Translations under genes and position numbers: made by a program | Part shown: positions 1 to 64,000 of the stretch, piece after piece | How positions within the stretch are numbered: the stretch's first letter is position 1 | How the letters are laid out: each line of letters begins with the position of its first letter | Notes under the pieces: generated by a model | The model's database searches: none | What the model saw: only the letters and a program-made list of their open reading frames with translations | What the model was told of the DNA's origin: nothing | Assembly: GCA_017654855.1 (NCBI GenBank) | Contig: CM030333.1 | Coordinates: 2,728,001-2,792,000, forward strand | Reading direction: 5' to 3' | From: Podospora anserina | Lineage: Eukaryota | DNA length: 64,000 bases

Positions 1-252
1 CCGAGTCGTGGCTTCCGGCGACGATGCTGGAAGCTCAAGGGTGAGGACTCTAACTGAGAGTCCTCATTGAATAGGAAATGAAGAAAAGAAAGAGATGAAA
101 ACCCAACACAAAGCATATGATCTGTGTGCTATGGTAAAGAGTGCTGGGGAGCTCTCAAAGGAGCGTCCCAGACCGAGGCTTTTTATATGTGAGCTACGGA
201 GGGTCCTAGACCCGCATGTACTCCTCCACCTGTGGCTCGGAGGCTCAGAACA
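1..252 (-). mobile_element. Probable LTR (solo LTR or end of an LTR retrotransposon), truncated by the window edge
   Basis: On the minus strand it begins TGTT at 252 (LTR-like TG terminus), has a TATAAAAAG box near 179-187 followed by a pyrimidine-rich tract, and a perfect 10-bp hairpin (42-51/57-66). Abrupt compositional boundary with TpA-rich DNA after 252. The other terminus and TSD are not visible. Confidence 0.45.
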
Positions 253-461
253 GGCTTCATACTTCCTTCCTAGTTTAGATAACTATCTAGTGAAGTAAAG
301 TCTGGGAACCCACTTTACTATGTGCTTTAGGAATATAGTTAAACCATTATCGAAATCTTATCTATATTTACGGTGACCTCTTCCAGAGCTGGTCGAAAAT
401 TGTAGTAGCATTTCGGACATCATTACACCTCTGAGAACAGAAGCTCTTACCAAACACCAAA

Positions 462-1498
462 ATAATTAACCTCCCCTTCACCGTCGCTGCTTTTAGCCTC
501 CTAGGTAGTGCTGCTACTTAAATACAGTACACTAGTATATATATTACCGTGATAGCTACTACGCGCACTACGGCTTTAACCCTCTCCCTAACTAGCAACG
601 TTACCGGAAGAATATTTGATCGATTCGTCTAAATCTGGCTCGAGAATGTCGATTATATCGACGCGATCGCTAACCGCAAGTACTCCTTTACCAACCTCTC
701 CGCTTATCCAGTCACTAACCTCCCTCCCCCCAGCTAACCACGTTTACCTCGCTACCCAAAGTATATCTCTAATAAACTACATCGCCCGCGCCCACCCCTC
801 TCAACCCGACTATATCGCCGTCGCAGCCGGCACCCGCCACAGCATCTCCGACAACAACGTCCACCGCCTTGACGCCTCCATCAAGTCTGTTGTTGACTTC
901 CTCGAACCCGGCGGCATCTCCTGGTCCATCTACCAGGAAGACATGCCTTGTATGTTCAATTCCTCCCTTTCCGCCTTGAACTGGTACTAACACCTCCCCC
1001 CGGACTCCAGCTTCCAAGGCCCCTCCTACGCCTCGGGCTCCTACGTCCGCAAACAGAAACCCCCTCGCCAGTTTCGACTCCGCCACCGGCTCCATCTCCC
1101 GCTCAGCCAAGTGCAAAAACTTCACAATGTTCGAAAAAGATCTCGCATCCAACAAGGTCCCCCAGTGGATGTTCCTCACGCCCAACATGGACAACTCTGG
1201 CCATGACACCTCTGTTGCCTACGCCGGGAGATGGGCACGGAATTTCATCACCCCTTTGCTGGCTGATAGCAAGTTTAACATCCCGCGGACGTTGGTCATG
1301 TTGACTTTTGATGAGGGGTCGTACAGCAGAAATAACCAGGTTTATGCTGTCTTGTTGGGGAGTGCTGTCCCGACGAACAAGAGGGGGACCACGAATGGGA
1401 CGGCGTATGGACATTATAATGTGCTGAAGACGGTGGAGGTGAATCGGGGGTTGGGGAACTTGGGGCAGAAAGATGTGGGTGCGAATGCCTTTTTCTAA
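462..1498 (+). pseudogene. Secreted acid phosphatase (phosphoesterase family, PhoA-like) pseudogene
   Basis: Reconstructed frame: ATA in place of ATG at 462, signal-peptide-like stretch, TAA at 519 and 630 where Gln (CAA) is expected (FDRFV*IWLENVDY), GC-AG intron 676-733, HPSQPDY, WSIYQEDMP, YVRK..NPL with a +1 frameshift near 1056, PQWMFLTPNMDNSGHDT, LTFDE, stop at 1498. Confidence 0.85.
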
Positions 1499-1796
1499 GA
1501 GGATGATGCCCCTGAGCCCCCGAGATGGGGGTCCACTTGTTGTTGCTTGGCAGGGTTGGGGTTAGAAGGGGGGGTGGGAGGAGGTACGATGGTTATGCAT
1601 TCCAACTAGTCTAGGTACACTTTACAACTTCTGGTCATTGGCAGGCAGTGTTCTTGAAATGTGATGATGAAGTTCGGTGAAAGGCAATAGATATTATCAA
1701 TGCCAAACGCTATTAGATCTGTTTTCCCGAGATGGAAACATAAAGTTGACAGCCAGAGCTGCCTGATATTCAAGCAAGAAGTCCAAGTAATACACA

Positions 1797-2423
1797 TCAA
1801 ATCCCAGCTATCATAAAGCCAACCAAGCCCAACACGCCGGCAGCGGCGCCGACACCCCCATGAACAGCCGCAGCACCGGCAGTGACAACAGGACCAGTGC
1901 TTGTGATGACAGGAGCGCCAGTTCCAGAAGCGACACCGCTGGTCGTGACGGTAGCGATAGTGGTGGGAGCAGGTCCATCGCAGTGCCAGTGGTCGCCATG
2001 AGGTTCGCACCCGATGGAAGCGGTTGGGCTGGGGGGCAGGACACCGGCGCTGTGGTCGTCATGGTCGTGGTCCTCTTCGTCCTCATGATCATGATCCTCG
2101 TCATCATGATCATGGTCCTGTTCGTGGTCATGGTCGTCATCATGGGCGGCAGCCGTGGTGGTGGCAGGAACAGTAACGACCTCGGAAGCGGTGATGATCA
2201 CCGGAGTCGCAGTGGTTGCGGGGGCGGTCTCGCGGGGTCCATCGCAATGCCTTTGGGAAGGTAAAGTCAATGACTATTCAGATGTTTTTACGAAACGGGA
2301 AAATTCTCACCAGTGATCACCATGAGGCTCACACCCGACAGACTCGGTAGGCGAAGGTGCCAACTCCTGGGCTGCCGCAAAGGTGCTGAGGGCGAGGATG
2401 ATGGCGGCAGAGAGTGTCTTCAT
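1797..2423 (-). CDS. Secreted/GPI-type protein with two CEPHGDHWHC histidine-triad repeats and a His/Asp/Glu-rich tract (candidate Zn-binding surface protein)
   Basis: ATG 2423 (MKTLSAAIILALSTFAAAQ signal), intron 2310-2251 (GTGAG..AAG) splitting the first motif, HDDDHDHEQDHDHDDEDHDHEDEEDHDHDDH tract, second motif at 1980-2009, Thr-rich stalk, VTAGA plus hydrophobic C-terminal tail. Confidence 0.88.
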
Positions 2424-3141
2424 ATTGCCGTGAATAAGCGAAAGACACCGGGTGGAATATAGAGAACAAATATGCGACGATCAAACTGAGCTAGTGAGGC
2501 AAGCAAGACATGTAAAACATGGGATGAAAGGCTTTTTATAGATGATGAGCAGGACCCTTCATGTGCCCAATGTCAATAGTAGTTCCAGGCTTCCTGTACC
2601 TGCATCTGAAGCAGGCTACATCCTTGGTAAAGTCGACTTCCTCTCCTGTCATCCGAGGATGTTTGCATGGGTAATCTTGTTTTTGTCTGCACCTCGATGA
2701 TTTTCGTGGGGGTGAGCTGAAAGTTTCTTGCAGGAAACCAACATGCTAGGTGTGATGGAGACCATCAAGGTTCTCAGCCAAGACATGTCTCGCTTCCACA
2801 CGTGGGATCCCTTGCCACCATTTTCTGGTTGGGGCCAACGCCGCGGTGTACTCAAGTGAATAGAAGCTTCTTTTTATTTCAGCAGGGCTGACATTGAAGT
2901 GTTGAATTTGCACAGATTGCTGAAAACTATGTACATGAACATGTGTCCAACCCTCCGGAACTTTTGACGTTTTTCATGCAGTATCCACAGTTCTATTTTC
3001 ATCCTTCGTCCTTCACCAAGTCCTTCCTCCAGCCATACTTCCCAGGTAGCAGAGCTCGGTCGATTTTTGATCGTTGATAGGGGTGTGAAGACGGCGGGCT
3101 GGCGGCCAGCTTAGGCGGGGATAACGCCGAGAGCAACTGGT

Positions 3142-3378
3142 CTAATGGTCATCACAGTGATATCTCTTCTGGCCAGCGACAGGGCAAGTTGTGGTGCCAT
3201 GGGTCTGATGGCAAGCACCTCCGGGATTGGTGGCACAGCAGTACTCGCAGGCTCCAACAAGCGTGCACCCGGTAGGGGGGAAGCAATCGCGAGCAAGAAG
3301 GTCGCTCTTGAATTCGGGAGCGGCATAGGCCACAGACGCGAGATGAAAGGCCGCAATGAGGAGCTTGAAAGAGACCAT
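3142..3378 (-). CDS. Small secreted cysteine-rich peptide (78 aa; predicted mature part 48 aa with 8 Cys and 4 His)
   Basis: ATG 3378 in good context (GTCAAGATG), signal MVSFKLLIAAFHLASVAYA, propeptide ending LLAR, mature DCFPPTGCTLVGACEYCCATNPGGACHQTHGTTTCPVAGQKRYHCDDH; TATA-like TATAAAG on the minus strand near 3508-3514. Confidence 0.8.
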   Translation of the reverse strand: MVSFKLLIAAFHLASVAYAAPEFKSDLLARDCFPPTGCTLVGACEYCCATNPGGACHQTHGTTTCPVAGQKRYHCDDH

Positions 3379-4255
3379 CTTGACAGTGGTTGTTGGCGGA
3401 AGGCTTTTGATGAGGTAGTAGAGGGCTTGGAGAGGGTTGATCAAGAGACTCGAGTGCGAGGTGGTTGATGATGGCATTCTCTGGATGAACGCACGACATC
3501 TCGTCCTCTTTATACTTGAACTGTCCTACCTGATCCGGACTTTACCTCTACTCACTTCGCGTAGTCCTCCAGTTCTTTCGATATGCATTGCAACTCTGTC
3601 CACATGAAGTGCCTGCCGCCGCGTGAGAGTCGACTGCTCCGAAGCTCTAAAGTGCCTACTAGAGCATCTCTGTTCTCTACCATCTATGAGTGTAGACACC
3701 GAGACGGCTTCACCAGCGGTCCGAGTCGTTGGAGGGCAGCCATGTACCTTGATGAACAGAGGGTCTTGGCGTGGAGGTTTTATCTGTGGTTGGCTGCGTA
3801 TCCACTCCTTGAGCACCTTGATGGGTACATCAGCTAGGATGCTTGGCATGTGGCAGCCATGGAATATTGAACCTATTGTGGCTTGCCTCTGTCCATAGAG
3901 GTTCATGAGCATGGTGTGGTGCGTTCCATCACGTAAAGAACCCGCGCGGGATGACGGAGATCATCCAAAAGCTTGTTGGAGTCGATTGATATTGGTAACC
4001 GAGGGTGATATTGAGGCCACAGAAGTGGGATGTAACTGCAAGGTCCCAATTTTGGATAGAGAGTCGTATTTGCAGGAAGATAGCTGGCGGCCATGGCGGA
4101 AGGTTGGCTGAGAAGAAGGAAATTAGTAGATCAAGTCAAGATGGTCATGCCGCGAACGGCTCTCGTCGATTAGTATTAAAGACAAGAAGCGTCTCAAGAA
4201 TTGATGAATCTCGGTGTCTAACACCCTTCCTTTATGAGACAGACTGGTGATCAAA

Positions 4256-5136
4256 ATGATGAAATCACTCTTCGCTCTTGGATTCGTTGTCGAGTTGGTG
4301 GCGGCCTTGCCCCAGGCTGTCACCCCAGCCCCTACTGGCCAAGCATGCTCGTAAGTGCCATCCTTCCGCTTTCGAGATTCCAGAAAACCAACACGACGTT
4401 CAGGACGAGAACCCGTACCCAGCTTGGAATTGACGCGACCATCACCAATTACCCCGAATTCGTCTCGTCAATGGACCAGTATTGGTCGACCTCGGGAGTT
4501 CCGTTCTCAGGGACAGAACGTGTGATTGTCTACACGTCTCTTGAAACATTCGACGGTGGCAGCTTCACAGGCTACTACACGTACGACATCAATGCCTTGC
4601 GCACCGCGGGATACACCATCACAACCAGCACCCAGGTGTCTGTATCATGCTCTCCCACAGCGACCAGCTCGGCGGTTGGCGAATGCGAGCCGCATGGTGA
4701 TCACTGGCACTGTCCCCCAGGAGTATCAGAGCCAATTACGCCTCCTTCCCCGGAGCCCCATACTACTCACTCGGCTCCTAACTCCGGGGAGTGTGAGGCT
4801 CACGATGACCACTGGCACTGCCCTCCAGGAGTTCCAGAGCCCACTACCCCCCCAGCTCCATCATCAACTCCTGTCCCCACCACCCCTGGCTCGGACGAGT
4901 GCGAAGCGCACGGTGATCATTTGCATTGTCCTGATGGCGTGCCAGAGCCAACGACGCCCCCACCCGTCATAACTCCTACGCCGACATCGTTCAGCTCAGT
5001 GACAGCATCGACCTCATTCACTCGCACAGCATCCGACGCGCCTGTCGTTACGGCTGGTGCAGACGCCAAAACCAGAGTCGGGAGTCACTTTTTAGTATTA
5101 GCTGCAGGGTTACCGTTTGTATTTGGGATGATGTGA
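4256..5136 (+). CDS. Secreted/GPI-type protein with three CExHxDHxHC histidine-triad repeats (candidate Zn-binding surface protein)
   Basis: ATG 4256 (MMKSLFALGFVVELVAA signal), intron 4351-4403 (GTAAGT..CAG) restores the long ORF frame, repeats start at 4684, 4792 and 4900 (exact 108-nt period), Pro/Thr/Ser stalk, VTAGA plus hydrophobic tail. Confidence 0.88.
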
Positions 5137-5441
5137 TAGCCTGGGGGAATCTGCGGACCATCGATTGTATAGTTAATGCTCAATAAAGGATGTTGTGGGA
5201 GTGTGCGTTGAGGACCTTGATGTCCCACCCCTGAAGCGATGGCAGCCATCAAGGTTCTCAATACCTGATATCAAGGTCCTTCTGCAACGTCATCCAATAT
5301 GACATCCCAATTGACAACAGACCATTTGTTCTCCTTTTGATGCTTTGTTGCTGTGAATAAAAAGCCATCCGAGTCCTTTCATCCTGACGAAGCGATTGAG
5401 CATCCAGCTGCCTATCATCTCACCCGACAATACTCCTCACA

Positions 5442-7115
5442 ATGCCCGACACCTCTCGCCAAACCTTGCCACACGTCCATGATGTGGTCATCATTGGTGC
5501 CGGGCCTTGTGGTCTAGCAGTAGCAGCACGACTCCGCGAAAAGGCTCCAGGTGCTATTTTCACAGACGAAGAGCACAGGAGACACCGGTTTTTGCATCGC
5601 TATGGACAATCCATGCCACTGAAGCAAGTGAGAAACGGTCGGGTCACATGCTGCGGCCGCCCAACGGCAAGCGATACACACGATCTCGATATCACGGCGC
5701 TCGATGCCACCCATGACGACTGGTGTGGCCGCTGGAACAAGCTGTTCAAGTGCTACAACATCGAACATCTCCGAAGTCCCATGTTCTGGCACGTTAGCCC
5801 AGTTGACCGCGATGCTCTCCTTGGGTACGCCTATTCGCAGAACCGGGAGAATGAGTTGCTCGAGATTCACCACTGTGTCGGAAAAGAAGTCAGCAAGCAC
5901 ATGCGGAAGAGGACCCGGACGCAGAAGTGCTCAGCCCACAGTGCTTGCAACGCCAGAGTTGAGATCAACGAACGGGACCGCATCGACTACTTCAACCCTT
6001 CTCAGGCCCTCTTCTCTGATCATTGCCGTGCAGTCGCTAGCAGGTACCATCTCTGCGATGATGTCGTCAAGAAAGAGTCCGTCCAAGACATCAGCTTCGA
6101 TGTGGTCCAAGGCATCTCTGTCAACGACGAACCCCTCTTCACAGTCACCACAGACCGGGGCCCTCAGTATGCCCGAACCGTCGTCCTCTCTGTCGGACCA
6201 GCAAATCAACCTTCCATCCCACGTCACGCCTTCAAAGCCTTCTCGGCAACAGAATCCCTCCCTCAAGTCTGCCACAGCACCCAAATCGAAACCTTCCCCG
6301 ACACTGTCGTTCGCACCAGGATGACCAACGGCCAGAGAACCAAGGTCCTCGTTATCGGCGGCGGTCTCACCTCAGCCCAACTTTCTGACCTCGCCATCCG
6401 CAAAGGCGTCACCAAAGTTTGGCACCTGATGCGCAGTCCGATTGCCATCAAGACCTTCGACGTCGAGCTCAGCTGGATGAGCAAATACCGCAACCTCGAA
6501 CAGGCCTACTTTTACTCTGCCGACACGGACGAGGAGAGATTGCAGATGGTGAGAGCTGCCAGGGGAGGTGGGAGCATTCCACCGAGATACCACAAAAAGT
6601 TGAAGGATCACATCTCTCGTGGCAGGCTGGAGTTGCGGACGGAGACAAAGTTGGTGAATGCGCAGTTTGTGACCACTGAAGCGGGTGGTCGGTGGAAGGT
6701 CGAAACTGAGCCGGCGGTTGAGGGTATACCGTTATTCGACTTCATCTATTTTGCGACGGGAATTGAGACAGACGTTGCTGCACTACCGTATCTGCAGACG
6801 ATGAGGGAAACGCACCCCATTGATGAGATGGGAGGGCTGCCGTGCTTGACTGAGCAATTGAAGTGGAAAGATGACGTGCCACTTTTTGTGACAGGAAGAC
6901 TGGCTTCGCTGAGGTTGGGAGCTGCTGGTCCAAATCTTGGTGGGGCGCGGACGGGTGCTGAGCGGATTGCCTTGGCCATTCAGGAGCATTTTGAGGAGTG
7001 CAAACGCGAGGATAAGATCAGTGGAGACATCGCTGCCGCCGATAAGGACGAGAATGAATGGGAGCGGTTTGTGCTTGGGCACGGAAGCAAGTATTCATGT
7101 TTGGTCGAGCACTAG
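5442..7115 (+). CDS. FAD/NAD(P)-dependent oxidoreductase, class B flavoprotein monooxygenase-like (related to Lys/Orn N-hydroxylases)
   Basis: 557-aa ORF with two Rossmann motifs (VVIIGAGPCGL; VLVIGGGLTSAQ), HLRSP motif, FATG motif and C-terminal LFVTGRLASLRLG..GPNLGGAR. Confidence 0.8.
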   Translation: MPDTSRQTLPHVHDVVIIGAGPCGLAVAARLREKAPGAIFTDEEHRRHRFLHRYGQSMPLKQVRNGRVTCCGRPTASDTHDLDITALDATHDDWCGRWNKLFKCYNIEHLRSPMFWHVSPVDRDALLGYAYSQNRENELLEIHHCVGKEVSKHMRKRTRTQKCSAHSACNARVEINERDRIDYFNPSQALFSDHCRAVASRYHLCDDVVKKESVQDISFDVVQGISVNDEPLFTVTTDRGPQYARTVVLSVGPANQPSIPRHAFKAFSATESLPQVCHSTQIETFPDTVVRTRMTNGQRTKVLVIGGGLTSAQLSDLAIRKGVTKVWHLMRSPIAIKTFDVELSWMSKYRNLEQAYFYSADTDEERLQMVRAARGGGSIPPRYHKKLKDHISRGRLELRTETKLVNAQFVTTEAGGRWKVETEPAVEGIPLFDFIYFATGIETDVAALPYLQTMRETHPIDEMGGLPCLTEQLKWKDDVPLFVTGRLASLRLGAAGPNLGGARTGAERIALAIQEHFEECKREDKISGDIAAADKDENEWERFVLGHGSKYSCLVEH

Positions 7116-8210
7116 AGATGAGCAAGTACCCCGAAATGGAAAGAGTGAAGCATTCGCCGTGTCCGATTTGAGATGGGAGATGTGAGATGTGGTGAAGAAG
7201 TGGACCCGGATGTCGTCAAATCAAGGACTGGCGACGCCGGAGCGGGAGCCGGCAAGTGGGGCTCTTGCAGACGCGATCGGTCGGTCTTTCCGTTGCATCC
7301 GACTGCTGGCCGTCCAAGTCTAACATCATAGCTTCGCTTAAGCCAATCGCAATAATTGAATGAAACGATGTTACTCCAATTCTAAAACATGCGATAGAGT
7401 CTGTTGGGAATGTTACAGAAAGCAAAAAGAAGCCGAGGTTGAAGCCGTTGTTCCTCAACGTTTCTTTCGCTGCTAAATCCACTTGACTGTTGGCTTGGCA
7501 TAAAAGATAAAACACAGTGGAGATCAGGGGCTCCATTGTAGACCCTGTACCCTAACCCTTCGTTCTCTCCTTTTTCTCTCAAAGTCATCTCCATGCGAGC
7601 CCGATTGATGAGAGAATGTGGCACAGCTGCATTTGTTATTATAGTCGGTAGCTAGAGAAAAGCAGAGCCTCATCAGGGGTCCTATTAGCTCCTGTAGGAC
7701 CATGCCTGGTCCCTGCGTTGGCACATGTCAAAGATGATTCGGTGTTGCATTGTCAAAATCAGGGTCAAATCTGACAGGGCTGATCCGCAAGGATGCCTCG
7801 ATGCTGCATGGTCCTTGTCAACATGCTGCCAATGATAAGACTCCAGACACGCGATGGGACCCGATAATCAATGCTGACCTACCACATTTGTGACTGCCTA
7901 ACGGCTCGACAACGCCATCTTAAGTCCTATCAGGGCATTTCCTGGACAAAAGCATGGGTCGTGTGTCTATCCCTGAACAACACGTTAGCTTAAGGTTGTG
8001 ACACCCGCCAATCTGATCCAGCCTCGAACATATTTAATGACAGCGTTATCTCTCGTCAGACAGAGATGTTTCTAGCCTTATCCTTGTTTTTCTTTTTCAC
8101 AACTCTGTTATCCTCGGGGTGAAATATCACGCTCATTTTCACCTTCACTCCCACATCGCCACCCCTTCACACCCACCATCCAGTCGTTACCTCTCCAACT
8201 CCCATCCATC

Positions 8211-9536
8211 ATGACAGCCACAACCCCCCTAAAAGTAATAATAATCGGCGGCGGCCCCATCGGCCTCACCCTCGCCCAAATCCTCACCTCCGCCGGTGTC
8301 GACTTCACCATCCTCGAACGCCGCTCCACCGTCACCCCCGAAGAAGGCGCCGGCATCGCCATCGGACCCACCTCCTTTCGCCTCTACGACCAGCTCGGCC
8401 TCCTTCCCCAAATGGAAGCCATCTCCACCCCCATCCCCCACAAGCACGTCCTCCAACGCGACGGCAAAGTCTACAACTCGTACGAATTCCACCTCCGCGC
8501 CTGCCACGGCCGCGCAATGGCCTTCCTCCACCGTCTCGACCTCGTCACCACTTTATTCAGCACCCTCCCGGATTCCGCCAAAGCCAAAATCCACGTCAAC
8601 AAATCCCTCTCCGACATCACCCTCACCCCTGAAGGCGTAACCGTCACCTGCGCCGATGGCACTTCCTACAACGGCACCCTTGTCATCGGCGCAGACGGCG
8701 TCCACTCCAAAACCCGCAAAATAATGAACTCCCTCTCCAACGCCCCAGAGTCCGAAACCCTCCCCTTTGAAACAACCTTCCAAGGCCTCTTCGGTAACTT
8801 CCCCCGGCTATCCCTCCCCGGCTCGGAAATCGAGCCAGGCCACGACTGGGAGTGCCATTCCGGCGGTGTGTCTTCCCAGTTCTTCGTCGGGAGGGACAGA
8901 GGCTGGTTTATCATCTACCGACCTCTCCCTGGCGGTCCTACGAGGGAAAGAATCGATTACACGGATGAGGACATCAAACAGTTCGCGGAAGATGTCAAGG
9001 ACATGCATGTGACAAATAAACTGACTTTTGGGGATGTTTTCAAAAATGTCAACAAGGCTGGGTTGACACAGCTTCAGGAAGGTGCTGTCAAGAATAGGAG
9101 TTGGAAACGGATTGGGTTGGTGGGTGATGCGTGCGATAAGATCACGCCGAATGTGGGGTTGGGGTACAATAACGGGGTCTTGGACGTGATTGTGCTTGGG
9201 AACTTGCTCAAAAAGTTGAATGAGAGTGGGGAGGAGATCACCGAGGAGAAGGTGGGAAAACTGTTCAAGGAGTATCAGGCTGAGAGAAAGGAGTTTTCAG
9301 AAAAAGTGGATGATGCGGCCAGAGGGGTCATCAGAACGGTTACACATACGGGGTTCATGAAGTACTTGCTTGATCGGTGGATTAACCCGGTCTTGGGGTT
9401 GGACAAGCTGTATGGTAGCAAGGTGATGGGGCCGTTGATGGCGAAGCAGCAGGTGTTGGAGTGGTTGGAGGAGAAGAATGGGATTGATGGGAGCATTCCA
9501 TGGGCGCACAAGGGACTGGTTGTCACGAAGGCTTAG
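8211..9536 (+). CDS. FAD-dependent monooxygenase (class A; aromatic hydroxylase/PaxM-like)
   Basis: 441-aa ORF with VIIIGGGPIGL, VIGADGVHS (DG motif) and LVGDACDKITPNVGLGYN (GD motif). Confidence 0.9.
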   Translation: MTATTPLKVIIIGGGPIGLTLAQILTSAGVDFTILERRSTVTPEEGAGIAIGPTSFRLYDQLGLLPQMEAISTPIPHKHVLQRDGKVYNSYEFHLRACHGRAMAFLHRLDLVTTLFSTLPDSAKAKIHVNKSLSDITLTPEGVTVTCADGTSYNGTLVIGADGVHSKTRKIMNSLSNAPESETLPFETTFQGLFGNFPRLSLPGSEIEPGHDWECHSGGVSSQFFVGRDRGWFIIYRPLPGGPTRERIDYTDEDIKQFAEDVKDMHVTNKLTFGDVFKNVNKAGLTQLQEGAVKNRSWKRIGLVGDACDKITPNVGLGYNNGVLDVIVLGNLLKKLNESGEEITEEKVGKLFKEYQAERKEFSEKVDDAARGVIRTVTHTGFMKYLLDRWINPVLGLDKLYGSKVMGPLMAKQQVLEWLEEKNGIDGSIPWAHKGLVVTKA

Positions 9537-11222
9537 AGTGACTGCCGTGTTGGCGTTAATTTTCTGGTAAAGGATGGAATATGGCTTGATTGTGGATGGG
9601 TAATGGTTGGGCAGGAAAACGGGTGTAAATTCTGTAATTTTTCGTAATTTTTATAGCTTGAACGCGTTTGTTGGCACATTAAGAAAGTCATTAGCAGGGC
9701 GCATCATTCCTTGGAAAAGGTCCATTTGTGTAAGACAACTAGTTCTTGTGGTGTAACGAACCAGGCACATTGCATCGCTGCAGTGTAAAGCTCGACCTTC
9801 CCCGAGGGTAGATTAATAGATAATTGGTTAGGTACATTGGCGCGCTAGTGCCATCATCGGATGCTGTGGTTGAGTGAATGGTACGACCAGCCATTGACGA
9901 ATCGGACCTTCAGTTACCCCTGAGCCCCTTAACCCCTGACGAACTTCGTTGACATCAACAACCCTAACCCTCCTTTTCCCTCGCTAAAGCGGCCACAAGG
10001 TGCCGTCCAAAGATTCTGACGAACCCAACCACATGAAGTGAGACATCATGCGTCAGGTGATTGCAACCCCGCCATTGATGAGGCTCTGCTCGCGCTCGTT
10101 CCCCCATGGGCAGGTGGGATTGGAGCGATACAGGAGGAATAACCCCCGTTTCGCCTGTCACCCTTCAGGTGTTCGCAATCCTGCCCGAGGTCCAGCTTAT
10201 CTTCTGTGTCGCGATGCCATGCATTGTGATATTGGGAACTTGATCTGCACAGTTAGTTCCGGACCTTGTCACGCGCATCAATTTATCGACCGCTTTACAT
10301 CTGGACCGTGACGCTGCACGTGGGTGAAGCGTGAGGATGGGACCTGCGCCTCTTGGGTTCCCATGGGGCGTTCCATCTTAAGTTCGATCCAGCTGGCCGC
10401 CGAAATTGACGCTGGCGTACAATTCATGCATGATCGTGTTTCTCTGGTTGTTCCGTGAACTGGCAATGGCTTCTCATCGGTTCAAAAGCAACATAAAGTA
10501 TTTTGCTCAAAAATAGCAAATCATTAATGTGGCGTTCGGCGTTATCCATTTCAGTGCCACTTGTCCTTCCTGCACTCTACCCCGTCATGTGTATTAGATG
10601 CCAAGCATACTGATAAGTGTCAAATGCAGTCCCTTACGCCGACGTGTGAATTGATGTCGTATTTCATGGCAACCTGTGAGACAACGTGGGGTAATACCCG
10701 CGTTCGGTGAAGAGAAGCTGGAGTTGCAGTGGTGCGCGAACCATAACCACCTGTGTGTCCTTTGTCTGATGGTGTCGAGAAGTACAATACATGGCTAGAC
10801 TTGGGCCTCGTGGACACTTGTTGTTGCTGCAATGCTGCCCAACCGCAAAGATTGAACTTGGTGGTCGCTACGACCTCGGTCAACACGGCTTCGTTGACAA
10901 GTTTGCTCAGCGCAAGCCATGGTCGCTCATATCTTGCTGGCGATATCGCCGAGGTTCACGAATGGTGAGATAGAAACCTGCGAGAGGCAAGGAAGTTCGT
11001 GATCTCATAAATCGTGCTATCGTAACAATGGGACATGATATCATCAGCTCATCAAACAGAGCCGTCGTATAAATGGGAAACCTGAAGACCCAGCAAGCAA
11101 AGACCTCAAAGAATAAAGAAAAAAACTCCAAGTTGGGCGTGGAATGAATTTCCCCCGTCGTCTGTGTAAGCTGCATCATTCTGATACCTCATTGCAGGCC
11201 GGAAGCCCTGCAAGCCCCAGGT

Positions 11223-12951
11223 TTACTCTCCACTCCTCGGACTCATCAGCGATGACCGCCGTCTCCGTTTCTTTGGCCTCTCTACTCCCAAGGGCAGAGA
11301 TTCCATTCCATGCCCGAGATTAATCACCTCCTCATTGAATGCAGTTGCAGAGGGAAAGTCAACCTCTGCCTGTGTGCCTTGGAAATGAGACTTTTGGTGT
11401 TGAACGAGATTGTCTCGCCTGGTGTATGTGGCGGCACAATGATCGCAGGGGAACGTGTCCACAATTCCCTTTCCAGTTTTCCTGCTGTGCTTGATGGTCT
11501 TCTTGTGCTTCTCCAATTTTTTACGCTGGTCTGGGCCAGCAATGGGATAAAAGCCGCATGGTTCGCAGCTAAGCACAGGTGACTGACCATATACAGTTTC
11601 GACGGGGGATCCGTCGGTGCTACGGCTCTCCTCTGTCGAATAACCCCCTTCTGCATCAGTGAAAACTGCAGGAAATGAGTTCATAGTGTTGGCCTCCCCA
11701 TGAGTTGTAGGCGAGTTCCATATGTGTTCGCCCTGGTCCAAGAAAGGCATGGGTCGCAAGATGGGTGATTCTTGCCAAATGTCATTGTTTCCGTATGCAC
11801 CAGAAAAGGAGCAGTGGACCATGAGAGCAGACTCGGGGGCAGTCACTTGTTGAGAGTTGGGTGACGAGGCGGCAAAGTACGAAGTCGATTGTGATGTCGG
11901 TACTCCAGAAGAGACCATGTGTGAAGAATCGAGCTCAATATACTGGTGAAAAGCTGAAGAAAAGTTTCCGGCATTGATGGTTTGCGATGGTTGTGATTTG
12001 GGCCACGCGCCGTCTCCTGGAGACTCGCAGGCTCCTTGTATGGTGGAATGATGAAGACTATCACACATGGGTGACCAGGTAGGGACAATGGCCAATGGAG
12101 TGCAGCTTGATGTGGGCGAGATGTGGCTGTTGCTCGCAAAAGGAGAGTTGATGAACCCAGAGCTGGTGCTTGGGGACACGCTTGAGGTGGCTAGAAATTG
12201 TGGGCGGGCGTCAATAACGCGACTTTGAGGTCCAAACCTAAGCTCTGGCATTTTCTCAAGAGGAGGCCGGGAAGCCAAGGTCCGCCTCCGTTCAGCACTC
12301 ATCTCCACTGGACTAGCAGTGTCCATCATCTCCACCGGTGACACCTTCTCAGTGTTCATGAGCTCTGGCGGCGAGGTGTTGTGTTTGGTGGGATGTGAGT
12401 AGATCTCCACAACGTGTTGATCAGGTGACGATGGTAAACCCTGCGAGTGTGTTTTCTGATGCCCATCAGACCTCGGTGAAACTTGGGCATCTTTCCAATT
12501 GTTGATGGGCTGACCCTCTTCGGAGTCCGTCTCCACAGAGCTTTGAGACCGAGATCGGCTTTTCTGAGAGGAGCTGGAAGAGGACCCAAGAAACAAGTCT
12601 GCTATGGCCTTCTTGAATGACCTCCTATGACGAAGGAATTGCAGTCGTTCCTCAAACGCTTTTATCTGCTCTTCCTGTTTCTTCAGGACACTCTGCTGTT
12701 GCTTCACGGTACTCTCCAATACTTGAATGCGGCACTCGAAGTCCACATCCTTCTCTTCGTTTGAACTGAAACTTGTCAGTCAGCTAGACAACATCTAAGA
12801 GATGGCGTCTGACGAACCTATAACCTGCATGGATATGTTTTGATGATGGGCTTCGTGGTGACAGGCTTGGTGGCGACGAGGTTTGGGGTGAGATGATGTC
12901 GGAAGATGGTAGCTCAGATATGCCAGTAATGACAGAGCTGGGAGACTCCAT
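11223..12951 (-). CDS. C2H2 zinc-finger protein with N-terminal coiled coil (putative transcription factor)
   Basis: Exon 1 12951-12818 (MESPSSVITG..), intron 12817-12766 (GTTCGT..CTGAC..CAG) joins in frame to the long ORF; fingers CEPC..HKKTIKH and FPCDHCAATYTRRDNLVQHQKSH; basic NLS RPKKRRRR. Confidence 0.8.
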
Positions 12952-15728
12952 GATAACTGAGAATGCGGAATGATTGTGTTAAGTTTTGGCGTAGTGAGGT
13001 GCTTGGTAGAGCGAACAGATGATATCAGACCGCAGAATGTAAAGGTGCCAAAAACAGGGAAGTTCGCCATTTATTAATTGTCTTTCAGCAGCGGCTCTTC
13101 TTTCAGTCCAGAAGACGACATGGCCCTTCGTCTTTAATTGGCTTCGGAACTTGCAGCAAGAGTTTGGACGTCCTGGAGGTAATTCCACGACAGGGTTCCT
13201 GCATGCCGCATCGATGGCCTCAGCATGGCCAGTAGAAGACGGCCAATTTCCATACTTGATAACGATAGACCACTAGGGAGGCGAGTATGGCAGACCATTG
13301 GAACTAGATCGGGTGCGATATGCGTGCCGTCTGGGTAACTAAACCGGGGACCGGATGGGTAAGGGATCCTGCCGTTGGAAATCCAAAAGTGGCAAATGGA
13401 TTTGTACATGGAAGTTCCATTCGACCCCCTGTACCAACTTGGACCTGCACCGCTGACTTGGCCCGAGGCAACTGAGATTGGTTGCCTTTAACCACATGCA
13501 GGAGGCAGAATCCAGAGTAGGGGTTTTGCCAGTGGCGTCCGGATATCAACACTCAGTCCCTTCGAAGAATTCCGGAGCAAGCATGGCGCTAACGTAGCAA
13601 GACCTAGAGGCCTACATCTTGCAGGTCCGATATCGACATGTGGATGGAAAGGAGCTGAGAGAAAAAAGGGCGGCTTGTAGGTCTTGAAGGATCAAGGTAT
13701 CTGACGGAGAAACATATGTTAAGGATAGAATATAAAAGCGTCTGGGGGGTTGGGGCTCCATACTGACGTTAATACGTGGTTTGTTACCCGTGCAGAGAGA
13801 CTTTGCGGAGGGTTGCCATGTGGAATAGGTGCAGGGGGCTGGGCGAGGCTCCAACACATTCTTGTGAGACGTAATCCCAATATCAAGGCGGGCTGATGGC
13901 AGCATCTGAAGACCGGACATGGGAACATGGCAGAGAGCCAGGAAGGGATGCTTCCGAAAGTGAAGAGGAAAGATGGCTAGATATAGCACCTTCTTTGCCT
14001 CCTCTTCGATAGCCAAGACATGGCCGCCGAAATGGCCTTCGTCTGGGATGGAAAAAGGGCCCCCATACGCCGCGGCCCCCATATTTTGTGAGGAAACTTG
14101 AGGCTTGCAAGGAAACAGCAGAGACAACAGCAGTGAGTATGTGGCTCAGTGGCCTTGTGGTTGCTCCGGCCGATATCAGATCGACACCATGGAATTCAGG
14201 CAGGCTGGGCAAGCCGAGCCTGGAGGGGATGCTCGAGAGAGCGTAGTTACCAGCGAAAGCCATTGGATAATAGATAGACACCGCTCATTTGGGCGAGCCA
14301 GATGTTCAGTTGGGCTAGGCAAGGTCGACCTCAAAAGAAGAGAGCATGTCAATGAAGTGACAGGATGCCCTAAAGAACAACTCAAAGATGGTTTCCCGAT
14401 GGCATCCATCGACGTTGATTTACCCCGCTCAATGAAGCTTGAGCAAATCACAATAGACCCGGAGAGATTGGGCCAGTTGATTGGCCCATCTTGACCGGCA
14501 ACAGCAATGCACTAAGCCAGAGCAGGCAAGAAAGGAAGATTGCCCTTGCCTCAGCATCAGGCGAGGCAAGTCACACTTTCCAGGCGATAAGCAGAAAGGG
14601 AAAGTTCTCGCCCGCGAGATGATTCAGTGTCTGAGACGCCAATGATAGAAAAGCTTATGTGTACTAATTCCATACAAAGCTCGTGTCTAGATGACCTGTT
14701 GAAGTGGACGGTGATATCGAGGATATCACTATCACCCAGTTCAACATGATTTCATGATAGATCCCTTATATAAGCTCGTGTGGTTGAGTAATGGACACCA
14801 GGTGACAGTTAGCGTCTCACACGAAGTACGAGCAGCCTCCGATACTCGGACGATAACAGCAGAACGGGGGGGCTTCACTTTTTCAATTGGGGTGTTGCAA
14901 GGCTACGGTCAGCGGCACGTCCATCGACCATTGTTCGGCATGATGTGGACGCGATACTGACCAGAAACCTGGGTGAGATCGATGCTAGCCCACAGCTGCT
15001 GCTGGGGTTTGTATTGTGAGGCCTGCTTGTCAGCTTCTTGTTATCGCTGGGCAGATACACTGCGGGGTAAACATGAGCCGCACTCAGGTCGCGGGCGAGA
15101 AGGAGGCCTTGGGAGCCTGCGCAAGCACATCATACAAAAAGACTCGGACTTCTGTCTTTTTGACAATGCAGACATAGAATGTTGTCAATTGTTAGGCCTG
15201 GCCCACTGACATGCGTCAAAATCAATCTCGGCTCTCCATTATTTTGTATCAAACATGCCAAGACAACTCTCCGCACAGCCTTCGTCCAGGGGTTGGGGCG
15301 CAGATAATGCGCAGCTGCATGTCGATTTGATCCAATTGTCTTTGCCCATCCACTGGCGGCCGCCCTGGATAATGGAATTTGCCAATCAGTGGGCATTCAG
15401 TTGAGAGTTGGAGGGGAGCAAGAGGGGCCAGCGCGCAGGCAGACGCCCCGATTTCTCACATCCTCAGTCAGCCAGCCTATGAAACGTCGTCCTATCCATG
15501 CAACTACGGCAGCTGTCTGCAAGTGTTCTCCTGCAGTAGCCAGTCCAAGGCGTCCCGGCCACCTGTGCCTCAGATCCCTCCCACTTCCATGGTCTCAATC
15601 CTCCCCCAGCTTATAAGAGCTATCAGCCCGGAACCCCGCCCTCACTTTCCCCTTGAACCTTTGCAGCAAGACCATTGCTCTCTGGTCTTCGTGTTATACA
15701 ACTCACCCCCACCTCCACAACCACAATC

Positions 15729-17707
15729 ATGTGTCCGGTACCCTACTCTCCTCAATCCCCATTCCTTGAGAGAGGAAGAAACTCAGCGCCTGTCAATGCT
15801 GCCGCATATGGCGATGATGAGTCGACAGTATGCAGCGACGACTCTAGTGTCGTCTCCTCCGTATACAGTGACAGATATTGGATAAGCCAGGAACATTGCC
15901 CTCTCCAGTAAGTGTGCCCAGTCTCGTTTGCCGGAGGGCATGTGCTAATATTTGAGCACCTAGTCAAGTAGAGAAGAACGAGGCGGGCAAGCAGGTATAC
16001 GAGGCTTGGAACATCACCTATCTTCCCGGCCAACGGGAGGTATTGGGTGGTTTTAAGGCGCTCGGGGTGGGTGTGCATGAATACCAACAAACCGAAGCCA
16101 GGGTGTCAACAGTTGCTCAAGCATCCGAACAGTCCGTCCTTGCCAACATGTTCTACGACGCCGTCAAACAGTATCAAGACAAGCATCGCCGTGGATGGGC
16201 TGGCCGGATCCTCCGTGGGAAGCAAAAGACATATGAAGAACACCTTGACACGATCTGTGGCAGCCTTCCAAACGAAGTCCAACACGCCATCACAGATTTG
16301 CTTCTTGACAGAGGGAGAGCGACATCGACCAGTTACCGCACTCGAACCTGGACGCTTGTAACTCTCCGTGTACAGAGCTTTCTGCGATTCTCCGGCGCGG
16401 ATCACGCGGATGTCCCACAACCTCGTCGTCGATTGTGGAAGAAGAAAGCCGCCATTGGAAACCAGGCCTTGAGGATCTCTCTTGTTATTCGAGGTGGGGA
16501 GACCGGGGTCAGCAAGACCGCTGATGGCCTCGAGGGATGCCACCAAGATTCCAACCCCTGGGGGCGTGCTGACGAGGCCGAAACGAGCGAAATGGCCCGT
16601 GAGAGACACCGTCAAAGACGTCTCAGAGTGGAAGCATCGCGGCCCAAACGCACCGAATCGCCACCATCATATCGATCGACTTCTGTATCACCACACAGAG
16701 AGCGACGGAGCTTCGCATCCCCGCCCTCATACACAAGTCGTCCAGATCGATCTCGCGGCCGTAGCCTTTCGTCAGAGCAGGTCAGACATCGCGTCCAAAG
16801 GCGTGACCGCTCAGAGGACAGCATATCAGATAGCTGGCCATCGCCGTTCGGCCGCGATCCGTATGGAGCTCCAACACCCCCGGAGACATATACACCGCCG
16901 CCGGCAATCTCAGCATACAGCAGACCATCTGTGATCCCCCCTCCTTTGCCAACACAATTCCCTCTTGGTCCTCCCATGATTCCTCGTTACCTGCCACCTC
17001 CGCCACCCCCTCCGCCAATGTCAATGTTGCCGTGCAAAGCATGCCAAACCCTTACGCCATGCATGCACTTCCCCAACTCCCACCGATACCAATGCCATCG
17101 GCAACTGATCAACACAGTGAACAACATCCCCACCCATCCGCCTTGCGTCTTTTGCTTTGGTGGCATGAGCCCGTCTTTTCCCCCTCCTCCGCCTCCCCCT
17201 CCGATGCCATCTTACTACCCCGGCCCAATGCCAATGGGCCCGCCTCCCCCTCCACCTCCGGGTATGTGGCCACCACCGAGACCTATCGTACCACCTAGCG
17301 GACTTGGCGAGATGTGCGGTACGTCTGCGCTCATGGCAACCCCACCACCACGTCAAAGACAGGACCTGGTGATGAGGACATCAGAATTCCCTCGCCCCGA
17401 TTGTAGAACAGAAATTGCTCGCGATGCTATGTCCGACTTTGACTTTGACTCGTTCTTGAATGACGACTTTGATCCCCCTTCGCTACCGCCGCTGCCTTCG
17501 TCTTCATCATCCTTGTCATCATTGTCGTCTAGGTCTTCCTCTCCGGTACGTCGGCCATATAGGCCCGCCAGAGTACAGGATGCCGATGAGATTAGTGTTA
17601 CTTCGACCGAGGTTTCGGATGAGGATGCACGTTCGGCTCGAGATGGTGATGATGGTCAGGTTCCACAGCTCAAGGAAGAGAAGACGGTCTTAAAGCCTGA
17701 GGTATAG
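15729..17707 (+). CDS. Proline-rich hypothetical protein
   Basis: ATG 15729, intron 15908-15963 (GTAAGT..GCTAAT..TAG) joins in frame to the 554-aa ORF; Arg/Ser-rich and poly-Pro segments with a small Cys/His cluster (CKACQTLTPCMH..CVFC). Confidence 0.7.
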
Positions 17708-18398
17708 CGGTTGCGCTTCTGGGGATAGGTGGACATGGTGAATCGGTGCTTCATGCTACGATAATGATGCGATGATATGGCTTTGCTCTTTCATATGTAC
17801 CTTGACGGTTTTGTTGGTCTATTTTAGGGTCTGGGCTACAAAGTAGCTGTCATCATGGTTGGTCGTCATGGTTGACAGGAGGGACTGGGAACTGGTGGGA
17901 TTTGATGGTTCCTTCAGGCGCATTTCTTGTCTGTTTGTTGTTGTTTTGTAAGGAAAGTATCCTGATGCCTTAAGTATCGAAAGCCACACTGCGCATAAAA
18001 AAAGGTGAAAATAATGAAGAGAAAGTTTCACGTTCACATCTCACTTTCACATCAAAAAGGTGCCTGGTTTACCGGCCATTGGCGTTCCAAAACGCCCCAC
18101 CAGTCGCCCCACAGCACCCGCACCACGATCATGTGCAAACGAAAACTCCGAAAGTGGCCCGTGCAATTAACCAACACCACCGCAATAAAGCACGTGATAT
18201 CGGCATTTCACTTGCAACCACCGACGAGACGGACAACTCACCGCCCGATCAATCCTTGGCCAGCATCGAAGCTGGCAAAAAAAATCCCAAAGATTTCGCC
18301 GCTGCTTTTCGAAATCTCGGCCTTTCCCCGTCACCACCACCAAACCACCCAACAGCAACCACAACACCACCTCCCCCACCACCGAACCAACCAAAAAA

Positions 18399-18647
18399 AT
18401 GCATCTCATGTACATCCCCACCGCCGACGGCCTCGGCCGCCAGTACACCCTCAAAAAGGTCCTCGACAGCAAAGTCACCCGCTCTGCCCACCCGGCGCGC
18501 TTCTCCCCCGACGACAAGTGGTCCCGCCACCGGCTCGCGATGCGCAAAAGATATGCTGCCTTGTTGGATGCCGCCGAGAAGAGTATGTCGCGTTCCGTCA
18601 CGTTTTTGTCGAAAAAGAAGCTAACCTACGCGCACGTAACAGAGTAA
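18399..18647 (+). CDS. NOP10: H/ACA snoRNP subunit Nop10
   Basis: [27 protein letters not shown] signature; intron 18583-18642 (GTATGT..CTAAC..CAG) followed by K-stop. Confidence 0.95.
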
Positions 18648-19150
18648 AATAAACATTTACTTCGCGATCGCATCATCCAGTACGATACCAAAAGCAGCAA
18701 ATAAAACAGCGCCGAGCAGGAGGGAGAAGTGTAGGAAAAAGGTCGACAGAAGGAGATACCCAACAGTGCTATTACAAGGTCAATTCAGCGCTCCATTTTC
18801 TATCCATCACCCAATCAAGACTTTTTGGCAGGATTGAGAGGAGGAGGAAGGAAGACAAGTGGTTTCACTACTTGTTGCCAGTTAAACTGGAGCAGAACGT
18901 GAATTGGAGGCGGAGGAGTGGACAATCAATGCCGATAGCAGCGAAACTGTGCTACCAGCGCATAATCATACGAGGAAAATGGAAAAGGGCTCTGTTTTTC
19001 TCTAGGTGTTCAGGGAGTTCATACTTTGTGGAATTATCCCCTAGGTTGTCATTGACATTCAGGAACAATACACACACACAAACCCACATCTGCATTTTTG
19101 TGGCACCATCGCAGGATGTACACTTTATTTTGTTTGTCTATATGTGCTGT

Positions 19151-20671
19151 TTACCTCTTCTTCTTGGCGTTGATATTGCGACCAGCACCCACCTTGATCC
19201 TCCCGTTCCCAGGGCCCCTTGACCCGGTGAGAATACTGGGAAGATAATCCTCATCCATCAGATCTTTGTACTTTGTGCGGCGCTCCTCATCCGTCTTCCT
19301 GACGTACTCCTTTTGGTCCTCAGCCAGGATTAGCTCATTGCCCCAGCCGTTTTTGCCGCCTCCAACAATGCGCTTGGTGTTGGAAGAGCCGTGTGTTGGT
19401 TTGGGAATGCTGTAGACGTTGCCACGGTTGTTGAACTGAAAGTTCTTCTTGAGGTGCAATGTGAAGTTGCCAGACGCGTCCGTGCTGCATGACACACGGG
19501 TGAGGGTAGCCTGTCCGCAAGATGGGCAGAACTGCTTCGTGGTGTCCTTGCAGACCTTCCAGCAGCCGTGGCATCTTAGAACCCAGGTCTTGAGAAAGGT
19601 AATTTTGGTAAGGCTGGTGTCAAGCAGGCTGTGATATTGTTAGCTCATTGCTCATTTGAGCTCTCGCGCGAAGGTCACTCACTTCAAGTTGATTCTGAGC
19701 GCAACATTTCGCATGGCCATATCCGCCGTAATAAGAGCTGCTTGAAGAAACCGCTGGGTTTGTTGCTTTCCGGCGCCGCCCTTCTCCTTGGCTTGGTACT
19801 TCTTGATGTTGCTGGGAGCTGCGGGTGTATGTATTAGTGAACAAGAACTTCTCAGGGTAATTCATGAAGCCACATACTGATCCACCCTTCCTCGTCATCA
19901 TCTTCCTCCGCCTCAGCCTGTTCAACCTCAGCCTTAACTGACGTCTGGTTCAGGTCAACCTTCTCCAATTCTTGCGCTACCCCCTCTGGTGTTGTCTCAG
20001 TCAATGGCGCATCCGCTTCAGTCACTGTTTCTGGTGCAGCATCCTGCTCTTCAGTTTTGGTCTCCTCCTGCTTGGCTGGTGGCTTTCCGTTCACGGTCTT
20101 TTGCGTTGGGTCTTTCCTCAAGCGCCACTGTTAAACCCATTAGCCTTCCCGAATATCCCAAGCCGCATGAAAGGCGCCGTACATCACCACCATTCCTCTC
20201 AACCTCCAACTCATACGTCAAGGCAAGGAGCTGCAAATCGGGCTTCGACAACACCTGCAGATCACCCGTCCTCCGCGCAAAGCCAGTAACAAACGCCATC
20301 GACTCGGGCTTGGGTGTCCTAAGCTTGATGAATGGCGCAAGCGTCGTCTGGTATCGTGATCGGGTGGCTTCATCGCGAACTGAAAGACACAAAAGTTTTA
20401 GTGAGGCAGTCCCAAGATGTCAATATTCCCAGGGCCACACACTCTCGGACACAACCGCTGGAATGGTGTACAGCTCCTCCGCCTGAGAAAGAAGCGTTGA
20501 TACTGTTGGATCGTTTCTGATAATAGCGTTGGCATCAATCACCAAGGAGTGGACCTGCTTGGTTGAGGTCTGGGCTGGCTGTTCTGCGACGGGCGCATTC
20601 TCGACGACTTCGGTGGGGGCGGGGTCCTCGATCTTGGGCGCTTGAGCGCTGGGCTCTGGTTGTTGTTCCAT
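19151..20671 (-). CDS. NOB1: 20S pre-rRNA D-site endonuclease Nob1 (PIN domain plus Zn ribbon), multi-exon
   Basis: VHSLVIDANAII, YTIPAVVSE|IRD, FARRTGDLQVLSKPDLQLLALTYELE, acidic DDDEEGWI, WVLRCHGC..KQFCPSCG..LTRVSC, RGNVYSIPKP, ILAEDQKEY. Confidence 0.95.
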
Positions 20672-21519
20672 GTTTTCGATTGGCTGGATCCTGAAGATAT
20701 CGAGCAGAATATCGAGGAGTCCAAAGATGTTAGCGATTCGATCGTTAGGCCGGGGCGCTCAATATCGTGGTCGTCCTGGGCTTGTGATGCATGAATTTCC
20801 CAAAAATTCATGTGGGGTTGAACTGGCAGAATTTCCGTTCCCAAAATCCATCCCACACGAGCCGAAAGGCGGTCAGGAATAAGACCCACAAGACCCTTGG
20901 GCCCACTTTGGACTTCAAGGCGTCTTGGCATTATGAACTGTCCTGCTTCATTCACTCATCATGATCACCGTCCTTATGAGATAGGAGGGATCCTCAAATC
21001 CTCTCAAAGGTGATGATGTCCGCGAAACTATACTGAGTTCGTTTGGCTTCGTGGCTCTTGCGTGATACTCTGGGTTTTCGGTGCAAGAAGTTGTACATAC
21101 TCGGTGGAGGGGTGATGAAAACACTAACATGGATGACTCGTAGCAGGTCAAACACAAAACGTTGAAGCAACATTGTGGTAGGTGAACAGTGTTCTCTTAA
21201 TGGGGGCTTTTATAGCAGCAGAAAGCTTTCCCTTGTCAATTCTGACTCTTGTTTCCCTGGTCCGTATAAACCTGAAGGCGTTCCAAGCATTTTTCAACTT
21301 CATGGCAACTGTGGTGATCTCAAGAGGGTTCGAGTTCTAAATAGCGTTAGAGCAGTTACGACAAAATAGGCATCAACCTTGGGCGGTTAGTCGTGGCATA
21401 GATGGTCAATTCATTCAGCAATAGTAACAATGAACCTTCATTTCTTCATCTGCATTAAGGAGAGTATCTACCTCGGGGTATACCAGAAGCCAAATTCCAA
21501 AAAGCCAAAACCACCAAAA

Positions 21520-33068: not shown

Positions 33069-34361
33069 CTATGAATCAAAGAACCTCACACCCCTAATCA
33101 CAACCTTCGGCAGTCTCGTAACCCCCATCCTCTGCTGCTTTATCATATACATCGCCACGGCAAACTCATCCTTGGTAAGATACCCATCCGTATCCACATC
33201 TGCCAGCTCCCATATCTGACCCAACACCAGATCCGGCAGTTTGGAATTACTCAAGAAAACACACGCTTCCTCCCCTCTGATCATACCCTTCCCATCTGCA
33301 TCAAGCCTAGCAAAGACCTCATCAAACCGCGCCTTATCCTCCGGCTCAACCAACCTTTCCCCCCTAATAAGATCTAACACCATCCCAAACTCCTCCCTGC
33401 TGAGGAACCCCTTGTTGTCTTTGTCCACCTGCTGCCAGATCCTCCCCAGCGTTTCCACTGGTAGACAGGACTGTTCAAAAAAGGGGCTTGCTTCCGTGCC
33501 AAGGAGGTATCCTTTCCCTCCTGCGTCAAGCTCGTTGAAGAGCTGGTCGTGGCGGGCGCGCTGAATGAGCTCCATTGCATGAGCGAACTGTCCTTTGGTC
33601 AAATATCCTCGGTTGCCTTCGTCTGCCTGGTCCCAAATTTCAGCAAGGGTTTGGCTTGGTAGGTTGAACTGTTGAAAGAACGGCACTGCTTCGTCTCCGT
33701 TTATAATTCCGTTGCTGTCCTGGTCCAAAGTTTCGAAGATGTCATCCCACTGGGATCTAGGATCATGTGGTGGTTCCTCGGTGTACATTGTGACAGCTCC
33801 GGTGTTCTTAATTATTCCCAGATCCTGATCCCCAGTGGTTGAGGGGATCGTGACCGCGGTGCAGACATCTATCACCTCTTCCGAATCCGAACCGACGTCG
33901 TGCACAGTCACCGAAACCTGACTTTTAGCACCCTTAAGACATTTAACAGCCAAAAGAGCAACGGCATCCAGCGCCATGTGCAGTGTATCTCGGTGAGCCT
34001 TCAACAATTCCCGCTGACCATCAACCTCAGCCTTAATCGCAAACGTCCACTGCAGGCCCCGATTGGAGCGCTCGCAGCCGCCAAGGGTTTTGTTGATCTC
34101 CTCAATGACATTCGAGCAGTTCCCGATCGTCGAAAGAGCTCGGTTGTGAACATCCTCGGGTATGGCGCCGTCATCAATTACAGCCGTATCCTCTCTCAGC
34201 AAGTCGAGCACGAGCTGAAGCTGCGCCAACTCGCCTGTCATTGCCAAAAGGTCAGACCTTGCGTCTCGGGAACGCCGACAAAACGTAGCAACCGCCGCTG
34301 CCGTTTCCCCGACGACGGCGACAAGATCTAAAAGCGCAGTAGTGATGGATACCGGAGCCAT
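33069..34361 (-). CDS. HeLo-like (fungal STAND N-terminal) domain fused to three EH (Eps15 homology, EF-hand) domains
   Basis: ATG 34361; MAPVSITT..FCRRSRDARSDLLAMTGELAQLQLVLDLLRED..NCSNVIEEI..W..K.EV..R..L.AHR matches the Helo_like_N pattern; three repeats of F..LD.d..G.i.G.EA..FF....LP...L..IW...D....G.L...eF. Confidence 0.82.
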   Translation of the reverse strand: MAPVSITTALLDLVAVVGETAAAVATFCRRSRDARSDLLAMTGELAQLQLVLDLLREDTAVIDDGAIPEDVHNRALSTIGNCSNVIEEINKTLGGCERSNRGLQWTFAIKAEVDGQRELLKAHRDTLHMALDAVALLAVKCLKGAKSQVSVTVHDVGSDSEEVIDVCTAVTIPSTTGDQDLGIIKNTGAVTMYTEEPPHDPRSQWDDIFETLDQDSNGIINGDEAVPFFQQFNLPSQTLAEIWDQADEGNRGYLTKGQFAHAMELIQRARHDQLFNELDAGGKGYLLGTEASPFFEQSCLPVETLGRIWQQVDKDNKGFLSREEFGMVLDLIRGERLVEPEDKARFDEVFARLDADGKGMIRGEEACVFLSNSKLPDLVLGQIWELADVDTDGYLTKDEFAVAMYMIKQQRMGVTRLPKVVIRGVRFFDS

Positions 34362-35270
34362 TTTCGGATCGATGATGGACAAAAAGCGTCACAACTCTCT
34401 TCTCACGGAAACCACGAGCCCAAGATTTCAAGCCTACAACCCCAACCCGGCTGAGCCCAAGCTAACCCAATCCTCACCGTATTCCTCAATCCAACTAGCT
34501 CTTCAGCCGCACCACCAGCTGTCCCTCTTCTATTCGTACCAATAACTCCTCTCGCCATCAACCCCTTCCGAACAAACACCCACACTAACATCTCCGAGGA
34601 GAAACCCAAAAAAGAAATTTACTCCCAGGGTTAGGATCGGCCCATTCCGTTGCCATGCAACACAGCCCCCTTTATGCAGCCCCACTCCCCCCTGAATCCG
34701 CTCCAATCGCAAAACACCCAAAAACAGGAGATAAAGTCCGGCTTCTTTTCTGCTGTACCCCGTAACACAGATTAGTCTTGCAGGCACTGCCTTCTTCTTC
34801 TCTTTCAACCTCTATCTCCAAACAGGCCCATTCCTTTTCCCAGAAACCGGATTATTGTACGCGGGGCATTGCTCGTACCTTTGCTGCGCTATATTTTGAC
34901 CCTAACCCTGACATACCGATCGGGGGGGTTCGAGGGGCAACTACACACCTACGTGAATCTCAATCAGCCCACCAACTGTGCCTCAATAAAAGAGGCAGAT
35001 TGCGAGGTTGACTTGTGGTTTCGAATCTTTAAACAATGTTGGGTGAAATACAGAGTGAAAGAAAGCATAAAGGCTGAGGCATGCGCACTGGTTTCTCAAA
35101 CATGGTTGCCCTGAAGCATCTGGCATGAAGCATGAGTAGCTGTTTATCTACAATGGTCTGTAAAGCTCTTTCTTGGGGAGGGGGAGAGGGTAAGACTGGA
35201 AAGAGACATTTCGAGATTCATTTTTGGTATCAATAACTATTTCCCTGCCCAAACTCCACCCCCAATAAAT

Positions 35271-37627
35271 CTACCACAAAGGCACCATTCCCTGTTGCTC
35301 CACAAACGGCGGCAATCCCAGTGTCATATTATCCTGAAACATCCCCCCAGTCCCCATGACAAACCCAAAGTCATTGTTCGTGTACATAGTACCAGCAAAA
35401 TCCACATTCGTGGGATAATCGAAAGGCAGAAAATCAGGCCCCAACAAAGGTGTGCTGGCCCGGGACAAGGGGTCCGGAACACCCAACAGCCCTACGCCAG
35501 TATCCGACACCTCCCACGTGGGATATTCTACAGAACCGGACATAAGAAGTGGAGGATCCAGCGTAATGAGTGGCACAGAGAACTGTTGTTGCTGCCGTAG
35601 CTGCACGCCATGCTGCATATTCGCAATCAGCCCTTGTGCTGCCGTTGCTGCCCCGTCAAAGAGTCTTTGCCTGAATGTGTCTGTGTCGACGTCATCGGCG
35701 TACAGATTTGATGTGACGTTGATGCTGACCGCCAGCAACAAATTGAACTTGGCTGCCACCACTCCTAGGTGATACCTCGTCTGCCATAGGTCTTGCAGGA
35801 AAACCAGAGATTTGGTCAACAGCTCGCGGAAGACACACCCTGTCCTTTGTGGGTGGCAGAGAATGCGGATGTTGTCTAGCTGGCGTAGTCGGCCAAGAAT
35901 CCAGCAAGATGCCATCGCCGAACGAGCAGCATCGGTCCAGAATAGCTGGCAGGCCATGTTGCTCACGTCAGAGCTAATCTGGCATAAACTGCGAAACTGA
36001 TGCAAAACAGAAGCGGCATTGTCCCACAGTTCCAACAGCTGACTGCGTTGCGAGGCCTCTGGAGATGTGCCTAATGTGCCGCCCAGTCCAGTGATAGAGA
36101 GGAAGCTGGTCATTGGGATCGAGATCAGAGATTGCTGAAGCTCCTCGATTGGGGCTGTAGGTTTGGCGCCAGATCTCAGTGCAGGTGGTAGTTCTGTCAG
36201 GAACTTCCCGAATCCCGCTCGAAGACGCGCCTGAAGTTCGTTGGTAGAAGGAGGTTGGGTTGAATAAAGCGCTTGGTGTAAAGGTCCAATGACTTGGGCC
36301 AGCTTTGCTGCAGCGACCGAAAACTTGATGTCATTTTCGGTTGTCCTTTCAAGATCCGAGTCTGTCGTTCCGTCGGATTCCCGGTCTAACGTACGGAGAC
36401 TGATCGGCAGTGGTAATGGGCAGTCGCTTTCCTCCAAGCGCAAACTGAACTGTGTTCCACTACGTATCGAGTACTCCAAATTCAACCGCACGAAGCACCA
36501 CCAGAGGCGCTTTCTGAGCTCGGCAAAATACGGCGTGACCTCCACGAAGAGTGCTGGGTCGCGATGAAGACCCATGCTGGTTGTGATATCCCTGATCAGC
36601 CCATGAAGCGGAAGCAAATCGTACATCTTGTCCGTCTCCGACGCCAAAATGCTCTTCATGACTGCTAGTAGCAGCAAAACCTGTACCACACCACAACATG
36701 GCTTTTGGAACTTTGGTGTATATATGCAATTCTCGACAGCCCTCGCCAATCTCCTCCCACGGTGCCTCTCTTGTTCGCTGCTCTGCATGGCTATGCTGAC
36801 GGCTAGCAGGATTTTGCATATGTGCACCGGATGATCGAGGGAACCTGAATAAATGCGATCCAAATCCCTGTTAAAAGCTGGCTGGTCGAGGATTCCGTAC
36901 AGGCGCCCATATGTCTGGAAGTATTTCGCGATCCACGCCTCGCATTCCTGTCGTTCGGGTAATAGCGATCGAAGGCTGGCGCTGTCCCTTCCCACTGACG
37001 GTTCGGAGACATTGTTGTATGTCCTTAGCTGAGCTTTGAGCTCGGCAAATGCCTTGCGACTAGTGTGAAATTCAGGCGAGTGATCCAACATTGCCTTCAA
37101 CACTGTCATCTCGTTACATGGAGCCAACCAATGACTCAGGCCCATCACGCGAGTCTTGAACGCAGTGCCCTTGTAGGCATTGCCTCTCGGTGCGTGAGCA
37201 ACATTCTGCTTTTCGGCTGGTGATGGCGTTGTTGGTGTGGACTCCGGTGTTTCCCCTCTTGATGAGCAGCTGTCTGGTGGCGTGTGTGTTTGTGTCGGGC
37301 CCTCAGGGGATAGTTGTGCTGATGGTGAGGGAGCTGAGGACGATGAAGGAACGCGCAGTCTTGATCGCGATCTTGGAACGCCCTGGCGGTCTTTGGGAGT
37401 GCTGTAAATACACTCGGTGGCGATACCACGATGTTTGCATTGGCCACAGGGAGATTCGCGATCGCATCGTGTTTTTCGCGTTCGGCACTTCCCCATGTCA
37501 ACATCCAATGTGATCCAGCTTCAGTCTCAGTGGGGACTCATCTTACCTGCCAGCAAGACACAGCTTCCCGAACTCTGGGTCGTTTCCTCCCTTTCAGCTG
37601 TTGCTCGATGAACGAGTCAGCGCTCAT
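35271..37627 (-). CDS. Zn(II)2Cys6 transcription factor with fungal-specific TF domain (probable cluster regulator)
   Basis: Exon 1 37627-37547 (..RKRPRVREAVSCWQ), intron 37546-37488, then CRTRKTRCDRESPCGQCKHRGIATEC; middle homology region SMGLHRDP..ELRKRLWW. Confidence 0.93.
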
Positions 37628-38860
37628 GTGGCTGAATGTTAAAGTCATGTCGAAGTGCCAACAGTCGGAACCTGCGAGCAAAATATGTTCTTGGACTTTC
37701 CCAAGATTGAAACCTCAGGGAGGAGAGATCGAGATCTTGATCCCACGCAGAAGGAGGACAGAAGTGAAGATAAATCCAAGCTCCGGGATGCGTCATTAGT
37801 CACTCGGGCAGGACTCATGCCGAACGAAATCGGGAGCGGAAGAGAGTTGAGGCAGTAACATTGAGAAGGCCAGCAGAAGCCGGATGGAAGCCAATGGCGG
37901 GAAGGGAATGTAGCGTCGGGTTGACATCGGTCAATAGTGTCAATACCTCGAGTCCTTTTGCAGGGGGCGGTGCCTGCATGATTGCATTGGGAGAAGGAGC
38001 GACCACGAGAGATGACCGGAAAGTAACCCCGCGCCACCACCACTACCACCACCATTAGAGGCCTGCCATGCATTGCAGACCATGCAGAAGCATCAGGACA
38101 TCTTCAGGTGGCTGGAGGAATTTCTACTGCAATACCAGCATTATTAATCACGGCCCATACATTGGTGTCGGCTCTTTCAATAGTAGCCATCCCAAGCGCC
38201 CTTGGGAACACGACATTCCTCTCTGCATCTCCTCGGGCAGAAATGCAACGAAGCTTTCCTTTTGTTCCACTGCATAAACACAGCCCCTGACACCACCTCC
38301 CCTCAAAAGCTTGCGATTGGATCGATCAGATTAAGCTTTTCCCTGCTTTTCCCAACTTCCCACGGCAAAGTGCGGGGTCTGACCCGACCAGCTGGGCTCA
38401 TGGAAAGGTGGTCCGGAAAGGCCCCCGCACGTGACCTTCCATGCGCAACTTCGTATGCACATGTAGGGCTGAGCCTCAGTGAAGCTGCAGCTCTTCAAGG
38501 GCGGTCAAGAAGCAAGTCGATATTGCGACTGCTGCCCCGACGTCGACGTCGGCGAACGACGGAATACTCATCGGATTTCCATTGGCATTGAGCATTCTGG
38601 AGCAAAACACGTCAACCGGCAAAGATGAGGCAGTGCAGAAAGGTCTGTAGACTGGTGACTAGAAGAAAATGCAAAAGTAACGTGCCATGGTATTGTTAAT
38701 ATCATCATATATGGAGTGGTGTGTTACAAACAGTGTCATCTCATGAACCCTAACCCTCAACATTGCCATGTCGTAAACACCCAACATGCAAGGAAAGACA
38801 AAAGAAATCTACGGTTTATGTTTGATGTTGTACAAAGATTAACAAGTCGTGTCTATCGGA

Positions 38861-40534
38861 TCAAACCGAAACCTCCTTCTTGCCACCGCATCTTGGAGTC
38901 ATCCGGACATTGAGCCCAGTCTGAGCAACCATCCAATGGTTTTGCACCTTCCAGTCGCCCTCAAGCGTCATCTATCAGCAATGTTAGCATGCGGTTTGAT
39001 GTACTTTTTGGGAGAAGACTTACCCGATACCGCCAAAACAAAGTTGGAATCAGCTTGTAAATCTCCAAATATGAGATATTCTTCCCCAAGCACGTCCTCC
39101 GTCCAGCTCCAAACGTCAACAGACACCTCTCCATCTTGACCCTTCTCTCCCTCTCACACAACCACCTCTCCGGCCTGAACTTGTCTGCATCTTCCCCAAA
39201 GACCTCCTTGCTGCGGTGAACAACCCAAGGATTCATTCCCACAACCGTCCCCCCCTCAAAGTGCACGCCGCAAAGCTCCACGCCACCTTTACCCACCACC
39301 CTCTCAAGCGGCAGCCCAATGACAGGATGTAACCTGCCCGCCTCCTTAACGCACGCATCCAAGTACGGGAGACTTTGAGACTCCTTCCATGTGACATTAT
39401 CCGATAGTCGGCCCTCGCTATTCGCCTGTGAAAGTTCCTCCATCAGCTTACCAAGACAGTCCGGATGTTTGATCAGAAAGTAAATGACGGCTCTCATCAT
39501 GATGGCAGTCGTATCGCTCCCAGCCAAGACATTCGATGTCGCCCAAGCAGTGACGAACCAGTCCAGGATATCCGGGTTCTTCTCCTTGGCCTCCAGAAAG
39601 CGAGACATGAAGTCCTTGGTATTATGGTACGTGGTCGTTTTCTCTACTTCGCTGATGTTTGATCTTTCATGCGCTCTGGCGAGAGCAAACGCCACAATGG
39701 GGGAGCTGCCTTCGGGAAGGAAGCGCGCGAGAGGGTTCTTCGCCAAGATGTTGTCAAGCCAAGGGATCTGGCCAACCTTTTACACCGTTAGCGTTCAGGG
39801 AGGAGGGTCCAAGTTCCGGATATCACTTACCCATGAGGCGTACTTGAAGACCTTCTGAATACTGCCCATGATCCCGTCGACATCCTTTGCTTCATCAAGA
39901 AAACCAAGACGTTTGCTGAACGTGATCTCGCCCATCACGTCAAAGGCAAACCACTGAAGCCATGTCCCAAGATCCACTGTTTGCCCATCTTTGGCCGAAA
40001 TTTCATCCAACTTCGTCAGAAAGAAACAAATAGTGGTGTCAACATGTGGCTCAAACTCGACTAGATTCGACATCGAGTATATATTGGCAATCGGTCTCTT
40101 CATAGCCCGGTGGAGGTCGTCATCCTGGGTGTTGAACAGCCCTTGGATCACCCTGCCGCGTGACATGGGCTGCATAACCTTGTAGAAATCGGACTAGTGA
40201 AACACATCTGTCAGATCTGCCGTCTCTTCTGTGTTACAGCGTCGGAGTTACCTACCTTTTTGAGATTGACCCCAGTACCATAAATCTTTAGGACCTCTTC
40301 TGGGTCGTCAATACTGATGCAGTTCGGCCCGAGGCGTACAAGTCTACCAAATCGGTCGTGCAGCTGCATATGAACATGATGTGCTTCGCCAGACCATGCC
40401 CATCTGAGCCTGGGGAGATTCGATATGGATGCGAAGAAGGGTCCAGGAACTTTCCGATGTCTTGCCCAGGATCGATATGTCAACACCACCACATATATCG
40501 CCCCAAAGACCAATGCAGCAAGTTGAAGGATCAT
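38861..40534 (-). CDS. Cytochrome P450, multi-exon, divergent from the PKS
   Basis: KVPGPF, LVRLGPN, WFAFDVMGEITFSKRLGFL, LAGSDTTA, EAGR, FRPERW, FGAGRRTCLG. Confidence 0.93.
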
Positions 40535-41308
40535 GGCGTTTACATGAAACAAAATGTTGAATGTACCACAAACCGAAAACCTGCGTTATCAGGACTGCCG
40601 TGTGCTTGAAGACCATGCTCGGTTGATCAGTATTAAAGCATGCCGCGTACTGGTGCTCCGTCGATGCTATATTTCTTGTCTTGACTCAAGTCTTGGCGTT
40701 TCGTGGGGGGAACTGTTCTGCGGTCAGACCGACAAAATGCTAGCTGCTTTCCTGTCTGGGAAAATAAGACCCGGAGCTGAGTAGCTATGAGTGACTGTGC
40801 CGGTCCCATGTCACCTTTAAACATAGTGCACGGGAGTGGCAATGACAACTGCCAACATGCACCAAGCCACGCCGCCGCACCGTTTAAACCACGGGTCGTT
40901 CGTTAGCGCAATCCAGGCTACCGGTGCTGGGCACACCGATGGGGTAACGAGTAAACATTGCGTGGGATCTAGACTCGGAATAGGAATCCTTCTGGAAATG
41001 TCCGGTCCTACCGAGCGGTGACCATGTCAATGACTGATGTTTTGGTTCGGACACTGGCAGAAGGCAGGTTTTGACATTGATACGAGCCCATCTTTGACAG
41101 CGTTGATGGCTATTTCCGTAGTTGATGTTAAAGTACAAATGTGGAGCAGGAAGGAAAGCTAGAGCCAATGTCAGTAAGTGTCGTGGTGATTGTATAAGAG
41201 CCGTGATACCAGTGCACTTTACCAAGATCTCTGTCAAACAAATACCGATTGTACTGCTGCTTCCTTTCATTTGTGACTATTGCCTGTCTTTGAACCACCA
41301 CCAAGAAA

Positions 41309-44300
41309 ATGACAGCCAACACTTTGCTTCTCTTTGGGGACCAGACAGGGGAGGTCCTACCTTCAATACAATCTCTCTCCAGAAATGCTTCATCAAATCA
41401 GACCTTGGCAACGTTTCTGAGGAAGGCCACAGATAGACTCAGAAGTGCAGTACTTCAAGCCCCTGCTCACTATCGACGCTCCTTTCCAAATTTCACCTCT
41501 CTCTCCGAGCTCGCCACCGCCGTGTCGAAACAAGATCACCCATCCCCTGCCTTATATGCCGCACTTCTGTGTATCGCGCAAATTGGCGATGTCATCATGT
41601 AAGATGTCCTGTCAAACAAGCCCAGCTCCTGAATGCTGACAGCTCAGATATCTCGAAAACAACCCAGGGCTCCTAGACGCTTCTAAGGACAGGCTTGCCA
41701 TTGTCGGGTTATGTACTGGCCTTCTCCCCGCCGCGGTTGTCTCGTGCTCCAGAAACCTCACCGAAGTGATCGCACTTGCAGATGAGACTGTTCATCTTGC
41801 TTTCCAAGTCGGGCTTGCGGCATCAAAAAGGTCCCACGAGGTAGATCCATCCACTGGCAGCTGGGCTACTCTGGTCTCCCAGGTCGATATTTCTGCCGCT
41901 AGGGAAGCCATTGGCATCTTCAACCGCAACTCGATCCCCAGACACCAGGTATACATCAGTGCTGAGAGCCCAAACTCAGTGACGATTAGCGGCCCGCCTT
42001 CCGCTACCGAAGCTTTCTTCAGCTCCACCTCAATCTTCGGAAAATGCAAAAGAATTCCACTTCCCATTGCAGCGGCCTTTCACGCCGATAATCTTCAGCC
42101 CATTCAGCCCACAGTGCTTCTCCAGAATATGAACCCTTCTCTACACTCGAAACCTGTACAACATCCCTTTCTTCTGTCTCCTCATTCAGGCTTGCCTTAT
42201 CAAGAGTCGTCATTCGGTAATGTTTTGGTGGAGGTTGTGGGTGACATCTTCCGGCATCCTATATTGTTCGACGCATGTACTGAAGGGCTTGCCAAAATTC
42301 TCTCATCCCAACCGAACCTTCTGGCCTTTGGACCAGTGAGCTGTGAAAAGGCCATTCAGCAAGCCCTGCACGGCCATGGTATCAAATTGGAGACTCCCAG
42401 TACTGCAACGACGCTGAACAACACTTCATCGATACCCAACGCCATAGCCATCATCGGCATGTCAGTCCGGCTCCCAGGAAGTGAGACCCTAGAAGATTTC
42501 TGGCAAGTGCTTGAGGACGGCCGCAATCTCCACGAAAAGATTCGTCCTGATCGTTTCGATATCAACACCCATGTTGATCCTTCTGGCAAGGCCAAGAACA
42601 CTAGCTTGACACCATATGGTGTGTTCATCGATCGACCTGGATACTTCGATACGAGACTGTTCAATATGTCTCCCCGTGAGGCTGCTCAAACAGACCCTCA
42701 GCAACGACTGCTCCTTCTGACCACGTACGAGGCTCTCGAGATGGCTGGGTACACTCCCAATGCAACGCCATCTACCAATACCAAAAGGATCGGCTCCTTC
42801 ATGGGCCAAACAGGTGACGACTATCGTGAGGTAAACGCGAGTCAGAACGTCGACACGTACTTCATCACTGGCAACATTCGCGCCTTCGGTCCAGGTAGAC
42901 TGAACTATCATTTCGGTTGGGAAGGGCCGAGCTATTCCGTTGACACAGCGTGTTCATCCAGCGCAGCTAGTATCCAATTGGCCTGCTCTGCGCTGCTCAG
43001 TAGCGAGGTGGACATGGCTGTGGGTGGTGGTGCTAACCTGCTCACTGCATCCGATTTGTTTGCTGGGCTAAGTCGGGGGAGCTTCTTGTCAAAGACTGGA
43101 GGTTGCAAAACCTTTGATCATGATGCGGACGGCTATGTTCGCGCAGACGCAGTAGGTGTCATCGTGCTGAAGAGGTTGGACGACGCATTGGCCGACAGAG
43201 ACAACATCCTCGCGGTCCTTCGGGCAACAGCAACCAACCACTCCGCTGAAGCATCCTCCATCACTCATCCTCACGCCGAGACACAAGAGCGACTGTTCGA
43301 TTCAGTCCTAAGCAAAGCCGGCATCGACCCTATCGAGATCGATTACGCAGAGCTCCACGGCACTGGTACCCAAGCAGGTGATGCAACCGAGAGCCGATCT
43401 GTGACCAATGTTCTTTCCCGTAACCGCCCGGCCGACAAACCCCTGTTCATCGGCACTGTTAAGCCCAATCTCGGCCACGGTGAGGCGGCCAGCGGTGTCA
43501 CCTCTCTCATCAAAGCCATCTTGATGTTGAGTAAGAACATGATTCCGCCCCATATTGGAATAAAAGGCCGGATCAACGAGAAGCTACCACCGCTGGCTGA
43601 CATGAACACCCGGATATCATTCGGTAAAACTCCATTCCGCCCCCGTCCTGGCGGTGATGGAAAGAGAAAGATCCTCATCAACAACTTCGACGCTGCCGGC
43701 GGAAATACCAGCATGGTCATCGAAGATCCTCCCATGTTACCAACAGAGGGTGTGGATCCCCGCAATCATCATGCCATTACCGTGTCTGGCAAGACGCCAA
43801 ACTCCATCATGGGGAACAGCAAGCGTCTTCTTGAGCACTTAGACCAAAATCCTGACGCTCGTCTAGAGGACATTGCCTACACCACCACTGCACGCCGGAT
43901 GCATCATAATCTGCGCAAGGCCCATGTTGCTTCTTCGATCAAGACCCTTCGGGACAGTCTGCAGCAAGCCATCACAAGAGAGACGTGGACAAAGGTCCCG
44001 GCCGCGCCCCCTCAAGTCGTGTTCCTCTTCACTGGCCAGGGTTCTGCGTATAGCGGCATGGCATCAAACCTGTTCAATACCAGCGCACCGTTCCGCGAGC
44101 TTCTTCAAGGCAATGACGATATATGCGTCTCTCATGGCTTCAGATCTTTCCTGCCCCTTGTAGAGGACAAGAACTTTGACATGACGATGGCCTCGCCGGT
44201 TCAGGTGCAGTTGGCAATTGTGTCCATAGAGCTAGCCATGGCAGAATATTGGAAATCTCTTGGGGTTATGCCGGCTGCCGTTGTTGGTCACAGCCTTGGG

Positions 44301-47300
44301 GAGTATCCTGCACTGTGCGTCGCTGGTGTCCTCTCTCTCAGCGACTGCCTGTATCTTGTTGGGAAAAGGGCAGGTTTGATGGTATCCAATTGCTCGCCTG
44401 GTACGCACTCGATGCTGGCTGTTCAAGCAGACCAAGGTGACACGGAAGCACTCCTGAAGAGTGTCGATGACGATTCCGGTATCGAGATTGCATGTCGAAA
44501 TGGGCCTACGTCAATCGTCGTCAGTGGAGGATCGGATCAGATACGGGAGTTGCAGGAGAAGGCTCTTACCAGGGGCCTGAAGACAACAGTGCTCGAGGTA
44601 CAGTATGCTTTCCACTCTTCTCAAATGGATGCCATTCTGGAAGACTTCTCGTCGGTTGCAAACCGAGTCAATTTCGCAGCACCAGCCATACCTGTTGCGT
44701 CGACAGTTTTGGGATCGATCGTCGAAGGTGCAGGAATCATCAGTGCCGAATATCTGCTCCGGGGCACTCGGGGCCCTGTGCAGTTCATGGACGCGGTCGA
44801 AGCGGTTAAAAGTCTGCAAAACTCCCCAAATCAGCAAACAGTTTGGATTGAGACTGGGCCAAGCCCGGTTTGTGTCGGAATGGTGAGGTCCATGGCCATG
44901 GAAGGAGCTGCTGATCAGCTCCTCCCCTCAATGAAGAAGGGCGAGGACGACTGGAAGATGCTGACCACATCAGTGGCCAAAGCTTTCGCTGCGGGGCTCA
45001 ACATCGATTGGCGTGAATTCCATCGACCCTATGAGTTGTCTCTGCGTCTAACTGCGTTACCTCATTACGCTTTCGATCTCAAGAACTACTGGATTCAATA
45101 TGAAGGTGATTGGGCTCTGCGGAAAGGCGACGCAGATGGCCTCCCTAGGTCTCCCGCGGCACAAGACCGCCTCACAAAACTCCCGTCAACTACCCTCCAT
45201 CGTATCGAGTCCGAGGTCCGTGACAAGGCTGGTATCTCCGTCATTTTCGCATCAGATGCTTCCGAGCCGAAGTTGAACACCGCTCTCTGCGGTCATCTTG
45301 TCAATGGCGCAGGGCTCTGCCCTAGTTCTATCTACGCAGACATGGCATTCACTGCTGCATCGTACATCCTGGGCGACGCAGGGCTCAATATGTCCTTGGA
45401 TGTCCGGGACATGCAAGTCGACAAACCGCTTGTTATTCAACCAGGGGATACGAAGCAAATTATTCGAGTGTTTGCGACGAAAAAGATTGGTTCCGACCAA
45501 ATCGAAGTAACATTTGCCTCTCAGGATGGAAGCAGAAACGAACACCACGCCACGTGTAGTGTTGTATGCGGACGAGGAGAATGTTGGCAACACGACTGGT
45601 CCAAGACGGCATATCTAATCAAGGCACGCATCGAAAGTCTAAAAGAGTCCTCCAACAAAGGCCAAACGCACAGAATTCTCCGGTCAATGGTGTACAAGTT
45701 GTTTGCAGCATTGGTGGATTACGACACTCGATACCAGGGGTTGCAAGAGGTCTTCATGGACAGCAACCTGTTTGAAGCAGCGGCCAATGTGAAATTCAAC
45801 ACCTCTGACAGTGATGGCACATTCAACCATAGCCCATACTGGATCGATGGTTTCTCCCATCTTTCAGGCTTTGTGCTTAATGGCGGAGAGAGGACCCCTG
45901 CCGATGCTGTTTACATTTCCCATGGTTGGGATAGTATGAAGATTGTTGGTCAGTTGTCTGCTGGTAAAGAGTATCAGAGCTATGTCCGCATGCAAGATAC
46001 AAGCACACGCGGAGTAATGGAGGGCGATGTGTATCTCTTTGAAGGCGATGTGGTGGTGGCTGTTTGTCAGGGTCTGCGATTTCAGCGCATCCAACGCTCG
46101 ATTTTCGACCACCTCCTCCCACCGCCAAACAAGCCCTCTACCCCTTCGCAACCCATGCCGAGCCTCGGTGCCAAGAGGCAATCTTTGAACTCGCACATTC
46201 CGACAATCAAGGTTGAGTTGGTGGACGATGATATCGTGTCTTCGGATTTTGACCAGGTCCTTCAATTGGTAGCTTCCGAGGTCGGTGTTGACGTTGAAGA
46301 CCTGGCAGACCACACAGTATTTGCAGATCTGGGCGTTGATAGTTTGCTGTCCATCACTATCACCGCCAAGCTTGGCCAACTATGGGGCAAAGCCATACCG
46401 GCGGGTCTTTTCACCGAGATTCTGACTGTTGCAGAACTGCGCCGGTATCACCTTGAAAACATTGATAATTCTGAAGACGACGACCGTGCCTCGAGCTATG
46501 GCGGAAGCACTTGTGGAAACGACATTTTCAGCCAGCCTCAGAGTCAGGCATACACTCCGTTTACCAACACAGGGCTTTCCATCGGCACTCCAGTAGAAGA
46601 TCGAGCTGGAGCAATCAGAAAGATCATTGCCGCTGAGTTGGGAATGAGCATCGAGGAAATCGACAATGACGTACCTTTGGCGGACCTTGGTGTTGACAGT
46701 CTACTATCTTTGTCGATCATGGCTGCTATCAAAGCACAGACAGGTCAGATATTCCCATCCAGCTTTTTGATGGAATATCCAAGTTTAGCAGCAATCGAGG
46801 CTGCTCTCGGCCCTCGCCGAACACTACCAGCCCAACAGCTGTTCAAAGCCCTGGAAAAGGTGCAAAACAACAAGAGCATTCCACAGTCTGAAGCTGTCTT
46901 GCTGCAAGGATCGTCATCTTCACGAGAACCTGCCCTGTTTCTGCTCCCTGATGGCTCTGGGAGTGCCAGCAGCTATGTTGGACTGCCAAACCTGAAACTA
47001 TCTGGCCCTGTGTGGGGACTTGACAGCCCATTTCTTAACAATCCTGAGGCATTCACCATTCCGCTGGAAGAACTGGCTTCCTCATTTGCTGCAGAGATTC
47101 GAAACAAACAGGCTCACGGTCCGTACCGACTGGCCGGGTGGTCCATTGGAGGAACCTACGCATATGAGGTTGCACTACAATTGTTAAGCCATGGAGAGGT
47201 GGTTGAGTCTCTGACACTCATCGATGCACCATGTCCGGCTTCCCTCCCGCCACTGCCTATCGAAACGATCTCATTACTCGACAAAGTTGGAGCGTTTGAC

Positions 47301-47717
47301 GGTTTCAAGAACAAGAAGAAGGCGGGCAAGACATACATGAGGGAAACTGACCATGCTCACTTTGCTGGATCGGTTAAAGCACTGGAAAGATACAAGCCTG
47401 CTGCAATGCAAAATATTTCAACTCCACTGATTAAGTCTGTCACAGTGGTGTGGGCACGAGATGGCGTTTGGGACACGGTTGGGCCGGAAGTCAAAGCAAG
47501 GCATATTAAGGCACTGGGCCAAAAGAATGCTGCAAGAGACTGGATGTTGGACACAAAATCAGACTTTGGGCCGAACGGGTGGGAGATGTTGCTCCCTGGT
47601 GCTGAGATTCAGTGCAAAGTAGTTGAGGGCGACCATTTCACCATCATGAGAGACTCAGGGGTGTTGAAGCTTGGCGAGGTACTTCAAGGTACCATCGTCG
47701 GGCCAGCTCGAAGTTGA
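41309..47717 (+). CDS. Non-reducing iterative type I polyketide synthase (SAT-KS-AT-PT-ACP-ACP-TE)
   Basis: LLFGDQT and GLCTG (SAT; intron about 41599-41648), DTACSSS/HGTGTQAGD/GHGEAASG (KS), GHSLGEY/YAFHS (AT), GHLVNGAGLCPSSIYADMA (PT), two DLGVDSLL (ACP), LPDGSGSA/GWSIGG/GDHF (TE). No KR, ER or C-MeT motifs seen. Confidence 0.97.
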
Positions 47718-47939
47718 GCATCCTTCGAAGCTTTGTGGGAGGGGCGGGATGCGTCTCTTTTGTACTACGAAATTATCTTTGTTCTTTTCTAGATAGATCT
47801 CATCTCAAAATATCACTCATTACCTATGACCAAGGCGTTGTTTCGTGCTTGATGGGCTTGTCGTCCTTCCTCGACGTTGATTGGCTACGGAGGAGGCCTG
47901 CCAAGATTGACCGGTGCAAGTGCATTGCACCAAAAATAG

Positions 47940-48501
47940 GAGGCGGGCTAGCCATATTGTCTAACTTCCCTATCCATAGTGGCGCTAACTGCCTTGGGAA
48001 TTTACACAACGCTGCATTAAAACACCTATTTTCCAGGGCAAAACCAACCCCCATTTCGTGCCAAGCTATGCAGCAATTCTTTCAACGCAGCTGCCACAAC
48101 CACATTTAAACAACCTGTAATGCCACTATTCCCGTTGCCAAAGGCTCCGAGGAAAAGCTCAATTTGTAAAGGCTCAATTTTCAAAGCCTCAACTGACAAA
48201 GGCTCAATTGTCAACCTGCGATTCCATTCAAAATAGCTGGTTCGAGCCGCCTGGGCATGCGCGCCTGGCTCGAAGGCCTTGAATTTGAACCACCACTTGA
48301 ACTCCCAATTGCGCACCCGGTGTAATGGCTCTTTGCGCTGGCAATAGGAAGAGCTGACTGACATTAAAAACGACTATTTTCCTATACAAAATGGCGAATT
48401 TTATGTGCATAGCTTCTCTTCGGTCAATTTTGAACCTATTTGCCGAACATAGTTAGCGCCACTACGGATAGGAAAGTTTGACAAAATGGCTAGCCCGCCT
48501 C
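47940..48501. mobile_element. Non-autonomous TIR DNA transposon (MITE-like, possibly Mutator-type), 562 bp
   Basis: 51-bp terminal inverted repeats (47940-47990 / 48451-48501, 4 mismatches) flanked by a direct repeat: AAAAATAG (8 bp), or CAAAAATAGG (10 bp) if the terminal G/C is assigned to the TSD. No transposase ORF. Confidence 0.9.
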
Positions 48502-49232
48502 AAAAATAGGCCTCTGAAGCGATCTGGTGGAGCCTTTGTTAGCGCTCTGGTGGGGAAGAGTGACCCGTTCACTGACATCCAGTCTTTCGCAGTTTCACCC
48601 TATTCACTGTGTTGACAACGGGACCATGGCGCGCCTAGGATGTTTCGGCGGCTGCTCAAACTACCAATCTCAATCTTGGTGGCGTCTCGTCAAATCGGTT
48701 GACTCTGTCGCGGCAAACGGTTACACGCGAATACTCCAGCACCGAAACACAGAATCGATCAGTCGCATGTCACTGTGTGGATGGTGATGATCCAAAACAA
48801 ACCCTGCAATTCTTGGTCCTGCAAAAATGGAATATAAGTGACGGCTCCCAGACAATCGAACATGAGTTTTCATTGTTCTATTTTGTGATAGACTCACAAA
48901 AGCTGCTCCGTTTTCTTTTTTCTCTGTTTCTATTTTTCCTATTCAGTCAGGTGCTCCTATTTTCTCTCTCTTTTTCCTATTGTTGGAACGGGTGAATCAA
49001 AGGCGTTGTTCACAAGGGTTATTGTTTCACTTGTCTCCTTTGTGGTTCATCAACTGGATATAACTGTCATTTTTTCTTCGACTCGGAACAACCACCAACA
49101 TCACCAAACGAACGGCTTACAGCAACGTGTGTCTGAGACAACGATCTTCCTTGACGTCATTTTTCCCTTTTCGACAATTCACGATACGTTATCTTTATTT
49201 CCACGAAAGTATTTTTCTTGACATCTATCAAA

Positions 49233-50098
49233 ATGGTCGTCTTGAAGCTCGCAAAGATGTTCCTCCTGCGTAAGTCCCCCTTCTCTTCCATCCCTTGACA
49301 TGACTTTTTGCTAACGACCTTTTAGCCAAGGGCACCGGACTCATCCGTTACATCCCCTACCTCTTCATCATCCCCGTCCTCGTCTTCCACGCCCTCGCCT
49401 TGACCGGCTGCGTGAGCACCTCCCCGGGGATCCCCAACATCTATGTTGTCTCCCTCCGCTCCGCCGAGCTCGCAAACACAAACAACACCGACCTCGACGT
49501 CCAAGTCCGGATCGGCTACTTTGGCATGTGCGGCATCAGCGAAGAGCACGGCACCCTCTGCGGCACCGTCTCGGGCCGCTCCGTCGAGGACCTCTCCTCG
49601 ACTCTGTTCCCCGCCGCGACCGCATCAAATAACACCCTCCTCAAGAACGAAATCACCGATCTCATCACCACCGCTCAGGACCTCCAGACTGAGATCTTCA
49701 TCTCCATTCTCGCCGGCGCTGCAGTCCTCTTCATCGTTGGCCTTGTCGCGCTCTTTTTCTTCAAGCAAGACAGGAAGAAGAATGCCACTGAGTGGTATGA
49801 GCAAGGAAAGTGGAGCAAGATTGTCAAGCGCGGGACTTATGGTGCGCTTTTCCTCTCGGCTGCCATGACGTTTGCCTCTGCGCTTGCCACGAGCCAAAGC
49901 GCGGGTGCGCTCCAGATTACGAGCGCGGTGATGGAGAATGCTTCGGTTTTGATCAAGACTGGGACTACGATTCAGGTTTTCCAGTGGATCGCGTTTGGGT
50001 TTGGGTTTTCATTTGCGGCGGTGGTGCCGTTTTTGGCGAAGCCTAGGGAGGAGAGTGGGAGCGGGGAGTATGTTGATAAGGAGGGGAATGTGGTTTGA
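49233..50098 (+). CDS. Fig1/SUR7-PalI family tetraspan membrane protein
   Basis: ATG 49233, intron 49270-49325; LALTGCVSTSPGIPNIY, VRIGYFGMC claudin-like motif, four hydrophobic segments. Confidence 0.75.
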
Positions 50099-50450
50099 GC
50101 GTGCAGCTTTGGGGGCTTAGACGTGATGCGGGCTCTGGGCGGGACTTGGAGCGCGGGAGGTGTGGTGGTGGTGGTTGTGTAAGATAGTGGTATACACCTA
50201 ATTCTTGTTCCTGGATATATTTAGGATAATTGATGCTGATCATAATGATTATTTTGTGTTCATATTTGTTCTCATGTGTAAAGTTATGCCAAGGTTGTGA
50301 GAGACCAGCCAAGTCGATAAAGTCCAATGAGCGACCATGCGTTGCAGGGTAAGGCAGAGTGAGCGGCTCACAACGGCTCTCGGCTGCATATTTAAGGCAC
50401 AATGGATCTTTCGCACCGCACGCATTCACAGTCTTCTACTCTTTCAAGTC

Positions 50451-51519
50451 ATGGAGGGTTTGCGGAAGCTAGGCCATGAGGCCTCGAACAGAATCTTGTT
50501 CCATCCCAGGCCTGAAGAGCATGAATACATCATTATCGATTCACCCAACTCTGAACCAAGACGATGGGCAGGCTATCCTCTGCAAGATGTTCTTCTTACA
50601 GTCCAGCATGGCCCCCTTACTGACCCACCTTCACCAACAACCACGCCCACAGTGCCAGCACTTTGTTTTTTGTTTGGAAAAGCTGAATATCGACCACGAA
50701 TCGGAGGACGATTTACCCACCCTCCAACATTAAACATGTCGCGGCATGAATTTGACCGGCTATGGAAACTATGGAATACGCCTGCGGTGACAGTCTCAAG
50801 TGGCAGGGAGTCATTCAAAAAGTTGAAAACCTAAGCAAATTGAACCCATGGTCACCAGATGCAGAGAAGGACGAGAGGACATTGGATAAGGCGACGTACG
50901 GACAGCAGGCAATTGGAAGGGCTCTTGTCAAGATTGAAAATCATATAAAGCAAATGAATAGCCTTGGGGCGGTGGTGAGATCGTTGGAACACGCCGGGTT
51001 TTGGGTAGATCCTCACGGGGATAGCGTCACTCGCATGAAGAAGGCGGCGCATGAGATTGAACAGCGGGTGGAACAGTGGCATTTTCGGTTTCAGGACCTC
51101 AAAGAACGGGGAAAGAACCAGTTGAACGTGGTGAGTCACGGTCCCGAGTGCATCCTCAAGTGTTGCTGAAGCAATGCTGACTTGTGTGGCAGTTGTATAA
51201 CATAATCAATTGATGTGATACCGCTTCAGGCATCTCCATTGCTCAATGGGCGAGAAAAGACAGTCGGTCGATGAAGACGATTGCGGATATGACGATGTGG
51301 TTTTTGCCAGGGACGTGCATTGCAACTCTGTTTGCACTTCCCTTCCTGCCTGCACAGTTGGCAGCATTCTGGGTTTATTGGATATTCGCCATTCCCGTCA
51401 CTCTCCTGATGGTGGGGATTCGGTATTCGTGGTTTTCAAGGACACTGGTTGGCACCAAAAAGCATTTTGCACCGACAGAGAAACAATCAAACCACAGTGC
51501 TGCGGTGGGGATACATTAG
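50451..51519 (+). pseudogene. Pseudogene of a protein with a CorA-like C-terminal two-TM module
   Basis: Frameshift around 50760-50830, intron 51131-51192, in-frame TGA at 51211-51213 in LYNIIN*CD, then DSRSMKTIADMTMWFLPGTCIATLFALPF..FWVYWIFAIPVT. Confidence 0.7.
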
Positions 51520-52020
51520 AAACGAGGGGACGACTCACCGATGCCTGGCTTCCACTCCGCATCCATCAAGCGCAGGATTTTCGGGAAGGATGGCGTGCGT
51601 GTGGTGACAACAGAGTCTGAGATACCAGTTTGATAAGTAGATCTCAAGCAGGCAACTCTCATGCCCCTGAGGACATGTTACCACATGGACGACTTTGCTT
51701 GTCATTCTTACCTGTTATTAGACTGGATATGTAAATGCATTTCAAAGAGATTTTCAGTTTTTTCGATCATTCCTTCTAAGTTGTCAGCCAGCGACCGTTG
51801 CTCCTGCCAGACCAACTTGAAAAGTAACATCCATCCCGTCACCTGGCAAACAGGGAAGGAGTACTCATATTTCGCTACTTCTATTATAAACTGCCCACCA
51901 TTTGGCACGTCCACCTTTTTTCAACGCCATCGGGCACCTATTCTTCAACCTGCAACTTACACCCCGCGGTCCACCCACCGTATCGCCGTCGTGTTTGACA
52001 ATTACAACGACTGTACCATC

Positions 52021-53600
52021 ATGGTGACGATCCCGTCTCGGAGTCACGGCGACGCGCTCAAACGTAAACTCGACGACCGCAACTCTGATCGAGATGACGA
52101 CACCCAGCCCAGCAAACGCTCCACATTTGGTATCATCAGGGCGGCGGAGGAATCCCAACTAGTCACGGAGGAGTCCCAACCAGCCACGCTCGACACACTT
52201 GCCACTGAACTGCTCTGTCTTATCTTCCAACAGCAGACAATCACGTTCAATCAGAAGAAACGGCTGTCTCTGGTGTGCAGGCGGTTCCGCTTGATCCTGA
52301 GGCCAGTCCTTTTTCGCACGTTGGCATTGGGGACTGATGTGGAGGGGAGTGGATATGATTGGATGACATACCTTCAAAAGGAGGGACAGCACCAGTCGCT
52401 ACGTATGTTTATACCGAACTGATATAGAAATCCTGCTAATTGTAGTTAGCTGCGCTGTACGTCACAATTGGGTCCTCAACCACATCGATCCGGTGCAAAT
52501 CAATGCTTTCAGGGCGTGGACCCGTCGACAAATGCGGTACCTACCTACTTCTCCTCGCCATCCTCTGCAACAACCCCGACAGGAGCGAATTAATACGTTA
52601 TCCGAACGTTTTGCAGACGGCTTACCCCCCGCCCCCATCGACCCGTTACAAGCCTCCAAGTCCTAGCCCAAATGCCTAATTTGAAGACGCTATCCATGGA
52701 CGGCTTTGAAGATGAGTTCTATTATGACTCGTTTAAGTGACGGCCGTTATCTGGGATTACAATGGAGCACTGCTGGTCCGTTCTCTCATCGGTCCAGGTC
52801 TTGACAGTGAGTCCCCATCTTGGGAGTCTAATGTTCAGCGACCAACTTCATGCGCTCCTGATAAGATGCTGCCCCAGTGTCCAGACTCTTCGAATCAACA
52901 TTCGCGACAATTCGTGGGGTGTCTTGATACGTGGGATGAGCGATGCTTCTGGGATTGGATGGCATTAGCACTGAAGCAGGCATTCAGGTTGTCCAAGCTC
53001 GTCGACCTCTAGATGTTTCAATTTGGCTACTTCGCCCAGCTCAATTCGGACATTGGAACCAGGGGGGAGAGAAAGATAAAGAAGTGTAGGGGCGGTTGGA
53101 CTCCATATGATATCTATGGTAAGTTCGTTCTCTTTATAGTTGCCCATATCTTTCATGTCATGCTAATACGGCTCCACTTCAGAAATCCACAGATATTTCC
53201 CACATATCACTCGCCCGTCTTTTTATGGCAGCATTGATCTATCTATGATTGATGTCGATCCGGACGAGTCAGACGAGTCATACCAGCAGGATGGGCCATA
53301 CGAGACAGATGAGCCATACAAGATCAAGGAGTTTGCCCCCATGTTCAAACGCTTCAAAAGGCTTGAACAACTGGTGATGACAGATGAGCCTATGATGTCT
53401 TCTTGTACGTTTGAAGACTGGTGGGGAATGAAGAGGGGGCGGTCGAGAGTGGGGCCATCATTGTGAATGGCTGTACCCACGTCTGAGCAATTGTGATAAA
53501 CAATGGCTGAAATCAGCCCGCGCGATCTTTCAAGCCTGTGGAGAGCAGCTGACTCGGATTTCTTTCGTCAACAAAAATAAGGGAACGGAGTACATCAGAG
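52021..53600 (+). pseudogene. F-box-like protein pseudogene
   Basis: LDTLATELLCLIF..LSLVCRRFRLILRPVLFRTL F-box pattern; downstream LRR-like pieces (MPNLKTLSM, CCPSVQTLRI, FKRLEQLVM) interrupted by stops (TGA near 52738, TAG near 53010, TGA 53464) and frame changes. The 3' end is uncertain. Confidence 0.6.
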
Positions 53601-54409
53601 ACCCGGATGACGCCAACAAGCCTGTGGTGGCGCGTAAGTTTCACAACCAATTGTTCACTTATCTTACATATGCTATGTCTCGCGGGAAGGATGACAGCCC
53701 GATTCGGGTGCTGCAGTAGCCATCACATAGAAGATCATGTAGACTGTACCTTGGAATTGGGGCTTAATACAATAGGGATGCCCTTAAAACCTCTTGCTGG
53801 CTTGACATGGTACTGTGTGCATCACGGTATGGTATCGCATTCTGCAGAAGAACACAACGTGGTAAACATCATGTACGATGCTGTAAGGGCAAAAATGTAT
53901 ACATTGCAACATGGAATTACAGGCTCAAAGGACAGTTAATATATTTTACTAGTAATTAATAGACCTTTAAAGATTGTCGAAAGGACTTAACAACTTGGCG
54001 CAATATTTAGTATTTTATCCATAACGGGTCTAGGTAGAAGAGGGTGCAAGTCCAAAAGGTGATGACATAACGAGTCTGTGCCAAACCAGCTGAGGGAATT
54101 TACTTTCCCTTCATTCTTGGAAGTATGGCTTGGATTCTTGCGCCAATTCAGCAGGCATGTTTGCAGCTTCTGCTGTGGTTGAAACTAGCTCTTTGGTGCC
54201 GGGGATCCCTAGCTCAAGGCGAGACATTCACATCATGTTGACGATTTGGTTGCCTCACTGGATCCCATGGCCCGATCCAAGCTCTACAAAATTGCCAAAA
54301 TGATGGGGCAAATCTGGAAGTATTCAAAATGATTAGGTATCATTGAAGCCAAAATATGGGTTACTACTCCTCTTCCTTCAGCCCCCCTACATGACCCTCA
54401 GCCCGGTGC

Positions 54410-55299
54410 TTAAACGGCCTCCACCTTCTTGTGCAACTCTAAAATCTGACCAAGAGTCAGCATCGTAGGCGACCGCGTAAACCCCTCCTGAAACGGCAGC
54501 CTCTCCTCTTCTGTCACTTCATGTCAGCAAGCCCAATCATCATTTTGCTGATACGATAAAAAAGAACATACCAAACAGCACCTTGACCCAATCAGTCCGC
54601 GCATTCCCCTGTGTTCCCTCCCCAAAGACCATGAGATACAGACTGGTCTCCAAAATGGAGAACCTGTTCTGATCCTCGGTCAGGCTAAACTCCGGGTTGG
54701 AAGCCCTTGCGCTCTCCACTCTTTCCTTTCTGGCCGCTGCGGCAACTTGGAGGGGGATTTTCTCCAGTCCTCGAAAGTGTTTAAATACTGTTTCCCACGT
54801 CTCGGGGGAAAAGGAGTGGTTGTCGCCGAAAAAGACGTCTTTTCTGCTGAGGGAGGCGTCGTGTTCGATGACTGAGGGAGAGGTGGGGGGCATGTGTCAG
54901 CGTTGCTTACTCATGGGGTGGCAGGGGGGGGAGCTCACCGCCGTGTTTGTTCAGGTCGTCCAGGTTGAAGGTTAGCCAGCTGCCAGTGGTGGAGGTTTGG
55001 AGGGCTTTGAGGCCGACGATGAGGGTTGCGTCGGGGGCGAGGTTGACGCCCTCTTTGGCGGCTTGGATGAGCTTGAGGAGGGAGACGTTGGACCCATCTC
55101 GGGGAAGGTAGGCGTGGTTTGCGAGAGCGTTGACCATCGGACATGGGCTGCGTTTATCGGTGGCGGAAGGGGCTTGGAAGGCATGGTCCTGTTGGTGGTT
55201 GGTGTCCTGGTTGGGGGAAGTTATGAGGGACTCGATCGTGCTGTAGGTTGCGGTGAATATGGAGGAGAAGGATGTGATGACTTTGAAGGCGAGCGACAT
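54410..55299 (-). CDS. Heme-thiolate peroxidase (short unspecific peroxygenase/chloroperoxidase family), 3 exons
   Basis: DKRSPCPMVNALANHAYLPRDG (PCP heme ligand), IEHDASLSRKD (EHD-S), EERLPFQEGF in the last exon. Confidence 0.92.
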
Positions 55300-55768
55300 T
55301 TCGGCTTTGGGTGATGATGACTGGGGAAGTGATGGTTGCTTAGGAGGCCGGGAGGGGTTGCTGTTGGTGGGGGTAGTTGGATATTTTGGTACAAAAGATG
55401 CTGGATGGATGGGCTCGGAAATGTATCAGCAAAAGGATCAAAACAGGTCCGAGACTTTTAAAGGAGTACGATTTGATTTAATCCTCGCGAGCTCATGTTT
55501 TGGGATCTGAGTGAGATGCACGTGCCCTTAGTCACACACATTCAGCACCGTGTGTCTGAGGTGACATCTGACTGGGTCAAGTGCATGCCAAAATTATCCT
55601 AGTCTAGTGCTCACGCTGTGTTTCACACCGAGAAACTCATGTGAGCCAATCTTGTGGGTGGAGTTTCAAAGCCACCGAATCTTTGCCGCCAGCTGCAACC
55701 TGGAAGCTGTTCAGTCTCCATGTCAAAACCTTATTCCAACCTCCCTTGCCAGCCAGCCATCACTCATT

Positions 55769-56133
55769 TTATGAACAGAATAGCTCAGCAAGCTTGGCAT
55801 TAATGGCGGGGACATGACAACCGAGACAACGGCAGTACTGCATTTAGAATGTACCAGTCAGTCTCACTGATCAATGTCATGTCGCCTCATGTCACTCACT
55901 TTCTGGGCTCCTGGTAGACTGCTCGCTGTCCCCTCATGTTCCACACACTCGATCAAAGCATTTTTCGTCGCCCGTTGAGGATTGTCGAGTATCAAAGCCG
56001 CTATACACTGCGAGGAATTCATCACATCGTGACAAGCTAATTCGGAGTCGGGACACTGCGTGTTTGACGCTTGAGCAGACACCATTGTGCTAAAGAAAAG
56101 AATTGCTAAACACCGCATTGTGAGGAAATGCAT
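55769..56133 (-). CDS. Small secreted cysteine-rich protein (about 100 aa), 2 exons
   Basis: Signal (MHFLT)MRCLAILFFSTMVSA; CPDSELACHDVMNSSQCI..CVEHEG, intron GTGAGT..CTGAC..CAG, then YCRCLGCH..FCS-stop; 8 Cys in the mature part. Confidence 0.75.
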
Positions 56134-56656
56134 GTTGAGTGGCGGATAGAGTGACCATTGAGCTCCAAGCAGCCCAAACTTCAAGGAGACCAGCACCTGC
56201 CTTCTTTATAATTACCCCGCAGGCTTCATGCCACTAAAGATTGGACCACGTTTTTTTGCTTCAATCTACTAGCGAACTGCCACCCCTCAAGAGAGGATAA
56301 TCATCATCAATCTACACGGCATGGAAGCAATATGTGCTGTCAATACGGCAACCAATCAGAGCCTCATGTCGCCCGTCCATTACCCCCGACAAGACATGTA
56401 TCAACACTCCTGCAGCGCAAGATATGGTTTTCGTGCGGCTAATGTAGGATGTTGATAGATTGCGCTTCGGTAATCAATATCCCCTCTCAGTTACCGGGTT
56501 CAAAGTGACGGCATGTATACCTGGGTCCCGGGCATCGACAAAGGCCCCATACTTCCTTGACCTTTCGTTTTGTTCCCCGATTTTTTCTGGCCTCTGGGTT
56601 AAAGGTTTTCGCTCAAACATATCATAACTCAAAGCTTCTACATCCAACTGGCAAGA

Positions 56657-57900
56657 ATGCGTGCGTCATTCTCGTTGTTGCTCCCCATCCTGGGGTTGCT
56701 ATCGACAGGCGCCCACGCAATCGTTCGCTTTCATTGCAGTGCGCTTACAGTACAGCGCTTGGATCCTCTCGTCAACCCTGGGATGATACCCTCAACCCAC
56801 GTCCATCAAATAGTGGGCGGCGATGCCTTTAACGCCAGCATGGATCCCTCGCTCGACCTTCCCGAACTATCCACCTGCACATCTTGTCAGTTTGCCGAGG
56901 ACTTTTCGAACTACTGGACAGCCGTGCTCTACTTCAAGGCCAAAAATGGAACATACAAGAGGGTGCCACAACTGGGGAACAACCAGTTTGAAAAGGCCAA
57001 GGGAGGGTTGACCATCTACTACATGCAGGATGCCATCTATGACAGGAATCAGAAGAGCAATGTTCAGGCCTTCCAACCAGTCAGTTAATATCTCTTCTGC
57101 CTGCCTTGGATTGTGCTAATCACCAGTGAAACAGGGCTTTCGCATGTTCGTCGGTGACCTCAATGCCCGGACAATCGAGGAAGCTGCCCGCTTCCGTCAA
57201 CTCACATACGTCTGCATGGATACTTGGACCTCGCGCGCCCCAGAAACGATGGCCTTCCCGACAAGAAAATGCCCAGAAGGCATCATGACCTCCGTCCGAT
57301 TTCCTACTTGCTGGGATGGCAAGAATCTGGACTCCCCCGATCACATGGCGCACATGTCTTACCCTGAGTATGGAACTTTCGAGAGCGGTGGTCCCTGCCC
57401 AGCGAGCCACCCTGTGAGAATGCCGCAGGTTTTCTACGAGGTGGTTTGGGATACCAAGATTTTCAACAATGAGGAGTGGCCTGAGGATGGGAGCAGCCCG
57501 TTTGTGTGGAGTTTTGGGGACGCGACGGGTTTCGGGACGCATGGGGATTATTTGTTTGGGTGGAAGGGGGATGCGTTGCAGAGGATATTGGATGCGCCGT
57601 GTTGGTTCAACACGAACTGTGCGAAGGAGAGTGTAAGTGTCGATTGGTATTGGGGGTGGTGCCTGAGCCCCTTTTGTGGAGACGAAAGAGATGCTGATGA
57701 TGTGGGAATACAGAACAGCCCGTTGCAGACGATTGAGCAGATGAATGCGTGTACACAGCCTAGTATGGTGGATGAGGATATCGATGGGTGTAAGTTCCTT
57801 AGCCATTGCTGTTGATTGACACTAACGTTGAACAGGGCTTGACGAACTACCTGGTGGTTGGAAAGCGGACTATGGACATGGACATGGTTCAAGAGAATGA
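56657..57900 (+). CDS. Secreted DUF1996-domain protein, multi-exon
   Basis: Signal peptide; [98 protein letters not shown]. Confidence 0.92.
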
Positions 57901-58108
57901 GGTGACGGTGTATTGAACCCGGTATATGATAAACTCGTACGACTAGATTAAGAATGTGACGATTTTGATGGTTGATTCAGATCAAGCGTACAGCCATCTT
58001 TTGAAACAATCCTGGCTAATCACAAGTTCACAGCCTGTAAAGGAAACATACATTCTCGACACCCCAGAATCCCACAGCTTTAAACATTCCTCCGACTGCA
58101 TCCCAGCC

Positions 58109-58651
58109 TCAGGCGCAAAGAGTCAACACAACATTGCTGCTGGCGCTGCAAACCCTGACCTGGCTGCCCGCGGGCGGCACACCAGCAGGCCAAACAATCT
58201 CCTGCGTGCAAGCCGGGTCAGCGCTCTTGACGGTGATCTTCTTGCCCACAAAGGCGGGGTTGTTGCCAAAGACGTTGCTCAGATCAAACCAGACTTGGTT
58301 GGCGCCCACGTCGAGATTGTAGGCAAAGATGGTTTGGGGTGTGCCGGGGGTGTAGAGGCCGTCGGGGTGGGAGGAGATCTTGAGGGCGCGGCCGCCCGTG
58401 TTGGGGTCTACGTGGAAGGACTCGGCGTAGTAGCCTACTGTGCCGGATAGGCCGTAGGGGCCGGTGATGTTGGTTCCGACTGAGAGGGAATTAGCTGGTT
58501 GAAAAACGTGGAGGAGAGAGGGGGATGGGGAATAGGTACCGGGCCAAACGTAGACGTTGGAGGTGCACTTGTTGTTTACCCGAGCTGAGCCGATGGCTGA
58601 GACGGTAGCTGCCAGGAAGGCAAGGGGGGTGATGAGGTTGGTGAGGAGCAT
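58109..58651 (-). CDS. Bys1-family secreted protein (thaumatin-like fold)
   Basis: ATG 58651, signal peptide, ARVNNKC..VYVW, GGRALKI..DGLY..PQTIFAYNL..VWFDLSNVFG, C-terminal VVLTLCA; one in-frame intron near 58540-58481. Confidence 0.88.
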   Translation of the reverse strand: MLLTNLITPLAFLAATVSAIGSARVNNKCTSNVYVWPGTYSPSPSLLHVFQPANSLSVGTNITGPYGLSGTVGYYAESFHVDPNTGGRALKISSHPDGLYTPGTPQTIFAYNLDVGANQVWFDLSNVFGNNPAFVGKKITVKSADPACTQEIVWPAGVPPAGSQVRVCSASSNVVLTLCA

Positions 58652-60564
58652 TTTGGTGGTTGGGTTGTTGAAATTTGAGAGAATGGGATCTGAGATGGTG
58701 GGAGGTGATGATGAGATGAGAGGATAAGTGGGTGCTGGGGCTTTATAGCCGGCCTGGCGATCTTCCCATAGCGATGCGTTGACTTCGTGAACAGATGCCA
58801 ACTCAATAGTTTGATGTTTTCATTTTCGTGTTTCCATGCTCAAGTCTACTGACAAGTGCTCAGATATTCCAGTCATGTTTCTATTGTGTAAGTGGTATTG
58901 GCGTTCTTGGTAACCTTGTAGAATACGAGCTGTAGCGGCCCATATTTCCAAGCCATCGAAGGCTACCCATGGCGGTCGTTGACTCTCAGGTGTGAACAGG
59001 GCGTCAAGTGATACCAATATTCCATGTTACCAATCCCTGATTCCGATCCAGAGTAACACAATAGTGCGGGGTGACAGGTGACACTGCTTCTGAGCCAGAA
59101 ATAGAACACTTTGGATACTTTTTGTAGAGTCCTTTTAGTCATGTTAACGACTGTTGGCGGCGCAACACTATTTCTTACCAGCATGGCAATTGCGAACTCT
59201 GATCCAGCCCAATCTTGGGCCATCTCGCACGAATATGCAGATGAGCTCAAGGTGGTGGCAGTGCCTTTTGCTCAACGCTTCCAGGTTTTGGTTGTCTCCG
59301 AGAGCATGCAGTTGGCCATCTGAAAAGGGCAAATTTTGGTCTCGGGACTCACCAGAGGTGGCATCGAACTGGATACCCATTCTGGAGTCGGTTTCTCCGT
59401 CTTACAGATGGCTGGAGGATGATGTGAATAAATTTTGTAGAAGTTAGAGAACACGAAAACCCAGTTCTCGTATTATGCAAGGCCGCTGGGGAATATTGCT
59501 TGGCGTGCAGGTGCTATTCTTTTTTCCATTGACCTTCGAGTTTCGGCAAGCAACCCGACATTGTATGGGCCTTTAGTACAGATTTATACATGCATAAGCT
59601 TTCTCCAGTGCGACTACTCACAACGCCAAATCTATGTCACCGGCAACTGACTTTAGCATTGAGACTCTTAAGGGACAAGAAGTAAGTGCCACCACACCAT
59701 TACATCCCTGTATTTGGACTATCTCCTGCTTGAGGCTCAAAGGGAACAGGAATTGGAGCAAACTCTCGACGCCCACCATGCTAATCCCCCTGTGGTCAGT
59801 CAAGCTCATGTTCACAGGCAGGAGCAACCCACTTGGCACCTTCCACACTCGACCAGCAGCACCTTCCTTATATATACCCCACGCTCGCCATCACTCTCAT
59901 CAAACAAACAACTTGCACAGTAAGAAAGCTCTGTGGCGCAGTGGTTAACCGCGACGGGTGGCTGGCTCCTTCTGAAGAGTCACCACCAAACGTGGGTCGA
60001 GCGTAAGTCCAACCACCTCCCTCTGAAGCTGCGAGTTCGAGGCCCAATACTTTTTGACATTTTCTCTTTTTATCGGTCTTCAACCACCACACTTGCTTTT
60101 TTTTCGACCACAGATCCCAGCAATGGTCGTGACAATGATTGAGAAACGCTGCCAGACACTTCATCCTTCTTGTCGGCTTGATATTTTGCTATTTTGTTTA
60201 CATTTACCACTGTCGTAACCTGACTGGAGATCGAGATCATCCGTGATGGGTCTATTCTGTACACTTCCATTGCTTGTCTGCCGGAGGTTACTGCGGGGAA
60301 GATTTAGAGATAGATTGCTTTTGAATGTCACTCTCCTGCATCACATCACTCCCGTTGGCTGGGCATTTCGGATGCTTTCCATCAACCAATTTACCCACCA
60401 ACCATTCCGGCTCCCGGATGGGTACCTGGATGCAAAGCAATTACAGTGAAACTGTCGTGATATCTCAACATCATTTGTGGTGATGTATAATTACACCCAG
60501 TAGTCTCACCTTATTCCCCTTCACTGGCTCACCTTCACCACTGACACAAACTTGGAAACTGACC

Positions 60565-61257
60565 ATGCTTTTCACCACCGCATCCGCCCTCGTAGCCACC
60601 CTGTTTGCGGGTCTGGTGTCTGCCCAGACCCCTGTTGGCTTTACTCCAGCTGTGGAAGCCAAGTTGGAAGTCATATACGGCACAAAAGCGACCATCGAAC
60701 CCGGAACAAGATTCACCAAAACAGAGACTGCACGACAACCCACCATTGGCACCAGCGATGTCGCGCTGAATGGCACATATGTCTGGCTTCTCATTGGTAT
60801 GTGTCCATTTCCCTTGTACATGACAATACTGACCTCTCCCAGACCTTGACGTGTAAGGCCAACATCCTTCACCCTCCCAGACTCCTACTGATCCCCCAAC
60901 AGCCCCTCCAACTTCCAAAACCCCTCCTCCGGCCCCCGCCGCACCAACCTCCACGCCCTCATCACGGGCTTCAAATTCTCCGGGCAAACTGTCTCTGTTG
61001 CCGGCGTCAGCAACCCAATCTACACCCTGACATCCTCCTCCACCGGTCCCATCACCTACGTCGGTCCTTCGCCTCCGGCAGAAAACCCCCCTTACGCCCA
61101 CAAATACGTCAGCCTGTTGTACGAGACTCCAGAAGGCTTCACCGTGACAAGGCAGCAAGTAGGACAGACATTCGGCTTCAACTTGACCACATTCGTCGAC
61201 ACTGTTGGGTTGACAGCCGCGCCAGTGAGGGCGAGCTATATCAGTGTAGCTGCATAG
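60565..61257 (+). CDS. Secreted PEBP (phosphatidylethanolamine-binding protein) family protein, 3 exons
   Basis: Signal then QTPVGFTP, YVWLLIDLDVP, NLHALITG, YVGPSPPAENPPYAHKYVSLLYETP, FGFNLTTFV; the middle exon is 10 nt (60843-60852). Confidence 0.88.
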
Positions 61258-61724
61258 GTGCTCCAAAACAACCATGTCTAACGAATGTTGTGGGGAGTTG
61301 AGATCACAGAAATGAGACAAAATCAAACACCACCCAACCCAGCCTCACCCATCCCGCCCCCTTGACCATCCACCCCAAAAATCCTGTTCAACTCCCTCTC
61401 CGCACTCTGATGCCTCGCCTCCCTCTCCTGACTCTGCTCCCTCTTGTCCGCCTGGTGCCACCTCTTCAAACTCTCCAGCTCACCCGTCAACGCAGCCTCC
61501 ACCGCAACCGCAGTGTTCTGCAGTTGCTCAATCTCAGCCATTCACGTCGTGTGTGAGATTTCTCGCTGTTCTCAGGTGAGCCAGTTCGAGGATCTGTTCA
61601 AGTTCTTTTGCAGCAACTCTTCTGTCTCTGTAATTTTGTAGCATTTGATCTCGGCGATCAGGGGCCATATGACCGCAGCACGAGAGCCAGCTTCAGGGCT
61701 GTTTGGCATTTCGCTTGTGGTATT

Positions 61725-61835
61725 TTGCTGGCTGCTTGTGTATGCCCCTTGCTGGCTACTTGTATGTGTCTCCTGTTGGCTACTTGTATATATGTCGCTT
61801 GCTGGCTACTTGTGTTTGCATCTTCCTGGCTGCAA
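61725..61835. repeat. Degenerate ~24-26-bp tandem repeat (TGCTGGCTACTTGTRT.., 4-5 copies)
   Basis: Recurring GCTGGCT(A/G)CTTGT units; on the minus strand reads roughly IQVASK repeats in a broken ORF upstream of a 72-aa coiled-coil ORF (61323-61541). Confidence 0.7.
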
Positions 61836-62142
61836 GTGCTGGCGATTAGGTCTGCCATCTTTGAGATCATCACTATTTTATTTTCCTAGAAAAATGCAAC
61901 GAGCAAGAGAAAGATGAAGGCCTTTTGTAGACATTCAAGTGTGACTCCTTCATTCACAGTCACGGTGTAAAAGGTGTTGGCTGTCGTGAATACATATGCA
62001 CAAGAACAACCATAATAGAGTCAACAATAAACAAGAAGAAGCGATCACCAAATCCACAAGCCACATATTGAAGACAACACAACGCGACTTTGCACACCAA
62101 TTATCAAGTCAACATACCAAACTATCATACAATACCAAACAT

Positions 62143-63549
62143 TTACTCCTCCTTCTCCTCCACCACATCCTCCACCACACGCTCCTTCTCACGAGCCGTC
62201 AAAACGTCCTCGGCCTGTTTGACCAAGGCCTGCATCCGCTCGTCCTCAGAAAGCACACGGACCAACTCCACCAAATCCTCCTCCTCCTCCTTCGTCTCAG
62301 CAGGGACCACCGCGCCAGTCTCCTCGCTCACGAGCGCTTGCTCGTCCGCGACCGGCTGCCCGGCCACGTTGATCTCGCGCTCCCCCGCGAGACCTTCCTC
62401 GTCCGAGCCCTTGTCCTCCACCGCGCGCAAGTGCTCAATCTCTTGTCCGAGCTTGAACTGCCTCTTCTCAGTCTTTCCCCAGCTCGGATAACGCCTATAC
62501 TGGGCGTCACCCGGCAAAATTTTGGACAACTTCAAAGTCGCCCACTCGGTATCCACACCACCGTCCATCCCGACTTGGTGCAAGTTCTTCGCCAGCGCAG
62601 CAGAGTTGGCGGCAAACAACTCAATCTCCTCAATCCGGAACCACGAGATGTACTGGACGCGGTCGTCACCGGGAAGGGTCTCGAATACAGCGATGGGGGA
62701 GTGGAGGCCAGGGGTGTGCTTAACACTGGGGGTGTTATTGCAACCGACGAGGATGGGGCTCTCGTGTTTCTTCTTCTGCCTGATATATGGTTAGTGACTG
62801 TTGTAGTGTAAAGATCAGACCTACTTACCATTCGCCAGGGACAACAATGCGAGAGATATTCCCATACAGGCCAAAGATTTCCATGTCGGGACCATCCTCA
62901 AGGCCATAACGACGAAACTTTATGTTCTCTGTGGTGGCATTAATATTGCGATGGACCTTTTCTTCCTCCGTAGCCTCCTGATGCTGGGCAACAAGGGCAG
63001 CTTTCTTCTCATCGTACCCGGGGAGCAAATAATGCCTGGAATTGGTGTAGACAATGCCGTGGCTCTTCCACAAAGGCTGATCCTCTTCATGGACGATGGC
63101 AAAAGCAATGCCATCTGGGTTGCCCTCGCCGCTGTTAATGGTCTGAAACTGGTAAGACTTGGGGGAGTCGGGTGAGCACTTGAAGTATCTCAGCAACACC
63201 GAACCCTACAACCAACTCGTTAGCTGAGTTACAGAAAAGGAGGTGGCGACAAGGGAGCTGGCTGGTCACTGACGCTGACGGGGCCGAACCAGTTGCTACC
63301 AGCACGATAGCTGGGCGGGTCGCGGCGGAGGTTAAACCCGCCAGAGGCAGGTGAGGACGAAACATTGTTGATGTCCGAAAGGACACCCTCGGCGTTCTCG
63401 CGGATGGCGGTGAGGGAGGCGGCGTATCCGGCGCCGACGTATCGGCCACGGCCACGGCTTCCGCCACGTCCACCACCACGGCCACGAGAGCCACCGCAAC
63501 CACCACGAGAGCTGCCGCCGCGAGGGCCAGGGGTGTTTCCGCGAGCCAT
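62143..63549 (-). CDS. Hypothetical protein with RGG-rich N-terminus and acidic C-terminus, multi-exon
   Basis: ATG 63549 MARGNTPGPRGGSSRGG..; successive ORF pieces 63199-62825 and 62619-62143 separated by intron-like segments. Exon junctions are not fully resolved. Confidence 0.65.
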
Positions 63550-64000
63550 TGTTTTTTCTTCGGGTTTGGGTAAGCGAAGCGGGGTTTTCGAGTGTCGTCT
63601 ACCGCTGGTTGCGATCGTCTGTTGCCGAGGAAGAGAGAAGAGTCTGGGCAACAGATGGAAGAGAATTGAACTGGGTCAGGTTGCAAAAGAAAGAAACCAG
63701 CTTGGGATCTTTTCCTTTGCATTTTGAAGACTTCTGGGTCAAGCTGAAAAGGTTTTTCAAGGGAAAAGCTTTCGGCTCGCGGTATTGGCCAATGGATGAC
63801 ATAGAACCCACGAGGGGTAGCGGAATCAGATGTGTCAAGAACGGGGAAGGAGGAAGCGCCTGTCAGCATGCATAGGCGCCTTCCCGGTGAAGACGAAGTT
63901 GAAACAAGTGGGTTGGAAGGTAAAATCTAGTCAGGAGTTGACAAAATTCAGAATCCCTAATCGACAGTTGAAGTAGGCCACACTATCTAGCTCTATCTTT

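What the first reader, a model, noticed from the sequence alone, without database searches (positions are those of the whole stretch)
1797..7115. Candidate undescribed zinc-scavenging island: two histidine-triad surface proteins, a His/Cys peptide and a flavin monooxygenase under shared Zn-response elements
Seen: four adjacent genes (-,-,+,+). Three encode secreted or GPI-type proteins with clustered His/Cys ligands and the fourth a class B flavoprotein; every one has ATCAAGGT/CAAGGT sites in its upstream intergenic region. Known: fungal Zn scavenging is described mainly as the Pra1/Aspf2 zincophore paired with the Zrt1/ZrfC ZIP transporter under Zap1/ZafA; none of these proteins looks like Pra1/Aspf2 and no ZIP gene is in the window. 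Inference: a co-regulated, Pra1-independent Zn (or other transition metal) capture module with wall-anchored binders, a diffusible peptide shuttle and an enzyme.
Basis: partly seen in the sequence, partly recalled or inferred. Interest (0 to 1): 0.88.

Follow-up and report, generated by a model that had tools for sequence, protein, structure and literature searches.

The report
Fungal zinc-starvation surface-protein gene cluster
Four neighbouring Podospora genes (two cell-surface proteins carrying zinc-binding histidine hairpins, a small cysteine-rich secreted protein and a flavin enzyme) all carry the DNA signal of the fungal zinc-starvation regulator, and relatives of one of them sit beside zinc importers in many other fungi, which points to a largely unstudied part of fungal zinc uptake.

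Summary
Window 1797-7115 carries four genes. G1 and G3 are signal-peptide/GPI-type proteins with 2 and 3 C-x2-H-x-D-H-x-H-C hairpins. G2 is a 78-aa secreted 8-Cys/His protein. G4 is a flavoprotein with the SidA/PvdA N-hydroxylase fold. Six of the window's nine ATCAAGGT words lie in their three promoters (1,900 bp) and fit the ZafA zinc-response consensus.

New comparative evidence:
- In 23 deduplicated metagenomic fungal loci, CAAGGT is 4-fold enriched in the 1 kb upstream of G1-like genes, and CCRTCAAGGT about 22-fold.
- 11 of 21 G1-like locus groups have a ZIP zinc transporter next door, mostly head-to-head.
- The G3/G2/G1 order recurs in a distant fungus, and a G2/G3 divergent pair with four motifs recurs in another.

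- The hairpin is already catalogued (Pfam 38.1 His-triad_hairpin; G3's N-domain is DUF8375).
- It also forms the C-terminal tail of some Pra1-family proteins, so the module is not unrelated to Pra1.
- G4 is linked only within Podosporaceae, and its zinc connection rests on local motifs alone.

Verdict: a probable ZafA/Zap1-type zinc-limitation gene group encoding a surface zinc relay. It is a new variant of a known kind. Zinc regulation and binding remain unmeasured.

The parts
1797..2423 (-). G1: GPI-type surface protein, 188 aa, with two His-triad hairpins flanking a His/Asp/Glu-rich run. Intron at 2251-2310.
   Evidence: Translation. The intron is joined in an RNA contig of run X1. It is 99% identical to P0237, which carries precomputed PF28209, named His-triad_hairpin by the Atlas. 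Homologues are named 'GPI anchored protein' by UniRef.
2052..2144 (-). G1 His/Asp/Glu-rich run (aa 74-104, 31 residues).
   Evidence: There is only compositional likeness to the His-rich loop of ZnuA (E 0.6, not significant) and to Pfam ZrgA (19.5 bits, below the 27.4 cut-off).
2764..2771 (+). ZR-type site ACCATCAAGGTTCTC, 341 bp upstream of the G1 ATG.
   Evidence: It fits DYYVYCARGGTVYYY except at one flank position (consensus from PMC6070888 section 3.4).
3142..3378 (-). G2: 78-aa secreted protein with 8 invariant Cys, CH-x2-H and C-terminal YHCDD-x-H.
   Evidence: The family has 11 clusters at E<=0.001 among 1.84 billion representatives. The invariant columns are in alignment A2. Homologues lie beside G3-like genes in L001 and L035.
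3746..3822 (-). Two ZR-type sites (3746-3753 and 3815-3822) in the shared G2/G3 divergent promoter.
   Evidence: L035 has the same ACCTTGATG orientation in its G2/G3 promoter.
4039..4044 (+). Core-only CAAGGT, 212 bp upstream of G3. The flanks fit the consensus poorly, so it may be chance.
4256..5136 (+). G3: GPI-type surface protein, 275 aa, with signal peptide, DUF8375 N-domain and three His-triad hairpins (4684-4713, 4792-4821, 4900-4929). Predicted intron at 4351-4403.
   Evidence: It is 94% identical to P0121, which carries precomputed PF28209 and PF28210, named. The signal peptide and ALPQA are conserved in L001. The splice is not seen in RNA contigs.
5214..5277 (.). Three ZR-type sites within 64 bp (5214-5221 minus, 5248-5255 plus, 5270-5277 plus), 165-228 bp upstream of G4.
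5442..7115 (+). G4: cytosolic class B flavoprotein with the fold of N-hydroxylating monooxygenases, 557 aa.
   Evidence: Pfam PF13434 passes its cut-off. The AF2 model has pLDDT 79.7 and pTM 0.80. The best Foldseek matches are SidA, PvdA, KtzI, DesB, putrescine N-hydroxylase and lysine 6-monooxygenase, with E 1e-19 to 4e-16, TM by target about 0.7 and 12-18% identity. GAGPCG lies at aa 19-24, invariant GGGLTS at 306-311 and FATG at 437-440.

Best explanation
This is a zinc-limitation gene group, most likely driven by the ZafA/Zap1-type activator binding the clustered RYCATCAAGGT sites.

G1 and G3 are cell-surface (GPI-type) proteins. Their repeated, probably disulphide-clamped C-x2-H-x-D-H-x-H-C hairpins would each hold one Zn2+ through three histidines and an acidic residue. 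G1's His/Asp/Glu run would add further binding. Together they would concentrate zinc at the wall or membrane and hand it to ZIP importers whose ectodomains carry related motifs. This resembles the C-terminal 'arms' of Pra1/Aspf2 fixed to the cell, and the pneumococcal Pht proteins that feed AdcAII.

G2 is a conserved secreted His/Cys mini-protein that travels with G3. It is a candidate soluble zinc carrier or adaptor for G3's DUF8375 domain.

G4 is a diverged N-hydroxylase-fold flavoenzyme. It appears to be co-induced, but its role is open.

Shown here: gene structures, motif clustering, motif conservation upstream of homologues, ZIP adjacency of G1-like genes, G3/G2/G1 synteny and the G4 fold.

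Inferred: ZafA binding, zinc induction, zinc binding, GPI anchoring, hand-over to ZIP, and any role for G2 or G4.
For: 1. Local motif clustering. Six of 9 ATCAAGGT lie in 1,900 bp of promoter, P about 1e-7. The two top 8-mers of these regions are motif words.

2. Fit to a footprinted consensus. ZafA protects DYYVYCARGGTVYYY, the CAAGGT core is needed for binding, and sites work within 1.2 kb of the ATG (PMC6070888 sections 3.4-3.7, read). ChIP-seq of T. marneffei ZapA gives CARGGT (PMC13733205, passages). All window sites lie 165-510 bp from an ATG.

3. Conservation upstream of homologues. I used 23 of the 47 loci. Ten were dropped as near-duplicates, 11 had no identifiable start or belonged to another subfamily, and 3 looked bacterial.
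- The 1 kb upstream holds 42 CAAGGT against 10.2 expected (2.17 against 0.53 per kb).
- It holds 21 CCRTCAAGGT against 0.94 expected.
- 18 of 19 loci with at least 500 bp upstream have a site.
- CAAGGT ranks 3rd of 2,070 six-mers.
- The flanks give G-C-C-R-T before the core.
- Enrichment also holds in the 12 loci without a visible ZIP gene (15 against 4.4 expected).

4. ZIP adjacency. A Pfam ZIP gene lies next to the G1-like gene in 11 of 21 distinct locus groups, mostly divergent with the sites in between.

5. Shared module. The hairpin ends three Pra1-family proteins. 13% of one ZIP cluster carries it, and 18% of a G3-like cluster also hits Strep_his_triad.

6. Synteny. L001 has G3(-), G2(+), G1(+) as in the window. 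L035 has a G2/G3 divergent pair with four ACCTTG in 750 bp. G1, G3 and G4 share a contig length in Triangularia setosa, T. verruculosa and Apiosordaria backusii.

7. Known parallels. Pht proteins bind Zn by 3 His and 1 Glu and feed AdcAII (PMC9175090, passages). Pra1's C-terminal CHTHXXGXXHC arms and its synteny with Zrt101 are described in PMC12663325 (passages). ZrfC's zinc-binding N-terminus and its ZafA/PacC control are described in PMC9785309 (passages).
Against: - There is no expression, binding or metal measurement of any kind, and no zinc-limitation RNA data for this organism.
- The bare CAAGGT hexamer is not enriched in the window as a whole.
- No ZIP gene lies in this window, so a hand-over partner is not local.
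- G4 has no homologue in any of the 47 loci. It is on other contigs than the hairpin proteins in 9 species. Its link therefore rests on three local sites only.
- The L001 copy of G1 has an in-frame TAG at codon 28, and its G2 copy has no ATG. That cluster may be decaying or mis-assembled.
- The metagenomic loci are not phylogenetically independent. Many signal peptides look alike, so the effective sample is smaller than 23.
- The background used for enrichment includes coding DNA.
- The window proteins do not reach Pfam Strep_his_triad at E<=1 or any Pht structure.
- Three RNA contigs run unspliced through the predicted G3 intron. This does not disprove splicing, but it leaves the G3 start uncertain.
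- The ZR consensus was determined in Eurotiomycetes. No binding data exist for a Sordariomycete ZafA in what I read.
Confidence: 0.6

Rival explanations
1. Only G1, G2 and G3 form a functional zinc module. G4 is an unrelated neighbour that lies next to them in Podosporaceae. Its upstream sites either serve it independently or are bystanders.
For: G4 homologues are widespread (838 hits, about 50% identical across classes), whereas G3 (116 hits) and G2 (11 clusters) are much rarer. There is no G4 homologue in 47 loci. G4 lies on different contigs in Paramyrothecium, Sodiomyces, Stachybotrys, Thozetella, Trichothecium, Achaetomium, Hirsutella, Chaetomium olivicolor and Fusarium zealandicum. No other biosynthetic gene flanks it.
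Against: G4 has the densest site cluster of the four genes: three ATCAAGGT in 64 bp at -165 to -228. That spacing resembles the strongly induced zrfA in A. fumigatus (Table 3 of PMC6070888). The next gene downstream (8211-9536) has no CAAGGT in its 1.1-kb upstream region.
Confidence: 0.35
2. The proteins handle another transition metal (copper, nickel, cobalt), or they buffer or detoxify metals at the wall rather than scavenge zinc.
For: His/Cys motifs are not metal-specific. Extracellular Cys-His clusters bind Cu and Ni as well (general chemistry, not tested here).
Against: The neighbours are ZIP transporters in 11 of 21 locus groups. The promoter word matches the zinc regulator's site. The hairpin is shared with the zincophore family.
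Confidence: 0.1
3. The ATCAAGGT cluster is bound by a different factor (for example a pH or developmental regulator), and the co-regulation is not zinc-dependent.
For: The most enriched six-mers upstream of G1-like genes are GCCAAG and CCAAGA (63 against 18 and 55 against 13.3). From recall, GCCAAG is the PacC (pH) site. No Sordariomycete ZafA site has been mapped in the papers I read.
Against: GCCAAG is not enriched in the window's three promoters (3 against 1.7 expected), whereas ATCAAGGT is. The flanks fit the ZafA footprint consensus. ZafA and PacC are known to act together at zrfC (PMC9785309), so PacC-type sites argue for the zinc/pH system and not against it.
Confidence: 0.08
4. G2 is an antimicrobial or effector-type cysteine-rich secreted peptide and not a metal carrier. 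Its pairing with G3 reflects shared secretion or wall biology.
For: It is a small secreted 8-Cys protein. Its nearest Atlas feature neighbours are generic ascomycete small secreted proteins, including an 'Antifungal protein' cluster, but all score 0.80 or below, which is within the range of chance.
Against: The invariant His positions (CH-x2-H and YHC-DD-x-H) are conserved alongside the Cys framework. In all 3 G3-like loci with enough upstream DNA (window, L001, L035), G2 is divergently paired with G3 across a promoter holding ZR-type sites.
Confidence: 0.15

Closest known systems
Pra1/Aspf2 zincophore with its ZIP receptor Zrt1(Zrt101)/ZrfC (Candida albicans, Aspergillus fumigatus)
   Same: Both are secreted or surface zinc binders induced by zinc limitation. 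In both, the binder gene is head-to-head with a ZIP gene on a shared promoter holding ZR sites; this applies to G1-like homologues. A Cys-flanked His motif at the flexible end is shared: CHTHXXGXXHC in Pra1 (PMC12663325), and the very CxPHGDHWHC hairpin in the Pra1-family proteins P0222, P0228 and P0233.
   Different: G1-G3 have no HRXXH deuterolysin-like core (no Pfam hit). The binders are GPI-type tethered arrays and not a free hexamer. In this window no ZIP gene is adjacent. No Pra1-like gene is present in the 47 loci.
Pneumococcal/streptococcal histidine triad proteins (PhtA/B/D/E, Sht) feeding AdcAII/Lmb
   Same: Both are surface-attached proteins with several HxxHxH motifs (here H-G-D-H-W-H). 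Pht genes lie beside the zinc importer component and are zinc-regulated. Their proposed role is 'zinc magnet' or directional transfer (PMC9175090). Pfam named the fungal motif His-triad_hairpin, and 18% of one G3-like cluster also hits Strep_his_triad.
   Different: The kingdoms differ. The fungal motif is bracketed by two Cys and embedded in Pro/Thr-rich linkers. The window proteins do not reach PF04270 at E<=1 or Pht structures. The fungal partner is a ZIP permease and not an ABC binding protein.
ZafA/Zap1/ZapA zinc-responsive regulon
   Same: One to three sites of type DYYVYCARGGTVYYY lie within 1.2 kb of the ATG, and divergent pairs are co-regulated across promoters shorter than 1.2 kb (PMC6070888; PMC13733205).
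   Different: None of these four families is among the named ZafA targets in Table 3 of PMC6070888. I could not map A. fumigatus orthologues. Binding in Sordariomycetes is untested.
Flavin-dependent N-hydroxylating monooxygenases (SidA, PvdA, KtzI, DesB, putrescine and lysine N-hydroxylases)
   Same: G4 shares the fold (Foldseek E 1e-19, TM by target about 0.7), the Pfam family, and the FAD and NADPH glycine motifs plus the ATG motif.
   Different: Identity is only 12-18%. G4 is about 100 residues longer, with low-confidence insertions (aa 34-80 and 148-179). No NRPS, NIS synthetase or acyltransferase lies nearby. The siderophore gene sidA is repressed under zinc starvation in A. fumigatus (Table S3).

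Membership tests
Pfam PF28209 His-triad_hairpin (Pfam 38.1) | Match to the family model | tested here: met
   This is indirect. The model is not in my Pfam copy (no hit). The 99%-identical P0237 (G1) and the 94%-identical P0121 (G3) carry precomputed PF28209. The name comes from the Atlas.
Pfam PF28210 DUF8375 | Match of the G3 N-domain to the family model | tested here: met
   This is indirect. Precomputed PF28210 is present on P0121-P0124 and most G3-like hits, and is named. The AF2 model (pLDDT 82) has no PDB fold match.
Streptococcal histidine triad (Pht, PF04270) | HxxHxH motif | tested here: met
   H-G-D-H-W-H occurs in all five hairpins, with H-G-D-H-L-H in the third hairpin of G3.
Streptococcal histidine triad (Pht, PF04270) | Significant match to the Pfam model or to a solved Pht domain | tested here: not met
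   There is no PF04270 hit at E<=1. No Pht chain appears at E<=10 with profile A1. Only 18% of one related Atlas cluster carries it.
Pra1/Aspf2/Zps1 zincophores (PF13933 HRXXH) | HRXXH + H core domain | tested here: not met
   There is no Pfam hit for G1-G3.
Pra1/Aspf2/Zps1 zincophores (PF13933 HRXXH) | Cys-flanked His motif at a flexible end, and synteny with a ZIP gene | tested here: inconclusive
   The motif type is shared and is identical in P0222, P0228 and P0233. ZIP synteny holds for G1-like genes in 11 of 21 locus groups but not in this window.
ZafA/Zap1 regulon | ZR sites (CARGGT core with pyrimidine-rich flanks) within 1.2 kb upstream | tested here: met
   with the consensus.
ZafA/Zap1 regulon | Induction on zinc limitation that depends on the regulator, and regulator binding | not testable with these tools
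   No zinc-limitation RNA data were reachable, and no genome is held for the window.
Class B flavoprotein N-hydroxylating monooxygenases | Pfam PF13434 above the gathering score, two dinucleotide-binding motifs, and the NMO fold | tested here: met
Class B flavoprotein N-hydroxylating monooxygenases | N-hydroxylation of an amine substrate | not testable with these tools
   Identity to characterised enzymes is 12-18%. Substrate residues were not assessed.
GPI-anchored wall/membrane proteins | N-terminal signal peptide plus C-terminal hydrophobic tail after small residues | tested here: inconclusive
   Both features are visible by eye in G1 and G3, and homologues are named 'GPI anchored protein' by UniRef. 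No predictor was available.

The most novel reading that the evidence does not exclude
Pezizomycotina have a second, tethered zinc-capture system alongside or in place of Pra1/Aspf2. GPI-anchored His-triad-hairpin proteins would be the cell-surface relay that loads ZrfC-type ZIP importers, a eukaryotic counterpart of the bacterial Pht-AdcAII relay. In some lineages this core is joined by a dedicated secreted 8-Cys/His mini-zincophore (G2) whose receptor is the DUF8375 domain of G3. In Podosporaceae it is also joined by a zinc-induced N-hydroxylase-fold enzyme (G4) that makes or modifies a small zinc ligand.
Probability: 0.2. Interest if true: 0.85.

Novelty: new variant of a known kind. Interest (0 to 1): 0.64.

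Why it matters
Fungal zinc acquisition is currently described as ZIP permeases plus one protein zincophore family, Pra1/Aspf2. That zincophore has been lost in a number of lineages.

The evidence here points to an additional component of that machinery: a widespread, conserved family of surface proteins that carries the zinc regulator's site and sits head-to-head with the alkaline-type ZIP gene. The family occurs in saprobes, plant pathogens and human pathogens. Hits include Coccidioides, Blastomyces, Trichophyton, Scedosporium, Pyricularia and Fusarium.

The prediction can be tested directly with standard genetics and metal-binding assays.

The work also gives a function hypothesis for two uncharacterised entities: DUF8375 and the G2 mini-protein family. 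It further flags an orphan, highly conserved N-hydroxylase-fold enzyme as a possible zinc-responsive gene.

Tried and rejected
- **Whole genome of the window:** none is held. A genome-wide check of ZR sites at the organism's own ZIP genes was therefore impossible.
- **The listing of cluster members for the G2 homologues:** The species and contigs of G2 homologues are unknown.
- **The genome search on the records behind L001, L007, L021, L027 and L030:** the records are not held. G4 orthologue promoters in other fungi could not be examined.
- **The look-up of sequencing runs:** no RNA holder listed. The laid runs are contigs, so no expression levels can be read from them.
- **Complex prediction of the G3 N-domain with mature G2:** no verdict. 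This is not evidence either way.
- **Fold search of the G3 N-domain model:** no Foldseek match at E<=0.001, and no VIA match at Z>=2.
- **Profile A1 against PDB sequences:** only non-significant, compositional hits, including the ZnuA His-rich loop at E 0.6.
- **Atlas search on G2:** nothing above 0.80.
- **The search of earlier findings by place, sequence and words:** nothing relevant.
- **Link to the A. fumigatus ZafA microarray:**
  - The unnamed targets AFUA_3G10680 and AFUA_5G12780, and the 'GPI-anchored' rows AFUA_1G05790 and AFUA_6G00620, were found in the supplement.
  - I had no A. fumigatus sequences to map them to G1-G4.
  - A paper search on two of the ids gave nothing useful.
- **Weak tblastn hits of Pra1-family cores at window 6434-6676:** E 7e-4 in a 64-kb database, about 32 bits, and out of frame with G4. 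I judged them spurious.
- **Bacterial-looking loci L034, L036 and L037 carrying an ECWRHGDHWHCH lipoprotein-like ORF:** the neighbours show no zinc context.
- **Literature:**
  - No paper holds PF28209, PF28210, 'histidine triad hairpin' or DUF8375.
  - Searches for zincophore/GPI-anchored/ZafA, Podospora/zinc/Zap1, ZafA in Sordariomycetes and histidine triad/Pra1/ZIP found no description of this family.
  - Papers outside the held library were not searched.

Full report
**What is in the sequence**

The window comes from a Podospora anserina-complex fungus. The best hits are 99%, 94% and 97% identical to proteins of P. pseudoanserina, P. bellae-mahoneyi and P. pseudopauciseta, with locus tags ending 206695, 206700 and 206710.

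Between 1797 and 7115 lie four genes.

- **G1** (minus strand, 2423..1797, 188 aa) has a signal peptide and two identical CEPHGDHWHC motifs. These flank a 31-residue His/Asp/Glu run. A Ser/Thr/Ala-rich stretch and a hydrophobic tail follow.
- **G1 intron.** Its 60-nt intron (2251-2310) splits the first motif after HGDHW. It is confirmed by a contig of run X1 that joins 2249 to 2310, and by a matching loose end in X12.
- **G2** (minus strand, 3378..3142, 78 aa) is a secreted protein with eight Cys.
- **G3** (plus strand, 4256..5136) has a signal peptide, a ~90-residue domain, three hairpins separated by Pro/Thr linkers and a hydrophobic tail.
- **G3 exon 1.** Its first exon rests on homology: the signal peptide and ALPQA are conserved in L001. 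Three RNA contigs run through the predicted intron unspliced. Annotated relatives use an unspliced 300-aa model without a signal peptide.
- **G4** (plus strand, 5442..7115, 557 aa) has no signal peptide.

**The motif is real and clustered**

- ATCAAGGT occurs 9 times in 64 kb against 2.4 expected, and 0 of 100 shuffles reach 9.
- Six of the nine lie in the three intergenic regions of the group (1,900 bp). One is upstream of G1, two are in the G2/G3 divergent promoter, and three are within 64 bp upstream of G4 (P about 1e-7 against the rest of the window).
- The bare hexamer is not enriched window-wide.
- In an unbiased word count of these regions, the two top 8-mers are CATCAAGG and ACCTTGAT.
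- The sites read RYCAT-CAAGGT-NCYC. This fits the DNase-footprint consensus of A. fumigatus ZafA, DYYVYCARGGTVYYY. In that consensus the CAAGGT core is essential for binding, and sites act within 1.2 kb of the start codon (PMC6070888, sections 3.3-3.7 and Table 3 read).
- ChIP-seq of the T. marneffei orthologue gives the same CARGGT core (PMC13733205, passages).
- A functional ZafA orthologue exists in a Sordariomycete, Fusarium oxysporum (PMC11952111, passages).
- The gene downstream of G4 has no CAAGGT in its upstream region, and the phosphoesterase gene beyond G1 has none in its upstream region either.

**What the proteins are**

- My Pfam copy gives nothing significant for G1-G3.
- Their near-identical relatives carry precomputed PF28209, and G3's relatives also carry PF28210. 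The Atlas names these His-triad_hairpin and DUF8375 (Pfam 38.1).
- The G1 family is widespread in Pezizomycotina, with 256 proteins at E<=0.001. Several are named 'GPI anchored protein'.
- The G3 family has 116 hits.
- G2 defines a small family: 11 clusters among 1.84 billion representatives. It has eight invariant Cys, an invariant CH followed by a nearly invariant His (CH-x2-H), and a C-terminal YHCDD-x-H.
- The G3 N-domain folds confidently (pLDDT 82) as a small alpha/beta domain without a detectable relative in the PDB.
- G4 passes Pfam Lys_Orn_oxgnase. Its model (pLDDT 79.7, pTM 0.80) is closest to SidA, PvdA, KtzI, DesB and putrescine and lysine N-hydroxylases (E 1e-19 to 4e-16, 12-18% identity).
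- G4's FAD and NADPH glycine motifs and the ATG motif are conserved.

**Link to the known zinc system**

Three Dothideomycete proteins with the Pra1-type HRXXH domain end in ...C-T-P-H-G/D-D-H-W-H-C-P-P-G-V-P-E-P. This is the same hairpin and linker as in G3.

In C. albicans the corresponding C-terminal CHTHXXGXXHC region is the highest-affinity zinc site. It has been pictured as an arm that forages for zinc (PMC9175090; PMC12663325).

13% of one ZIP transporter cluster carries the hairpin, and 18% of a G3-like cluster also hits the streptococcal His-triad model.

**Comparative test**

A scan of metagenome contigs with the family alignment returned 47 loci. Most encode G1-like genes with the same intron position after HGDHW.

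I kept 23 loci. Ten near-duplicates were removed. Eleven had no identifiable start or belonged to other subfamilies. Three looked bacterial.

| Measure in the 1 kb upstream of the start codon | Found | Expected |
|---|---|---|
| CAAGGT | 42 (2.17 per kb) | 10.2 (0.53 per kb) |
| CCRTCAAGGT | 21 | 0.94 |
| Loci (at least 500 bp upstream) with a site | 18 of 19 | - |
| CAAGGT in the 12 loci without a visible ZIP gene | 15 | 4.4 |

- CAAGGT is the third most enriched of 2,070 six-mers.
- The flanks converge on G-C-C-R-T before the core.
- Caveats: the loci are not phylogenetically independent, and the background includes coding DNA.

**ZIP neighbours**

In 11 of 21 distinct G1-like locus groups a Pfam ZIP gene lies next to the G1-like gene. 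It is usually divergent, with the sites in the shared promoter. Of the ten groups without one, four have at least 5 kb on both sides and six are on contigs shorter than 4.2 kb.

This is the arrangement known for aspf2/zrfC and PRA1/ZRT1. No Pra1-like gene is present in these loci. ZrfC is the alkaline-type importer with a zinc-binding N-terminus, controlled by ZafA and PacC (PMC9785309, passages).

**G2 and G3 travel together**

- L001 is a distant relative (34-40% identity). It has G3-like (minus), G2-like (plus) and G1-like (plus), the same order and orientation as the window read in reverse.
- In L001 the G1 copy has an in-frame TAG and the G2 copy has no ATG.
- L035 has G2-like and G3-like genes diverging from a 750-bp promoter with four ACCTTG words, two of them ACCTTGATG as in the window.
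- So 3 of 3 G3-like loci with enough upstream DNA show the divergent pair.
- G4 behaves differently. It has no homologue in the 47 loci.
It lies on other contigs in nine further species.

**Reading**

The best explanation is a ZafA/Zap1-type zinc-limitation gene group.

- G1 and G3 are tethered arrays of zinc-binding hairpins that concentrate zinc at the surface and pass it to ZIP importers. They work like Pra1's arms or like pneumococcal Pht proteins.
- G2 is a conserved partner of G3, possibly a soluble carrier.
- G4 is a co-located enzyme, probably co-induced, of unknown role.
- Nothing about regulation or metal binding has been measured. G4's inclusion is the weakest part.
- The family is catalogued in Pfam. 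I found no paper on it, or on its link to ZIP genes, in the held library.

Noticed in passing
L002-L040 promoters; window 2777, 3765, 3842: The most enriched six-mers upstream of G1-like genes are GCCAAG (63 against 18 expected, in 20 of 23 loci) and the overlapping CCAAGA (55 against 13.3). From recall, GCCARG is the PacC pH-regulator site, which would mirror ZafA and PacC control of zrfC/aspf2. In the window it is not enriched (3 against 1.7), but each of the three copies lies within 30 bp of a ZR site of G1 or G2/G3, and none lies near G4.
   Followed up: partly
L007:3918-4937(-), L027:3279-4364(-), L021:7584-8599(+): In the three long loci without a ZIP gene, the G1-like gene lies next to a carnosine/histidine N-methyltransferase family gene (Pfam CARME, E 1e-37 to 1e-42). 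This may be plain lineage synteny.
   Followed up: no
L005:4185, L012:4390, L023:5014, L024:6666, L026:6966, L010:6297, L019:3740: A further CCRTCAAGGT site recurs about 0.9-1.2 kb downstream of the G1-like start, just past the gene. In L010 and L019 it lies before a downstream ZIP gene. In the others the downstream neighbour was not identified.
   Followed up: no
L034, L036:5908-6102, L037: High-GC, bacterial-looking contigs encode a lipoprotein-like ORF (signal ending LVGTSGC) with a single ECWRHGDHWHCH motif. The neighbours (sulfatase, aminotransferase, TetR and others) show no zinc context.
   Followed up: partly
window 4234-4404: Annotated Podospora relatives of G3 (P0121, 300 aa) start at the upstream in-frame ATG and have no signal peptide. 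A 53-nt GT..AG intron (4351-4403) gives a signal peptide whose ALPQA end is conserved in L001. RNA contigs of three runs cover the intron unspliced.
   Followed up: partly
L001:5930-6030 and 4930-5190: In the only distant locus with all three families, the G1 copy has an in-frame TAG at codon 28 and the G2 copy lacks an ATG. This could be decay, strain variation or assembly error.
   Followed up: no
window 3731-3741, 3859-3869, 5236-5246: The word GGCAGCCAT occurs three times in the promoters. Two copies directly abut ZR sites (GGCAGCCATCAAGGT and GGCAGCCATGTACCTTGATG). It may be an extended composite element.
   Followed up: no
window 26180-27112; 33072-47714: Elsewhere in the window there is a HET-domain gene and a secondary-metabolite cluster: a Zn2Cys6 regulator at 35274-37496, a P450 at 38964-39608 and a non-reducing PKS at 42129-47714. 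They are unrelated to the finding, and the ATCAAGGT at 46206 lies inside the PKS coding region.
   Followed up: no
window 646-1498: Two ORFs hit the Pfam Phosphoesterase family (E 1e-4 and 1e-12). They are probably exons of one phospholipase C/acid phosphatase-type gene next to G1. There is no ZR site in its upstream region.
   Followed up: no
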